Positions 1 through 64,000 are shown, counted from the stretch's first letter. The stretch is DNA of 64,000 bases from Dendrobates tinctorius (GCF_039654945.1 NW_027361770.1:36022001-36086000), one strand, 5' to 3'. Program-made: numbers and translations. The notes: generated by a model from the letters alone, not told the origin.

Positions 1-226
1 CTTGTTTTTAGGAACATCCTATAGTGGTTCTTGTGACTTATGTAAGGTATTTTGTTAGGGTTCTCTTGCTTTCATTCACTTTTATGATGTAGATGGTGAT
101 GATGTATCTTCAGTAAAACTGAGTTGCCTATGTACTTTTTTCTTTTAACTTTAATATACATCATTAAAATAAAAGTTGAATTGGAGGGAAACATTTACTT
201 AATTATTGAAAATCTAAAAACAAATT

Positions 227-2310
227 TCAATCAATCAATCAAATTTATTATCGCCAAGTACATATTACATATATACAAGGAATTCTTTGTGGCAAAGAGG
301 CAACATAATATATAACAACAGATACAACAAGTAACATCTAACAAGACAGATACAGTATATAGTCTACACATGACGATTTAATTGTTGAACAGAGAGTGGA
401 TAGAAGCTGTTCATATGGCGGTTGGTGCTGCATTTGGGGACTCTGAAGCGACGTCCTGAAGGGAGTAGTTGGAATGAGGAGTGTCCCGGGTGAGAGGGAT
501 CGGATGAAATTTTCAATGCGTGGGATCGAATACTCTTATCATAAAGATCCTGGATTTTAGGCAGGGGGGAGCCTATAATTCTCTCTGCTGTTCTCAAAGT
601 CCTTTGTAAGCGGAGTTAGTCTGGTATGGGGGAGCCACTGCGCATGACAATCAGAGAGGAACAAATCACAGATCTGATGACAGAATTAAAGAATAAGATC
701 AGCAGATTCTTAGACAAACCATATCTTTTCAGCTGACGCAGGAAGAACATCCTCTGTTGTGCTTTTCTTATAACAGCATCCACGTTTTTCCCCCATTTAA
801 GATCATGAGAGATGATAACACCAAGGAATTTGGTCTCTGTGACCCTAAGAACCACTTCGTCATGGATGTAGATTGGAAGTATCTCATGTTGATCTTTCCT
901 AAAATCCACAACCATCTCAGCAGTTTTTTTAGTGTTGAGTACAAGATTATTGGCTTTACACCAGTCACATACTCTTTCCACCTCACTCCGATACAAGTCT
1001 TCAGCATTTCCCCTGATGAGACCAATCAGTGTCATATCATCGGCAAATTTCAAGATTTTTACTGAGTCTGCTGAAGAGATGCAATCATTCGTATAGAGAG
1101 AAAACAGTAACGGGGACAAAACACACCCCTGAGGTGCCCCGATGTTTGTGACCAAGGTGTCCGAAGTGAATGGTCCAACTTTTACACTCTGTATCCTGGC
1201 TGTCAGGAAGTTATAAATCCACAAGCATAAGTTGAGAGGGACTCCAAGAGCTACCATTTTCTTATGAAGTAAATTCGGATCAATGGTATTGAACGCTGAG
1301 CTAAAGTCCATGAAAAGAATCCGGACATATGAGTGCCGTTCATCTGTATGATCCAAAATGTACTTCAGTGCCAGATGGACAGTGTCGTTTGCCGAACGAT
1401 TCTCCTTATAGGCAAACTGAAGCGGGTCCCATAGCTTCTGCGTGAATTTTATCAGGTGGGACATCATAATTCTTTCGAAGACTTTCATAGCTACAGATGT
1501 GAGTGCTACTGGTCTATAGTCGTTCAACTCAGAGGATCCCACTTTCTTGGGGACAGGGATAATTGTGGAATTTTTCCAACACTGAGGTACAACGCACTCT
1601 TTCAGTGACACATTGTATATATTTGTCAGTATAGGGGCAAGCTGGGTAGCACATACTTTCAGACACATTGGAGATACACCATCAGGGCCAGGTGCCTTTT
1701 TGACCTTAAGTCCCTTCAGGATGCGTATCACCTCTGCCTCGGAGATCACTACTTGGGTGTTGCACAATGAATGATCTTTATATGAACAGACTGAGGAGCT
1801 TAGAGATGAATAGCCACTGTGTGTAGAGCTTGCCTCAAATCTGCAGTAGAATTCATTTAACTCTGCTGCCAGACTTCTGCTGGGGTTCACTATAGTGGGG
1901 TGGCTTTTATAATTGGTGACCTCTCTTAATCCTCTCCATGCAGATCTAGTATCTTTTGATGAGAACCTTTCCTCCAGAATCTTTGCATACTCGTGTTTGG
2001 CTAACTTGATCTCTTTAGATAGCGAGTTCCTAAGTTTCTTGAATTCAGTAATATCGCCTGCTTTATAAGCCTCCTCTTTTCTCTTACGGATCAACCTGAC
2101 TTTATTTGTAAACCACGGCTTGTTGTTTCCCCGAAAGTGGACAGATTTGGATGGAATAAACGTGTCTTCACAAAAACGGATATATGAGGACACTGCATCA
2201 ACCCATTCATCCAGACCCGAGCATGTTTCCTGGAATACCTCCCAGTCCGTGCATTCAAAGCATGCTTGCAGTTGCAATTTTGCCTCCTCAGACCATGTCT
2301 TCTTTGTATA
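227..2310 (-). mobile_element. Rex1/Babar-clade non-LTR retrotransposon, 5'-truncated, with RT ORF and one late frameshift
   Basis: ORF 616..2277(-) has LINE RT motifs (KAPGPDG, YRPVALTS, DFSSAFNTI, GAPQGCVLSPLLF, FADD) and the Rex1-type N-terminal 'CFECTDW'. ORF 364..597(-) continues it (AERIIG...DPSHPGH...LLPSGRR). On the minus strand AATAAA is followed by a (TTGA)n tail at about 227-250. Confidence 0.9.
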
Positions 2311-2457
2311 AACTGCGTAATGAAAATCTTGGTAATAGTTTAATAGTTTAGTTTTAACAGTTTCTACACAATGAATTTTCCACTTAATGTACTGGTATTT
2401 GGATTATAGAGATTGTAAGCACTAAAAAAAAAAAAAAAGGAAAAGTCTTCACTTTTA

Positions 2458-2867
2458 GGCTAGTTTCACACTAGCCTATGGCAGATCTGCGGAGGGATGT
2501 GGACTTCTTCCGTGAAGCTCCACCCACGGCTGCACCTCCTCCGGTCAGGTCCGCCTACTTCGGCATGCGGCCTGCGTACCCCATCTTTAACATTAGGTAT
2601 GCAGGCCATGCCGATGTATGCGGATGCCTTCGCATGCGTTGTTTTGACGGTGTGGCGACCGCAAACAAAATGCAACTCGATGCGTTCGTTGCACCGTCAA
2701 AACGACGCATGCAGAGGCATCCACATACATTGGCATGGCCTGCGTACCTAATGTTAAAGATGGGGTACGCAGGCCGCATGCCGACGGAGGTGTGGCCGTG
2801 GGCGGAGCTTCACAGAGGAAGTCCACATCCCTCCGCAGCTCTGCAATACGCTAGTGTGAAACTAGCC
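2458..2867. mobile_element. PIF/Harbinger-type MITE, almost entirely palindromic
   Basis: TIRs GGCTAGTTTCACACTAGC/GCTAGTGTGAAACTAGCC, a TTA TSD on both sides, and an interior that is a ~400-bp inverted repeat. Confidence 0.9.
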
Positions 2868-5097
2868 TTAGCCTTCACACAGCCAATCCCAGTTGATTTG
2901 AAAAAGAATATTGTCTGGGAGCTTTTTAGTCTGTTAGAAATGATTCTGAGAATTTTTTTTCCGCCGTGACACACTGCACTAAATAGAGGACATGTCCGCA
3001 GATGAGCATTTTAAACTGGCCACATCATGGAATAGTTCTCGAGCAGAACAGAAATGCATTTTAGAAATGTGCACACCTGAGTATTAAGTTAATATTTTTG
3101 ATAAAAAAACAAGTGACATAAAACCATTTAAAATCACAGAAATAAACTCCATTTCCACGTAGTATGGCAATACTAAGTTAATATGTACAATACAGATGAT
3201 TCTAGACCATATATTAATATACCCAAAAGGACATATGCCAGCCACAAGAATCAAGTGATGTGGCTGAATGTACCACTTTTATATATGACCAAATATGTCT
3301 AAAATCTACACCAAATAACAATCACTGGTTGTCAAATTAGCGTATTCAATCGTGTATTATAAAACAGCCTGCAAACTTGGGGTAAACTGAAATGAGAAGT
3401 AGTTACTCTAGCGGTCTTTGCAAAATAGAAAGATAGTCTCAATATGCTATAACCCCAAGAAAGGTTCACATCAGTCCCTTAACGTACTCCAAACTTAGTC
3501 AATATAGAACAAGTGTAGTAAAAGGGCAGCACATGGTGGGGCCTTATAAAGCCCATGTAGAAACTATCTGTGTCAATTGAGTGAGGTAAATGGCATAATA
3601 GAAAACTATCACCCCCCCAGCATGGTGGAAACATTGACCATGGATAATGAGCAGAAAGAGTATGCAACATCCCTCGCTTATTATTGTTGCCTACAGCTTC
3701 ATCAGGAAAATTGAGGCAAGCGCCAACTTATGGTGCTTAAATACACCCTCGTTAATTAAAACAAACAATGGTGGTGAGCATACATGAATATAGGAGGAGC
3801 TCCTGGAATTTGAGTCCTCAGCCAAGCTGCACACCAACCTCAAGTACATAAGAATGACAACATCCCTGCGATTAAACCTGCCAACAGGAAGTGCCTAGAG
3901 TAACTGCATCATCCCTACAGTATGTGATCAGGGACGTGTCCCCACAACTGGCTGCCAGGGAGGCAGGGGCTATCAGCGAATGCGTACCACGAACAGACAG
4001 CAGCGCAGTCGCCAGAGCATTGAAGGCCATCCATAGCAGACATCAAAACTTCAGCAAAAAAGAACCCAAATATAAGGAAAAGACAGTGTCGATTGATATC
4101 AGTAGTGCTTGCGCATGCCTGCAAATTAGATAGTGATAGAAAGCATAAGAATCAAAGATGGATGTCTCTATCTACATAAAAAGCTCCATTAAAGAGCAAA
4201 ACAATATCTCAGGATGCTGTGTGGCCCAGAGTCCCCAGGATTGAAAATTACATCATATAAGGTCAATGTCACATGGGTCGTACCATATCAGATGTTATAC
4301 TTTAGGGGGATTTGCACGTCTGCAATCAAGAGGCATCCAATTGCATGAGAACTTATTGTGAAGGGTCATAGAGGTTCAAGACCCATCCTATAATGGGCAA
4401 ACCTAAGTGCTGGTTGATGTCAGATGCCACTGTCGATTGATAGGAGCATCTGCTGTCAATGAGCAACACAGTGTCCCATAATCCATCACATAAACTCAAA
4501 GTGCAGTTTGTAGAGGCTGTAGTCGTATGCTATATTGTCAGACAACAGCGATGTTGGACCACAACTGCCACCCCTCAGGGTGCATATGATGCCTGCAATG
4601 CACCATACATGCAGAGAGGGAGACAGGCGCATATAATCAAAGTGTCCCAAAGATGTGGTATCTACAAGGATGGCAAGCCAGGCCCATATACGACCTGAGC
4701 GACCTATGTACATATCAGTCCCATTCTCCCCACCTGAGATACATCAATATATAACTAAAGGAACATATTGAGAGCATATGAGCCATGTACCATGTCAAAG
4801 CAGTCCATACTCCTGAAAAGGAGATTTGAGAATTGGAAATGTTATATAACCAATGATTGAAGAATGCTCCTCAAGGGAAGTCACAAAGTCCAATAACATT
4901 AGAGGTCCAGAATGGATTGATCCAAGGAATTTCAGGAGGATCCTCATAGAAGCTTGTATGGGACATGGCAAGGTTAGAAACACAGAGCTAAAAAGTCTAA
5001 ATAAAAAGACCATAATTAGATCTCATAAAAACTTCGCCCTTGCTGTCTCACACCTAGGCCCACTAAGTGTATAGGCCAAGTCGGCATTGGCCCCCCT

Positions 5098-5752
5098 CAG
5101 CCCAAAAAGCCGGTGTACAGCAGTTCCTCATTGAGGTCAGAGGGTGGCAGAGTGCAGATGGATCTTTAACCTTGGATCATTATCTGTAAAAGTCTTACGA
5201 CATTCACCACCCCTAATGTTGGTGTTCAGCTTTTGCAGCCCAACGACCTTTATATTATTGGGCTTACCTTGATGGTATTGCAGAAAATGTGCAGCTACTG
5301 AAGTCAATGTTTTCCCTTTAGATGGTCCGTGCATGCCAAATTAATGGTGATGTGCTTATGTGTTCTTTTCCTGAGTTCTTTCAATGTCTGACCGACATAG
5401 TCCTTATTGCAACACATATAATGGAATAGATCAAATTTTTGGTCTTGCAATTAACTTAAGCTTTTATATTAAACTTTGGATTCGGTGGGGTTGATGAAAG
5501 AATCTCTGGGGGAGGCATAAAGGGATAGATATTACACTCACCACACTGAAAGGAGCCCCTTAGACATTAAATAGGGGTATTTCCCTAAGTTGATCTACAG
5601 AAATAGCTCACAGTGAGGTGGTCACCCAGATTTTGGGCCCTTTAGCTAAGAGACAACATTTTCCGACAGCAGACTGAGTATGTGTATCAATCTCGAGAAT
5701 GGCCCAATGAATGTCCCATAGAATCCCCCTTCACCTTACCCAATTGATTGTT
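5098..5752 (-). pseudogene. Penelope-like element, GIY-YIG endonuclease/linker remnant (3' part of ORF)
   Basis: Minus-strand translation gives HW..L, NLGDHL, CGEC, DYVGQTLKELRKR, SVAAHF...IKVVGL...RGG and TLPPSDLNEELL*, as expected for a PLE C-terminus. Frameshifted. Confidence 0.8.
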
Positions 5753-5898
5753 TAAGATATATTGAAAACCAACACACCAGGTAATATGTTTAAAAAAAAT
5801 GAGTAGATAAAAGCACCACAGAAAAGACTTGTATTTATAGCAGCAAAAATGTGTATAGCAGCATTGATATCTAAGAGGACCACAGAAAGACTGACTTT

Positions 5899-6229
5899 GG
5901 GTATGTGCACACGTTGCGGATTGCTGTGCAGAATTTTCTGCTCGGAATTTGTTTGTTTTTTGGGTGGCAGAACCCGCAGGTCAAAATCCGCACGGTTTTT
6001 ATGCGGATTTCCTGCAGATTTGGCATGCGTTTTTACACCTGCGGATTCCTATAATGGAATGGGCATAAAAACGCTGCGGAATTCGCACAAAGAATTGACA
6101 TGCTGTGGGGAAAAAAAATGCTGCTTTTCCGCAGCATGTGCACAGCGTTTTTTTTCCCCCCCATAGAATAACATTGTACTGTAAATCACTTGCTGATCTG
6201 CAGCAAATCCGCAACCTTTGCACATACCC
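5899..6229. mobile_element. Harbinger-type MITE
   Basis: TIRs GGGTATGTGCA/TGCACATACCC; the MITE is absent from the opposite arm of the host palindrome. Confidence 0.8.
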
Positions 6230-6250
6230 TTACACTTGCAGTAAGACAGT

Positions 6251-9200
6251 TGTACTAGTCTGCTTTCTTTGGCTGCGGTTGAGGTAGGCACAGGAAACAG
6301 TATTATTGAAATGTCCAAGTTTATTAAAACTGCATAAACCGCTTTGGATAGCCAAAACAAACGAACAGCCTTTTCCGGCACAAAGTGAAAAGCAAACGGA
6401 AAGATAGTCCATATAGTACTGCGGGTCCACCTGCTCAGGTCTTTAGCGGGCGCACACACACACTGAAGGTCTCCGCACCTCCAGCCACAGACACTGAATG
6501 AGGTATTTGGCCTCCATTTTATTAGCCAAACCACGCCCCTGGGGTTGGGATTTGTGAGCGGTCATTCCCACCCATCTCTTATGACCGCTTGTAAAGCCCG
6601 GCCCTGGAATGGTCAAATAACTCTCAGCACTATACGTGCTGGAGCATACTTCCGAGCTCACATCACCACAGCTAATAGCCGCGGTGATACATATCTTCCT
6701 TCAAGGACTCGTCTAGTAGCCATCTTACCCTGCCTAAAGCCGGGGGGGCTTGGCACCTTCTGCCAACAGTGGGCTCTTGACAGAGCGTCAGCATTGCCAT
6801 GAAGTTTCCCTGGCCTATTTTCCACATGGAAGATAATATCCTGAAGTGCTAGGAACCACCTGGTCACTCGGGCATTGTTCCCTTTTTTTTTTGTCCCTCA
6901 TCCAATTCAGTGGTGCATGGTGTGACACCAGCCTAAACTTCCTGCCCAAGAGGTAGTACCTCAGAGAGTCCAATTCCCACTTGATAGCTAAACATTCCTT
7001 CTCCACTATGGAGTAATTTTTCTTGCAGGTAGACAACTTCTGGCTAAGATACAACACGTTATGGGGTGCTCTTCCCCGATCACCTCTTGAGACAAGACAG
7101 CGCCCAGCCCAATATCTGATACTCCTTGGAGAAATCGGCTGCTACCAGCACCGGCTGTTTGACAGGGCCAGCTTCAGTTCCTGGAAGGCCGTCTCAGCTT
7201 CTGGAGACCACTTAGCCATACCTGACTTCATGCTGAAGATTACAATATCATCCAGATAGGCCACTGCATACCTCTTGTGGGGAGCTAGAACCTGGTCCAT
7301 GGCTCTCTGGAACGTTGTTGGAGCGCCTTGTAACCCAAACGGCATCCTTGTGTACTGGAAGCATCCATCTGGTGTTGAGAACGCAGTCTTCTCTTTGGCG
7401 CCCTGGGACATGGGGATTTGCCAATACCCTTTTGTGAGATCAAAGTTAGTAATGTACTGAGCTGGCCCTAGTCTCAGTTCATCGACCCCGGGGCATCGGG
7501 TAGGCATCGGTCTTTAGAAACCTCGTTCAGCTTCTGATAGTCATTGCAAAATTGACATTCCCCATCTGAATTTGGCACTAGGAATATTGGGCTTGAACAG
7601 CCACTCTTGGATTCCTGGATGACTCCCAGGCTCAACATATGCTTCACCTTGGAGATCACCTCTCGGTGTGCTTTGGAAATTTGGTATGGCTTCAAGTTGT
7701 CCCGGACATGAGGGTCCTTCAGGACGTCATGCTGTATGACCTTCGTACAACTCAGAAGATCTGAGAACAGGTCTCTGTTAGGGCAGTTTCACACGTCAGG
7801 GTCTCCGGTACGTGTAGTGACACTTTTCTCACGTACCAGAGACACTGACACGTAGACACATTCTCATGAATGTGTCTATGCAGATGTCAGCGTGTTTTCA
7901 CGGACCGTGTGTCCGTGTGCAAAACACGCTGACATGTCCGTTTTTGTGCAACAGCACGGATCACACGGTCCCATACAAGTCAATGGGTCCGTGTAAACCC
8001 GTACCGCACACGGATGCTATCCGAGTGCGTTTTTAAAAGTCAAAGGGTTAACATTAAAAATAAATTTTCAAAGACACGGACATACGGATAGCACACGGAT
8101 GACCTCTGTATGCACACGGACACGGATAGCTCCGGTACTGGTTTTTCCAGTACCGGAATTATCTGGACATGTGAAACTGCCCTTATGCTGTAGCAATTCT
8201 CAGCACTGCTACTTCAGCGAGCGAGACAAGGTGTCTGCCACCTTAACATCCTCCATACCGACATCGGACTTGGTCATAAGACAAGGAGCTTCCACGGGTT
8301 CTCTGTCCTGCCACGGTTTGATCAGGTTCACGTGGTTCACCTGGTAGAGCTTCCGCTTTCCCGGGTTGGAGTTTGTAGTTGACCTCACCAACTTTCTCCA
8401 CTACCTCATAGGGACCCTGCCACTTGGCCAGGAATTTGGTCTCAACCGTGGGCACCAGCACAAGTACTCGATTGCCTGGTTTGAACTTTTACCCTGGCAG
8501 ACCTATTATACACCTTGAACTGGGCTTCCTGAGCCTTGAGGAGGTGGTCCTTCACAATGGGCATCACGGCATGTTGGGTGACATTTTTCAACGATTCTAT
8601 AGGCGTGGTTTCAGCCTCCCAGTATTCCTTCACCACATCCAGGAACCCTCGAGGCTGTCATCCATATGGCAGTTCAAATGGGGAGAAGCCAGTGGAAGCT
8701 TGGGGAACTTCCCTGATGGAGAACAGCAGGTTAGGAAGCAGACAGTCCTAGTCTCGGCCGTTCTTTTCCACTGCTTTCTTCAGCATAGTCTTCAAGGTTT
8801 TGTTAAACCACTCCATCAGCCCTTCAGTCTGGGGATGGTACACTGAGGTTCTGAGTTGGGAAATTTAAAGGGTCTTGTACAACTCCCTAATGACCTTCGA
8901 CATGAAGGGGGTCCCTAAGTCTGTCAGTATCTCGGCAGCCTGGCTCGGGAGAAGATATGGATCAGCTCCTTAGAGATACATTTAGCAGAGGCATTTCTTA
9001 AGGGTACAGCCTCTGGGTACCGGGTAGCATATTCCAGGACCACCAGTATGTATTGATGTTCTCTTGCAGACTTAACCAGGTGTCCTACCAGGTCCATCGC
9101 TATTTGCTCGAAGGGGACCTCGATGACTGGCAACAGTACCAGAGGACTGCGGAAGTGGGTCACAGGGAAGGTCAGCTGGCACGTGGGGCAGGAACGACAG

Positions 9201-11495
9201 TAGTTCAGGATTGCTCTGTAACACCCAGGCCAGTAGAATCTGCAGAATCTCTGCAGAATGCGCTCCTGGGTCTTATCTGCCCCCAGGTGACAACCCATCA
9301 CATGGGAATGAGCCATGTCTAACACCATGCATCTATATGGCCCTGGCACCAGTAACTGCTCTATCACCTCATCCCTTGACTTGGTTACTCTATAAAGCAG
9401 ATCCCCAATTATAACAAAATGAGGGAACCGATTGTGGGCCCCCGGCTTCTGAGGTACACCATTTAATACAGTAACATTTTCAATTGCCGCTTTGTGTTAG
9501 GTCCCTGAATTGAGCGGTTCCAAAGTTTCCCCCGAACACCTCCAGCTCAGGGACGTTGGCCTCGGTGGATGCTGCCTCAACCACATTGCCAACAAGTTCA
9601 CAAAATAGAAACCTGTCATCCACAGCCTGCGACGAGGTTTCTTTGGTAGCAACCTGGCTGTTGTCCGGACAACCAGACGTCCTCCTATTTCCCAAAATAA
9701 TACAAAGTTTTCACGCCCTATTATAACAGGGTGCAATAGGTCCTTGAGCACGCCGACCTCATGGGACTCTGCCACAGTTTGTGTCGATGACCACTTGGGC
9801 CACAGGATAGTCCTTGGTGTCGCCATGGATACAGCAAGCGCCCACACTTTTTCGAGAAATCAACTCACTAGGGTTACCAAACTCCCTGAGTCCAGCAAAC
9901 CAGTCACTTGCACCCCATTTACTGTTACGGGACATTCTTGTGGCCCCTCTCCTTTTTGAGGGACAGCACTGCAGGCAGGCTATGCAAAATACGAGCAACG
10001 CTGTCCTGTGCTACAGTCCATTGGCTCGGTGGTCATGGGACAACGGGCAGCTATGTGGCCAGGGGTATGAAACCTCCAACAAATTACACTATGGGGAGGG
10101 ACCTTGGTCACTAACTCTGGTGCTCTTGGTTGCCCCCTAGGTGTGGCTCTTCTAGCTCCCCTCTTTTGGGTGTCTTTGGAACCCTAGTATGGGGAAGCTA
10201 CAACCCCTTGCTTCCCCACAGAACTCTCGACCGCCTGGTACCTCTCCACCAGGTTCACTAGGTCATCAGCATTACAGGAATCTCCCTGGGCAACCCAGGA
10301 TTGCACCTGCCTCAGTAGGGAGTGTATTAACCTGTCTATAATGACTCTCTCCAGAATCTGTGCTGGGGAGAAAGATTCAGGTTGCAAACATTTTTGGACT
10401 AGGTGTAGGAGGTCAAACATTTGGGGCCGGGCAGGTTTGTCACTGCGATAGGCCCACTGGTGCACCTGTTGTGCCCTGACAGAGTCACTCCTAAGCGTGC
10501 CAATATCTCAGCTTTCAATTTGGCATACTCTTTAGCATCCTACAAGGCCAGGACATAATAGGCCTTCTGCGGTTCACCTGTTAAATATGGCGTCAGGAGC
10601 TCCGCCCACTGCTCCGGAGGAAATTTCTACTGTTCCGCCACCCTCTCAACTGCCAGGAAGGCCTCAACGTCATCCCCGGGGTCATCTTTTGCGACGCTCT
10701 TCTTACCGTCTTTCTGGCGAATGAGTAGTCACCTGGAGCTAGGGAGGAGACTGCCGGCCTCCCACGAACAGCCTCTGCGAGGAGTTCCATCTACCGCGTT
10801 AGTGCCTTTTTCTGCTGCTGCCTCTGTTGTTGCTGCTGGTGTTGTAAGCTGCTGTGTCAACAGCTTATTCGTTTCTTGCTGGGCCAATTGCTGCTGTTGA
10901 CTTTACAAGCTCCTCCATGCTGTCAGATTTCCCTCTTGCAACCGCTTTCACCCAGGACATGCGGTATTGGCGGTCACACTGCCTCTTGGGATTCTTGCCT
11001 GTGCTTCTAGCACCAATTTGTAGGAGTCTGTAATCACGCGGTTGAGGTAGGCACAGGAAGCGGTGTTGTTGAAATGTGCAAGCAAGATTGTTAAAACTGC
11101 ATAAACCTCTCTTGATAGCCAAAACAAACGAACAGCCTTTTCCGTTGAAAAGTAAACAGAAAAATAAATAGTCCTTATAGTACTGCGGGTCCACCCGTTC
11201 AGGTCAGTGTTTTTAGCATGCACACTCTGAAGGTCTCCTCACCTCCAGCCACAGACACTGAATGAGACATTTGGCCTCCATTTTATTAGCCAAACCATGC
11301 CCCTGGGGTTGGGATATGTGAGCGGTTATTCCCACCCATCTCTTATGACCGCTCGTAAAACCCAGCCCTGGAATGGCCTGATAACTCTCTCAGCACTATA
11401 TGTGCTGGAGCATACTTCCGTGCTCACATCACTGCAGCTAATAGCCGCGATGACACATTTCTCCCCTCAAGGACTCGTCCGGCGGCCATCTTACA
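6251..11495 (-). mobile_element. Degenerate Gmr1-clade gypsy LTR retrotransposon (SCAN-Gag, PR, IN, RT, RH)
   Basis: Diverged LTRs at 6251-~6728 and 11019-11495, 4-bp TSD CAGT, PBS-like TGGTGCTAGAAGC next to the 5' LTR. ORF fragments: Gag/SCAN (10184..10465), LLDSGS protease (~9890), integrase (8924..9367, GPY at 8243..8461), RT YLDD (7142..7507) and RNase H (6815..7057). Integrase lies upstream of RT. Many frameshifts and an RT deletion. Confidence 0.9.
7781..8182. mobile_element. Harbinger-type MITE inserted in gypsy pol
   Basis: TIRs GGGCAGTTTCACA/TGTGAAACTGCCC with TTA TSD on both sides. Confidence 0.85.
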
Positions 11496-12450
11496 CAGTA
11501 ATAATAAAGACTAAAAAACGTAATAGTGTGACTAGGATGGAGTGACTAAAATAGAGCAATCATATAAATTACAAAAAATCAAATTAATAAATCACAAATA
11601 AAACACTTATATAAACAAAAAAAATGACACAAGGTGGAAGTGCAAGGTGAAGAAAAAGATGTAATCCATTGTGACCAAATTAACTCTTTGGCTACATACA
11701 ACTTTTGGTTAGTTCTGCATTCATGTTTTTTCTTCAACTTGCAGTTGCACCTTTGAGTGTTATTACATTTTTTGTTTTATATACGTGTTTTATTTATTTT
11801 CGTGATTTATTATATTTGTGTTTTCTCTGTTACACATGTGATTGATTGTCTTTTCAGAATTGTTTGACACTTTGTTAATTATGATTGTTCTATTTTAGTC
11901 ATTCCATCATAGACGCACTATTACTTTTTTCAGTCATTATTATTACTGTGTTACCGCAAGTGTAAGTCAGTCTTTCTGTGGTCCTTTTAGCTATCAATGC
12001 TGCTATACACATTTTTGCTGCTATAAGTACAAGACAGTCATTTCTGTGGTCCTTTTATATACTCATTTTTTCTGCTATATTTGCATTTTATTTATTTTTT
12101 TTTTTTTAAATATTTTACCTCGTGTGTTGGTTTTCAATATATTTTAAATATTTTAATATCTATACAATCATGTTTTACTGTTCGTGCTGGTACCTCTTTT
12201 GTTTGTAGTGCTATATCTTATTACCCTCGCTAATAGTTATTTTAGCCTTAATGTTATTGTTCTATTTTCTTTGACCATACATTCAAGCTTTTTCTTTGCA
12301 TCTGCACTAATTTCCGAATGGTCTGCCATTCTTCTTCATACAGCCGATATTTATCACTCACTGCGTATAGGATTTACCATACCATCTTCTATGACTAAGT
12401 GATAAACATCTATTGCTGTGTTCACTACTTGTTTAAACCAATTGATTGTT

Positions 12451-12569
12451 GTAGTCTGTAATAATACGGATATGTTCTTCATCCTCCCAATCCCTCGACG
12501 ACTTCTCCCGTTGAAAAGCGGAGGACACAATCTTCCTTAGGTACTCACGCTGTTTAAATCAATCCATCA
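12451..12569 (-). pseudogene. Upstream continuation of the same Penelope ORF
   Basis: Minus strand reads FKQREYLRKIVSSAFQR...IRIITDYNNQL. This joins the 5752 fragment once the insert flanked by the 13-bp duplication CCAATTGATTGTT (5740-5752, 12438-12450) is removed. Confidence 0.7.
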
Positions 12570-12574
12570 GGGGC

Positions 12575-14185
12575 GTGGCATGGCGAGCGAGGAGTGAGGA
12601 CGCATGTGAGAGCTCCCGCACCGGTGACCGACCCGAACAGAGCCCAGCATACTTACCCCATCTACCGATGTCGGCTAGGAGGACCAGGGGGAACATCTCC
12701 GCGGGCCCCTCAGCACCCGATACCACTCCCAGAGGCATCTCCCGCTACATTATAGGAGCGGGAAGAGGGAAGGCCGCGGGCGCCATGACAGGTGTGGAGA
12801 CCGGAGCGCAGCAGGCCCCGCCGCCACCAGGAAGTAAGGTGCAGGCGGGAGGAGAGAGATCTGGTGAGACGGCATACCGAAGGGGACCCCCTGGGAGGAA
12901 CGGTGGCGCATCCACGGGGGCCCAGCAGACAGTGAGGCGCTCTCCTCCAAATAAATCCTCTGGGGCTTGGGAGACCTGTCACTCACAGGGGAACCACGTG
13001 GACGGACCCGCGCAGACACAGGTCGGCGGATCAGACGGGAACCCCGGGAGGGTGAATGCAGAACCCCCCACGCCACAGAGAGGCGGCAGTGTCCCCCCAG
13101 ATGCCGACATAGCCACTGCAGTTGTCCCTGCAGCAATAGGAGCAGCGGACCCCATGATGATGGACACCGCAGCATCAGATATGCAAAATAATGCAGCTCA
13201 CCGACCAGACGCACCCCTGACACCGCAACACGGGAAATCACCCTCTTCCACAACAGGGTACTCCGCAGCACCCATGGGAGCTGATTTCAGTCTATTATAC
13301 AACAAGATAAAAGATATCCCGACGAAGCAGGATATGGAGCAGTACATTGCTCGTTTGGAATGCTCCTATAAAGCTGAACTTTCCGTACTAAGAGATGATA
13401 TTCATCAATGTGGTGAGAAAGTGGAATCTCATGACCAGCTTATAGCCTCCCTGACCGAAAGAATGGAGGCTCAGGAAACCACCACAGCCGCACAAACAAG
13501 ACAGCTGCAAACTCTAGCAGAAATGCTGGATGATTCTGAGAATAGGGGACGCAGAAATAATATAAGAGTAAGGGGATTGCCTGAATCTATACCCCCCCAG
13601 GAGTTGAACACCACTTTGAGAGACATTTTTAACTCGGTACTAGATAGGCCTCAGGATGCTCCACTGGAACTGGATCGTGCCCACAGGTCCCTGGGCCCGC
13701 GCCCCGGCGAGCAAGACCCACCGAGAGATGTGATATGCCGGGTTCACAAGTACCAACTTAAAGATGCGGTTATGGGAGCAGCCAGGAGAGTAAAATCCAT
13801 AAACCACTCGGGATCTCGTATACAGCTTTTCGCAGACTTGTCCAGATGGACACTACAGAGACGCAGAGCTCTCCGCCCCCTCTTGGACGAACTCCAACGA
13901 CGCGGCCTTCCCTATACCTGGGGGTTCCCATTTTGTCTTCAGGTTCGGAAGGGAGGTAGAGTGCATTGTTTGAGCCATCCTGGCGGAGTTCCGGCGTTCT
14001 CGGCAGCCTTGGATCTAACAGAAGTGGATATACCTGACTGGCCACCCCTGCCATCATACTATAGACTTGAGGGTCTCCAAAGAGGCCAGAACCCTCAGCA
14101 GCAACGTCGTCACAGGGGTCGGCCCAATGGTCCAGGGCACATGCATCCGGTAGACGACGAGGCTGGTTATCATGCCTTGTCCTGA
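12575..14185 (+). CDS. L1 ORF1p (coiled coil + RRM + CTD), open reading frame; exact start codon uncertain
   Basis: LDDSENRGRRNNIRVRGLPE, ELDRAHR, PRDVICRVH and IQLFADLS...RR motifs. Confidence 0.85.
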   Translation: MAWRARSEDACESSRTGDRPEQSPAYLPHLPMSARRTRGNISAGPSAPDTTPRGISRYIIGAGRGKAAGAMTGVETGAQQAPPPPGSKVQAGGERSGETAYRRGPPGRNGGASTGAQQTVRRSPPNKSSGAWETCHSQGNHVDGPAQTQVGGSDGNPGRVNAEPPTPQRGGSVPPDADIATAVVPAAIGAADPMMMDTAASDMQNNAAHRPDAPLTPQHGKSPSSTTGYSAAPMGADFSLLYNKIKDIPTKQDMEQYIARLECSYKAELSVLRDDIHQCGEKVESHDQLIASLTERMEAQETTTAAQTRQLQTLAEMLDDSENRGRRNNIRVRGLPESIPPQELNTTLRDIFNSVLDRPQDAPLELDRAHRSLGPRPGEQDPPRDVICRVHKYQLKDAVMGAARRVKSINHSGSRIQLFADLSRWTLQRRRALRPLLDELQRRGLPYTWGFPFCLQVRKGGRVHCLSHPGGVPAFSAALDLTEVDIPDWPPLPSYYRLEGLQRGQNPQQQRRHRGRPNGPGHMHPVDDEAGYHALS

Positions 14186-14750
14186 ATTGCAGGTGGTCCT
14201 GCGGTGTTATGTTATGTTTTGAGGGATAACTTACAGTCTAGAAGGTTATGTTGGTTCTGAGTTTAAAAGCGAAGTATTCATAATACTATCAGTGTTGTCG
14301 ATATCGAAAATGGTTAAGAATTGGGGTATGCTTCACTAGCCTATAATTAGATAATATATGCATATTCTCTATCTGTTCAGTCCTCGTTATAAAGGGAATA
14401 CGATGGTTAAATCATTACGGGGTTGGGAACCGGGGGAGACGGTGTCTCCAACTCCTCTTTTTGCTGTACACTTAACCCCTGGAGGCGCTGTCTTGCCATC
14501 GTGGCACGCAGCTGTTATAGTTTACCTCCAACAGGTTTTACTGGAGTGTGCTTATTTACACTCGTATAGATAAAATTTCCTATATCTTTGTCTTCTTTCC
14601 TTTTTTTTTCTAACTTTTCGTCTACTTTCTTTGTTAATACCCACTCCCTTTACTAGCTTTCCCTCCCTCGTCAACAACGGGCGTAGAACTCCGAAGCCGA
14701 TCCATCTTGGTAGCCGTAACCTGCATCCTTGACCTCACGCTGCAGATACA

Positions 14751-17700
14751 ATGTCGGGTAAGACCAATGCACAAAAGATAACATTGGCTCTTTGAATACT
14801 AGAGGCTTTAATACCCCGCAGAAGCGGTCACATATTTTACATGGTATGCACAAGAAAAGAGTAAATATAGTAATCTTACAAGAGACACATTTTAAAGTTG
14901 GACATATCCCTAATATTCACGACCGATACTACACAACTTGGTTCCATAGTGCTAACCCGGATTCACGTTCCCGTGGGGTATCTATAGCGCGCCATAAATC
15001 TCTCCAGCATAACATATTGGACACCTTGGTTGATACGGAGGGCAGATACGTGCTTTTGAAAATTCAAATTTTTTTCAACCACATATACTATAGCGGGTTG
15101 GTACGCACCCGGCCGGGACCAAATACGAGCTGCTAGATCTTTCCTGAAGATCGTGGCTGAGTTTGCTGAGGGGGTGGTCATACTGGGAGGAGACATTAAC
15201 ATGACTCTTAACCCGACTCTAGACTCCACAGCAGCGAAGTCTTATCTATCATATCGTCAGCTGTCCTCACTGAAAAGGGACCTCCAGGATTTACGACTCA
15301 CTGACGTCTGGAGACTTTGTAATCCCAATGAAAGAGACTATACGTTCTTTTCCACACCGCATAACTCATATGGTAGGATTGATTTCTTTCTCCTTAGTCA
15401 CTGTGCATTGGCCTGGAACCCGAGACCTATCGGGAGTTTTCTATGGTCGGATCATGCTCCAGTGTTTCTGGACATTAGCCCTCCTGGCTCAGGGCTGCGG
15501 CAGTGGACGTGGAGATTGAACGATAATCTTTTAAAAGATAATACTTGCGTGGCCGACATCAAGTCTACCATAGCGGACTTCTTACAAGATCATGCACATG
15601 ACACCACTGCCATCCCTGTTAAATGGGAGGCCCTTAAATGCGTTCTTAGAGGGGTTCTCATTAAGCATGGATCTCGCTTGAAACGAATAAAAAGTAAAGA
15701 GATTATAGACTTGACAGAAAAGATATTGACGTTAGAGACGAAGCATAAAACGGACAAGGACACGGAAACGCTGATTGACCCGATCAAATACAGAGACGAT
15801 CTGAAGTCCCTACTGAGTGAAAAATACTGACACCACAGAAACCGCTTTAAAAGTATATTATACGGTCAATCTAACAAATGTGGACGTCTGCTGGCCAGGT
15901 TCTTGCATCCACGTAACCAGACTACATACATCTCTTCTCTCCAGCAAAATGGGGGTCGAGCGACGTCAAACCCGACAGAAATTTTGGACATAATGCGGCG
16001 TTACTATTATACATTATATAATATCGGTGGAGATTGTCCCCCTCAGTCACCTTTGGATCCTCAACCATGCATAGAATCTTATATTCACGACACCGCCCTT
16101 CCCACACTGGCCACGGATTTAACTATCCCGTTGGACTCGGACTTTACGACAGAGGAGATTGTTGAAGTCATCCAAAACACTCCGGCTGGTAAAAGCCCGG
16201 GACCGGATGGGTTTTCCCCCTCATTTCTATAAGATGTTTCAAGAACAACTTAGCCCTATTATGACATGGGTGTTTAACTCCATCACAGCTGAGTCCCCGT
16301 TCTCCCCACAGTCTTTAGAGGCTTTTATTACGGTGTTGCCGAAGCCGGGGAGGGACCCTAAATTAGTAACAAATTACCGCCCAATATCTCTCATCAATGT
16401 TGATGTAAAATTATACTCCAAAATACTGGCAAATCGTCTGGCTCCTCTCTTGCCATCAGTAATACATTCAGATCAGGTGGGGTTTGTGCGAGGAAGGGAG
16501 GCAAGAGACGGCATAAGTAAGACCCTCAACTTGACTGCCTATGCTAAATCGAAATGTAAACCGTTGGTTGTACTGTCGATGGATGCGGAGAAGGCCTTTG
16601 ACCGTGTCCACTGGGGCTTCATGTTTTCGGCCCTACGACAGATGGGCCTGGGAAACCGTTTCCTGCATAGGGTTGCAGCCCTATACTCTGGCCCGTCGGC
16701 TAGGGTCAAGGTAAATGGAGCAATGTCAGGCTCTATGACCATTGGGAACGGGACCAGGCAAGGGTGCCCTTTGTCGCCCCTTTTATACGCGATAGTTATG
16801 GAGCACTTGGCAGTGGCGATCAGGAAGAACCCTAGTGTACACGGTCTATGGGTAGACGATATTCATTATAAGGTCTCTCTTTATGCGGACGACCTCTTAC
16901 TGTATATATCCCAGCCACATATTACCCTCCCATCATTGATGGAAGAGTTCCAAAAAATACGGAGCGGTCAGCAATTTTAAGATTAACTTTCAGAAAACTG
17001 AAGCCCTTAACATATCCCTAGGACAGACAGAACTTACAAGACTTATGGGAAATTTCCCCTTTCGGCATTCAAATCCCTACTGACACGACCGACTTATATA
17101 AATTAAATTATGTGCCTTTGTTGGAGTCGACTCTGAAACGGTTGAGGGAATACGTACGGAAAAACATCTCATGGTTTGGCAGGATGAATTCATTTAAAAT
17201 GGACATTCTTCCTAGGTTCTTATATCTATTCCAGACGGTCCCGATTGTGCCGCCGAAGACATTCTTTCAGACCATTAGATCTGCGTTAATCCGCTTTACC
17301 TGGCAGACATCTAAACCTCGTCTTAAATATTCTATTCTAACCGCCCCGAAACCCAGAGGTGGAGCGGGCCTCCCTGACCTGGAACTCTATCATAGAGCTT
17401 CCTTACTAGCACTTCTGTTTGACTGGCAGTTCGGCCATCGTTCTAAACAATGGGTTCAATTGGAACAGGTGTCTTTCGGCGTCCCATTGCGTCATCTCCC
17501 GTGGATCAGACGTACTGAACAGGTCGCAAATGACTATAAGGGACCAACAGGTTTCTTGACTCGAGAAGTTCTACAGATCTGGAATCGTGTTAAACATAAA
17601 AAGAAACTGATCAGCAATTTGAACCCACTGTCACTTATATTTGGTAATCCGGACTTTCCTCCAGGGTGTCACAGAGACCAATTTTTAGGTTGGCATAGGA

Positions 17701-18524
17701 GTTCTGACTTACGATTGGGACAGATATTAGTAGACGGAAATTTTCCGACATGGGATGCCTTACGGGAAAAGTTCCCCAGTAGGTCACTCTCCTGGTTGGA
17801 ATATAACCAGTTGAGATCGTTTATACGGGGACGTTTGGTCGACCGTGCTTCTCGCCCTCCCATGACGCGGCTGGAAGCTCTCTTACAAATGCAGGACCCT
17901 CCCTCACATCTGATTTCCTTTTTATATAAGGAACTTCACTCAAGGGACTCGGAAGGGGTTCCAAGTTACATCCGCGCATGGGAGGAGGAGATGGGCTGCA
18001 AATTTTCGAAGGAGGACCTTGACAAAGCTTTTCTTTATTCACATAAAATGTCTCCGGCCGGGGGCGCTCAGGAGAAAAATTATAAGATACTGACTAGGTG
18101 GTATCTGTCCCCCGTTAGATTGAAGTCCATCTTCCCGACAGTGGATGATACATGCTGGCGCTGTACAATGGAGAGGGGCACACTATACCATATATGGTGG
18201 CAATGCCCTGCTGTACGACCCTTCTGGGAAGGGGTGTTTCGGGCCTACCAGGAGATCTCTGGGAAATGTGTCCTTCCCTCCCCACAAATTGCCATTTTAT
18301 CAATTCTCCCGGGTTCCATATCCACACAAAAGAAGAGCCTTCTCCGGTTTTGTATTACTGCAGCAAGGATGGTGATCCCACGCCACTGGCGTACGACGAC
18401 AAAGCCAACTATAGCAGAGTGGTTATCAGAGTTTATAGACATTTTTCGTATGGAGGAGTTGATGGCTGAATTGGAGGGAGATAATTCCCGTTTCATTCAA
18501 ACATGGCAGCCCTGTTGTATATAG
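14751..18524 (+). pseudogene. L1 ORF2 (APE endonuclease, RT, CCHC), split by several frameshifts and stops
   Basis: NTRG...LQETH, GGDIN, RIDFF, SDHAP, YRPISLIN, DAEKAFD, QGCPLSP, YADD and CWRC...HIWWQC, spread over ORFs 14792, 15153, 15903, 16159 and 17112. Confidence 0.9.
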
Positions 18525-18631
18525 ATACGTGACTGTATATAGCGAAAGTGTAAATATGTATATACTTTAAATGGCTTGCGGAGCAAATTAACTAAAGCTT
18601 GTGTGGTGGTTCATCTCATTCTCTGTAATCC

Positions 18632-18770
18632 AACTGAGGGAGCGAGGGGGACTGCCCCTTTTATCCCTCTGTAGGGTTCCTATTCCTAGGGGCGGATCCC
18701 CTCTCTCAGTGGGTGCTGTCGTGGACTCTATAAAAGAGTATTACCGGTAAGACGGTTTATTTCCATTTTT
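18632..18770. mobile_element. DIRS-like terminal repeat fragment
   Basis: Its reverse complement (CCACGACAGCACCCACTG...GGATCCGCCCC...CCCTACAG...GATAAAAGGGG) matches 63359-63450. The DIRS assignment is from recalled motif similarity only. Confidence 0.5.
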
Positions 18771-18773
18771 CCA

Positions 18774-18975
18774 TTAGGGTTAAAGTTGGGCTAAAGTGAG
18801 TTGAGCTAACATTAAGATTAGGGTGAGGTTAGGGTTGGGCTAAAGTTAGGGTTGTTGTTATGGTTGGGATTGGGGTTAGGTTTGTGGTTAGGATTATGGT
18901 TAGAGTTGAGATTAGGGTTCGGGTGTGTTGGGGTTAGGGTTGTGGTTAGGATTATGGTTTGGGTTGGAGTTAGAA
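18774..18975 (+). repeat. Degenerate TTAGGG-like array belonging to a transposon fragment
   Basis: TTAGGG, TTGGGA and TTGTGG variants. The adjacent 18980-19025 is the reverse complement of 63172-63218 in the TTAA/CCCTT element. Confidence 0.65.
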
Positions 18976-19994
18976 TTGGGGGGTTCCACTGTTTAGGTAC
19001 ATCAGAGGGTCTCCAAACGTGACATTGTGCCACTAGTGGTGGGCGAGCACTAAAATGCTCGGGTGCTCGTCGCTCTGGTCGAGCATATTGGAATGCTCGG
19101 GTGCTTAACCTGAGCAACGAGCCCAATGTAGGTCTATGGGAAACTCAAGAATTTTTGCCTTGGGGGGGGGGGCAGGGGTGAGGGACTAGAAATTGCGGAA
19201 ATCGATGGGAACAGTGCTCAAATTACATGGGAACTTCATGGGGAAGACCCCTGGAAGCATTTCTGACTCCCAGGTCACTGCTTTGAACAATGTTGTCAGA
19301 GTCTTATGCCACTTTTACAGACTCACAATAAAACACAAAAGCGAATCCAAAATGGATTTTTCTTGGAAATAAGTTAAGGAACTTCCTTTGCAGGGTAATG
19401 ACTTGTATATAAGGCAAAATAAATAACCAAAAACAAAAATGCTCCTCCACACCTTGGGCTATGTTCACACGTAGTGTTTTTGAACTTTAGCACTGCTTTC
19501 AACCAAGACAAATGCATTCACTGGGAAATGTCATTTTAACATTTTACAACTTTATCTGGCCATGTGGTATGTGACACATAATCAGACACATCCTGTTTCA
19601 TTTAGGAAGGAGGAACTCTGAAAGTCACAATGCCTACTTTTATAGGGCTATCAGGCGGCCTTTACTATTCATCCATCAGCCGGCTATGCTTTGTTGTTCC
19701 CATTATTAAACAGTGGATATCCTATACTGTTATTGCCTATACAGTGAATGCAAGGCCTTGCCAAAATTTAGACGCACCCCAATAACCTTTTGAAGAGACG
19801 TACAGGAGGGCCACCTGAAAGCAATGTTCCTATTATTAGAAAGTTGGTACTCCCGTACTGTTTGATCTGCATTGAATGCAAGGCCTGCCCTGGCCAAAAT
19901 TTAGATGCACGACAACAACCCTTTGAAGAGACGTACAGGAGGGCCACCTGAAAGCAATGTTCACGTTTTTAGGAAGTGGGTCACTGTTTGCCTA

Positions 19995-20505
19995 TGCAGT
20001 GAATTGCAGTGTTGAGGCTGAAGAACCTTCAGTGGAGAATTGCAGTGTTGAGGCTGAAGAACCTGCAGTGTAGAATTGCAATCTTGAAGCTGAAGAACCT
20101 GCAGCTAATTGTAGTGCTGAGGCTGAAGAACCTGCAGAGGAGATTTGCAATGTTGAGGCTGAAGAACCTGCAGTGGAGAATTGCAATGTTGAGGCTGAAC
20201 AACCTGCAGTGAAATGCAGTGTTGAGGTTGACGAACCTGCAGTGGAGAATTGCAATGTTGAGGCTGAAGAACCTGCAGTGGAAAATTGTAGTGGAGAACC
20301 TGTAGTGTAAAATTGCAGTGTTGAGGCAGAATAACTTGCAGTGGAGAGTTGCAGTGTTGAGGCTGAAGAACCTGCAGTGGAGAATTTCAATGTTGAAGCT
20401 GAAGAAACTGCTGTGGAGAATTGCATTGTTGAAGCTGAACAACGTGCAATGGAGAACTGCATTGTTGAGGCTGAAGAATCTACCAAAGGAGAATTACAAT
20501 GTTGA
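19995..20505 (+). repeat. 36-bp minisatellite, about 14 units
   Basis: Unit GTTGAGGCTGAAGAACCTGCAGTGGAGAATTGCAAT; it explains the repetitive ORFs 19992, 20009, 20029 and 20318. Confidence 0.9.
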
Positions 20506-21560
20506 TGCTTTCCTGACGGTGTGCCAGATAAGAGGGCACAGGTACTGGCGCCATACTTGATGGAGGAACCCAAGCAAGCATACTATGATTTAGCTTTTCA
20601 GGACGCTAAAGAGTATGGCAAGTTAATAACAGAGATTCTTCCACGCTGGGGGGTAACAATGACTCTCTGGGTACAGCGAGTTCACTGTTGGGCATATCAC
20701 AGGGACAAACCACCGTGCTCCCAAATGTTTGACCTGTTGCACCTTGTCCAGAAGTGACTGCAGCTAGAGTCCTCTACGCCTGCGCAGATGGTAGAACGGG
20801 TGGTGATGGACCAGTTTATGTCATATCGGACACTGTTCGCACCAGGGTGTCCGGCAGACAGCGGTAATACCCCATCCTACCACATGGTTCTCAGCGGCGC
20901 TGGTTGGTCTTCTGATCCGGCTTGGATTGGGTTAACCAGGTTGTCATTCTGGCTGAGGGCTTAGCCACGCCCTCTGTCTTTAAATTGCCCTGTGTGACTA
21001 TGGGCGTCGCAGACTATAGCTCTTGCCTTGTGATAAGCGATACCGGTCTGGAGTGGTGGTCTAAGGAGCATACGGTTGCTGGTGTAGTGTATTCCATTGT
21101 TGCCATTTTGCCTTCCTGTGTTGTATTATTTGGTTGCCCTTGCACATTACTGTATTCTCCTGTGTGTATGCGGTGTGGTGCGTTTCCTTTATCCCTGTCC
21201 ATACTTATTTGTGGGGTCTGGTGTTTGGTCTCCTCACTGGGTGGAGGGTGGTGGGTTCAGCTTAGGGCTGGACAGGAGACAAGGACAGGGTGGAGGCCCA
21301 GGCAGGCACACCTTCAGTGTAAACCCTGGGTTGAGGGACAGACAGGGTTTCCCCTAGTCTGAGGGACACCGCAGGGGCCCCGGGGTTTCAGCCTAAAGTT
21401 ACCTAGGCTTCCCATGACAGTTTATGCCCGTACAGACTTGGGTTACCCAGGGTGATCCCCAGAAAGTCGATGAACTGGTCGAGAGATACCAGGGGATAGA
21501 AGGTTCCATGGGAAAGCAGCCCACCATACTAGGGGTCCCAACAGGGGGCAGAGGCCCAAA
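20500..21560 (+). pseudogene. Gmr1-type gag/SCAN fragment interrupted by a solo LTR
   Basis: VDAFLTV, VLAPYL..EPKQAYYDL, QMFDLLHLVQK and WVTQGDP...VERYQ; homologous to 10184-10600(-). Confidence 0.75.
20819..21419. mobile_element. Solo LTR
   Basis: TGTCAT...ATGACA termini with 5-bp TSD GTTTA. Confidence 0.85.
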
Positions 21561-22351
21561 AGGGGGTGGGGAGCCTATACTCGCTATGCAGTGATTGCAA
21601 GAGCTGCCACAAATTTGGAAGCACCCCAATACCCCTTGGAAGAGACGTGGAGGAGGGCCTCATAAAAGAATTTGTCCATTATTGGGAAGTGGATCTCCCA
21701 TACTGTTTGCTTAAGCAGTGAATGCAAGAGCTGCCAAAAATGTGGACGCAACCCAATACCCCTTTGATGAGATGTGGAGGAGGGCCTCATAAAAAATGTT
21801 CCCATTAGAAAGGAGCGGGATACCTATACTCGTAATGCCCATGGACTAAGTGTATGGGCTGACAAACATTTACCCCTAGGGGCTATACATGAATATACTG
21901 TATAACCATTTTTTTGGTACGGGCATCATAAACACCCTTTAAAAAAATTATGTGGGTGTTGCATCACATACCACAGTCACCCTGGTGATCTGGTAGTGTA
22001 GGATGAGGATCAGAAGGAGGAGGACAACAGCAAATAGCCAAAATCAGGAAACATATACCCATCTGTGAGTGTGAAGAGGTGCATGGGAATAGACTTCCCA
22101 AAAAAAGACACTGGATTTGAGTTTATGCTGATATCATTCGGTTCTGTTGAGAAGTTTGTCCCACTCCAGCCCTTGTTCATTTTTATAAAAGTCAGTCTGT
22201 CAGCATTTTCAGTTTTCAGGTGGATGCGCTTATCAGTTATTATTCAACCAGCGGCACTAAAAACCCGCTTTGACAAAACGCTAGTGGCATGGCAGGCCAG
22301 GACGTCCAAGGCGTAGAGAGCCAGTTCATGCCACATGTGCAGCTTGGATAC

Positions 22352-22911
22352 TGTAATGATCCAGTCCAGGTTTTGAGTCCTGTCTGCCCTTTTCCTGGGC
22401 TGATCATGTCAAGGGTTAACTTTGCCTGGCCTCATTTTGGATTCAGGTATGTTATTTCTTCCTGCTGAGTCCTGCAGGCCATGTCAGTTATATTTTCTGC
22501 CAAAGGCATGAGTATCTGACTCTGGTAGTACTGATTTGTCCTCCTGCTGTCACTGACTTTGCCTGTGTCTGTTTGCCCTCCACTCCCTGTCCCAACTCAG
22601 TGTTTCCCTTTCATGTTTAGGACTCCCTGATATCTGACTCGGCTTGGACCCTGACTTGCTGTTTGTCTCTTGTCTTTGGCATATCTGCTCCTGACCGGTA
22701 CTGACCCATTTGGGTTGCTTCTGACTCTGTGTTTATTTCTTTGGCACTGCACTACAGACTAATATTGACTCGGCTTGTTTGACTATTGTGCTGCAAGCTG
22801 GTGGCAGCCTTGCTGCTGCACTTCAGGTCTGCTCTTGCTGTGTGCAGTCCTCCCTCCACTCTATTGCCATCTAGTGGAGCTTGCATCTACCTCCATAGCA
22901 GCAGCGTGACA
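22352..22911. mobile_element. Solo LTR (same family as 48261-48819)
   Basis: TGTAATG...CGTGACA termini, 5-bp TSD GATAC; it interrupts the hAT transposase. Confidence 0.85.
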
Positions 22912-23955
22912 GATACCCAATAATTATAAGGCACAGAGGAATCACGGAGGACATTGGTACGTCAGCAAGGTACTCCCTCAGCATCTTCCAAAACTTTGCA
23001 CTCCTTGTGAGAGTTTCCCGTGCCTCAGGGCCAAAGCGATGGGAGTCTCTGAGAAAACTCTCCCAGAACTTTGCCAATGTTCCTGTGCCTCTGCTGGATT
23101 GGAGTTGTGTCTCTCTCGCCTGTACTCCTTGGTTGTCCAACGAACTGTGATCTCTGCCGCCAGCGTTTTCAGATGGTAATTTTTTTAATAATTCCGCAAC
23201 AAGGGCCCTCTGGTACTGCCCCATTTTAGTGCAGTTTTTTCTGCAGCATGTCAATTCTTTTTGTGCTTCTGTCTCGTTTTGGCACCAATTGACTTCAATT
23301 GAGTCAGTGAAATCTGCAGCAAAAACGCAGGTATAAAAATGTTTGCGGATTTGCTGAGTTTTTATTTTGCGTTTTACTGTCTTTCTATGGTGTTTCCCAC
23401 GCTGTCATCTGTGTGACAGCGTGGGAAACACTGGCACGGTGGCTCTTATTGACGGTAAAGCTATTGCCAGTCAGAGCTCTGCGGGATCATGCTGGCAGAT
23501 GTCAGCATGACCCCGCAGCTGTGACTGTCACCTGCGGTAATGTGATCGCAGACTGTCGATCAGAGCGCTGCGGCATCATACTGTTTGATGTCAGCGTGAT
23601 CCCGCAGCTCACTGACCCACAGCAGTGACCTGCAGTAAAAAGCTGGGTTGGCCGATGAGACTACTGCTCCCATTGGGCTGTCTGCTGTCAGTGGTAACAG
23701 TTACAGCAGATGCAGCTGATGGGAGAAGTAGTATCATCTGCCGGTATCTGTTCTCACAGTTTAAAAAAATAAATAAAATTACATACATATTAAAATAAAA
23801 AACCTATTATACTCACCTCACACCAGATCCCCGATGCCTTCTTCTCTTGTAAAAAATGAAGAAAATAAATAAATAAAAAACAACATATACTCACCTGTAC
23901 ATCGTACTCCAGGTATTTTGAGTGTCCCACGGCAATCTCACCTGTAGAACAGTCA

Positions 23956-25537
23956 TGTGATGTACAATGTCTGTGAGGTATGGGGTTTTGTCTACAAAAT
24001 ATGATGTTTTCTGTTGTAACTTTCCAGAAAAATCCAGCCCTCTATGCCAATGCAGGCTGTCAGCTCATGCAGCACCTTCCCCCCTCCTCTTTTCGCCCAT
24101 GGCTCACTCACACACTGACCAGTGCCCCCCTGCCTGGGCTAGCTCTGAAACCTTAAACCAACTTCCTCTCGAAGAGCAGGGGGAAGGGATCCCTTTGTTC
24201 GGAAAAACACAGGCTGTATGCCGGTATATGGGAAGCATAAAAGTCATATTACGAAAACCATACCCAGTAGAGATATGAAAATCATATTTTTGTAACCTGA
24301 GCGGTCCCAGCTTCGATACCGTGTCTCTTTCGAAGTTCCACCCTGCCCAGAACATGAGATATGATTTGCGCCCAAATGGACGGTCATATCGCATAGATGT
24401 TTGATGTTTTCTTGATGGGCTCATTACGCTGGGAAACATGATACCACTGATGAGTCCATACCAGCTTCTCCCATAAAGTTATAGCTAATCTAAGTTTTGT
24501 AGCCAAAACATAACTTGGATAAGAGAGGTGGGATCAACCCAGAATGCACCTCTCCGTGATGTCACATAGGAAAGTCTATAAGGCATTTCCTGGGCAAACC
24601 AGGTCAGAACAGCTGCAGAGTCGGTGCTGACAAGAACTCCAGATGAATGGAGACGTGTGGCTCCTCCCCCCTTAAAGCCGCATGGTCTGCCTAAGGAACA
24701 ATATGGAACTGTGAGTGTAATCTCTTTGTTTTCTCCACTTTTATTTTATACCTGTACTGTACATATTTTATGTCTCAATTTTATAGCAACTTTTATCTGT
24801 AATCACTGTCCTCTTTCGGAAAATAAATGAAATTATTTAGATCTGTCTCCATGCTCTAAGAATCGAACTATACGCCTTTGATAGATAATCGCTACTAATT
24901 CAAGGGGTTTGCCACGGACCCTCTTAATTTAACACTGTGAATTAAGTAACCGTGACTGGTGGCAGCGCGTTGTGTACGGCTATTACGGCTTGCTGGCAGT
25001 CTAGAAGGGTCTTATATTGCTGAGTAAGGGGCTTCAGCCACAGCATTGATAATTCCCTTACTGCAGAAGCCTAATTGCCGGTTCACAACAGGCAGCCCGT
25101 CCGGCGACTAATTATCCTAGGTGCAGTTCCCTGACTGACCTGAGGGTAAGGGGGGCGCCGGAGAGCTGCGAGTTCCAAAGTGGAACTGAGAAAGTGGGAT
25201 ATACATAAATCCCCACAGTACTTGGAAGATTGATAGCAGTGGTGGGGCATCCAAATTAAACTCCCCCTGCGGCAAATTGTAGAGCGAGATTAGCTTGCTG
25301 GATATTTTTGTCACATGGTGCCAGTGGTGGGATAACTAAGATAAGCCCCACTGCGCCTGTGATAGCCGTGTGCCGGCATTGTGTCACGTCCCTCCGTCCG
25401 CTGATACACCGGTGTCAGTGGTGGGATCGTGACATAGTGGTGACACAGGGTCCGCTGTCCGTCGAGTTTTGGTGGCAGCGGGACTCCCGTTAGTCGTCGC
25501 CCGTAAGTGGACGAACGGCCGTGGGCTGTTCGTCACA
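23956..25537 (+). repeat. 5' LTR (1582 bp)
   Basis: TGTGATGTAC...CGTCACA; TATAA-like motif at ~24576 and AATAAA at ~24822. Confidence 0.95.
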
Positions 25538-25540
25538 TAT

Positions 25541-25560
25541 TGGTGGCAGCGCGGTGGGAT
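25541..25560 (+). promoter_or_regulatory. Primer-binding site, tRNA-Leu-like
   Basis: TGGTGGCAGCGCGGTGGGAT, 3 nt after the LTR. It equals the complement of the vertebrate tRNA-Leu 3' end (TGGTGGCAGCGGTGGGAT) with a 2-nt insertion. Confidence 0.85.
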
Positions 25561-25756
25561 AATCCTAGAGCATTAGTGATTTGGTTTGAGCAATCATTCC
25601 TCTCACTAAAGACCTGCACGGTTCCTGCGGGAATCCTGCATCATAGGTTTTGGAGAACAGACTCAGTGGTTACTAGTCCTGAGACATTAGTGTGTACTTG
25701 CAAGTATCCCCCTCCCGTTTCTTCGTTTTTCTTTTTCTCTCTTTTATTTGGCAACC

Positions 25757-28700
25757 ATGGCGGCGATGACAGTGGAGTGGTATCAGAAGCAGAAAAAGGA
25801 CACCCTTGCTGGGTTATGCACGTACCGAGGCATAGACGCCGCAGGCGGAACCAAAGATCGAATGATCGCGGCTCTAGTGCAGCTGGACAACGACCAGAAT
25901 CCAGCGAGCGCAGAAGTTGGCCCAAGTTGCCATGGGGCTGCAGCAGAGGCTCCACTCCTGAGCGCTGGCCCCACATTCAACCAGAACGGGGTGGACCCCT
26001 ATCTGCAAATGGCCTTGGACGAACTCCCCGCCGAAGACAGGGATGGGCGGGTGAGGCTGATCCAGCAATATCGGCAGGAGGCCCAAGCCGAACGTGAGCG
26101 CCATGCAGAAGCTCAGAGGGCCCATGAGCTGGAGATGCTCCAGCGGGGGTGGAATGCCCCCACAGCCCGAAGCCGTGAGCCCAGCAGCGTCCAGACTCCT
26201 AAACCCCGGCCAGAGCATTTTCCCGTGATGGAAAAGGATGGGGACTTGGACACGTTCCTGCGAGCCTTTGAGAAAGCCTGCAGACAGTACCAGCTGCCTA
26301 GAGACCAATGGGCAAGGTACTTGACCCCAGGGCTAAAAGGCAAAGCCCTGGAGGCATTTGCTTCTCTTCCGCCAGAAGCCGATGACGACTATGACGCCAT
26401 AAAGCAGGCGCTGATCGCCAAATACCGGCTGACACCTGAGGTATACCGAAAGAAGTTCCGACACCTCCAACGTGGCCCACACGATAGCTACAGTGATGTG
26501 GTGCAAGGACTCAGGACCCACTTTGACCAGTGGATCCATGGACTGTCCGTTGAAACCTTTGAGCAGCTACGGGACCTGATGATCAAAGACCAGTTCCTGC
26601 ATCTCTGCCCAGCTGAGGTCCGACAGTTCATCCTGGACCGCGAACCAACGAACGCGGACAAAGCGGCGCAGATCGCCGACAACCACGAGGCCAACCGGAA
26701 GCCCGAGACGCGGAGGCCAGTCACCACCAGCTGGAAAGGGGGTAAGCCAGCAACCAACCCCAATGCCCCAGCTGGCTGTCCCTCCGGAGGCCCTGTCCCT
26801 GTTGCCAACAACAGGCCGGCTACTGACAGTCGCCTGTGTCACCACTGCCAGCGGCCTGGTCACTTCTCTTACACCTGTCCGAATAGGCCGAAGAACCCCC
26901 CAGCCAAGGCCCCCGGGCCCAACGCCTCTGTTCTTTTGGTGGGAGGTGTGGTTGGGAGGGCTGACGACAACGTTCAACCTGTTCAGGTGGGGGCCCGTCT
27001 TGCTACAGGCCTCAAGGACACCGGGGCTGAACGAACCCTCATCCGTCCTGGACTGGCGGCCCCTGAAGAGTTTGTTGAGGGGAAAACCCTGACTGTCACC
27101 GGGATTGGAGGCACCCGTTGTCCCTTGCCAGTGGCACGAGTTTTTCTTGACTGGGGTGCCGGGAGCGGGTTGAGGGAGGTGGGAGTGTCTGAAAATTTGC
27201 CCACTGATGTTTTATTGGGGACGGACTTGGGGAGGATGGTTGCATACTATGTCCCTGACACCCTTCCCCAAACTGATAATAAGGGTAACGTTAACCCTGA
27301 TGATGTTGATGATGGGAAACTGAATGTGTTACCTGCTAATGCCTTGATGAGTAATGATGCAACTAACAACCATTCTTTCCCCAGGTACGATGCTGATGCT
27401 GATGTGAATGTACCAAAGCAAACTGATAACCATTCTTTTCCTAGGAATGTTGATGTATCTGTGCCGACTGAACCCGTTAACCCTTTCTTTGAAGCGGTAG
27501 ATGTGTCCACAGGTACCGAAGTGCTCAGCCCCGTCACTCTGCGGAGTGAGACGGCTGAGGAACCCCTGGCAGGAGTAAGCAACGGTGCTCAAGGAAATGG
27601 GGAGGTGCATGGGGACCATGAGGAAGGTAATGCCATGCAGCTGACCAGTGCCACCGAGGAAGGTAACTGGCCCATAAGTAGCACTGCTCCTGAAGTGTTG
27701 GGGGTGGATGGGGAGGTAGAGCCCAGGGCAGCACCAGCTGGTGGGTCTGTAGAAATCCCCAGGGAGACAGCATACATAGCAGCTGTCACACGCAGTCAGA
27801 GTGCCCAGATCGCAGGTAACGCACTGTCTTCTGGACCCTCTGCTGCTACAGGAGAGACTGAACCAGAGGTGAACCCAGAGCCGGTTCCAGAGGGTCCCAG
27901 TAAAGAGGGGACCCTGACGTCCCTTCTGGCAGCCTCCAGCATGGAGTTCCAGGCTGCTCTGCACTCAGATGCCAGCCTGGAGAAATTGAGAGGTCTCGCC
28001 GAGACGCCCACCTCCAAGTCTGATAAGGAGAGGGTGTTCTGGGAACGAGGAAGGTTGTACCGGGAGACAGTACCCGGAGATCCTAAAAAGGAGTGGTTGA
28101 GGGAAAGACAGCTGGTCGTCCCCTATCAGTTCAGAACTGAGTTGTTGCGGATTGCCCATGAGATTCCACTCGCTGGACACTTGGGGATCAGCAAAACAAA
28201 GGCACGGCTGTCTCAACACTTCTATTGGCCCAAGATGGGGACAGATGTAACACACTACTGCCGCTCCTGTGCCACCTGTCAAAAAGTGGGTAAGGCGGGG
28301 CCTGCTCTTAAGGCTCCCCTTATTCCTTTGCCGGTGATAGAGGAGCCTTTCCAGAGAATCGCGGTGGACATTGTAGGACCGCTGTCCGTCCCCAGCAGCT
28401 CCGGAAAGCGATACATTCTCACCGTGGTAGACTACGCTACCCGGTACCCAGAGGCAGTAGCTCTGTCTTCAACCAGGGCAGATAAGGTGGCTGACGCACT
28501 GGTGACCATCTTTTCGAGAGTAGGATTTCCCAGGGAGATGCTTACCGATCAAGGGCCCCAATTCATGTCTCGCCTAATGGAGGCTCTCTGTGAGAAAATG
28601 CAGGTGACGCAGCTGGTATCGAGTCCGTATCACCCACAGACTAACGGTTTGTGTGAACGTTTCAACGGTACCCTCAAACAGATGCTCCGCATACTGGTTG

Positions 28701-30733
28701 AGACCCAAGGGCGCGACTGGGAGCGGTACCTCCCACACCTGCTGTTCGCTTACAGAGAAGTTCCGCAGGCCTCGACCGGGTTCTCCCCCTTCGAGCTCCT
28801 GTATGGCAGGCGAGTCCGGGGACCCCTTGGGTTGATAAGAGAATCCTGGGAAGATGAGCCAAACCCCACAGAAGTGTCCATCGTGGATTATGTCATGCGC
28901 TTCCGTGACAAGATGCAGACCTTGACACAGTTGGTGCATGACAACATGACGCAGGCTCAGGCTGACCAGAAGCACTGGTACGACCAGAACGCCCGGGAGC
29001 GGACCTACCAGGTGGGTCAAAAGGTGTGGGCGCTGGTCCCTGTACCAACGGATAAGCTTCAGGCAGCCTGGGAAGGCCCGTACGTCGTCCACCAACAGCT
29101 CAACCCGGTCACCTACGTGGTCACGCTTGACCATGCTCGGGGTAGGCGCAAGGCCTTTCACGTCAACATGCTGAAGGCGCACTACGAACGTGAAGCTTGC
29201 GTCCTACCGGTCTGCAATCTGCCAGAGGATGGGGAGGAAGATTCCCTCCTGGACATGCTGGCCCAGGCCAAGGCCAATGGGTCCATTGAGGACATGGAGA
29301 TAAGTGGTTCGCTCACCGTGTCCCAGCGGTTGCAGTTGATGGCCACCCTGGAACTCTTCCGGCCCGTGTTCACCAACCGTCCTGGGAGGACGGAGTTAGC
29401 GGTTCATGAGGTGGACACCGGGAATCATGCCCCATTACGGCGAACACCTTATCGGATCTCTGAAACGGTGCAACAAGTCATGCGCCGAGAGGTCGATGAG
29501 ATGTTAAGGCTGGGAGTGATTCGACGGTCAAAAGGTGCGTGGGCTTCACCTGTAGTCCTCGTGCCTAAAAAGGATCGAACCACCCGGTTCTGCGTGGACT
29601 ACAGGGGGCTTAACGCCATCACAACCTCTGATGCCCACCCAATGCCGCGCATCGAGGATCTGCTCGATCGGTTGACAAACGCCAACTACATATCCATCAT
29701 GGATTTGAGTCGGGGATACTGGCAGATTCCCCTGAGCCCTGAGGCGCAGGAGAAATCCGCCTTTACCTTTGGACTGTACGAGTCCACGGTCATGCCCTTC
29801 GGCATGAAGAATGCCCCTGCCACTTTCCAGCGGATGGTCAACCACCTGCTTTGGGGACTGGAGGAGTACGCAGTGGCGTACTTAGACGATATTGCCGTCT
29901 TCAGTTCCACCTGGGAGGAACACCTTCAGCACCTCCAGGAGGTGCTCAAGCGTCTTCACCAGGCAGGCCTGACCATCAAGCCGGGGAAGTGCCAGATAGG
30001 CATGCGCGAGGTCCACTACCTGGGGCACCGGGTAGGCGGGGGTTCCATGAGTCCGGAGCCAGAAAAAGTGGACGCAATCGTGTCCTGGCCCACCCCCAGG
30101 ACCAAGAAACAGGTGAAGTCCTTCTTGGGCACTGCAGGGTACTATAGGCGGTTCGTACAGGACTATAGCGCCCTTGCCAAACCCTTGACTGACCTCACCA
30201 AGCAGAGGCTACCCCAAACAGTCAACTGGACAGATGACTGTGAGGCGGCTTTCCAAGCTTTGAAAGCAGCCCTGTGCAACTCTCCAGTGTTGAGAGCAGT
30301 CGACAGCAGTCGCCCGTTTCTGGTACAGACCGACGCCAGCGAGTTTGGCCTCGGTGCTGTGCTTAGCCAGGTCGACTCGGGGGACCAAGAGCACCCCGTG
30401 TTGTACCTGAGCCGGAAACTTTTGCCGAGGGAAGTGGCATACTCGACCATCGAGAAGGAGTGTCTGGCCATGGTGTGGGCACTGCAGCGTTTGCAGCCCT
30501 ACCTGTATGGGCGCGCCTTCACGGTGGTAACCGACCACAACCCTCTGAGCTGGTTGCACACAGTGTCCGGAACCAATGGAAGGTTGCTCCGCTGGAGCCT
30601 TGCCCTTCAACAGTACGACTTCACTGTAAAACACAGGAAGGGCAGCGAAAACGGCAATGCCGATGGGTTGTCCCGCCGGGGCGAACCCGCTGGGGTGCGC
30701 ATGGCCGAATACCGAGAGGTAATGCCTCCTTAG
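25757..30733 (+). CDS. Gag-Pol polyprotein, 1658 aa: SCAN-type capsid, CCHC knuckle, aspartic protease, integrase, RT, RNase H
   Basis: Kozak-context ACCATGG start. Motifs in order: YRKKFR...DQFL (SCAN-like), CHHCQRPGHFSYTC, LKDTGA, H..HLG...CRSCATC, DIVGP/TDQG/ERFN, WEGPY, VDYRGLN, YLDD, QTDAS...EKECLA...TDH...NADGLSR. Confidence 0.95.
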   Translation: MAAMTVEWYQKQKKDTLAGLCTYRGIDAAGGTKDRMIAALVQLDNDQNPASAEVGPSCHGAAAEAPLLSAGPTFNQNGVDPYLQMALDELPAEDRDGRVRLIQQYRQEAQAERERHAEAQRAHELEMLQRGWNAPTARSREPSSVQTPKPRPEHFPVMEKDGDLDTFLRAFEKACRQYQLPRDQWARYLTPGLKGKALEAFASLPPEADDDYDAIKQALIAKYRLTPEVYRKKFRHLQRGPHDSYSDVVQGLRTHFDQWIHGLSVETFEQLRDLMIKDQFLHLCPAEVRQFILDREPTNADKAAQIADNHEANRKPETRRPVTTSWKGGKPATNPNAPAGCPSGGPVPVANNRPATDSRLCHHCQRPGHFSYTCPNRPKNPPAKAPGPNASVLLVGGVVGRADDNVQPVQVGARLATGLKDTGAERTLIRPGLAAPEEFVEGKTLTVTGIGGTRCPLPVARVFLDWGAGSGLREVGVSENLPTDVLLGTDLGRMVAYYVPDTLPQTDNKGNVNPDDVDDGKLNVLPANALMSNDATNNHSFPRYDADADVNVPKQTDNHSFPRNVDVSVPTEPVNPFFEAVDVSTGTEVLSPVTLRSETAEEPLAGVSNGAQGNGEVHGDHEEGNAMQLTSATEEGNWPISSTAPEVLGVDGEVEPRAAPAGGSVEIPRETAYIAAVTRSQSAQIAGNALSSGPSAATGETEPEVNPEPVPEGPSKEGTLTSLLAASSMEFQAALHSDASLEKLRGLAETPTSKSDKERVFWERGRLYRETVPGDPKKEWLRERQLVVPYQFRTELLRIAHEIPLAGHLGISKTKARLSQHFYWPKMGTDVTHYCRSCATCQKVGKAGPALKAPLIPLPVIEEPFQRIAVDIVGPLSVPSSSGKRYILTVVDYATRYPEAVALSSTRADKVADALVTIFSRVGFPREMLTDQGPQFMSRLMEALCEKMQVTQLVSSPYHPQTNGLCERFNGTLKQMLRILVETQGRDWERYLPHLLFAYREVPQASTGFSPFELLYGRRVRGPLGLIRESWEDEPNPTEVSIVDYVMRFRDKMQTLTQLVHDNMTQAQADQKHWYDQNARERTYQVGQKVWALVPVPTDKLQAAWEGPYVVHQQLNPVTYVVTLDHARGRRKAFHVNMLKAHYEREACVLPVCNLPEDGEEDSLLDMLAQAKANGSIEDMEISGSLTVSQRLQLMATLELFRPVFTNRPGRTELAVHEVDTGNHAPLRRTPYRISETVQQVMRREVDEMLRLGVIRRSKGAWASPVVLVPKKDRTTRFCVDYRGLNAITTSDAHPMPRIEDLLDRLTNANYISIMDLSRGYWQIPLSPEAQEKSAFTFGLYESTVMPFGMKNAPATFQRMVNHLLWGLEEYAVAYLDDIAVFSSTWEEHLQHLQEVLKRLHQAGLTIKPGKCQIGMREVHYLGHRVGGGSMSPEPEKVDAIVSWPTPRTKKQVKSFLGTAGYYRRFVQDYSALAKPLTDLTKQRLPQTVNWTDDCEAAFQALKAALCNSPVLRAVDSSRPFLVQTDASEFGLGAVLSQVDSGDQEHPVLYLSRKLLPREVAYSTIEKECLAMVWALQRLQPYLYGRAFTVVTDHNPLSWLHTVSGTNGRLLRWSLALQQYDFTVKHRKGSENGNADGLSRRGEPAGVRMAEYREVMPP

Positions 30734-30742
30734 CACCCTCTT

Positions 30743-30753
30743 AAGGGGGGAGG
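30743..30753 (+). promoter_or_regulatory. Polypurine tract
   Basis: AAGGGGGGAGG immediately before the 3' LTR. Confidence 0.9.
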
Positions 30754-32335
30754 TGTGATGTACAATGTCTGTGAGGTATGGGGTTTTGTCTACAAAATAT
30801 GATGTTTTCTGTTGTAACTTTCCAGAAAAATCCAGCCCTCTATGCCAATGCAGGCTGTCAGCTCATGCAGCACCTTCCCCCCTCCTCTTTTCGCCCATGG
30901 CTCACTCACACACTGACCAGTGCCCCCCTGCCTGGGCTAGCTCTGAAACCTTAAACCAACTTCCTCTCGAAGAGCAGGGGGAAGGGATCCCTTTGTTCGG
31001 AAAAACACAGGCTGTATGCCGGTATATGGGAAGCATAAAAGTCATATTACGAAAACCATACCCAGTAGAGATATGAAAATCATATTTTTGTAACCTGAGC
31101 GGTCCCAGCTTCGATACCGTGTCTCTTTCGAAGTTCCACCCTGCCCAGAACATGAGATATGATTTGCGCCCAAATGGACGGTCATATCGCATAGATGTTT
31201 GATGTTTTCTTGATGGGCTCATTACGCTGGGAAACATGATACCACTGATGAGTCCATACCAGCTTCTCCCATAAAGTTATAGCTAATCTAAGTTTTGTAG
31301 CCAAAACATAACTTGGATAAGAGAGGTGGGATCAACCCAGAATGCACCTCTCCGTGATGTCACATAGGAAAGTCTATAAGGCATTTCCTGGGCAAACCAG
31401 GTCAGAACAGCTGCAGAGTCGGTGCTGACAAGAACTCCAGATGAATGGAGACGTGTGGCTCCTCCCCCCTTAAAGCCGCATGGTCTGCCTAAGGAACAAT
31501 ATGGAACTGTGAGTGTAATCTCTTTGTTTTCTCCACTTTTATTTTATACCTGTACTGTACATATTTTATGTCTCAATTTTATAGCAACTTTTATCTGTAA
31601 TCACTGTCCTCTTTCGGAAAATAAATGAAATTATTTAGATCTGTCTCCATGCTCTAAGAATCGAACTATACGCCTTTGATAGATAATCGCTACTAATTCA
31701 AGGGGTTTGCCACGGACCCTCTTAATTTAACACTGTGAATTAAGTAACCGTGACTGGTGGCAGCGCGTTGTGTACGGCTATTACGGCTTGCTGGCAGTCT
31801 AGAAGGGTCTTATATTGCTGAGTAAGGGGCTTCAGCCACAGCATTGATAATTCCCTTACTGCAGAAGCCTAATTGCCGGTTCACAACAGGCAGCCCGTCC
31901 GGCGACTAATTATCCTAGGTGCAGTTCCCTGACTGACCTGAGGGTAAGGGGGGCGCCGGAGAGCTGCGAGTTCCAAAGTGGAACTGAGAAAGTGGGATAT
32001 ACATAAATCCCCACAGTACTTGGAAGATTGATAGCAGTGGTGGGGCATCCAAATTAAACTCCCCCTGCGGCAAATTGTAGAGCGAGATTAGCTTGCTGGA
32101 TATTTTTGTCACATGGTGCCAGTGGTGGGATAACTAAGATAAGCCCCACTGCGCCTGTGATAGCCGTGTGCCGGCATTGTGTCACGTCCCTCCGTCCGCT
32201 GATACACCGGTGTCAGTGGTGGGATCGTGACATAGTGGTGACACAGGGTCCGCTGTCCGTCGAGTTTTGGTGGCAGCGGGACTCCCGTTAGTCGTCGCCC
32301 GTAAGTGGACGAACGGCCGTGGGCTGTTCGTCACA
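30754..32335 (+). repeat. 3' LTR (1582 bp)
   Basis: Copy of 23956-25537 followed by TSD GTCA. Confidence 0.95.
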
Positions 32336-33505
32336 GTCACATCGGGATATGACCGCTCTACTGCTGTATCACCGCTGCTGGTGATACACTGACAGGAGGT
32401 AATCGCTCCCACAGTGTATCACTGAGCTGCCGTGAGAGTTCACCGGAGTTCATCAGCTGATCAGCTCCGGTGCTATCACGGCACTGCTGCATGAGAACTT
32501 TCCCGCCCAGCAGTAGTGCCGTAAGGGAGATCACCGGAGCTGATCAGCTGATAATCTCTGGTGACGTCTCACGGCAGCTTAGTGATACACTGCGGGAGCG
32601 ATTACTTGCTGTAAAGTGTATCGCTGGCTGTCTTTGAGAGCAGTTAAATCACTGATATAACTGCTCTCAAAATGATCAGGATCGTCGTGGGACATTATGG
32701 AGTATATTCTCTGTGGAGAGGTGAGGAATTCTGTGGTTTATTTTATTTTTGTTGCAGGAGATGTTGGCGTCAGTGGATTAAGCGTTCGGTGAGTATGGTT
32801 TAATTAAGATTATTAAAGTAGTCTGTGTCATTATGTCAAATAAAGGACTTTATTTTGGGTGTCTGTGGGGAATTCCCTTGCTCGTACTTCTAAGCTGGAG
32901 CTCCCTCTGGTGGTTACTGGGAGTAGTGGAGCTGGGTAGTCTGATGGAAGTTTGCCACCTGACGATGATGATTGGGAATCTGGAATTACTGGCTGCGAAA
33001 ATCTAAGTGAGCAGGCTTCCGTTAGTTGTTGCCGGTGATTTCCTCCTTTTGCATTTTGAGCTCCTCAGTCTCCTGCCTGATCTGCATGGTTCAGTTAAGT
33101 GATTATTTTGCTAATCCTTTGCATCTAATCTGGTTGTGCCTTTTTTTTTGCTTTCTGCTTTGTTATGAGGGTTCAGCGTACTCCCTGCTGGGGGCAGCGC
33201 TGGGCCCCACTCCATATGTTACAGCTTGTGCCAGTTTGTTCAGTCCCCTGTTATATTAGTATCTTTTGCTTTGCTTCCAGTTCACACCAGAGTGCTGATC
33301 TAGCAGGGGTGAGGTCGTGTGGCCTCAGTTTTTTATATATCAGATGTGTTGGATTTTTCAGGGTTTTTGCTCAAAGAGGAGATCCCAAAAGGGAAAAAAA
33401 AAACCACCTGGTTCCCGCGCTGCTATACTTCAACCCTCAAATGGAGGAAATCCAGTCGATTCTAGGAGTAGGTTCCAATATCAATGCTTTATTCCATGGT
33501 GCAAA

Positions 33506-33549
33506 GACAACGCGTTTCGAGGTCCATTCCATGACCTCTTCCTCAGGTC
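33506..33549 (-). ncRNA. Type I minimal hammerhead ribozyme motif
   Basis: Minus strand: GAC-CTGAGGA-A-GAGGTC(loop)GACCTC-GAAA-CGCG-TT-GTC. Confidence 0.75.
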
Positions 33550-33959
33550 GGATGTACAAGGATGAAGACAAATGAAAGGTTGATGGTTTATATCATATCG
33601 GGGTTAATTACCCTGCTGCTCCCCATAAATCACAAATTGGACTAAATTAAAAAGAAAAAACAAAAATTTTTAATTTAAAAAAAAAAAAATTCTTACCAGA
33701 ATCAAACCTTTCTTTTTTTTTTCTATAAAAATGAAAAAAAAATTGTTTTTTTGTTTTTTCTTTTTAATTTAGTCCAATTTGTGATTTATGGGGAGTAAGT
33801 TATTGTGTCTTTTAATATTGGTTCGTTTTGTAATGAAATGTTTATGTATTTGCATTTGGTTACTCCACCCCACAGCTTGCTCTTTGTGAGCAGCAGGGTA
33901 ATTAACCCCGATATGATATAAACCGTCAACCTTTAATTTGTCTTCATCCTTGTACATCT

Positions 33960-34003
33960 GACCTGAGGAAGAGGTCATGGAATGGACCTCGAAACGCGTT
34001 GTC
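33960..34003 (+). ncRNA. Type I minimal hammerhead ribozyme motif
   Basis: GAC-CTGAGGA-A-GAGGTC ATGGAATG GACCTC-GAAA-CGCG-TT-GTC. Confidence 0.75.
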
Positions 34004-36508
34004 TTTGTATGTACCATGAAATAAAGCATTGATATTGGAACCTACTCCTAGAATCGACTGAATTTCCTCCATTTGAGGGTTGAAGTATAGCAGCGCGGGA
34101 ACCAGGTGTGTTTTTTTTCCCTTTTGGGATCTCCTCTTTGAGTAATGGAAGCAGACGCTGTCTGTCTACACCCTCCTGCTGCAGCTTCATTATATGGGAT
34201 TGAGCGTATTTAGTAGTTGTGGCGTTACACAACCTCTGAGGGTGAGTACCCTGAACAATTCAATTCAAATTTCACTTATATCTGGTAAAGCCCTATGGGC
34301 ACGCTTTTGTGGTTTCTTTTATCTTCAGGGTTTTGCGTGATTGCAGACAGTATCTTTTCTGTCCTGTCCTATCTAGACAGTTTGGGCCTCATCATTTGCT
34401 CAGTCTATTTTCTGCCTGTGTTTGTGTTTCATCTTGTCTCACCGACGATATATGTTTGGGGGCTGTCTATTACTTTGGGGATCTGCTCCGGGGCAGTTAA
34501 GATTTCACTTTTCTGACTTTAGGCTTAGTTAGTTCTCCGGCTGTGCCGAGGCGTCTAGGGCATCGTAGGAACACTCCACGGCTACTGCTAGTTGTCTTGT
34601 TAGGATCAGGGGTCTGCAATCCGCTAAGTTACCAACAGGTGTCTGTTTTTATACAATTTCCCTATGGGGTTACTAATGGATCCTTGTCTTATAGATGCCC
34701 CTCCTTTACTAACCTGTGGGCTTGATGTCACCCGACATCACAAAGGTGACATCAACCCCACAAATATGAACCCCACTTGCCACCACTACAGGGCAATTGG
34801 GAAGATCAAGGCTAAGTGCCAGAACTGGCGCATCTTAGAGATGCGCCTTTTCTGGGGCAGCTGAGAGCTGATGTTTTTACTTTGGGGGGACCAATATCCA
34901 AGGCCCCTTCCTAGGCTATTAATATCAGCCCACAGCTGTCTGCATAGTCTTTGCTGGTTATTAATTATAGGGGGACCCTAGTTCATTTTAATAGCCAGTA
35001 AAGGCCAAGTATACAACTGTGAGCTGATATTAATAGCCTCTATGGGTATTACCCCCTTCCCAGGCTATAAACATCTGCCCCCAGCTGTCGCCTTTCCCTC
35101 TGCTGGTTATTAAAATTACGCAATAGCTCACACAATTTTTTTTTCACTTTTTTAATTTAAAATTAACAGTTGCTGTTTGGTTTCGTTACTGTTAACGCTC
35201 CTGCATAGGCTGGTGACAATGTGTGAGGTTTGTGTGTTTACTTATCGGCTTAGTAATAAGGGTGTCCAGCTGACAACTTTTTATTACTAAGCCTAGAGTT
35301 GTGTGTCAATTACAGCTGCTGCCCTAATCCCATTACCCTGATGCCACACTGCATCAGCATGAAAAAGGTGGTGTTGAACCAAGAAATTACATCACAAAAC
35401 TTAAAAAAAAAAAAAATCTTTATTTAGCTCAAAAAGCCTTCATTGCTGTTTACAAACGCATGCAAAAACGCATACAAAAACATGGCAAAAAACACACGTT
35501 TTTCCTGCCAAGAGATACAAAAGCCTCTCAGAAATTTCTGCAAGCAAATACTCAACGTGCGCAGATAGCCTAAGGAAGATTAAAGGTCAAGCCAAGCAGG
35601 GGAAATATTACTTTTCAACCAGTTTTGACTTTGATTAGGCTTTGAGGAATTTTAGCCCATTTCTTCCTTGCAAAGAACTTCTCTCTTCAGGTCATTCTAC
35701 ATTATTTCTATAAGAATATAAGGTCATTACTTTGACTTGGCCATTCCAAAACTTTGATACCTCTTTAAAGAGAACCTGTCACATCCTTTTTCAATATTAA
35801 ACTGCCCCCCCCAATGTCTTATTAGTGATGCAATTGTAGAACAAAAAAGCTGACCCGCACAATTGCCAGTTCATGTGAGCCCATCAACCGTGACAAGGTG
35901 ACACTTCTCTGATAGGACCTGTCATCTAATAAATGCCTCTCTTGTGCTATAAAAGTCTACAGTGTGAATGTACAAACATGCCTCTCCTGGGTTACAAACT
36001 TGCACATTAAAGTAAGCTGGTAGGAGCCAGAATTGATTATAAACACTCTTGGGCTGATGGGTGGGGTGCAGAGTCAGAAAGGAGGAGGTAATAACCTCCA
36101 ATGGATAACTGCATAGTACAAAAAATCTGACCAGCACCTCCATATAGTATGAACAAGTGCCTACTGCAATGAATACATAGCTTGCAAAAAGGAGGAATGC
36201 AGCAGCACTCTGTAGAGACCAATATATATATGAACACTAAATCTGAGTAAACTGTAATAAAAAGAATTAAAAAAAAAATACTTACAAAAGTGAAGGTTCG
36301 TAGTACATAAATTGGCCAAACTCATGTGAGCCCATCAAGCGCGACAAGGTGACCTTTCTCTGATGGGTCATATCATCTAATAAATGCCTCTCTTGTGCTA
36401 TGCAATGTGCATCACTTAAATAGTGGCAAAGTTTTTCTTGAGAAGACCATGTATTTAATAAAAAAAAAAATAAAAAAAACACAATCCTTAGGTGATTGCA
36501 TTGCATAC

Positions 36509-36615
36509 CTTCTCCTGCAGTCACAGGGGTTGGGCTTTCTAGCCTTCCGGTCACGGTCCTCTTCAAATTATTCAGCGCAGCATGATTCTTTGTTTGACAG
36601 TGCTGACTTTATAGA
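36509..36615 (-). other. Candidate non-coding exon of a minus-strand transcript
   Basis: Acceptor TTGATCTCCATCCTTCACTGGCTCTAG| and donor AAG|GTATGC; all three frames are closed. Confidence 0.4.
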
Positions 36616-37298
36616 CTAGAGCCAGTGAAGGATGGAGATCAATTTAAAACAAGTAGGTTGGAAGGAGTATTTAAATGTTTAACCACGCCAAGGGTGCATG
36701 GTGCATCTGTACTTGGCTTGAAGAGTCATTCTGGACAGACTTAAAAAAAAAAAAAAATATTTAAATATATAAAAGTTTAAATCACCACCTCCCCTCCTCC
36801 CTTTACCCATTCAAAAGTAAACGAAACAAATTTTGTTTTCAACCTCTAAAATATGAAAAAAACCTAATCAATTTGCTATGATTGTAATTGTACTGAACTG
36901 CAGACTCATACTGCCATGTTATTTTTATCATGCACTGAGTGTCGTAGAAACAAAAGAAATGAGGTAAAATTGAGCTTTTTATTTTTCACCCCACTTGCAT
37001 TCTTTTTTACCATTTTTCGGTACATATGTGGTAAAATGAATGATGTAATTCAAAAGAACTTGTCCCTCAAAAAGAAAGCTCTCATACTGCTCTATCAATG
37101 GAAAAAAAAAGTTATGGCTCTTGAAAGAATGGTGGGAAAAAAATGAAAGTGTAAACATGTTAAATGCCGCAGTCAACTCTGAGGAAGCGCGTCACAAGAC
37201 CGGCCTATTGTCGCCACTCTCACGTGGTCACGGGGTGCCTATAGGTTATGACAGCTGGGGGTCTGCAGGAGATCCCCATGCCTGTCATCGTGAGCTTA

Positions 37299-37554
37299 GG
37301 CTAGTTTCACATTAGCATTTATTCGACGCCGCTAAGCCCCACCCCCTGTCGGCTCCCTGCCCGCCCCATCCGGTCATCGTTGCCTACAATCGCACATGGA
37401 CGCTTGCGATCTGCGCACCCTATCTTTAGCATAGGGTGCGCAGATCGTGCGCTGGCTGTGCGCTAGTAGGATTTTGGCGAGCAACATGCTGCGTTTGGCG
37501 CGCACGGGCGCACCTTCAAAAGTGCGTCGAATAAACGCTAGTGTGAAACTAGCC
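37299..37554. mobile_element. Harbinger-type MITE (same TIR family as 2458-2867)
   Basis: GGCTAGTTTCACA...TGTGAAACTAGCC; TSD not preserved. Confidence 0.75.
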
Positions 37555-38399
37555 TGTTTTTCCACTCCTACTTCCCAGAGCCATAACTTTTTTTTCCCCA
37601 TCAATATAACCATATGAGACTCTTGTTTTTGCGGGACAAATTGTACTTTTGAATAATGCCATTGATTTAGCCGTAAAGTGTACTGGAAAACTGAAAAAAA
37701 AAAATCCAAATGCTGTGAAATTGCAAAAAGAAAGTGCATATCCACAATTGGTGTTTTTATTATGTTCACTGAATGTTAAAAGTGACCTGCCGGTATGGGC
37801 CACGAGGTCATTATGAGGACGCAGATACCCAACATGGATAGGTTCGTTTTTATTTAAGTGCTGAAAAAAAATCCAAAATTTGTAAGAAAAAAAAAAGATG
37901 GCATCATTTTCTGAGTCCCGTAGCGTCTCCTTTTGTCGGGATCTGGGGCTAGGTGAGAGCTTTTATTTTGCGCCCTGAGCTCGCGTTTTTATTGATACCG
38001 ATATTGCATTTTATTACTGTGTTGCAATGGCCAAAAAAACATAATCCTGGCGGTTTGATTTTTTTTTTTCTCTCGGTAATTGTTCTATTTTGATCGGACA
38101 TTTCTGAATGCGGCGATCAGATCAGCTGTCATGTGCCAGGAATGCAGGGAGATGATTTCAGCAGTACCGCTATGTCTAAGGTCGCTAAGGGTTTAAAGAG
38201 CTTAATTGACCCCGAAATACAATATTTATTATTTGTAATAAATTTCACACCTATACATCTTGCTTCTTGTTTCTACCTTTCCTTCCTCCTAACTTTCACT
38301 TAGTTTCCTCCACTCATATTTTTTTTTTTTTTTTACATACTGGTCTCATAGACCAGGTTTGGTTTCTTCTAATCACAGTCTTATAAGAAACCAACTTCA

Positions 38400-38850
38400 G
38401 CCTCGCCCAATGACACACCCCGGAAATGACGTCATACCTGCAAGGCGCCCATACAGTAGCATTTACCAACAGCACACGGAAGCGGTGCTCCGCCCCTCAG
38501 CTCTTGGCCGTACAGCAACTCCTAGTGTTGGAAACCTGCGCATGCGTATGTTCTGTGGTCGCGCACTTTATGGCATTACAGTCCGGAGGTATTGGTAGCC
38601 TTGTTCTAAGAGCGGAGGCCCGTGCACTGAGCTGGGCTCGTATCCCGGAAACCAGGAGGCGGCGGTGAGCGCTGCCGCCGTTATAAAGAAGAACCAGAGC
38701 AGTTGCCGGTCTGGTGAGTGTGAGAGCAGACATTGGGTATGTGGCCATTATAACGTGCAGGTGGAGCGTCCTCAGGCCCTGGGGAAACGCGCAGTTTTTC
38801 TTTCCGTGACGGTGCGGTAGTGGCGCTCTGCTCCTGGCCGTCACTCGTGT
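38400..38850. promoter_or_regulatory. CpG-rich housekeeping-type promoter, probably bidirectional
   Basis: CCAAT (38407), overlapping ETS/CRE CCGGAAATGACGTCA (38420-38434), ETS (38477, 38645), GC box (38490) and NRF1-like TGCGCATGCG (38537). Plus-strand donors GCG|GTGAGC (38665) and CTG|GTGAGT (38714); minus-strand donor CAG|GTATGA (~38437). Confidence 0.7.
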
Positions 38851-39509
38851 GCCCCCTTACGGCAGAGTGTATAGAGAGGCCTAGGAATCACTGTGTTAGT
38901 GGGGTTCTCCGATCACAAGATACTGATGACCATTTGCCAGATTCCCACGGATCTTGCATTGACCTATCCTGGCCTTAGGTTATCAGTATCCTATGACAGA
39001 ACAACTCCTGTAAGGGTGAAATCAGATTAACCCCTTAACGACCAGGGGTATTTTTGCGTTTTCATTTTTCCCTCACCTTCTTCCCAGAGCTTTAACTTTT
39101 TTTTTTTTTTCCGTCAATATGGCCATGTGAAGGCTTATTTTTTGCGGAAGAGTTGTACTTTTGAACGACACCATTGGTTTTACCATGTCCTGTACTACAA
39201 TACGGGAAAAGAATGTCAAGTGCGATGAAATTGCAAAATAAGTGCAATCCCACCCTTGTTTTCTGCTAGGTTCACTAAAGGCTAAAACTGACCTACCATT
39301 ATGATTCTCCAGGTCATTACGAGTTCATGACACCAAACATGTTTAGGTTCCCTCTTTTTTTTTTTTTTTTTTTTTTTTTGTGGTGGAAAAAAAAAAAATA
39401 AAGCACCATTTTCCGATACCTGTAGCGTCTCCATTTTTAATGATCTGGGGTCGGGTGAGGGCTTATTTTTTGCGTGCCGGGCTGATGTTTATAACGATAC
39501 CTCTTTATA

Positions 39510-39882
39510 CGGCTTGTGTTTTGCATGTTTTACATATTTCCCATAAAGGATGGGGGCATTGCTCTAGAATCACTGCGTTGAGAAACATGTGATGGTGTCT
39601 CCGCAGTGTTGGATGTTGATCTCCATGAGTTCATTCATCCTCATTTTTCACAGTCTTCTACTAGGCATTGCTCCTACTAGCCAGTTTCCTACTCCACACT
39701 GATGAGGGGCAATACCCCGAAACAGCTGTCTGTGGATGAATACCATGTTTTGGCATAGGTGGTTTGCTTCATTGGAGACTGCCCTTCCCGTGGTTGTTCC
39801 TTCCCGGGGAAAGACCAGGCTAGTCATTGCTTGCGTTGAGAAACATGTGATGGTGTCTCCGCGGCTTGTGTTTTGCACGTTT
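39510..39882 (+). mobile_element. Retrozyme-like element: 352-nt monomer with one hammerhead
   Basis: Terminal direct repeat CGGCTTGTGTTTTGCA at 39510 and 39862, an internal 31-nt repeat at 39574 and 39832, and a canonical hammerhead inside. Confidence 0.7.
39694..39735 (+). ncRNA. Canonical type I hammerhead ribozyme
   Basis: CCACA-CTGATGA-GGGG CAATA CCCC-GAAAC-AGCT-GTC^-TGTGG: complete core, three helices and a GUC cleavage triplet (cut after 39730). Confidence 0.9.
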
Positions 39883-40021
39883 CAAGAAAATGGCGGCGGT
39901 GAGCGCAGGCGCCAATTCCGGTGCTACAACACGCCCAGAACAGGACAGCGCTGGACACAGGGAAGAAAGGTGAGTATAAATGTTTTTTTTTTTTTGTGTG
40001 TTTGCAGTTTAATAGGGGTGA

Positions 40022-40395
40022 GGGGACCATGCATACCAGGATAGGGGGGTGAGGGGACCATGCATACCAGGATAAGGGGGTTGAGGGGACCATGCATACC
40101 AGGATAAGGGGGTTGAGGGGACCATGCATACCAGGATAAGGGGGTTGAGGGGACCATGCATACCAGGATAAGGGGGTTGAGGGGACCATGCATACCAGGA
40201 TAAGGGGGTTGAGGGGACCATGCATACCAGGATAAGGGGGTTGAGGGGACCATGCATACCAGGATAAGGGGGTTGAGGGGACCATGCATACCAGGATAAG
40301 GGGGTTGAGGAGACCTTGCATACCAGGATAAGGGGGTTGAGGAGACCATGCATACCAGGATAGGGATGAGGGGTGCAGCACATAACCAGGATGGG
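40022..40395 (+). repeat. 32-bp minisatellite (about 11 units) in a Helitron-like element ending at 40452
   Basis: Unit GGGGACCATGCATACCAGGATAAGGGGGTTGA; downstream imperfect hairpin (40425-40441) and CTAG|T terminus. Confidence 0.85.
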
Positions 40396-40967
40396 AGACT
40401 ATATACCAATAAAAATGCCTGCCACCCAGGCGTAGAACGGGTTCATAGCTAGTGTGTGTATGTATGTGTATATATATTATATATTTTAGCTGAAGAGCCC
40501 GGCGTTTCCTGGGCATAGTAACCAACTGTGGTTAGTTATAACAAATTCTAATGATTATATTGCACATAAAAAACGTGCATCTAATCCTATTCTGTGTGAT
40601 ACTGTCTGCTGAGCCGTGTATCTATTCCTATCCTGTGTGATACTGTCTGCTGAGCCGTGTATCTATTCCTATCCTGTGTGATACTGACTGCTGAACTGTG
40701 TATCTAATCCTATCCTGCAGGGCTGTGGAGTCGGTAAGCCAAACCTGCGAATCCAACTCCTCAATTTCCCTTACACCAACTCCGACATATATTGGTTATA
40801 TTTAAGTGAAAAAATTATTGTAGTACAATGTGAACAACAGACATTTAATACTTTCTATGATCCAATAATCAAGATATTTATAACATAATATCTATTTATT
40901 GGAACACAACTTTAGAACACAAAAAACTGTAATAAATTGTAAATATGTAATACACTGTATACATGTA

Positions 40968-42496
40968 TACGGGACAGACCAAAGTTTGGACACACCTTCT
41001 CATTCAAAGAGTTTTCTTTATTTTCATGACTATGAAAATTGTAGATTCATTCTGAAGGCATCAAAACAATGAATTAACACATGTGGAATTATATAATTAA
41101 AGTGTGAAACAACTGAAAATATGTCTTATATTCTAGATTCTTCAAAGTAGCCACCTTTTGCTTTGATTACTGCTTTGCACACTCTTGGCATTCTCTTGAT
41201 GAGCTTCAAGTGGTAGTCACCAGAAATGGTCTTCCAACAGTCTTGAAGGAGTTCCCAGAGATGCTTAGCACTTGCTGGCCCTTTTGTCTTCACTCTGCGG
41301 TCCAGCTCACCCCAAACCATCTTGATTGGGTTCAGGTCTGGTGACTGTGGAGGCCAGGTCATCTGGCGTAGCACCCCATCACTCTCCATCATGGTCAAAT
41401 AGCCCTTACACAGCCTGGAGGTGTGTTTGAGGCCATTGTCCTGTTGAAAAATAAATGATGGCCCAACTAAACACAAACCGGATGGAATAGCATGCCGCTG
41501 CAAGATGCTGTGGTAGCCATGCTGGTTCAGTATGCCTTCAATTTTGAATAAATCCCCAACAGTGTCACAAGCAAAGCACCCCCACACCATCACACCTCCT
41601 CCTCCATGCTTCACGGTGGGAACCAGGCATGTAGAGTCCATCCGTTCACCTTTTCTGCGTCGCACAAAGACATGGTGGTTGGAACCAAAGATCTCAAATT
41701 TGGACTCATCAGACCAAAGCACAGATTTCCACTGGTCTAATGTCCATTCCTTGTGTTCTCTAGCCCAAACAAGTCTCTTCTGCTTGTTGCCTGTCCTTAG
41801 CAGTGGTTTCCTAGCAGCTATTTTACCATGAAGGCCTGCTGCACAAAGTCTCCTCTTAACAGTTGTTGTAGAGATGTGTCTGCTGCTAGAACTTTATGTG
41901 GCATTGACCTGGTCTCTAATCTGAGCTGCTGTTAACCTGCGATTTCTGAGGCTGGTGACTCGGATGAACTTATCCTCCACAGCAGAGGTGACTCTTGGTC
42001 TTCCTTTCCTGGGGCGGTCCTCATGTGAGCCAGTTTCTTTGTAGCGCTTGATGGTTTTTGCCAATGCACTTGGGGACACTTTCAAAGTTTTCCCAATTTT
42101 TCGGACTGACTAACCTTCATTTCTTAAAGTAATGATGGCCACTCGTTTTTCTTCACTCAGCTGCTTTTTTTCTTGCCATAATACAAATTCTAACAGTCTA
42201 TTCAGTAGGACTATCACCTTTGTATCCACCAGACTTCTGCACAACACAACTGATGGTCCCAACCTCATTTATAAGGCAATAAATCCCACTTATTAAACCT
42301 GACAGGGCACACCTGTGAAGTGAAAATCATTTCCGGTGACTACCTCTTGAAGCTCACCAAGAGAATGCCAAGAGTGTGCAAAGCAGAAATCAAAGCAAAA
42401 GGTGGCTACTTTGAAGAACCTAGAATATAAGATATACAGTATTTTCAGTTGTTTCACACTTTTTTGTTAATTATATAATTCCACATGTGTTAATAA
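40968..42496 (-). mobile_element. Tc1 transposon with inactivated DD34E transposase and long inverted repeats
   Basis: ORFs 41894..42085 (GRPR) and 41126..41722 (WSDESK, FQQDN, SPDLNPIK with catalytic E replaced by K). 42330-42495 is the inverse of 41073-41225. The right end is lost in a (TA)n(CA)n tract. Confidence 0.9.

Positions 42497-42554
<58 letters not shown>
42497..42554. repeat. (TA)n(CA)n microsatellite
   Basis: Directly visible in the sequence. Confidence 0.95.
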
Positions 42555-42558
<4 letters not shown>

Positions 42559-42592
42559 ACTTATCTCGGCTAAGATAAAGCCTAGATCCTCA

Positions 42593-42862
42593 GGCTACAT
42601 TCACACTATGGGCGTAGCCAGGATCAAACCTGGGGGGGGGGGGGAAATCTCATACTGTTCCGCAGAATTTCATACTGCACACCTCAGCTGCTGCAGAACC
42701 TCATACTTCACACCCCTACACTTGAAAATAAAGCCTGCACCTTAAGAAGATGTGGTGATGAATGCAATCTATTTATTCCAACCAGAGGTCGTGCTACATA
42801 TTTTTCAGAGGAGTAAAAATACTCCTCCCAATATTTTTGAGGAGTATTTTTCACCATGGAGG

Positions 42863-42893
<31 letters not shown>

Positions 42894-44031
42894 CATTGCA
42901 CAGACCACCCCACACACACACACCATTGCACAGACCAACCCCCACGCACACCATTGCACAGCCCCCTCAGTGACATAATCCATTTGTTACACATATGATT
43001 GCTAACGCTCAGGAGCCAATTGTACACAACGTCCATGATAACAATGGAAACAAATCAGTGCCCCCAGACACCGGTGGTCGGCTCTGCCTATAGTAGTCCG
43101 GCAGATGACAGCAGGCACATACAGGTCACAGGCCTCAGCACAGCGGCAATAACAGCCCCCCTCCCCCTGCGAGTCCCCGGGGATTAGTACCGTACAGGCG
43201 ACCTTGTTATGGATGGAGGGCGCCCTGCGCGACCACTTTCCCAATTTTCCCATGCAGTACACTTACCACGCACCGTGCACGCAGCTGCGGTCCCCGGCCG
43301 CGCTCTCCCGCCTCACAGAAGGATGATAACGGTGCAGCCGGTCAGCGTCCTCGACCCCCCCCCCCCCCCCGGTAATCTCCATCACTGTCCGCCGGTCTGG
43401 CCGCACACACAACGCTGTGTGGGAGGGGCTAACAGCACCCGTGACGTAATCTGCAAGACTCCACCAATCCGAAAACGAGGCGGGGAATCACTATACAAGC
43501 CCAGCCTACTGACATGAGTCGCTCCGCAACATCTGATACTGCCCTTTCCCCAGCTCCGTCCAACTCGCTGCCACTGTAGGTTAGAACGATGCGTCCCGTG
43601 GACGTATCGTACTAATCTGAAGGCGTTTTTTCGCCTGCCTGTGCGTCATAGACGCCCAGACAGGCGTTAATGCGACCTCTGATTCCAACTATCAGTTTGA
43701 TGTTGATGTTACTGAAGACGAGCAATGCCTGTCCTGGACGTCCTTTTGGGCAGCTATGAGGTGTACCTGACTGGTGCTAAAAAAAGGAGTGTTAGTCTGT
43801 GTGCTATCCGGCTTTCATTCTTTTTGGTACAGATATGATATGGATAGACAGATATGGATAAATGGGTATATAGATAGAGCAGATTTCTAATCTGCTTTTG
43901 CTATTGAAAACATTATCTATGAGCTCAAAAACCTTTCAGGTGATGCGGTTTTTTTAAAAGCTGATCTGCTTTTGCAACTGAAAAACGTATCCTCAAAAAA
44001 CGCAGGAAAAACACTGTGTGTGAATGTAGCC
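42593..44031. mobile_element. Harbinger-type MITE expanded by a ~1.3-kb insertion
   Basis: TIRs GGCTACATTCACAC/GTGTGAATGTAGCC; flanks TCA and TTA. Confidence 0.7.
43180..43520 (-). promoter_or_regulatory. Promoter plus first-exon-like CpG-rich fragment inside nested transposons
   Basis: GGGAGGGG, TGACGTAA (CRE-like), CCAAT and GGCGGG clustered at 43420-43490; minus-strand donor GTG|GTAAGT at 43266. Confidence 0.5.
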
Positions 44032-45641
44032 TTAGATCAGGAATAGAACAGTCATTTATAGGACATTTCATAACTTTCCCAAATTCCTATGAAAAAATAT
44101 TCAGCATATTCTGCATTGAACTACTGTACCCAAATTATATATTTTAGGAGTCTGAGTCGGTCCATTTTATACTGACTCCGACTCCACCAAAATGAGCACC
44201 GACTCCACAGCCCTGCTATCCTGTGTGATACTGACTGCTGAGCTGTGTATCTAATACTCTCCTGTGTGATACTGCCTGCTGAGCTGTGTATCTAATCCTA
44301 TCCTGTATGATACTGCTTGCTGAGCCATGTGTCTAATCCTAACCTGTATGATACTGCCTGCTGAGACATGTGTCTAATCCTCTCCTGTGTGATACTGCCT
44401 GCTGAGCTGTGTATCTAATCCTATCCTGTGTGATACTGGGCTCCCCCTACAGCCTGTGTCAGAGGGTGGTCTGTGTTGGCACGGTAATAAATTGTGTTAT
44501 TTCCAGCTTTACAGAAGGACGATAACACCATAGAAATGATAAGAATAATAGGCCTCAGTTACCACAACTGTCTACAAAGAAAACTGTTTCTGATAGCAAC
44601 CAATCACAGCTCATTTTTCATCTTTTAAACAGCTCTGGGACAGCGTGGCGAGTTTTGAGTGGCGACTTTTGTGTTTCGACTTTTATGTGGCGAGGTTGGT
44701 GTATGTGGTGAAATGTGTGCTGAGGATGGTATATGTGTTGAAGCACGTGGTAGTGTGTGGCACATTTTGTGTGTGTGTTCATATCCCCGTGTGTGGTGAG
44801 TATCTCATGTCAGGGCCCCACCTTAGCAACTGTACGGTATATACTCTTTGGCGCCATCGCTCTCATTCTTTAAAAAGTCCCCCTTGTTCACATCTGGCAG
44901 CTGTCAATTTGCCTCCAACATTTTTCCTTTCACTTTTTCCCCATTATGTAGATAGGGGCAAAATTGTTTGGTGAATTGGAACGCGTGGGGTTAAAATTTT
45001 GCCTCACAACATAGCCTATGACGCTCTCGGGGTCCAGACGTGTGACTGTGCCAAATTTTGTGGCTGTAGCTGCGACGGTGCGGATGCCAATCCCGGACAT
45101 ACATACACACCCACATTGAGCTTTATATATTAGATGTAAAAAGACATATTGTAATCTGTGCTGTCCAGCAAGCTGGGGTCAAATCTATCAGTGCAGTGCC
45201 TGATACTGACTACTCAAGTCAGTCTCGCTATCTGAGGCACAATAAGATTTATGCATTTACCGATAAAGTCCAAAACATAAAGTAGTGAGTGCTAGACACT
45301 CCAAATTATCAATACACATATATCCTAATTGGCGATCAAGAAATGCCGCCAAAGGATGAAGAGAGATTCCAGCAATAAGGTTGAATTAAAAATCGATTTA
45401 TTAACACATATTGAAAACAGAATAAAAAACAGGGTGGGAATAAACCTCCACTAAAGAGGATGTGTAATAATTACAGACTGAGCTCCATTCACATAGAAAA
45501 TTCAAGTATCTATGAAAATATTCAAAAGTTAGAAACATCAAAGATATATACTGTTTGCGAATGACAATCATCAGAAATAAGAGAGGTCAAGTTAGTCCAT
45601 ACAGAGGAATTAAGTCTTCATTAAGTGCATAGTACAATTAA

Positions 45642-47056
45642 AGGGAATCTGTCACCCCATTTTTGGTCTATAAGATGCGGCCACAGTCATCAGGGGCTTA
45701 TCTACAGCATATTGTAATGCTGTAGATAAGCCCCCGATGTAACATGAAAGATAAGAAAAACAAGTTAGATTAAACTCACCCGGGGGTCCGGTCGGGTCCG
45801 ATGGGTGTCGCGGTCCGGTCCAGCGCCTCCCATCTTCTAGCGATGACATCCTCCTTCTTACTTCTGCTGCGGCTGCTGCGCAGGTGTACTTTATCTGCCC
45901 TGTTGAGGGCAGGGTAAAGTGTTGTGAGTTCATTTTCCCCTTCGTCACTGAGGTCTGGTGAACTCCCTATTCTGGTAAAGGAAGGTAATGAGCCTGATTA
46001 TCAGGCACCTGAGACTAATGAGGATGACTGGCTGAGTGGAGTCACTGACTGGATATAAGGCTGCCGATGCCCTTCTGCCCTGCGGGTGATTTCTCTGTGG
46101 ACTTCTAGGACACCAGTCTGATTCCTGCTTCCCTAAAGCTAAGTTTTCTGCTTTGTCTGTTTGCATTTATGTTTTGTTTTTGTTTTCCTTGCTTTTCTGG
46201 ATTCTGCCATTCCCTGCTGGGATGAGCTGAATCTCCTTTTGCCGGTTGCTCTGTCTTCAGAATATTCCTGAGTACTGACACAGCTTTTTTGAAGCCTAGC
46301 GTCTTCAGGGCCTTTTTCACTGTCAGTCTGTTGGCTCTTACTTTCATAGGGTTTTTCACGGATTGCAGACAGCAGCCTTCCTGTCCTTTCCTATCTAGGT
46401 AGTTTGGGCCCCGTCTTTGCTCAGTCTATCTTTCTGTCTGTGTTAGTGTTTTCATCTTGCTTCACCGTCATTATATGTTGGGGGCTGCCTATTGCTTTGG
46501 GGTCTGCTCTGGGGCAGTTTAGTTTTCCCCTTTCTTTCTTTAGGCCTATTTAATTCTCCAGCTGTGATCGAGGGGTCTAGGGCATCGTAGGAACCCCCCA
46601 CGGCTACTGTTAGTTGTTGTGATAGGATCAGGGGTCTGCAATCCGATAGCTGCCAACCTCTCTGGTTTTCTGGACTTAGCTAGCAGTTCTGTTTTTGCCT
46701 CCTACGGTGACTCAATCATAACAGTAAAGTACTGCAGTGTGCAGGCGCCGGACCTCTCTGACCTTTCCCTGCGCACTGCAGTACTTTACTCTGCCTTCAA
46801 TAGGGCAGATATAGTACACCTGCGCCGGAACCATGGCAGAAGTAAGGAGGAGGACATCATCTCAAGAAGATGGGAGGTGCCTGACCAGACCGCGACACCC
46901 ACCGGACCATGCCCCCCAGTGAGTATAATCTAACTCGCTTTTCTTATCTTTCAGGTTACATCGAGGGCTTACCTACAGCATTACAGAATGCTGTAGATAA
47001 GCCCCGGATGGCTGTGGCCGCATCTTATAGGCCAAAAATGGGGTGACAGATTCCCT
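45642..47056. mobile_element. Kolobok/T2-type palindromic MITE with TTAA TSD
   Basis: TTAA-AGGGAATCTGTCACC...GGTGACAGATTCCCT-TTAA; the arms are mutually inverted. Confidence 0.85.
45920..46723. mobile_element. Solo LTR with 6-bp TSD
   Basis: TGTTGTGAG...CATAACA termini, GTAAAG on both sides. Confidence 0.9.
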
Positions 47057-48260
47057 TTAATGCTTATTGCAGAAGTCTAATTATTGTGGACTTAAAAATG
47101 GCACTAACACCCTATTAGTTACATCAACACAGTATATCTCAAGACTCATGGTTCCCTGAATCAGGGAGAAGCCCCTGTCTCTGTTAGCAAAAAATTGTTA
47201 CAAGTTTTAAAAAGTGCATAGTGAGATTATGGCAGCTGCTTTGAAGTCTTTTACAGATTGGGTAATGCTCGGGCGATTTGAATCGACAGACACTGATCTG
47301 TTTAAAAGTTCAAGCAGCCACCATGAATCTCATTGCCTCAGATAGCAAGAACGCAAACACAAGAAAGTAAACCATTCAGGACTTGTCAGGAGGTGAGCAG
47401 CCTCCTCCTCACTGCACAGACACCTTCGGCCCCAGGTGCAGGTGGTAGCCTGAGCTCCTACTTACAGAACCATCCTGTCCGCTGTCCTTCTACTCTCCGG
47501 CATGAAGAAGCCAGTGTCCTGCGCTGTGACGTCTCTCTTGCAGACACAGCTCACACAGCGTACAATGTGGGAGTGTCTGCAGTTTGCCGGAGACAACTGT
47601 CACACAGGTACGGTGCCGGCACCGGCATTCGGTTTCCGGGGGGGGGGGGGTTGTATGCTCCTATGCCCCCCCCCCCGTTTTGTATAGAGGTAGTGCAGGG
47701 AGATCATGTCTCCTTGCACTACAGTGGAGCTTATCTACATCAGCGTGCTGTGCACGGCGACATAGTGGACAGTCGCAGTACCTCCGGGTGGGCCTCTCAG
47801 AACAAGGGGCCCGGGGCGACCGCACCCTCTGCCCTCCCTGGTAGCTAAGCTACTGATCTTTGTCTAATATTTATATTTGTTTCATGAGCTGCGCAAACAC
47901 TTTTTCACACAGCGGTATGTTCACCCTTGTCTCTGAGCATCCATTGGGATGTGAGAGAATGTAACCTTATATAATGTATAATAATTTTATATTTCTTTAG
48001 CTGTACAGTGATGTTATACAGTAGAGAACAAATTCTAGAAAGAATCCATCATGAAGTTATGAGCAACAGAAATTACACAGCATGTATTTCTGTGACTCGT
48101 GGATGCTACCTAAGGGTATATTCACATGACAGTGTCCCAATTTGTGTCCACAAAAAACGCATCCTTAAAAAGCAGATTTTTTTTATATGCTAAAGTTTTA
48201 ATTGGAGACTAAGACTTGTATGGTTGAATCACGTTTAATGGTCCGGATCTACATGGCTAC

Positions 48261-48819
48261 TGTCATGACCCAGACTGTTTTGAATCCTGTCTTCCCCTTT
48301 TTCCGGTCTGGTCATGCCAGGGGTTAACTTTCTCAGCCTCAGTCTGGTCTCAGGTTTGCGGTTTATCTCCGCTGCGTCCCGCAGACCATGTCAGTTATAG
48401 TTTCTGCCTACAGCGTGTGTAGCTGACCCCGTTTGCCCTAATTTGTCCTGCTGCTTGCTTACTGAACCCGTGTCTGTTTATCCCCTCTTCTCTTCCCGAC
48501 TCAGTGTTTCCCTTTCGTGTATTGACTCCCTGGTATCTGACTCGGCTTGGACCCTGACTTGTTGTTTTGTCTCTTGTCTTTGGCATATCTGCTCCTGACC
48601 GGTACTGACCCATTTGACTTGCTTCTGACTCTGTGTTTGTTTATTCCTTTGGTACTGCGCCACAGACTAATATCGACTTGAAGTGTTTGACTATTCTGCT
48701 GCCACCTGGTGGTGACCTCACCGCTGCATTGCAGGTCAGGCCTTGCAGTGTGCAATCCACCCTCCACTCTATTGCCATCTAGTGGAGCTTACATTTAACC
48801 TCATTGCAGCGGCATGACA
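48261..48819. mobile_element. Solo LTR with 5-bp TSD
   Basis: TGTCATG...CATGACA termini, GCTAC on both sides; homologous to 22352-22911. Confidence 0.9.
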
Positions 48820-48839
48820 GCTACATTAAGATCAATGTA

Positions 48840-49536
48840 CAGTTAGGTCCATATATATATTTGGACAGAGAAAAACAGTTATCTAATTTTGGTTCTAGAC
48901 ATTACCACAATGAATTTTAAACAAATCACATGCAGTTGAAGTTCAGACTTTCAGCTTTCATTTGAGTGTATCCGCATTAAAATTGGATGAAGGGTTTAGG
49001 AGTTTCAGCTCCTTAAAGGGAATCTGTCACCTACCCTTTGGCGAGCGATGAAAACGAGGTCGGTCCGGTCCGATGGGCGGTGTTCCCGAAGTGTGCCGCC
49101 TCCCCATCCTTGCCCACCGTCCGCAGGATATTGTTGAATTGGAGTAGGTGTACGCCATTTTTTGCGCGTGCGCTAAGCATTCATAGCTAGCACACGCGCA
49201 GTATGCTTTGCCCAACTGCGGGCTAAGCCGGACTGCGCATGCGCCCGTTAACTAAGCCCCGGAAGTATTTTGCTGTGTTCCGGAGCTTAGTTAACCGGCA
49301 CATGCGCAGTCCGGCTTTTCGGCTTTGCCCGCAGTTGGGCAAAGCATACTGCGCGTGCGCTAGCTATGAAACTCCTAAATCCTTCATCCAATTTTAATGT
49401 GGATACCCTCAAATGAAAGCTGAAAGTCTGAACTTCAACTGCATCTGAATTGTTTTGTTTAAAATTCATTGTGGTAATGTCTAGAACCAAAATTAGAAAA
49501 ATGTTGTCTTTGTCCAAATATATATGGGCCTAACTG
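48840..49536. mobile_element. Tc1/mariner-type MITE with a nested Kolobok-type fragment
   Basis: TA-CAGTTAGG...CCTAACTG-TA with long inverted arms; TTAAAGGGAATCTGTCACC insertion at 49013. Confidence 0.8.
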
Positions 49537-52230
49537 TATGTGAATGAACAGTTCCAGTAAACTTTATATTTCTGTGTGCTATTTCAGTTTAGAATGGATG
49601 CAATATACTAAAGGAACAGAAAAGCGCAATAGGATCTTTTTATTTTTTTAAACCAGTTATCCACTGTTTATTGTTTAAAATCTTTTGAAACCTAAATAAA
49701 AATATCAATATACATGTAACAATTCACATATCTTGTAATAATACAATCAAAGCCATCCCCCCCCCCTCCCCCAATACTCCTTATGCCGGGCATACTTGAG
49801 ACTCTTAGCAATCATATCACCGCCATCCAGGCGGACCATATTTTTTCGAAAGTTCCTTCACCATGCCTTCGCCTGTAAATGCTTTCCTCTAAATGCATTA
49901 CCGTACGTGTCTGAGCAATAAATTCCCTCCTAGTGGGGGGTTCCGGATCCTTCCTTTTTCGTGCTATTAGTTTGCGTGCCACATGCAGCAACCTCGCTAT
50001 TGCCACCTTGTAATGTTCTGAGACAGGTATCCCATCCACCTCCCCCAAAACACACAGCACTGGATTCCTGTCGAGCGTACATGCATAAGCTCTCAATTTT
50101 GTTGATAACGACCAGCCAGTATGCCACCAGCCGCGGACACGACCATAACATATGTAACAGTCCGGCCTGGTCTGTGCCACATCTAGGGCAGCTAGAGTCT
50201 CCCCTCAAGCCCGCCTTGAATAGGACCAGCGGTGTTTTGTATGTTCTATGTATTACATATAATTGGGAGAGCCGTGCCTGCTCGCTTAGAGAGATCTTCG
50301 GGACATATTCAAGAATAGCCTCCCATTGTTCTGTTGTGAGGGTACCCACCTCCCTTTCCCATTTACTCTGCAGTGAGGTGATTGTCCCCCAGATAAGAGT
50401 GTAGTAGATCATGATATATGCTCGATATAACTCCCCTCGTCCCTCCCTTCATACGCACAAAGTCTAGTACAATGTCGCCCTGAACTGTCATGGCTCCCAA
50501 TGTACACTGTGCCCTCCAAGCATGTCGAAGCATATAGTATTGAAACCCCCATTCCGAAGGCAAATCAAATTCCTCTCTCAATGTCTCAAAGGTCTTCAGG
50601 TCCGTTCCACTCTGCAGCTGGCACACATATCTCACTCCTTTCGCCTTCCAATTGCCCATTTGACGCAGCTTATTAAGTTCCGGCAGATGCTCATTGTCCC
50701 ACGCCGGTGAGTACCTAGTCAGCTCATCCACCCCTCTGATCCTTTTAATGGTGTCCCATACCTTCTGAATCATGCCTATGGTAGGATATGGTGCTCCCAG
50801 TTTCTTAAAGGTACCATCCTCTAGACCCTGGATAAGTGGGCGTCTCCCCGTCACATGTACCAGCACCCGGTGAGCTGCTCCTCCACAATCGAGCTCTCTC
50901 CACCCCCTGACATACTGGCCCTGTACTGCCAAGAAATAGACCCATGGACTTGGTGCGGCCAATCCTCCCTCTTCCTTCCCTTTTTGCAGCGTTCCAAATT
51001 TAATCCGTGCCTGCCTCTTGCCCCATATCAAGGATCTGAAGATAGAATCAATGCCCCGAAACCGTTTTTTTTGGTAGCCATATCGGCGAATTGTGCAAAA
51101 CGTACATTAGTTGTGGCATGAGGACCATCTTAATCAGGTTAGTTCTACCCGTTACCGTTAAAGCCAATTTGCACCATGCACCTATTTTCCCTTTAAATTT
51201 CTCTAGCAGAGGAACCAAATTCAGATCCGTGAATCGGGACAGTGGAAGAGCTACCCATATCCCTAGGTATCTAAACTGTGAAACTAGCTGGAGTTGTTCC
51301 CCCCTCTCATCTATCTCCTCCGCTTCTATTGCTCTATCCACAGCCATGACGTAAGACTTGTGCCAATTTATGTCCAGTCCCGAAATGCTTCCAAATTGTT
51401 TAATTACATCCATCGTGCACCCCAGTGTCTCTCCTGCACTTTCCAAAAACAACAGGATGTCGTCGGCATACAATGATATTTTTTTCTTCCAGCTTCCCAA
51501 ATTTAAATCCGACCACTCCCCTCTCAGCTCTGATCTTGGCCGCCAGGGGCTCCACTGCCACCGCTAACAATAGCGGGGACAGCGGACACCCCTCCCTTGT
51601 GCCCCTATGCAAGTCAAACATCCCGGACTGTTCTCCATTCACCTTAACTACCGCCTTTGGGGATGAGTACAATAACCACCCAGGCCATGAACGCGGGGCC
51701 GAATCCCATCGGTTCCATGATTTTCCATAAGTATTGCCATTCCACGCTATCAAATGCTTTTCTAGCGTCCAATGACATCACTATTCTGCTGCCACCATTA
51801 TCAGCAGGCAGTTGCATATTAAGAAATAATCTTCTTAAGTTAACAGCCGTGGAGCGGTTAGGCATAAAGCCTGACTCGTCCTCGTGTATAATGGTATGCG
51901 CAACCCCGGTGAGCCGGGTGGCCAGGATCTTAGCGAGTATTTTGACATCCGTTGTCAACAACGAAATGGGCCTGTACGACTCCGCATCCATGGGATCTTT
52001 TCCCTCCGGCAGAACTACTAAAACCGCTTCCTCCATTGATCTCGGCAGTGCCCCCGTCACTAAAGCCTCATCAAACACAGATTTCAATTTCGGAGCCAGC
52101 AGTTCCACTAACTCCCTGTACACCTCCCCAGGTAGACCATCAGCTCCCGGTGATTTGTTATTGGGCATAGACAGTATTGCACATTCCACCTCCCTCACAC
52201 TCACAGGTTCTTCCAACCTCAACCTATCTT

Positions 52231-52273
52231 CCCCCTGACGAAGGAGATTTTATTTCCGAAACGCGCGTCGGGG
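52231..52273 (+). ncRNA. Type I hammerhead ribozyme at the start of a ~500-bp insertion (52231-52740) in L1 ORF2
   Basis: CCCC-CTGACGA-A-GGAGAT TTT ATTTCC-GAAAC-GCGC-GTC^-GGGG. Confidence 0.8.
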
Positions 52274-53106
52274 CGCGTTCTTACACAACTCACATAGCGT
52301 CAATTGGCTTACAGGTATTTTGTGTTTTGTTGCACACGCCTCAGTGCGATTTGAATTCCTTGCACAGCTGCACCTCTGCACTTTGGGCACATTCATTATG
52401 TATATGTATATATAATATATATTTTCTTTTTATGTAATTATTCTTGTCACTATATATTTGCACTTTTGTACCTGGTTCATTAATTAAGCCTTTTTGTTAT
52501 GGATTGGTTTTTCCATCATCCATAAACACATTGCTAATGTGGTTGTATATTTTATTATATATACATATATATTTTTAATTCACTTAACTGTTGTGCCAAT
52601 ATTTCAATAAAGGTATTTTTATTTTTAAAAGATTGTGCCATTTATTATTATTATTATTGCTATTATGTTATTATCATTCATGTTGCATCTTTTTTATCCT
52701 GTGGGATTTCTTATTCCCATCCATCTTTGAGTTATTTTTTCCCCTCAGACAATTTAGGTAGTGAAATGCCTTCCAAAAAATTCTCCACATCCCCCTCTGT
52801 GTCCCGTGCTCTCGAAGTGTACAGTGCCATGTAATATGCCTTGAAGACCTCCAGTATGTCCTTTGTGTCTGTCAGAGTCGCCCCTGTTTGATCTCTCAGT
52901 TCATACACCCTGGAAGACTCCCTCTGTGCCGCAGAAATCACCGCCAACAAGTGACCCACTCTCTCTCCTTCTTCAAAGAATTGGGCTTGCTGAAATGCCC
53001 TTTTCCTCTCAGCTTGCATCATGTGCAGTTTATCAACTGCCTCCTGAGCCAATTTTAGTCTATTGTGAGCTTCACTCGTTGGCGCCAAAATCATGTCTGC
53101 CTCCGC

Positions 53107-53928
53107 TGTTGTGAGTTCATTTTTCCCTTCATCATTGAGATCTGATGAACTCCCTCCTCTGGTGAAGGAAGATAGTGAGACTGATTACCAAACACCTGGG
53201 CAGCTAGATGATAACTGGGTGGCTGGAATTGAGGACTGGATATAAGGCTGCCGACGCCCTTCTTCCTGGATGGTGATTTTCCTGCTGGATTCTTGGAGAC
53301 CAGTCTGATTCCTGCGTCTCAAAGCTAAGTTTTTCTGCTCTGCTTTGTACTCTTCAGTTTTGTTTTTGTTTTGCCTTGTTTTTTGGGAGTCCTGCCATCC
53401 CCGGCCGGGGGTGAGCTGAATTCCATTTTTGTCTCTGATCTGTTGATCTTTTGCTCTGTCTTCAGCATATACCTGAGTGCTGATATAGTCTTTTGAAGCC
53501 TAGCGACTTCAGGGCCAGTTTTTCCTATCAGTCGGTTGGCTCATTTTGATAGGGTTTTTGCGGATGGCAGACAGCAGCTTTCCTATCCTGTCCTATGTAG
53601 TTAGCTTGGGCCCCATCATTTGCTCAACCTATCTTTCTATCTGTGTTAGTGTTTTCATCTTGCTTCACCATCATTATATGTTTGGGGCTGCCTATTGCTT
53701 TGGGGTCTGCTCTGGGGCAGTTTAGTTTTTCCCCTTTCTGTCTTTAGGCTATGTAGCTCTCCGGCTGTGATCGAGGGGTCTAGGGCACCGTAGGAACCCC
53801 CCCACGGCTACTGCTAGTTGTTGTGGATAGGTTCAGGGGTCTGCAATCCGATAGCTGCCAACCTCTCTGGTTTTTCTGGACTTAGCTGGTATTTTTGTTT
53901 TTTCCTCCTTCGGTGACTCATCATAACA
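53107..53928. mobile_element. Solo LTR with 6-bp TSD (family of 45920-46723)
   Basis: TGTTGTGAG...CATAACA termini, CTCCGC on both sides. Confidence 0.9.
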
Positions 53929-55405
53929 CTCCGCTCTTGTCAGGTCATCCTTTATTTGTTGATCTGCCAATTTAGTTTTGGTTTAACACCTCGCAATCTC
54001 ACTTATAAAAAGTCCCCTCGTAAACGCCTTCATGGCATCCCAAACCGTTGTGGCCTCAGTACTCCCTTCGTTCATTTGGAAGAAGTGCTCTAGTTTTTTG
54101 GTTATGCCACCCATATCCACCACTTTAAGCCACGTCGGGTGAAGACGCCAACCTCCCCTCTGACCCTGAGCAGATCTCACCAGAAGCGTGACCACCACAG
54201 TACCATGATCCGAGAGAGTCCTCTGTAGGTATTCCACCTCCGCCACCATCCCGTCCATAGCGGTATCCCCCAAAGCCAGGTCTATCCTCGACAGTGTTCC
54301 ATGTGTTGCCGAATGACATGAAAAAGTCCTCTTACCCTCATTTCGTACTCTCCACAGATCTACCAGCCCAAGTTCCCCTACATACGTGCCAAAGGCAGTC
54401 ATCCTGTCCTGTCCAGCTTCCGTACCTGCCGGTCATACTTTATCCCAATAATCATTCATAGTGTTGTTAACATCTCCCATAATCAACAATAGAGTCTCCC
54501 CCCATCTGCCCGTCAGTTCCAGTACTGCTTGTAGTTTCTTTTTAGAGTAAGGTGGAGGGATATATAAAGCCACTAAAATCATTTTGTGTCCGAACAATCT
54601 GCAAGCAATCCATACATACTGCCCTTCGCTGTCTACATGCACTTCCAGCTCTTCATAATGTGTGTTTTTGTGTATTAGGACTGACACCCCCCTGGAGTAC
54701 GAGGAATAAGTAGAATGATATGTCTTTAGCATCCAGGCTCTTGACAACCAGTGCATAGTGTCTCTAGTGAGATGTGTCTCCTGCAAGCACGCGATCATAG
54801 GTTCACAGGATTTTATATGATTCAGAACAGCCGCCCTCTTAACCTTATCAGATATACCACGTACATTCCAACTTAACATCCAAACAGTACGGTTACTCAT
54901 TGTGCATTAGAAAGAACAATCCATCATCATCAAGTAACATCATTACATTGTGGTCCCAATCATACCCGGTCAAACAGCATGAAAACCCCCATCTCCCTAC
55001 AAATCCGCCCCACCCACCCACCTCCCCCCATCCCTCTCCGCTTCCCCTCCCCCCACCCTTCCCCTTTTGCAGTTGTCACTCTCTCCCCAACGTGAGAGTG
55101 GGAACTCGCAGAACCTGAGCAACGTCTCAGTATTCAGCACTTCAACATGCGTCGTGTCCTCCTCCATCATTGGCAGCCTCTCCGCCATATTGTCAACAGT
55201 ATGCATAGACCCGAACCATTAGTCAAACAATTAACCATAATACATAGATCCCAGTGGGGAGTTCTCCCCCTCCTCTGCGCTCCTATTTCGCAGAGTAAAG
55301 CAGCGCCACAACCCTGTCCAGTGATCAGTCTAGCAGGGTCATGTGGTCATATTGCCATTATCTTCTCTCAATTTGCTCCGGTTGCGCTCCAACCACAAAG
55401 CAGCC

Positions 55406-56466
55406 TCAACCGGTGACGGGGAAAAAAATGATCTTTCCAAAAGCTTCCACTCTTAATTTAGCAGGATAAATTGTAGAGTATTTCAAATGCAAAGAGCGGA
55501 GCTGTTTCTTCACTTCGCCATACCGCAGTCGTAACTTTTGCACCTCGGCAGAGTAATCCAGGTATATTTCGATTCGTTTGCCCTCCAGGTTAAGATCTGT
55601 CAACTTTCCAGCCTTTCGTAAGATAGTGTCCCTGTCTCTGCAATTCAGGATTCTGGCAGCATCGTGCGAGGTCCATCTCCCTGCACTGGGGGTCTCATGG
55701 GTACGCGATGGGCACGCTCCACCGCAAACACTCTCGACAAGTTATCAGCACCAAACTTGTCCAGCAGCCAGGTTTCAATAAAGGCTGTGGGGTCAGCACC
55801 CTCAGCTCTCTCAGGGATGCCCACAATGCGCAAATTGTTCCTACGTGACCGGTTTTCCATGTCATCATTTTTATTGGCTACTACCGTGATCCTCTGAGTG
55901 TGCTGTTGCTGTGTCTTTTGCACTGAGGTTAAGTGATCTTCTGTTACACCAACTCTGTCCTCCACCTCAGTTAATCTGGCTGTAACTTTCTGCATAGATG
56001 TTTTTATGCCTCCCATTTCCTCTTTCAGGCAATTCACCTGCTTTGTCAGAGCAGTTAAGGCAGTCTTGCAGTATAAGACAGCTTGGAATACATCCCGCAG
56101 GGTGGGCTCTGCTACATCTGCACTTTCAGCTAACTGCACAGTGTCACCATCCCCCTCTTCCTGCTGCTCCAGCTCTGCATTCAGCACAGGCATCTCCTCA
56201 TCATCTTCCTCCTCATCTCTGTGCTTCTCACTCCCTCCATTTCCTTCATCTGTCTCCATGCCCCTCACATACCTGTTCAGCCAGGCTGAGACTTCCAGCT
56301 TCTGTGCATAGGCTGTGTTTCTTCTTCCCGCCTCCTCCTCTCTCTCAGCACCATCTTGGACTGGGGCACTGCTGCAGGCTCCGGCATCTTTCTGCCTTTT
56401 GCAGCCCATGTTTGTCTCTCTGAGTCTGGCAGAAGCTCGCCCCTGACTCCTGGGACCTTCAGACAT
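55406..56466 (-). pseudogene. L1 ORF1, frameshifted
   Basis: DDMENRSRRNNLRIVGIPE, VERAHR and IYLDYS...YPAKLRV. Confidence 0.85.
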
Positions 56467-56649
56467 CTGATCCTGGTAAAGGAATTAGCTGGTTCGGGCT
56501 CTGTGCAGGATAATTGAGGCTAATGGCGGCAGAGAAGCACAGCCACCCGACTTCTCACATCAAGAGCTAGGCCCCGCCCCTGCGCAATAGGATCTTATCC
56601 GAGTTGATATTAAAAGAAATTCACTCACCTATTTGTAGGATGTTTGTCA

Positions 56650-56695
56650 TCCCCTGAGGAAGAAGTAGTCGTCCTTACTTCGAAACGCGTTGGGA
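56650..56695 (+). ncRNA. Type I hammerhead ribozyme motif (Penelope-type)
   Basis: TCCC-CTGAGGA-A-GAAGTA(loop)TACTTC-GAAA-CGCG-TT-GGGA followed by AATAAA. Confidence 0.7.
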
Positions 56696-56990
56696 ATAAA
56701 TGATTAATCTTTCACCGTAAGTGGGATTCTGTATTTTGTCAAGCAGCGCATGGAAGTCTATAAATTATTTCCATAAGAATTAGTTTAGAATGGATAGCAC
56801 ACTCGAGAAAAGTACTGTTGTGCAAATATGTCCAGACATGTAGTGGCTTGCCCAGGCCTTTGCAGATCCAAATCATATTTGAGTCTTATGTGATAATTTT
56901 TTCTCTATATTCGTTTAGGAAGTATCTCTGAATGGTGTCATTAATGTGTTCAGAACCTTTTAGAATTGTTTTTGTTTTTTTTTTCTCTAG

Positions 56991-57056
56991 GCCTGCACTA
57001 TAAAAATGAGTCACTTAAAGAAGCAATTTAACCCATCAGTGAATAACGTGTCAAAG
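56991..57056 (+). CDS. Candidate host exon, possibly carrying the start codon (MSHLKKQFNPSVNNVSK); gene unidentified
   Basis: Long polypyrimidine tract with TAG acceptor, AAG|GTATTA donor, a single open frame and AAAATGA context. Confidence 0.5.
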
Positions 57057-57254
57057 GTATTAAAACCTTCTTGCAGTTAAGTCTGTGTTAACATTAGCAT
57101 CTTGGTCTGTTTGAATGTATCTTAATCCTTTGGTTTATAATGAGATTCTTCAGGGAGTCGATGGTCGTAATTTGCAGCATTCGTGCTGTTTTCTAGTTGC
57201 AAGTCTTTTAGGAAAAATTATTACCCTGAGACTTATTTTCACAGTGGTGCTTGG

Positions 57255-58057
57255 AGGGAACCTGTCACGTCCTTTATTGTTATTAAACTGCCCCCAATGT
57301 CGTGCTAGCACATTGCATCACTAACATCAAGCAAAACATCCCATTATTTAGTGCAAAAACCCCTCTTTATACTTTGATGATTTACTCACATACCTTCTGT
57401 TTTAGTCATAGGGGTGGGCAGCTCTAGCTCTTCAGTTATGGTCAATCAAATGCCCATCGTACTAGTGTTCCTTCCCATCACTGCTCCCTACGTCACCCCA
57501 ATCTCCAAGCAGATCCAGCTCTTGCACAGTAACGCTCAGCTTTCCCGGCATACACACTGAATCTGGGTGTAGGTTCCAGATTCATATCCTTTGTGTGCAT
57601 GCTCCAGAGCCGCTGAACGTCAGTGCTACAAGCATGAAGGCAGGTGCACATAGCGTGCGCGTTCACAAACTGTCATTTGGCCAATGACGCTCAGCGGCTC
57701 CGGAGCTTTCGCACGTAAGATCTGAAGCTGGGATACACATGCCTGGAAAGAGGAGTGTCAGGATCTGCTGGGATGTTGCGGTGACGTAGGGAGCAGTATA
57801 CAATGGGCATGGAGAATTTCAAAACGCATTTGTTTGACTGTGACTGAAAAGCTGGGCAACCCACCCCTTTGACTGTAACAGAAGGTATGCAGTGCAATCC
57901 TCCCAAGTACGAAAAGTGAGTATAATAAAAGCTCTTTTTCTTCTCTTCCAGGTCGGGTTAGGGGCAGATATACTGCATTATAGAATGCTGCATATCAGCC
58001 CTGAAAGGTGGTGGCCATAACTCATATCAGCCAAACCTGGTGACAGGTTCCCTTTAA
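57255..58057. mobile_element. Kolobok/T2-type MITE, degenerate
   Basis: AGGGAACCTGTCAC...GTGACAGGTTCCCT-TTAA. Confidence 0.65.
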
Positions 58058-58878
58058 GGCCTCTTTCACACTTCGGTTTTTTACAATCAGTCACAATCCG
58101 CCAGGTTTTGAAAAAAACGGATCCTCAAATTTTTTTTGAGGATCCGTTTTTTTTCCCCATTGACTTGCATTAAAGGCGGATTGTGACGGATTGCTGTCCG
58201 TTGCATCCGTTTTTTTTGTGAGGATCCGCCAAAAGTTGCTGTCCGTCACCATCCTCAAAGATTTCAAAACGGAGCTTGTAACGTTTTCTAAGTCGTTATT
58301 TTGCATCCTATTTTTCAATACAAATATAGAGGAATATGAATTCTAAAAAAAATACCTTTTATTTAAATTACTTTAAAATTCTCTATTTATAATACATTTA
58401 TAGCATAGTTATAGGTGTGATATTTAAATTTATATATAATACCAACTCTTCTCAAAAAGATCACATAGAGACAAGAGGAGAGTCTGAGTCAATGTAAGAA
58501 CTTTTTTTTTTTTTTTTTCCATGGACACATAAATTGCGAGTGATTGTGGAGCTTGGTTAAATTTGCAAATCATGTAATATACTTTTTGTATTTAATGTGC
58601 CTTCTGCTTCAATAAATGGTTATGATCCAGCAGCATGGACTTACCGATGTCTGTGCTTCATGCCCAGGGTAGGTAAGAATCCCACTTCTGTTACTCGAAC
58701 TTATCTGAAGATGAAGGGTGGTTTGGTCACAAAAAATGGACTTGATATGAAAAACAGGAGTCAGGAACTGCAGTTGTTCTTATGGGTTGGGACCCTTACG
58801 TAGTATATCATCTGTAAATGTATTCAATTGAGATTATAAATAACATTTTTTTTTTTTTTTTTTTTTTGTACTGTACAG

Positions 58879-58891
58879 AAAAAAAGCCAAA
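58879..58891 (+). CDS. Candidate 13-nt microexon
   Basis: TAAC branch-like motif, a run of more than 20 T, then TACAG| AAAAAAAGCCAAA |GTAAGT. Confidence 0.5.
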
Positions 58892-60258
58892 GTAAGTATA
58901 TAATTTTATATATTTTTTTTCATTTATATACTGATTTTGTTGACTAGTAAAGAACTAATGCCTTTGTGCAGCATGAATTCATAAATGGAAGAAGATGGGG
59001 TCTGTGGGGAATATGAGAGAAAAGGTGATTGACAGCACCATTAACCCCATTACTTCTCAAATTCATACAGCAATTTCTGGGGATGCCTCATTTTGGCAGT
59101 ATCAAGTTTTATTTATGCGGGACATAGTGAAGATCTTCTACCCATCCACTGCATTGCAGTGCCTTTATCTCTCCATGAGTCCGTACTTGTAAAATGATAC
59201 TGGAGTAAAATATAGTGCTGGATAACAGCAGAATAGACCTACAGACATAATTACTGCAGATCAGTATATCGGGGAACAGTTCTGGGGCTTCAGCTTTTAC
59301 AGCTCAGGTATGGGGGAGTCTAGACACCCTGACTTGTGTATGTTGTAAGAGTTATATCCACTGGATGGGACAAAATATGCTTTCATCGAACTGGTAAATG
59401 GTGTTATCAAGGCTAAAAATAATCCCTTACACAAGCTGTCTAGCATGAAAAGTAAGAAAATCCTCTTCTGGGAATGTCTGGGTCTGCCCACAGTATTTGT
59501 ACTATCTCTTACAACTGGAACAGGTGTGTGACCGCTGCAGCCATATTTACTTAAAGGGCTATTCCCATATCCAAGATCCTATCACAATATGTAGTAGGTG
59601 TAGTATTAATAGCAAATACCTCCAATAAGAAATGTAGTGTAGTTATTCTGATGCGCTATGTCGTTTACCTCATGTGCACGGCATTGCAGTAGCTGAGGTA
59701 ACGATGGTTTCGACCACTCATACAGTGACAATTAGCTTGCTTTTAGTGGTCCTAACCATGGATACCTAAGCTACTGCAATGCCCTGCGCATGGGGTAAGC
59801 AAAGAGAGAAAGAGTATCAAGGAAAAAAACGTCTATAACGAGGTCAAAAATATTATTAATCAAAAGACCAAGTAGACTGGACTGAATAGAAGGGATAGTT
59901 GGTCACAATAAACTAAAGAAGGTGGGAGGAGAGGAAGAAAAAAAACGACCAAAAAATTCCAATAGAATAGTAAATCGTGTAATCTTTATTAAGTATACAT
60001 AATGGTAATTGGCAACATTTGGATAATAAAAATATTTTTTATATGTATGTTAAAAACATGAACAAGGACGATCACTGAACTATAAAAATAAAATACAAGG
60101 AAGCCGATAATATATACACACAATAAATAGATATAGACAAAAAAATAATACAAAACATTTTTTTTTTTTTTTTTTAAAAAGTGCAGCGCACAGAAAATGA
60201 AAAGATTATTATTATAGTGCAAGATTAAGATACTGCCACATAACAGTATAATAAAGTA

Positions 60259-61875
60259 CCGTATATACTCGCGTATAAGCCAAGATTTTCAGCCCATTTT
60301 TTTGGGCTGAAAGTCCCCCTCTCGGCTTATACGTGAGTCATATAGCCTGGGGGAGGGGGAGCGGGGGTGTCAGATCATACTGGCCCCCCCCTGCTTGTCC
60401 CATGGTCTCCCTTCCTTCCTACATCGGTCACATGGTACCGCTCATTAAACTCTATTACTTTAATGAGCAGTACCACGTGACCGCTGAAGGGAGAAACGGG
60501 GCTGTAGAGACGCACCAGGGGAAGGTAAGTATATGCTATATTCACCTGTCCCGGTTCCAACGCTGCTCGCCGCTGTCTGCCCGCTGGGTCCTTCTGTCAG
60601 TGACGTTCAGACAGCAGAGGGGCGCGATGATGTAGTCAGCAGTGTATGCCCTCTGCCTGACGTCACTGACAGAGGGACCTGGTGAGCAGCGTTGGAACCC
60701 CGGGACAGGTGAATATCTCAGGTGCTGGGTCCTGAGCCAGCGGCGACACCTGTCCCCTATAGCGCGCCGGTGTCCGCCTGCTCAGCACACCGGCACCTGG
60801 CCCCCAGTGACAAGAGGTGAGTATGTCTTTTTCAATTTTTTTCCTTTTTTTTTTTTTTTTTTTTTTTATACCTGCAGTAGCGGCAGCAGCAATATATGGG
60901 GGCATATTCAATGGAGCATCTTATGGGGGCAGCATATGGGGGTATATTCAATGGAAGCATCTTATGGGGGCAGCATATGGGGGATATTTAATGGAGCATC
61001 TTATGGGGGAAGCATATGGTTGCATATTCAATGGAGCATCTTATGGGGGCATATTCAATGGAGCATCTTATGGGGGCATATTCAATGGAGCATCTTATGG
61101 GGGCATATTCAATGGAGCATCTTATGTGGGGGCAGCATATGGGGGTATATTCAGTGGAGCATCTTATGGGGGCAGCATATGGGGGTATATTCAATGGAGC
61201 ATCTTATGGGGACAGCATATGGGGGTATATTCAATGGAGCATCTTATGGGGGCAGCATATGGGGTTATATTCAATGGAGCATCTTATGGTGGTAGCATAT
61301 GGGGGGATATTCAATGGTGCATCTTATGGGGGCATATTCAATGAAGCATCTTATGGGGGCAGCATATGGGGGCATATTCTATGGAGCATTTTATGGGGCA
61401 GCATATTGGGCATATTCAATGGAACATCTTATGGGGCATTATCTATGGAGCATCTTATGGGGGCCTATTCTATGGAACATTTTATGGTGCAGCATATGGG
61501 GCATATTCAATGGAACATTTTATGGTGCAGCATATGGGGCATAATCTATGGAACGTCTTATGGGGCATATTATTCTATGAAGCATCTTATGGGGCCATTA
61601 TTAACCTTTGTACAGCATCTTATGGGGCCCATCATGAACTGTATGGAGCATTATATGGGGCTCCTGATTCAATATGGCTATAAAACATTTAACCTACTGA
61701 TGTCTCAATTAATTTTACTTTTATTGGTATCTATTTTTATTTTTGAAATTTACCAGTAGCTGCTGCATTTTCCACCCTAGGCTTATACGCGAGTCAATAA
61801 GTTTTCCCAGTTTTTTGTGGCAAAATTAAGGGGGTCGGCTTATACACGGGTCGGCTTATACACAAGTATATACTG
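60259..61875. mobile_element. Tc1/pogo-type non-autonomous element with internal minisatellite
   Basis: TA-CCGTATATACTCG...AGTATATACTG-TA; ATATTCAATGGAGCATCTTATGGGGG(CAGCATATGGGGG) array at ~60890-61680. Confidence 0.8.
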
Positions 61876-62002
61876 TAGTGTGCTGTGCAACTATATAATC
61901 AATTTGACAAAATGGAGTGATAAAAATAATATTATAAAATTATAAAGTGCCGGGTGCAATATATATCCATACTGACAGCATTAGATTGACATTATAGAAT
62001 TA

Positions 62003-62335
62003 GGCTGTGTTCACACACAGCGTTTTTTTAGCGGTTTTTACCTCGGTTTTCACTATAAAACCGCTAAAAATAAGCTTCCCAGTCATTTGTATGCATTTTG
62101 CACTTTTTGTGCACATTGATGCGTTTTTTACCTCGAAAAAACCGCATTGCGGTAAAAAACGCAGCATGCACATTAATTTTGTGGATTTTTCCGCGGTTTA
62201 GGCTTCTTCCATGCGGTTTGAAACCGCTGCGGGAAAAAACCGCATCAAAAAACGCGCAAAAACCGCCGCGGAAAAATAGGTGCGTTTTCTGGGAAGGGAT
62301 TCATGTTTTTGAGCAGACATTTTCTGCACTTAGCC
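62003..62335. mobile_element. Harbinger-type MITE, degenerate
   Basis: GGCTGTGTTCACA start and CACTTAGCC end with TTA/TAA flanks. Confidence 0.6.
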
Positions 62336-63345
62336 TTAACCCCTTCACCCCCAAGGGTGGTTTGCACGTTCATGACTGGTCCAATTTTTACAATTCTGAC
62401 CACTGTACCTTTATGAGGTCATAACTCTGGAACGCTTCCATGGATCCCGGTGATTCTGACATTGTTTTCTCGTGACATATTGTACTTCATGTTAGTGGTA
62501 AAATTTCATTCAAATAACTTGCGTTTATTTGTGAGAAAAACGGAAATTTGGCGAAAATTTTGAAAATTTTGCAATTTTCCAACTTTGAATTTTTATGCCC
62601 TTAAATCACAGAGATACGGCACACAAAAAACTTGATAACTAACATTTCCCACATGTTTACTTTACATCAGCACAATTTTGGAACCAAAATTTTTTTTTTT
62701 GTCAGGAAGTTATAAGGGTTAAAAGTTGACCAGCGATTTCTCATTTTTACAACACCATTTTTTTTTTTTAGGACCACATCACATTTGAAGCCACTTTGAG
62801 GGGTCTATATGATAGAAAATACCCAAAAGTGACACCATTCTAAAAACTGCACCCCTTAAGGTGCTCAAAACCATATTCAAGAAGTTTATTAACCCTTTAG
62901 GTGCGTCACAGGAATTTTTTTTAATATTTAAAAAAACATGAACATCTAACTTTTTTTCACAAAAAAAATACTTCAGGTTCAATTTTTTTTATTTTACCAA
63001 GGGTAACAGGAGAAATTGGACTGCAAAAGTTATTGTGCAATTTGTCCTGAGTACGCTGATACCTGATATGTGCGGGGGAACGACTGTTTCGGCGCATGGC
63101 AGAGCTCAGAATGGATGGAGCGCCGTTTGACTTTTTCAATGCAAAATTGGCTGGAATTCAGATCGGACGCCATGTCACGTCTGGAGAGTCCCTGATGTAC
63201 CTAAACAGTGGAAACCCCCTACAAGTGACCCCATTTTGGAAACTAGACCCCCCAAGAAACTTATCTAGATATGTGGTGAGAACTTTGAACCCACAAGGGC
63301 TTTACAGAAGTTTTATAGCGTACAGCGGTACAATTAAAAAATCAT
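62336..63345 (+). mobile_element. piggyBac-like (TTAA-CCCCTT) non-autonomous element, left part
   Basis: Begins TTAACCCCTT; related fragments occur at 39028-39500 and 37555-38195. Confidence 0.55.
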
Positions 63346-63349
63346 ATTT

Positions 63350-64000
63350 TACCCTTCGCCACGACAGCACCCACTGGAGGTATCGGATCCGCCCCATTTG
63401 GAACAGGAAACCCTACAGGAAAGATAAAAGGGGGCGGTCCGCCTCTCCTCATTTTTTGGTTTCCTGTTCCAAACGGAGCCAGGATCCTTCAGGAAGCTTA
63501 CCTGGGCCATGCATGCCGCCTGTGCAGTCTCCTTGGGAACGGCAGGGGCTGCGGTCCGGAGGCAGCGTCGGGGGAGACTCCGCTAGACGGCTCCCCCCTC
63601 GTCTGGCAGGTGGAGGGTGCTGACCGGGTCCGGGGTGGGACGCCCGGTCTCACCCAGGAGTGCGCCGGGGAGGCACCAAGGCGCCGCCGCTGCCCGGGTA
63701 AGTGCGCCTGTGGCGCGAAGAAAGAAAAAAAAAAAAAGGGAAGAGAGGCTCCCGTGAGGCAGCGGTGGCGGTGGGCGCAGGCCGCAGAGAACAGGCGGGG
63801 GCGCGGTGGCCGGCCGGCGTGGAGACTCCTTAACCCCGAAAGTAATGATTGAACTTCCGGGGTAGGATGGCTGAGCGCGACGGCGCATGTGCGGGGAAAT
63901 CCCGGGGAGGAGCGACTTCCGGGGAGAGAAAAAAAAAAGAGAAGACCAATTTAAAGCAGCGCGCAATCTATTTAAACAGCGCGCAGCTGAGCAGGGACAA
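63350..64000 (+). mobile_element. DIRS-like element, 5' terminal region running off the window
   Basis: Terminal motif shared (inverted) with 18632-18724, followed by a GC-rich leader. No RT or tyrosine recombinase lies inside the window. Confidence 0.5.

What the first reader, a model, noticed from the sequence alone, without database searches (positions are those of the whole stretch)
24840..25560. LTR U5 is a ~700-nt chain of hairpins carrying repeated tRNA-Leu PBS-like and anti-PBS motifs
Seen: downstream of the LTR AATAAA, PBS-like motifs recur at 24957 (TGGTGGCAGCGCG, identical to the first 13 nt of the real PBS), 25231 (TGATAGCAGTGGTGGG), 25316 (TGGTGCCAGTGGTGGGAT, preceded by an LTR-end-like GTCACA), 25410 (CGGTGTCAGTGGTGGGAT) and 25470 (TGGTGGCAGCGG). 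The last three pair with local complements (CCCCACTG, CGCTGATAC, CCGCTGTCC). They sit among further hairpins: TTAATTTA/TGAATTAA, GTAAGGG/CCCTTAC, TAATTGCCGG/CCGGCG..AATTA, GTTCCA/TGGAAC, GTGGGAT/ATCCCCAC, GTCACG.TCCC/GGGAT.CGTGAC and GACGAACGGCC/GGCTGTTCGTC. The true PBS has a 2-nt bulge. Known: the PBS binds the primer tRNA and is the target of 3' tRNA fragments. Inference: these could be decoys for tRNA fragments, a structural switch gating priming, an IRES/shunt for a ~1.1-kb leader, or fossils of stepwise LTR growth by shifting the priming site.
Basis: partly seen in the sequence, partly recalled or inferred. Interest (0 to 1): 0.75.

Follow-up and report, generated by a model that had tools for sequence, protein, structure and literature searches.

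The report
Fossil primer sites inside frog retrotransposon LTR
The long repeat at each end of a young frog Gmr1-type retrotransposon holds a row of old copies of its own "end of repeat plus tRNA-Leu primer site" junction, so the repeat probably grew stepwise; a few of these copies are conserved enough to be in use today.

Summary
The element is an intact Gmr1-like Ty3/gypsy retrotransposon. Its LTRs (23956-25537 and 30754-32335, 1582 nt) are 100% identical, and integrase lies before RT.

- **Motifs are not chance.** Every quoted motif and hairpin arm sits at the stated coordinate. U5 has 4 tRNA-Leu PBS-like motifs at edit distance 4 or less, against 0.08 in shuffles (0 of 200).
- **Structure.** The U5 RNA folds far better than shuffles (z = -6.9).
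- **Junction copies.** Three motifs (25307, 25427, 25454) also carry the LTR-terminus sequence. They are copies of the whole junction, not just of the tRNA complement.
- **Old and young parts.** Units b and c are tandem paralogues in Dendrobates and Ranitomeya elements. Units d, e and f (25392-25525) are missing from one subfamily and vary in number between genomic copies.
- **Signs of present use.** A TGGTGGCAG half-site lies in U5 of all eight frog Gmr1 elements with paired LTRs (one G-to-A change in an unpaired ninth). The unit-c hairpin loop is invariant.
- **IRES or shunt disfavoured.** The 905 nt before the gag AUG hold 1 ATG against 15 expected.
- **Covariation is weak.**

The scan reached the same reading before on another copy in this genome (s1-382839).

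The parts
23952..23955 (+). Target-site duplication GTCA (5' copy). The 3' copy is at 32336-32339.
   Evidence: Flanks printed.
23956..25537 (+). 5' LTR, 1582 nt, TGTGA...TCACA, 100% identical to the 3' LTR.
   Evidence: blastn self-comparison; repeat family D5.
24577..24582 (+). TATAAG, a candidate TATA box (TATAAA in other genomic copies). This is inferred. An alternative transcription start close to 24845 is not excluded.
   Evidence: Sequence; loose end at 24569; ATG-free zone starts at 24852.
24822..24827 (+). The only AATAAA in the LTR, taken as the poly(A) signal that defines the start of U5 at about 24845.
   Evidence: Conserved in D. tinctorius copies L007c and L010, but not at the aligned position in Ranitomeya.
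24890..24897 (+). Box A, CGCTACT(A). It is conserved 39-102 nt upstream of the TGGTGGCAG box in dendrobatid and ranid elements. It is complementary to the 5' acceptor strand of tRNA-Leu(AAG).
   Evidence: tRNA probe sequences in PMC6103689. Pairing in cis with motif a is predicted only in the window copy.
24957..24969 (+). Motif a, TGGTGGCAGCGCG, identical to the first 13 nt of the true PBS. Its 9-nt core is in U5 of all eight frog Gmr1 elements with paired LTRs; the unpaired L010 copy reads TAGTGGCAG.
25085..25216 (+). Conserved structured core of U5. It is 80-95% identical to the D. tinctorius subfamily L010 and 70-90% identical to Ranitomeya. The helices 25092-25109/25153-25169 and 25112-25128/25133-25149 are kept.
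   Evidence: This segment also has the highest depth in genomic contigs.
25231..25272 (+). Unit b: a degenerate PBS-like arm (TGATAGCAGTGGTGGGG) with its local complement. It is a paralogue of unit c.
25309..25364 (+). Unit c hairpin: GTCACA plus TGGTGCCAGTGGTGGGAT (25316-25333), a loop, and CCCCACTG. The stretch GGGATAACTAAGATAAGCCCC is invariant in all six aligned copies.
25398..25427 (+). Unit d: a hairpin with arms CGCTGATAC and GTGTCAG, carrying CGGTGTCAGTGGTGGGAT (25410-25427). It is absent from L010 and from Ranitomeya. Most genomic copies read C at 25411.
25428..25451 (+). Unit e: CGTGACA-TAG-TGGTGACACAGGG, a copy of the LTR end, spacer and start of the PBS.
   Evidence: score 26; present in Ranitomeya.
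25452..25483 (+). Unit f: CCGCTGTCC paired with TGGTGGCAGCGG (25470-25481). The stretch 25454-25480 is 81% identical over 27 nt to the true junction.
   Evidence: (score 34).
25496..25547 (+). Terminal 22-bp hairpin that covers the LTR end and the first 7 nt of the true PBS.
   Evidence: 22 of 22 pairs kept in L007b.
25541..25560 (+). True PBS: the 18-nt complement of the tRNA-Leu(AAG) 3' end with a 2-nt CG insertion after position 9. It lies 3 nt after the LTR.
25561..25756 (+). Leader. It is ATG-free, 85-100% identical across dendrobatid elements, and holds a TAGAGCATTAGTG box shared with distant frogs.
25757..30733 (+). Single gag-pol ORF of 1658 aa: SCAN-like capsid, integrase, then RT and RNase H (Gmr1 domain order).
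30743..30753 (+). Polypurine tract AAGGGGGGAGG.
30754..32335 (+). 3' LTR. It carries the same ladder of motifs at an offset of +6798.

Best explanation
U5 of this LTR is a composite that records its own growth.

**Anatomy.** A short ancestral U5 (about 24845-24956) ends in an old tRNA-Leu primer site, of which only the 5' half survives (motif a). Everything downstream to 25537 is former leader sequence plus repeated copies of the 'LTR terminus + spacer + PBS' junction (units b to f).

**Mechanism.** The order of events is inferred, but its logic follows from how LTRs are made.
1. A segment spanning the U5/PBS border is duplicated in tandem. Reverse-transcriptase template switching between repeats would do this.
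2. tRNA-Leu primes at the downstream copy.
3. The upstream copy is then copied into minus-strand strong-stop DNA, and so into both LTRs.
4. Internal copies are no longer rewritten from the tRNA each cycle, so they decay. Most now sit in local hairpins, which would also keep them from acting as false priming sites.

**Young and old parts.** Units d, e and f are young and still vary in number between copies. Motif a, the structured core and the unit-c hairpin are old and conserved, so they have probably been put to use. Likely uses are tRNA-Leu binding or RNA structure for packaging or priming; which one is not shown.

**Translation.** The whole U5 plus leader behaves as a scanned 5' UTR.
For: **The motifs are copies of the junction.**
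- Aligning the true junction (25525-25575) to U5 gives hits at 24957 (score 28), 25307 (32), 25427 (26) and 25454 (34). The best score in shuffles averages 19.5, with a 95th percentile of 26.
- The hits at 25307, 25427 and 25454 include the LTR-terminus sequence.
- Unit c also shares about 11 of the first 13 bases (from GGGAT, the PBS 3' end, into the leader) with the true junction as read in Ranitomeya L008.

**Tandem origin.** Unit b matches unit c at 26 of 35 positions in the window, 28 of 30 in L010 and 18 of 21 in Ranitomeya.

**Gain and loss of units.**
- 25392-25525 is absent from D. tinctorius subfamily L010 and only partly present in R. imitator L008.
- Rare genomic contigs skip 25369>25526, 25478>25528 and 25213>25322, or repeat 25311-25355.

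**Why a priming shift is required.** The ladder lies in both LTRs, which are 100% identical. That can only happen if priming took place downstream of it.

**Conservation.**
- TGGTGGCAG occurs in U5 on the element's sense strand (reverse strand only in the inverted L007 fragment) of all eight frog elements with paired LTRs, and otherwise only at perfect PBSs and three stray sites (window 22799, window 51789 on the minus strand, L005 11926). About 0.05 per locus per strand is expected. The LTRs cannot be aligned between genera.
- Identity peaks at 24960-79, 25100-25219 and 25320-79.

**Scanned UTR.** 1 ATG against 15.2 expected in 905 nt, 0 of 2000 shuffles. ATG is also depleted in the other frog elements.

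**tRNA identity.** The 18-mer equals the published tRNA-Leu(AAG) 3' probe. CAGTGGTGGGAT equals the Leu(UAG) probe (PMC6103689).
Against: - Motif a has no 3' half and no clear LTR-terminus homology, so calling it an 'ancestral PBS' is an inference from its position.
- Its retention in every lineage fits present function better than a passive fossil.
- No outgroup element with a short U5 could be fetched to test the ancestral state.
- The C-to-T change that makes units b to d look like Leu(UAG) could simply be CpG decay.
- Covariation is weak. Changed pairs that stay canonical are 0.40 against a null of 0.33 in L010 (p 0.12), 0.46 against 0.33 in Ranitomeya (p 0.0085), and show no excess among near-identical copies.
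- The strong hairpins of the young ladder could be by-products of inverted duplication.
- The borders of R and U5 are not mapped.
- Only about three independent dendrobatid lineages were available.
Confidence: 0.6

Rival explanations
1. The motifs form a working multi-site platform for tRNA-Leu or its 3' fragments. Extra sites would capture or hand over the primer tRNA to a deliberately imperfect PBS, or would soak up inhibitory 3' tRFs.
For: - The TGGTGGCAG half-site stays a perfect match to the tRNA 3' end in every lineage with paired LTRs, even where the element's own PBS is bulged or mutated.
- Box A, complementary to the tRNA 5' acceptor strand, is conserved in ranid and dendrobatid elements.
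- Units b to d keep the GGTGGGA match to the tRF-3a seed.
- The 18-nt Leu 3' fragment is a documented tRF in mammals.
Against: - Units d, e and f are lineage-specific and vary in copy number.
- Most motifs are buried in hairpins.
- Motifs keep either the 5' half or the 3' half, rarely both.
- A decoy on the same RNA adds AGO or tRF target sites instead of removing them.
- No small-RNA or binding data exist for frogs.
Confidence: 0.2
2. U5 is mainly a selected RNA structure, such as a packaging or dimerisation signal or a switch that exposes or hides the PBS. On this reading the likeness to the PBS is incidental to stem formation.
For: - z = -6.85.
- The core helices and the unit-c hairpin are kept in L010 and Ranitomeya, with some two-sided changes.
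- Retention of changed pairs in Ranitomeya is 0.46 against 0.33, p 0.0085.
- The true PBS is half-buried in a 22-bp hairpin.
Against: - It does not explain why the arms match tRNA-Leu and carry LTR-terminus homology.
- There is no excess of pair-preserving changes among near copies or in L010.
- Other frog U5 regions are only modestly structured, with z from 0 to -3 in most.
- No Rfam family matches.
Confidence: 0.25
3. The hairpin chain is an IRES or a ribosome-shunt device for a very long leader.
For: The leader is long (about 0.9-1.15 kb) and very stable (-301 kcal/mol). Short uORFs end at 24857, at the foot of a long-range helix.
Against: ATG is depleted about 15-fold across the 905 nt that would be bypassed. 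That is the signature of scanning. Leaders that are shunted or entered internally tolerate AUGs.
Confidence: 0.05
4. The motifs are chance matches in a GC-rich stretch.
For: None beyond the weak motifs b (edit distance 5) and e (6). These are within the range of shuffles when taken singly.
Against: 0 of 200 shuffles reach the observed counts. The motifs are conserved in other species.
Confidence: 0.01

Closest known systems
Gmr1-like Ty3/gypsy LTR retrotransposons (Metaviridae) of vertebrates
   Same: It has LTRs, a 4-bp TSD, a tRNA PBS and a PPT. Integrase lies upstream of RT and RNase H, and the capsid C-terminus is SCAN-like. The link between SCAN and the Gmr1 gag is described in PMC4592553.
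   Different: The LTR is very long (1582 nt), with a U5 of about 690 nt that holds internal copies of its own PBS junction. I found no paper describing this.
Extended primer-tRNA contacts: HIV-1 primer activation signal, RSV U5-TpsiC pairing, Ty1 boxes 0/1/2.1, Ty3 bipartite PBS (from my own knowledge)
   Same: Short conserved sequences in U5, outside the PBS, are complementary to the primer tRNA.
   Different: Here the conserved box repeats the complement of the tRNA 3' end itself. A second box matches the 5' acceptor strand, not the T or D arms. No binding has been shown.
[quoted passage not shown]
   Same: The working PBS is imperfect in young, probably active copies. The imperfection is inherited across lineages.
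   Different: Here the imperfection is a 1-3-nt insertion (a bulge) rather than substitutions. It is accompanied by a perfect half-site upstream in U5.
Deletion and duplication of direct repeats by reverse-transcriptase template switching in retroviruses (from my own knowledge)
   Same: Ladder units are gained and lost between copies.
   Different: The repeat unit includes the priming site, so a duplication followed by downstream priming lengthens the LTR itself.
Ribosome-shunt leaders of pararetroviruses such as CaMV 35S (from my own knowledge)
   Same: A long, highly structured leader follows short uORFs.
   Different: The structured part is almost free of AUG. Shunted leaders are not.

Membership tests
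Gmr1-like Ty3/gypsy retrotransposon | Integrase domain upstream of RT and RNase H in pol | tested here: met
   Pfam: Integrase_H2C2 and rve at residues 791-980, RVT_1 at 1272-1429, RNase H at 1494-1623.
Gmr1-like Ty3/gypsy retrotransposon | Gag capsid C-terminus homologous to the SCAN domain | tested here: met
   PF02023 SCAN at residues 230-317, E = 2.9e-11. The link is described in PMC4592553.
Gmr1-like Ty3/gypsy retrotransposon | LTR pair with TG..CA ends, TSD, PBS next to the 5' LTR and PPT next to the 3' LTR | tested here: met
Gmr1-like Ty3/gypsy retrotransposon | Placement within the Gmr1 clade in an RT/IN phylogeny | not tested
   Only nearest homologues were listed: frog elements at 41-67% identity with the same domain order.
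tRNA-Leu-primed retroelement | PBS complementary to the 3'-terminal 18 nt of tRNA-Leu, 0-5 nt from the LTR | tested here: met
   18 of 18 positions match, with a 2-nt insertion, 3 nt after the LTR. The 18-mer equals the published Leu(AAG) 3' probe. A frog tRNA-Leu gene could not be checked, because none lies in the window or the loci.
Extended primer-tRNA binding element (PAS / Ty1-box type) | Conserved U5 sequence complementary to a part of the primer tRNA other than the part bound by the PBS | tested here: inconclusive
   Box A (CGCTACT) is complementary to nt 1-7 of tRNA-Leu(AAG) and is conserved in 5 of 9 LTRs from two frog clades. It is absent from Xenopus, Dendropsophus and Phyllobates.
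Extended primer-tRNA binding element (PAS / Ty1-box type) | Demonstrated binding or an effect on initiation of reverse transcription | not testable with these tools
   This needs biochemistry.
3'-tRF target site | Complementarity to a 3' tRF, including its seed | tested here: met
   Units c and d match the 18-mer with 2-3 mismatches and keep GGTGGGA. Motifs a and f lack the seed part.
3'-tRF target site | The tRF exists in the host and represses the target | not testable with these tools
   No small-RNA data. The runs found were contigs only.
Ribosome-shunt or IRES leader | Bypassed region tolerant of AUGs; initiation independent of scanning | tested here: not met
   1 ATG against 15.2 expected in 905 nt; the most depleted trinucleotide.
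Known Rfam RNA family | Covariance-model match | tested here: not met
   Nothing relevant at E of 1 or less in 23956-25900.

The most novel reading that the evidence does not exclude
Frog Gmr1 elements carry a conserved two-box module in U5: CGCTACT, complementary to the 5' acceptor strand of tRNA-Leu, and TGGTGGCAGCG, complementary to its 3' acceptor strand plus ACCA. The module would capture tRNA-Leu by invading both strands of the acceptor stem and then hand the tRNA to a deliberately bulged PBS. The bulge would let the element escape silencing directed at the PBS (by tRFs or zinc-finger proteins), and the perfect upstream half-site would make up for the weaker priming. This would be a new kind of primer-loading element.
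Probability: 0.12. Interest if true: 0.8.

Novelty: new variant of a known kind. Interest (0 to 1): 0.5.

Why it matters
LTR length is usually treated as a passive trait. Here the sequence shows a mechanism by which U5, and so the LTR, can lengthen in steps: duplicate the junction, then prime from the downstream copy. The ladder it leaves behind can be read like a fossil record.

The data also point to two possible new cis elements of reverse transcription in a vertebrate gypsy lineage that is young and very abundant in poison-frog genomes. One is a second tRNA-Leu half-site, conserved across frogs. The other is a bulged PBS that has been stably inherited. These give a natural system for the trade-off between priming and PBS-directed silencing that has been proposed for mouse ERVs.

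Tried and rejected
- **Cross-genus LTR alignment** (Xenopus, Dendropsophus, Lithobates, Rana against the window). Only the LTR end, PBS and leader align, so covariation across genera was not possible.
- **Metagenome scan** for the invariant 21-mer of unit c: no hit.
- **tRNA genes.** None in the window or in the ten loci. tRNA-Leu identity therefore rests on published human probe sequences and on the perfect 18-mer PBS in Dendropsophus.
- **'Anti-PBS' arms as tRNA-sense copies.** Not enriched; rejected.
- **Cis stem between Box A and motif a.** Proposed by alifold, but pair probability is 0.88 only in the window, 0.11 in L010 and 0 in Ranitomeya, Lithobates and Rana. It is not a conserved helix.
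- **A common hairpin context for motif a across frogs.** None seen.
- **Strong U5 structure as a family trait.** Mixed: z ranges from 0 to -7.
- **Read laying.** All four runs were contigs, so no RNA starts, ends or poly(A) tails could be read.
- **The second, older LTR element in the window as a control.** Too decayed; no clear PBS.
- **Literature searches** for natural second or duplicated PBS found nothing relevant. Searches failed on term syntax.
- A fuzzy-regex scan missed known motifs. It was replaced by an edit-distance scan.
- The look-up of encoding contigs returned no DNA for two proteins whose gene range was too long.

Full report
**What the element is**

The finding lies in the 5' LTR of a complete LTR retrotransposon.
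- A self-comparison gives two 1582-nt LTRs, 23956-25537 and 30754-32335, that are 100% identical.
- They have TGTGA...TCACA ends and a 4-bp target duplication, GTCA.
- The polypurine tract AAGGGGGGAGG abuts the 3' LTR, and a primer-binding site starts 3 nt after the 5' LTR.
- One ORF of 1658 aa (25757-30733) carries a SCAN-like capsid, then integrase, then RT and RNase H. That is the Gmr1 domain order.
- The nearest proteins are frog elements. The gag part is closest to poison-frog sequences, and copies in Dendrobates tinctorius are 91-97% identical in DNA. The host is therefore a dendrobatid frog.
- I compared copies only.

**Check of the observation**

Every quoted motif and hairpin arm is at its stated place.

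Identity of the tRNA:
- The 18-nt complement of the tRNA-Leu(AAG) 3' end is the PBS of the Dendropsophus relative, without any change.
- It also equals a published probe for human tRNA-Leu(AAG) (PMC6103689).
- The window's PBS is that 18-mer with CG inserted after position 9.

Motif counts in U5, with the true PBS left out:

| Edit distance | Observed | Dinucleotide shuffles |
|---|---|---|
| 3 or less | 2 | 0.00 |
| 4 or less | 4 | 0.08 |
| 5 or less | 5 | 0.53 |

No shuffle of 200 reaches the observed counts.

Structure:
- The U5 RNA folds at -301 kcal/mol, z = -6.85.
- The signal sits in 24916-25155 and 25276-25635.
- The 'anti-PBS' arms are short local complements, not tRNA-sense copies.

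**What the motifs are**

I aligned the true junction (LTR end, spacer, PBS and start of leader; 25525-25575) to U5. It finds 24957, 25307, 25427 and 25454 with scores 28, 32, 26 and 34. The best score in shuffles averages 19.5.
- Three of these hits include the LTR-terminus sequence.
- Unit c also continues past the PBS-like part into homology with the start of the leader.
- The motifs are therefore copies of the whole junction, not independent tRNA-like insertions.

Units b and c are tandem paralogues with an 85-nt period. They match at 26 of 35 positions in the window, 28 of 30 in the D. tinctorius subfamily L010, and 18 of 21 in Ranitomeya imitator L008. That duplication is old.

The stretch 25392-25525, which holds units d, e and f, behaves differently.
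- It is missing from L010 and only partly present in Ranitomeya.
- Rare genomic contigs skip or repeat individual units.
- This part is young and still changes in unit number.

The ladder lies in both LTRs. U5 is by definition whatever lies upstream of the site where the tRNA primes. A junction copy can therefore only enter the LTR if priming moved to a copy further downstream. That step is a deduction; the order of events is inferred.

**Signs of present function**

LTRs of Xenopus, Dendropsophus, Lithobates and Rana elements cannot be aligned with the window outside the LTR end, PBS and leader. Even so, several features are shared or conserved.
- **The TGGTGGCAG half-site.** Each of the eight elements with paired LTRs has TGGTGGCAG in U5, on the sense strand, 118-581 nt before the LTR end. 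L010, a decayed copy with no paired 3' LTR, reads TAGTGGCAG. The 9-mer occurs almost nowhere else in the loci: only at perfect PBSs and at three stray sites (window 22799, window 51789 on the minus strand, L005 11926), against about 0.05 expected per strand.
- **It tracks the tRNA, not the PBS.** The half-site stays perfect even where the element's own PBS is bulged or mutated.
- **Box A.** CGCTACT lies 39-102 nt upstream of the half-site in dendrobatid and ranid elements. It is complementary to the 5' acceptor strand of tRNA-Leu(AAG).
- **Box A and motif a do not form a conserved stem.** Pairing between them is predicted only in the window copy, so a conserved stem does not explain Box A.
- **Dendrobatid conservation.** Within dendrobatids, identity peaks at motif a, at a structured core (25100-25219) and at the unit-c hairpin. 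The loop and 3' arm of that hairpin are invariant.
- **Helices.** Some helices keep pairing through changes on both sides.
- **Overall covariation is weak.** Changed pairs stay canonical at 0.40 against 0.33 (p 0.12) in L010 and at 0.46 against 0.33 (p 0.0085) in Ranitomeya. Near-identical copies show no excess.
- No Rfam family matches.

**Translation**

The 905 nt from 24852 to the gag AUG hold one ATG against 15.2 expected.
- No shuffle of 2000 goes that low, and ATG is the most depleted of all 64 trinucleotides.
- Other frog elements show a milder depletion.
- This is the mark of a scanned 5' UTR and argues against an IRES or a shunt.
- The ATG-free zone starts about 30 nt after the AATAAA. 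That leaves open that transcription starts near 24845 with a very short R, rather than at the TATAAG box near 24577.
- Reads could not settle this, because all runs were contigs.

**The bulged PBS**

All dendrobatid elements carry a 1-2-nt insertion at the same place in the PBS. Ranid and Xenopus elements carry insertions after position 3. Only Dendropsophus has a perfect PBS.

Several of these elements have LTRs that are 99-100% identical, so the imperfect site works and is inherited. [quoted passage not shown] Zinc-finger proteins that target a Gmr1 PBS have been predicted in lizards (PMC4592553).

**Verdict**

- The best reading is stepwise growth of the LTR by junction duplication and a downstream shift of priming (confidence 0.6). 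A few old units have since been conserved for a function that is not yet known.
- The scan reached the same reading on another copy (s1-382839). I tested it independently here.

Noticed in passing
window 25541-25560; L007:4680, L010:4304, L008:4295, L009:4316, L001:3784, L003:3780, L004:3765, L005:3446: The working PBS carries an insertion (bulge) in nearly all frog Gmr1 elements. Dendrobatids have it at one position and ranids and Xenopus at another; only Dendropsophus is perfect. It persists in elements with 99-100% identical LTRs, although each replication cycle should be able to rewrite the PBS from the tRNA.
   Followed up: partly
window 24852-25756: Only one ATG in the 905 nt before the gag AUG (15 expected). 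The ATG-free zone starts about 30 nt after the AATAAA. R may therefore be very short, with the AATAAA region doubling as the core promoter.
   Followed up: partly
window 23956-25800: Summed contig depth in a genomic run is 50-300 times higher over the U5 core (25072-25195, 25320-25443) than over the 5' part of U3. The U5 core seems to be shared by many more copies or subfamilies than this element's U3. A second, related organism shows the same profile.
   Followed up: no
L007:3632-4676 (Dendrobates tinctorius): A partial U5 in reverse orientation abuts a 5'-truncated LTR head to head at 4312/4313. This is a rearranged copy of the same family.
   Followed up: no
L004:3423-3472 versus L005: The Rana element lacks, through a deletion of about 29 nt, the first of the two TGGTGGCAG boxes of the Lithobates element, but keeps the second. 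At least one box is always retained in the elements with paired LTRs.
   Followed up: partly
window 45920-46723 and 53107-53928: A second, older LTR retroelement lies on the minus strand. Its LTRs are 84% identical, its ORFs are broken, and no clear PBS lies next to the LTR.
   Followed up: partly
window 19959-20516, 39979-40426, 40534-40758/44163-44469, 60899-61492: Several tandem-repeat arrays with periods of about 36, 32, 41 and 13-27 nt. They are unrelated to the finding.
   Followed up: no
window 25060-25219: In the hairpin with arms TAATTGCCGG and CCGGCGACTAATTA, one G-C pair is replaced by A-U in Ranitomeya. This reading was made by eye from the alignment. The alifold fold pairs these bases differently. 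Its best-supported domain is the core 25092-25169, where 15 of 15 window pairs are kept in Ranitomeya.
   Followed up: partly
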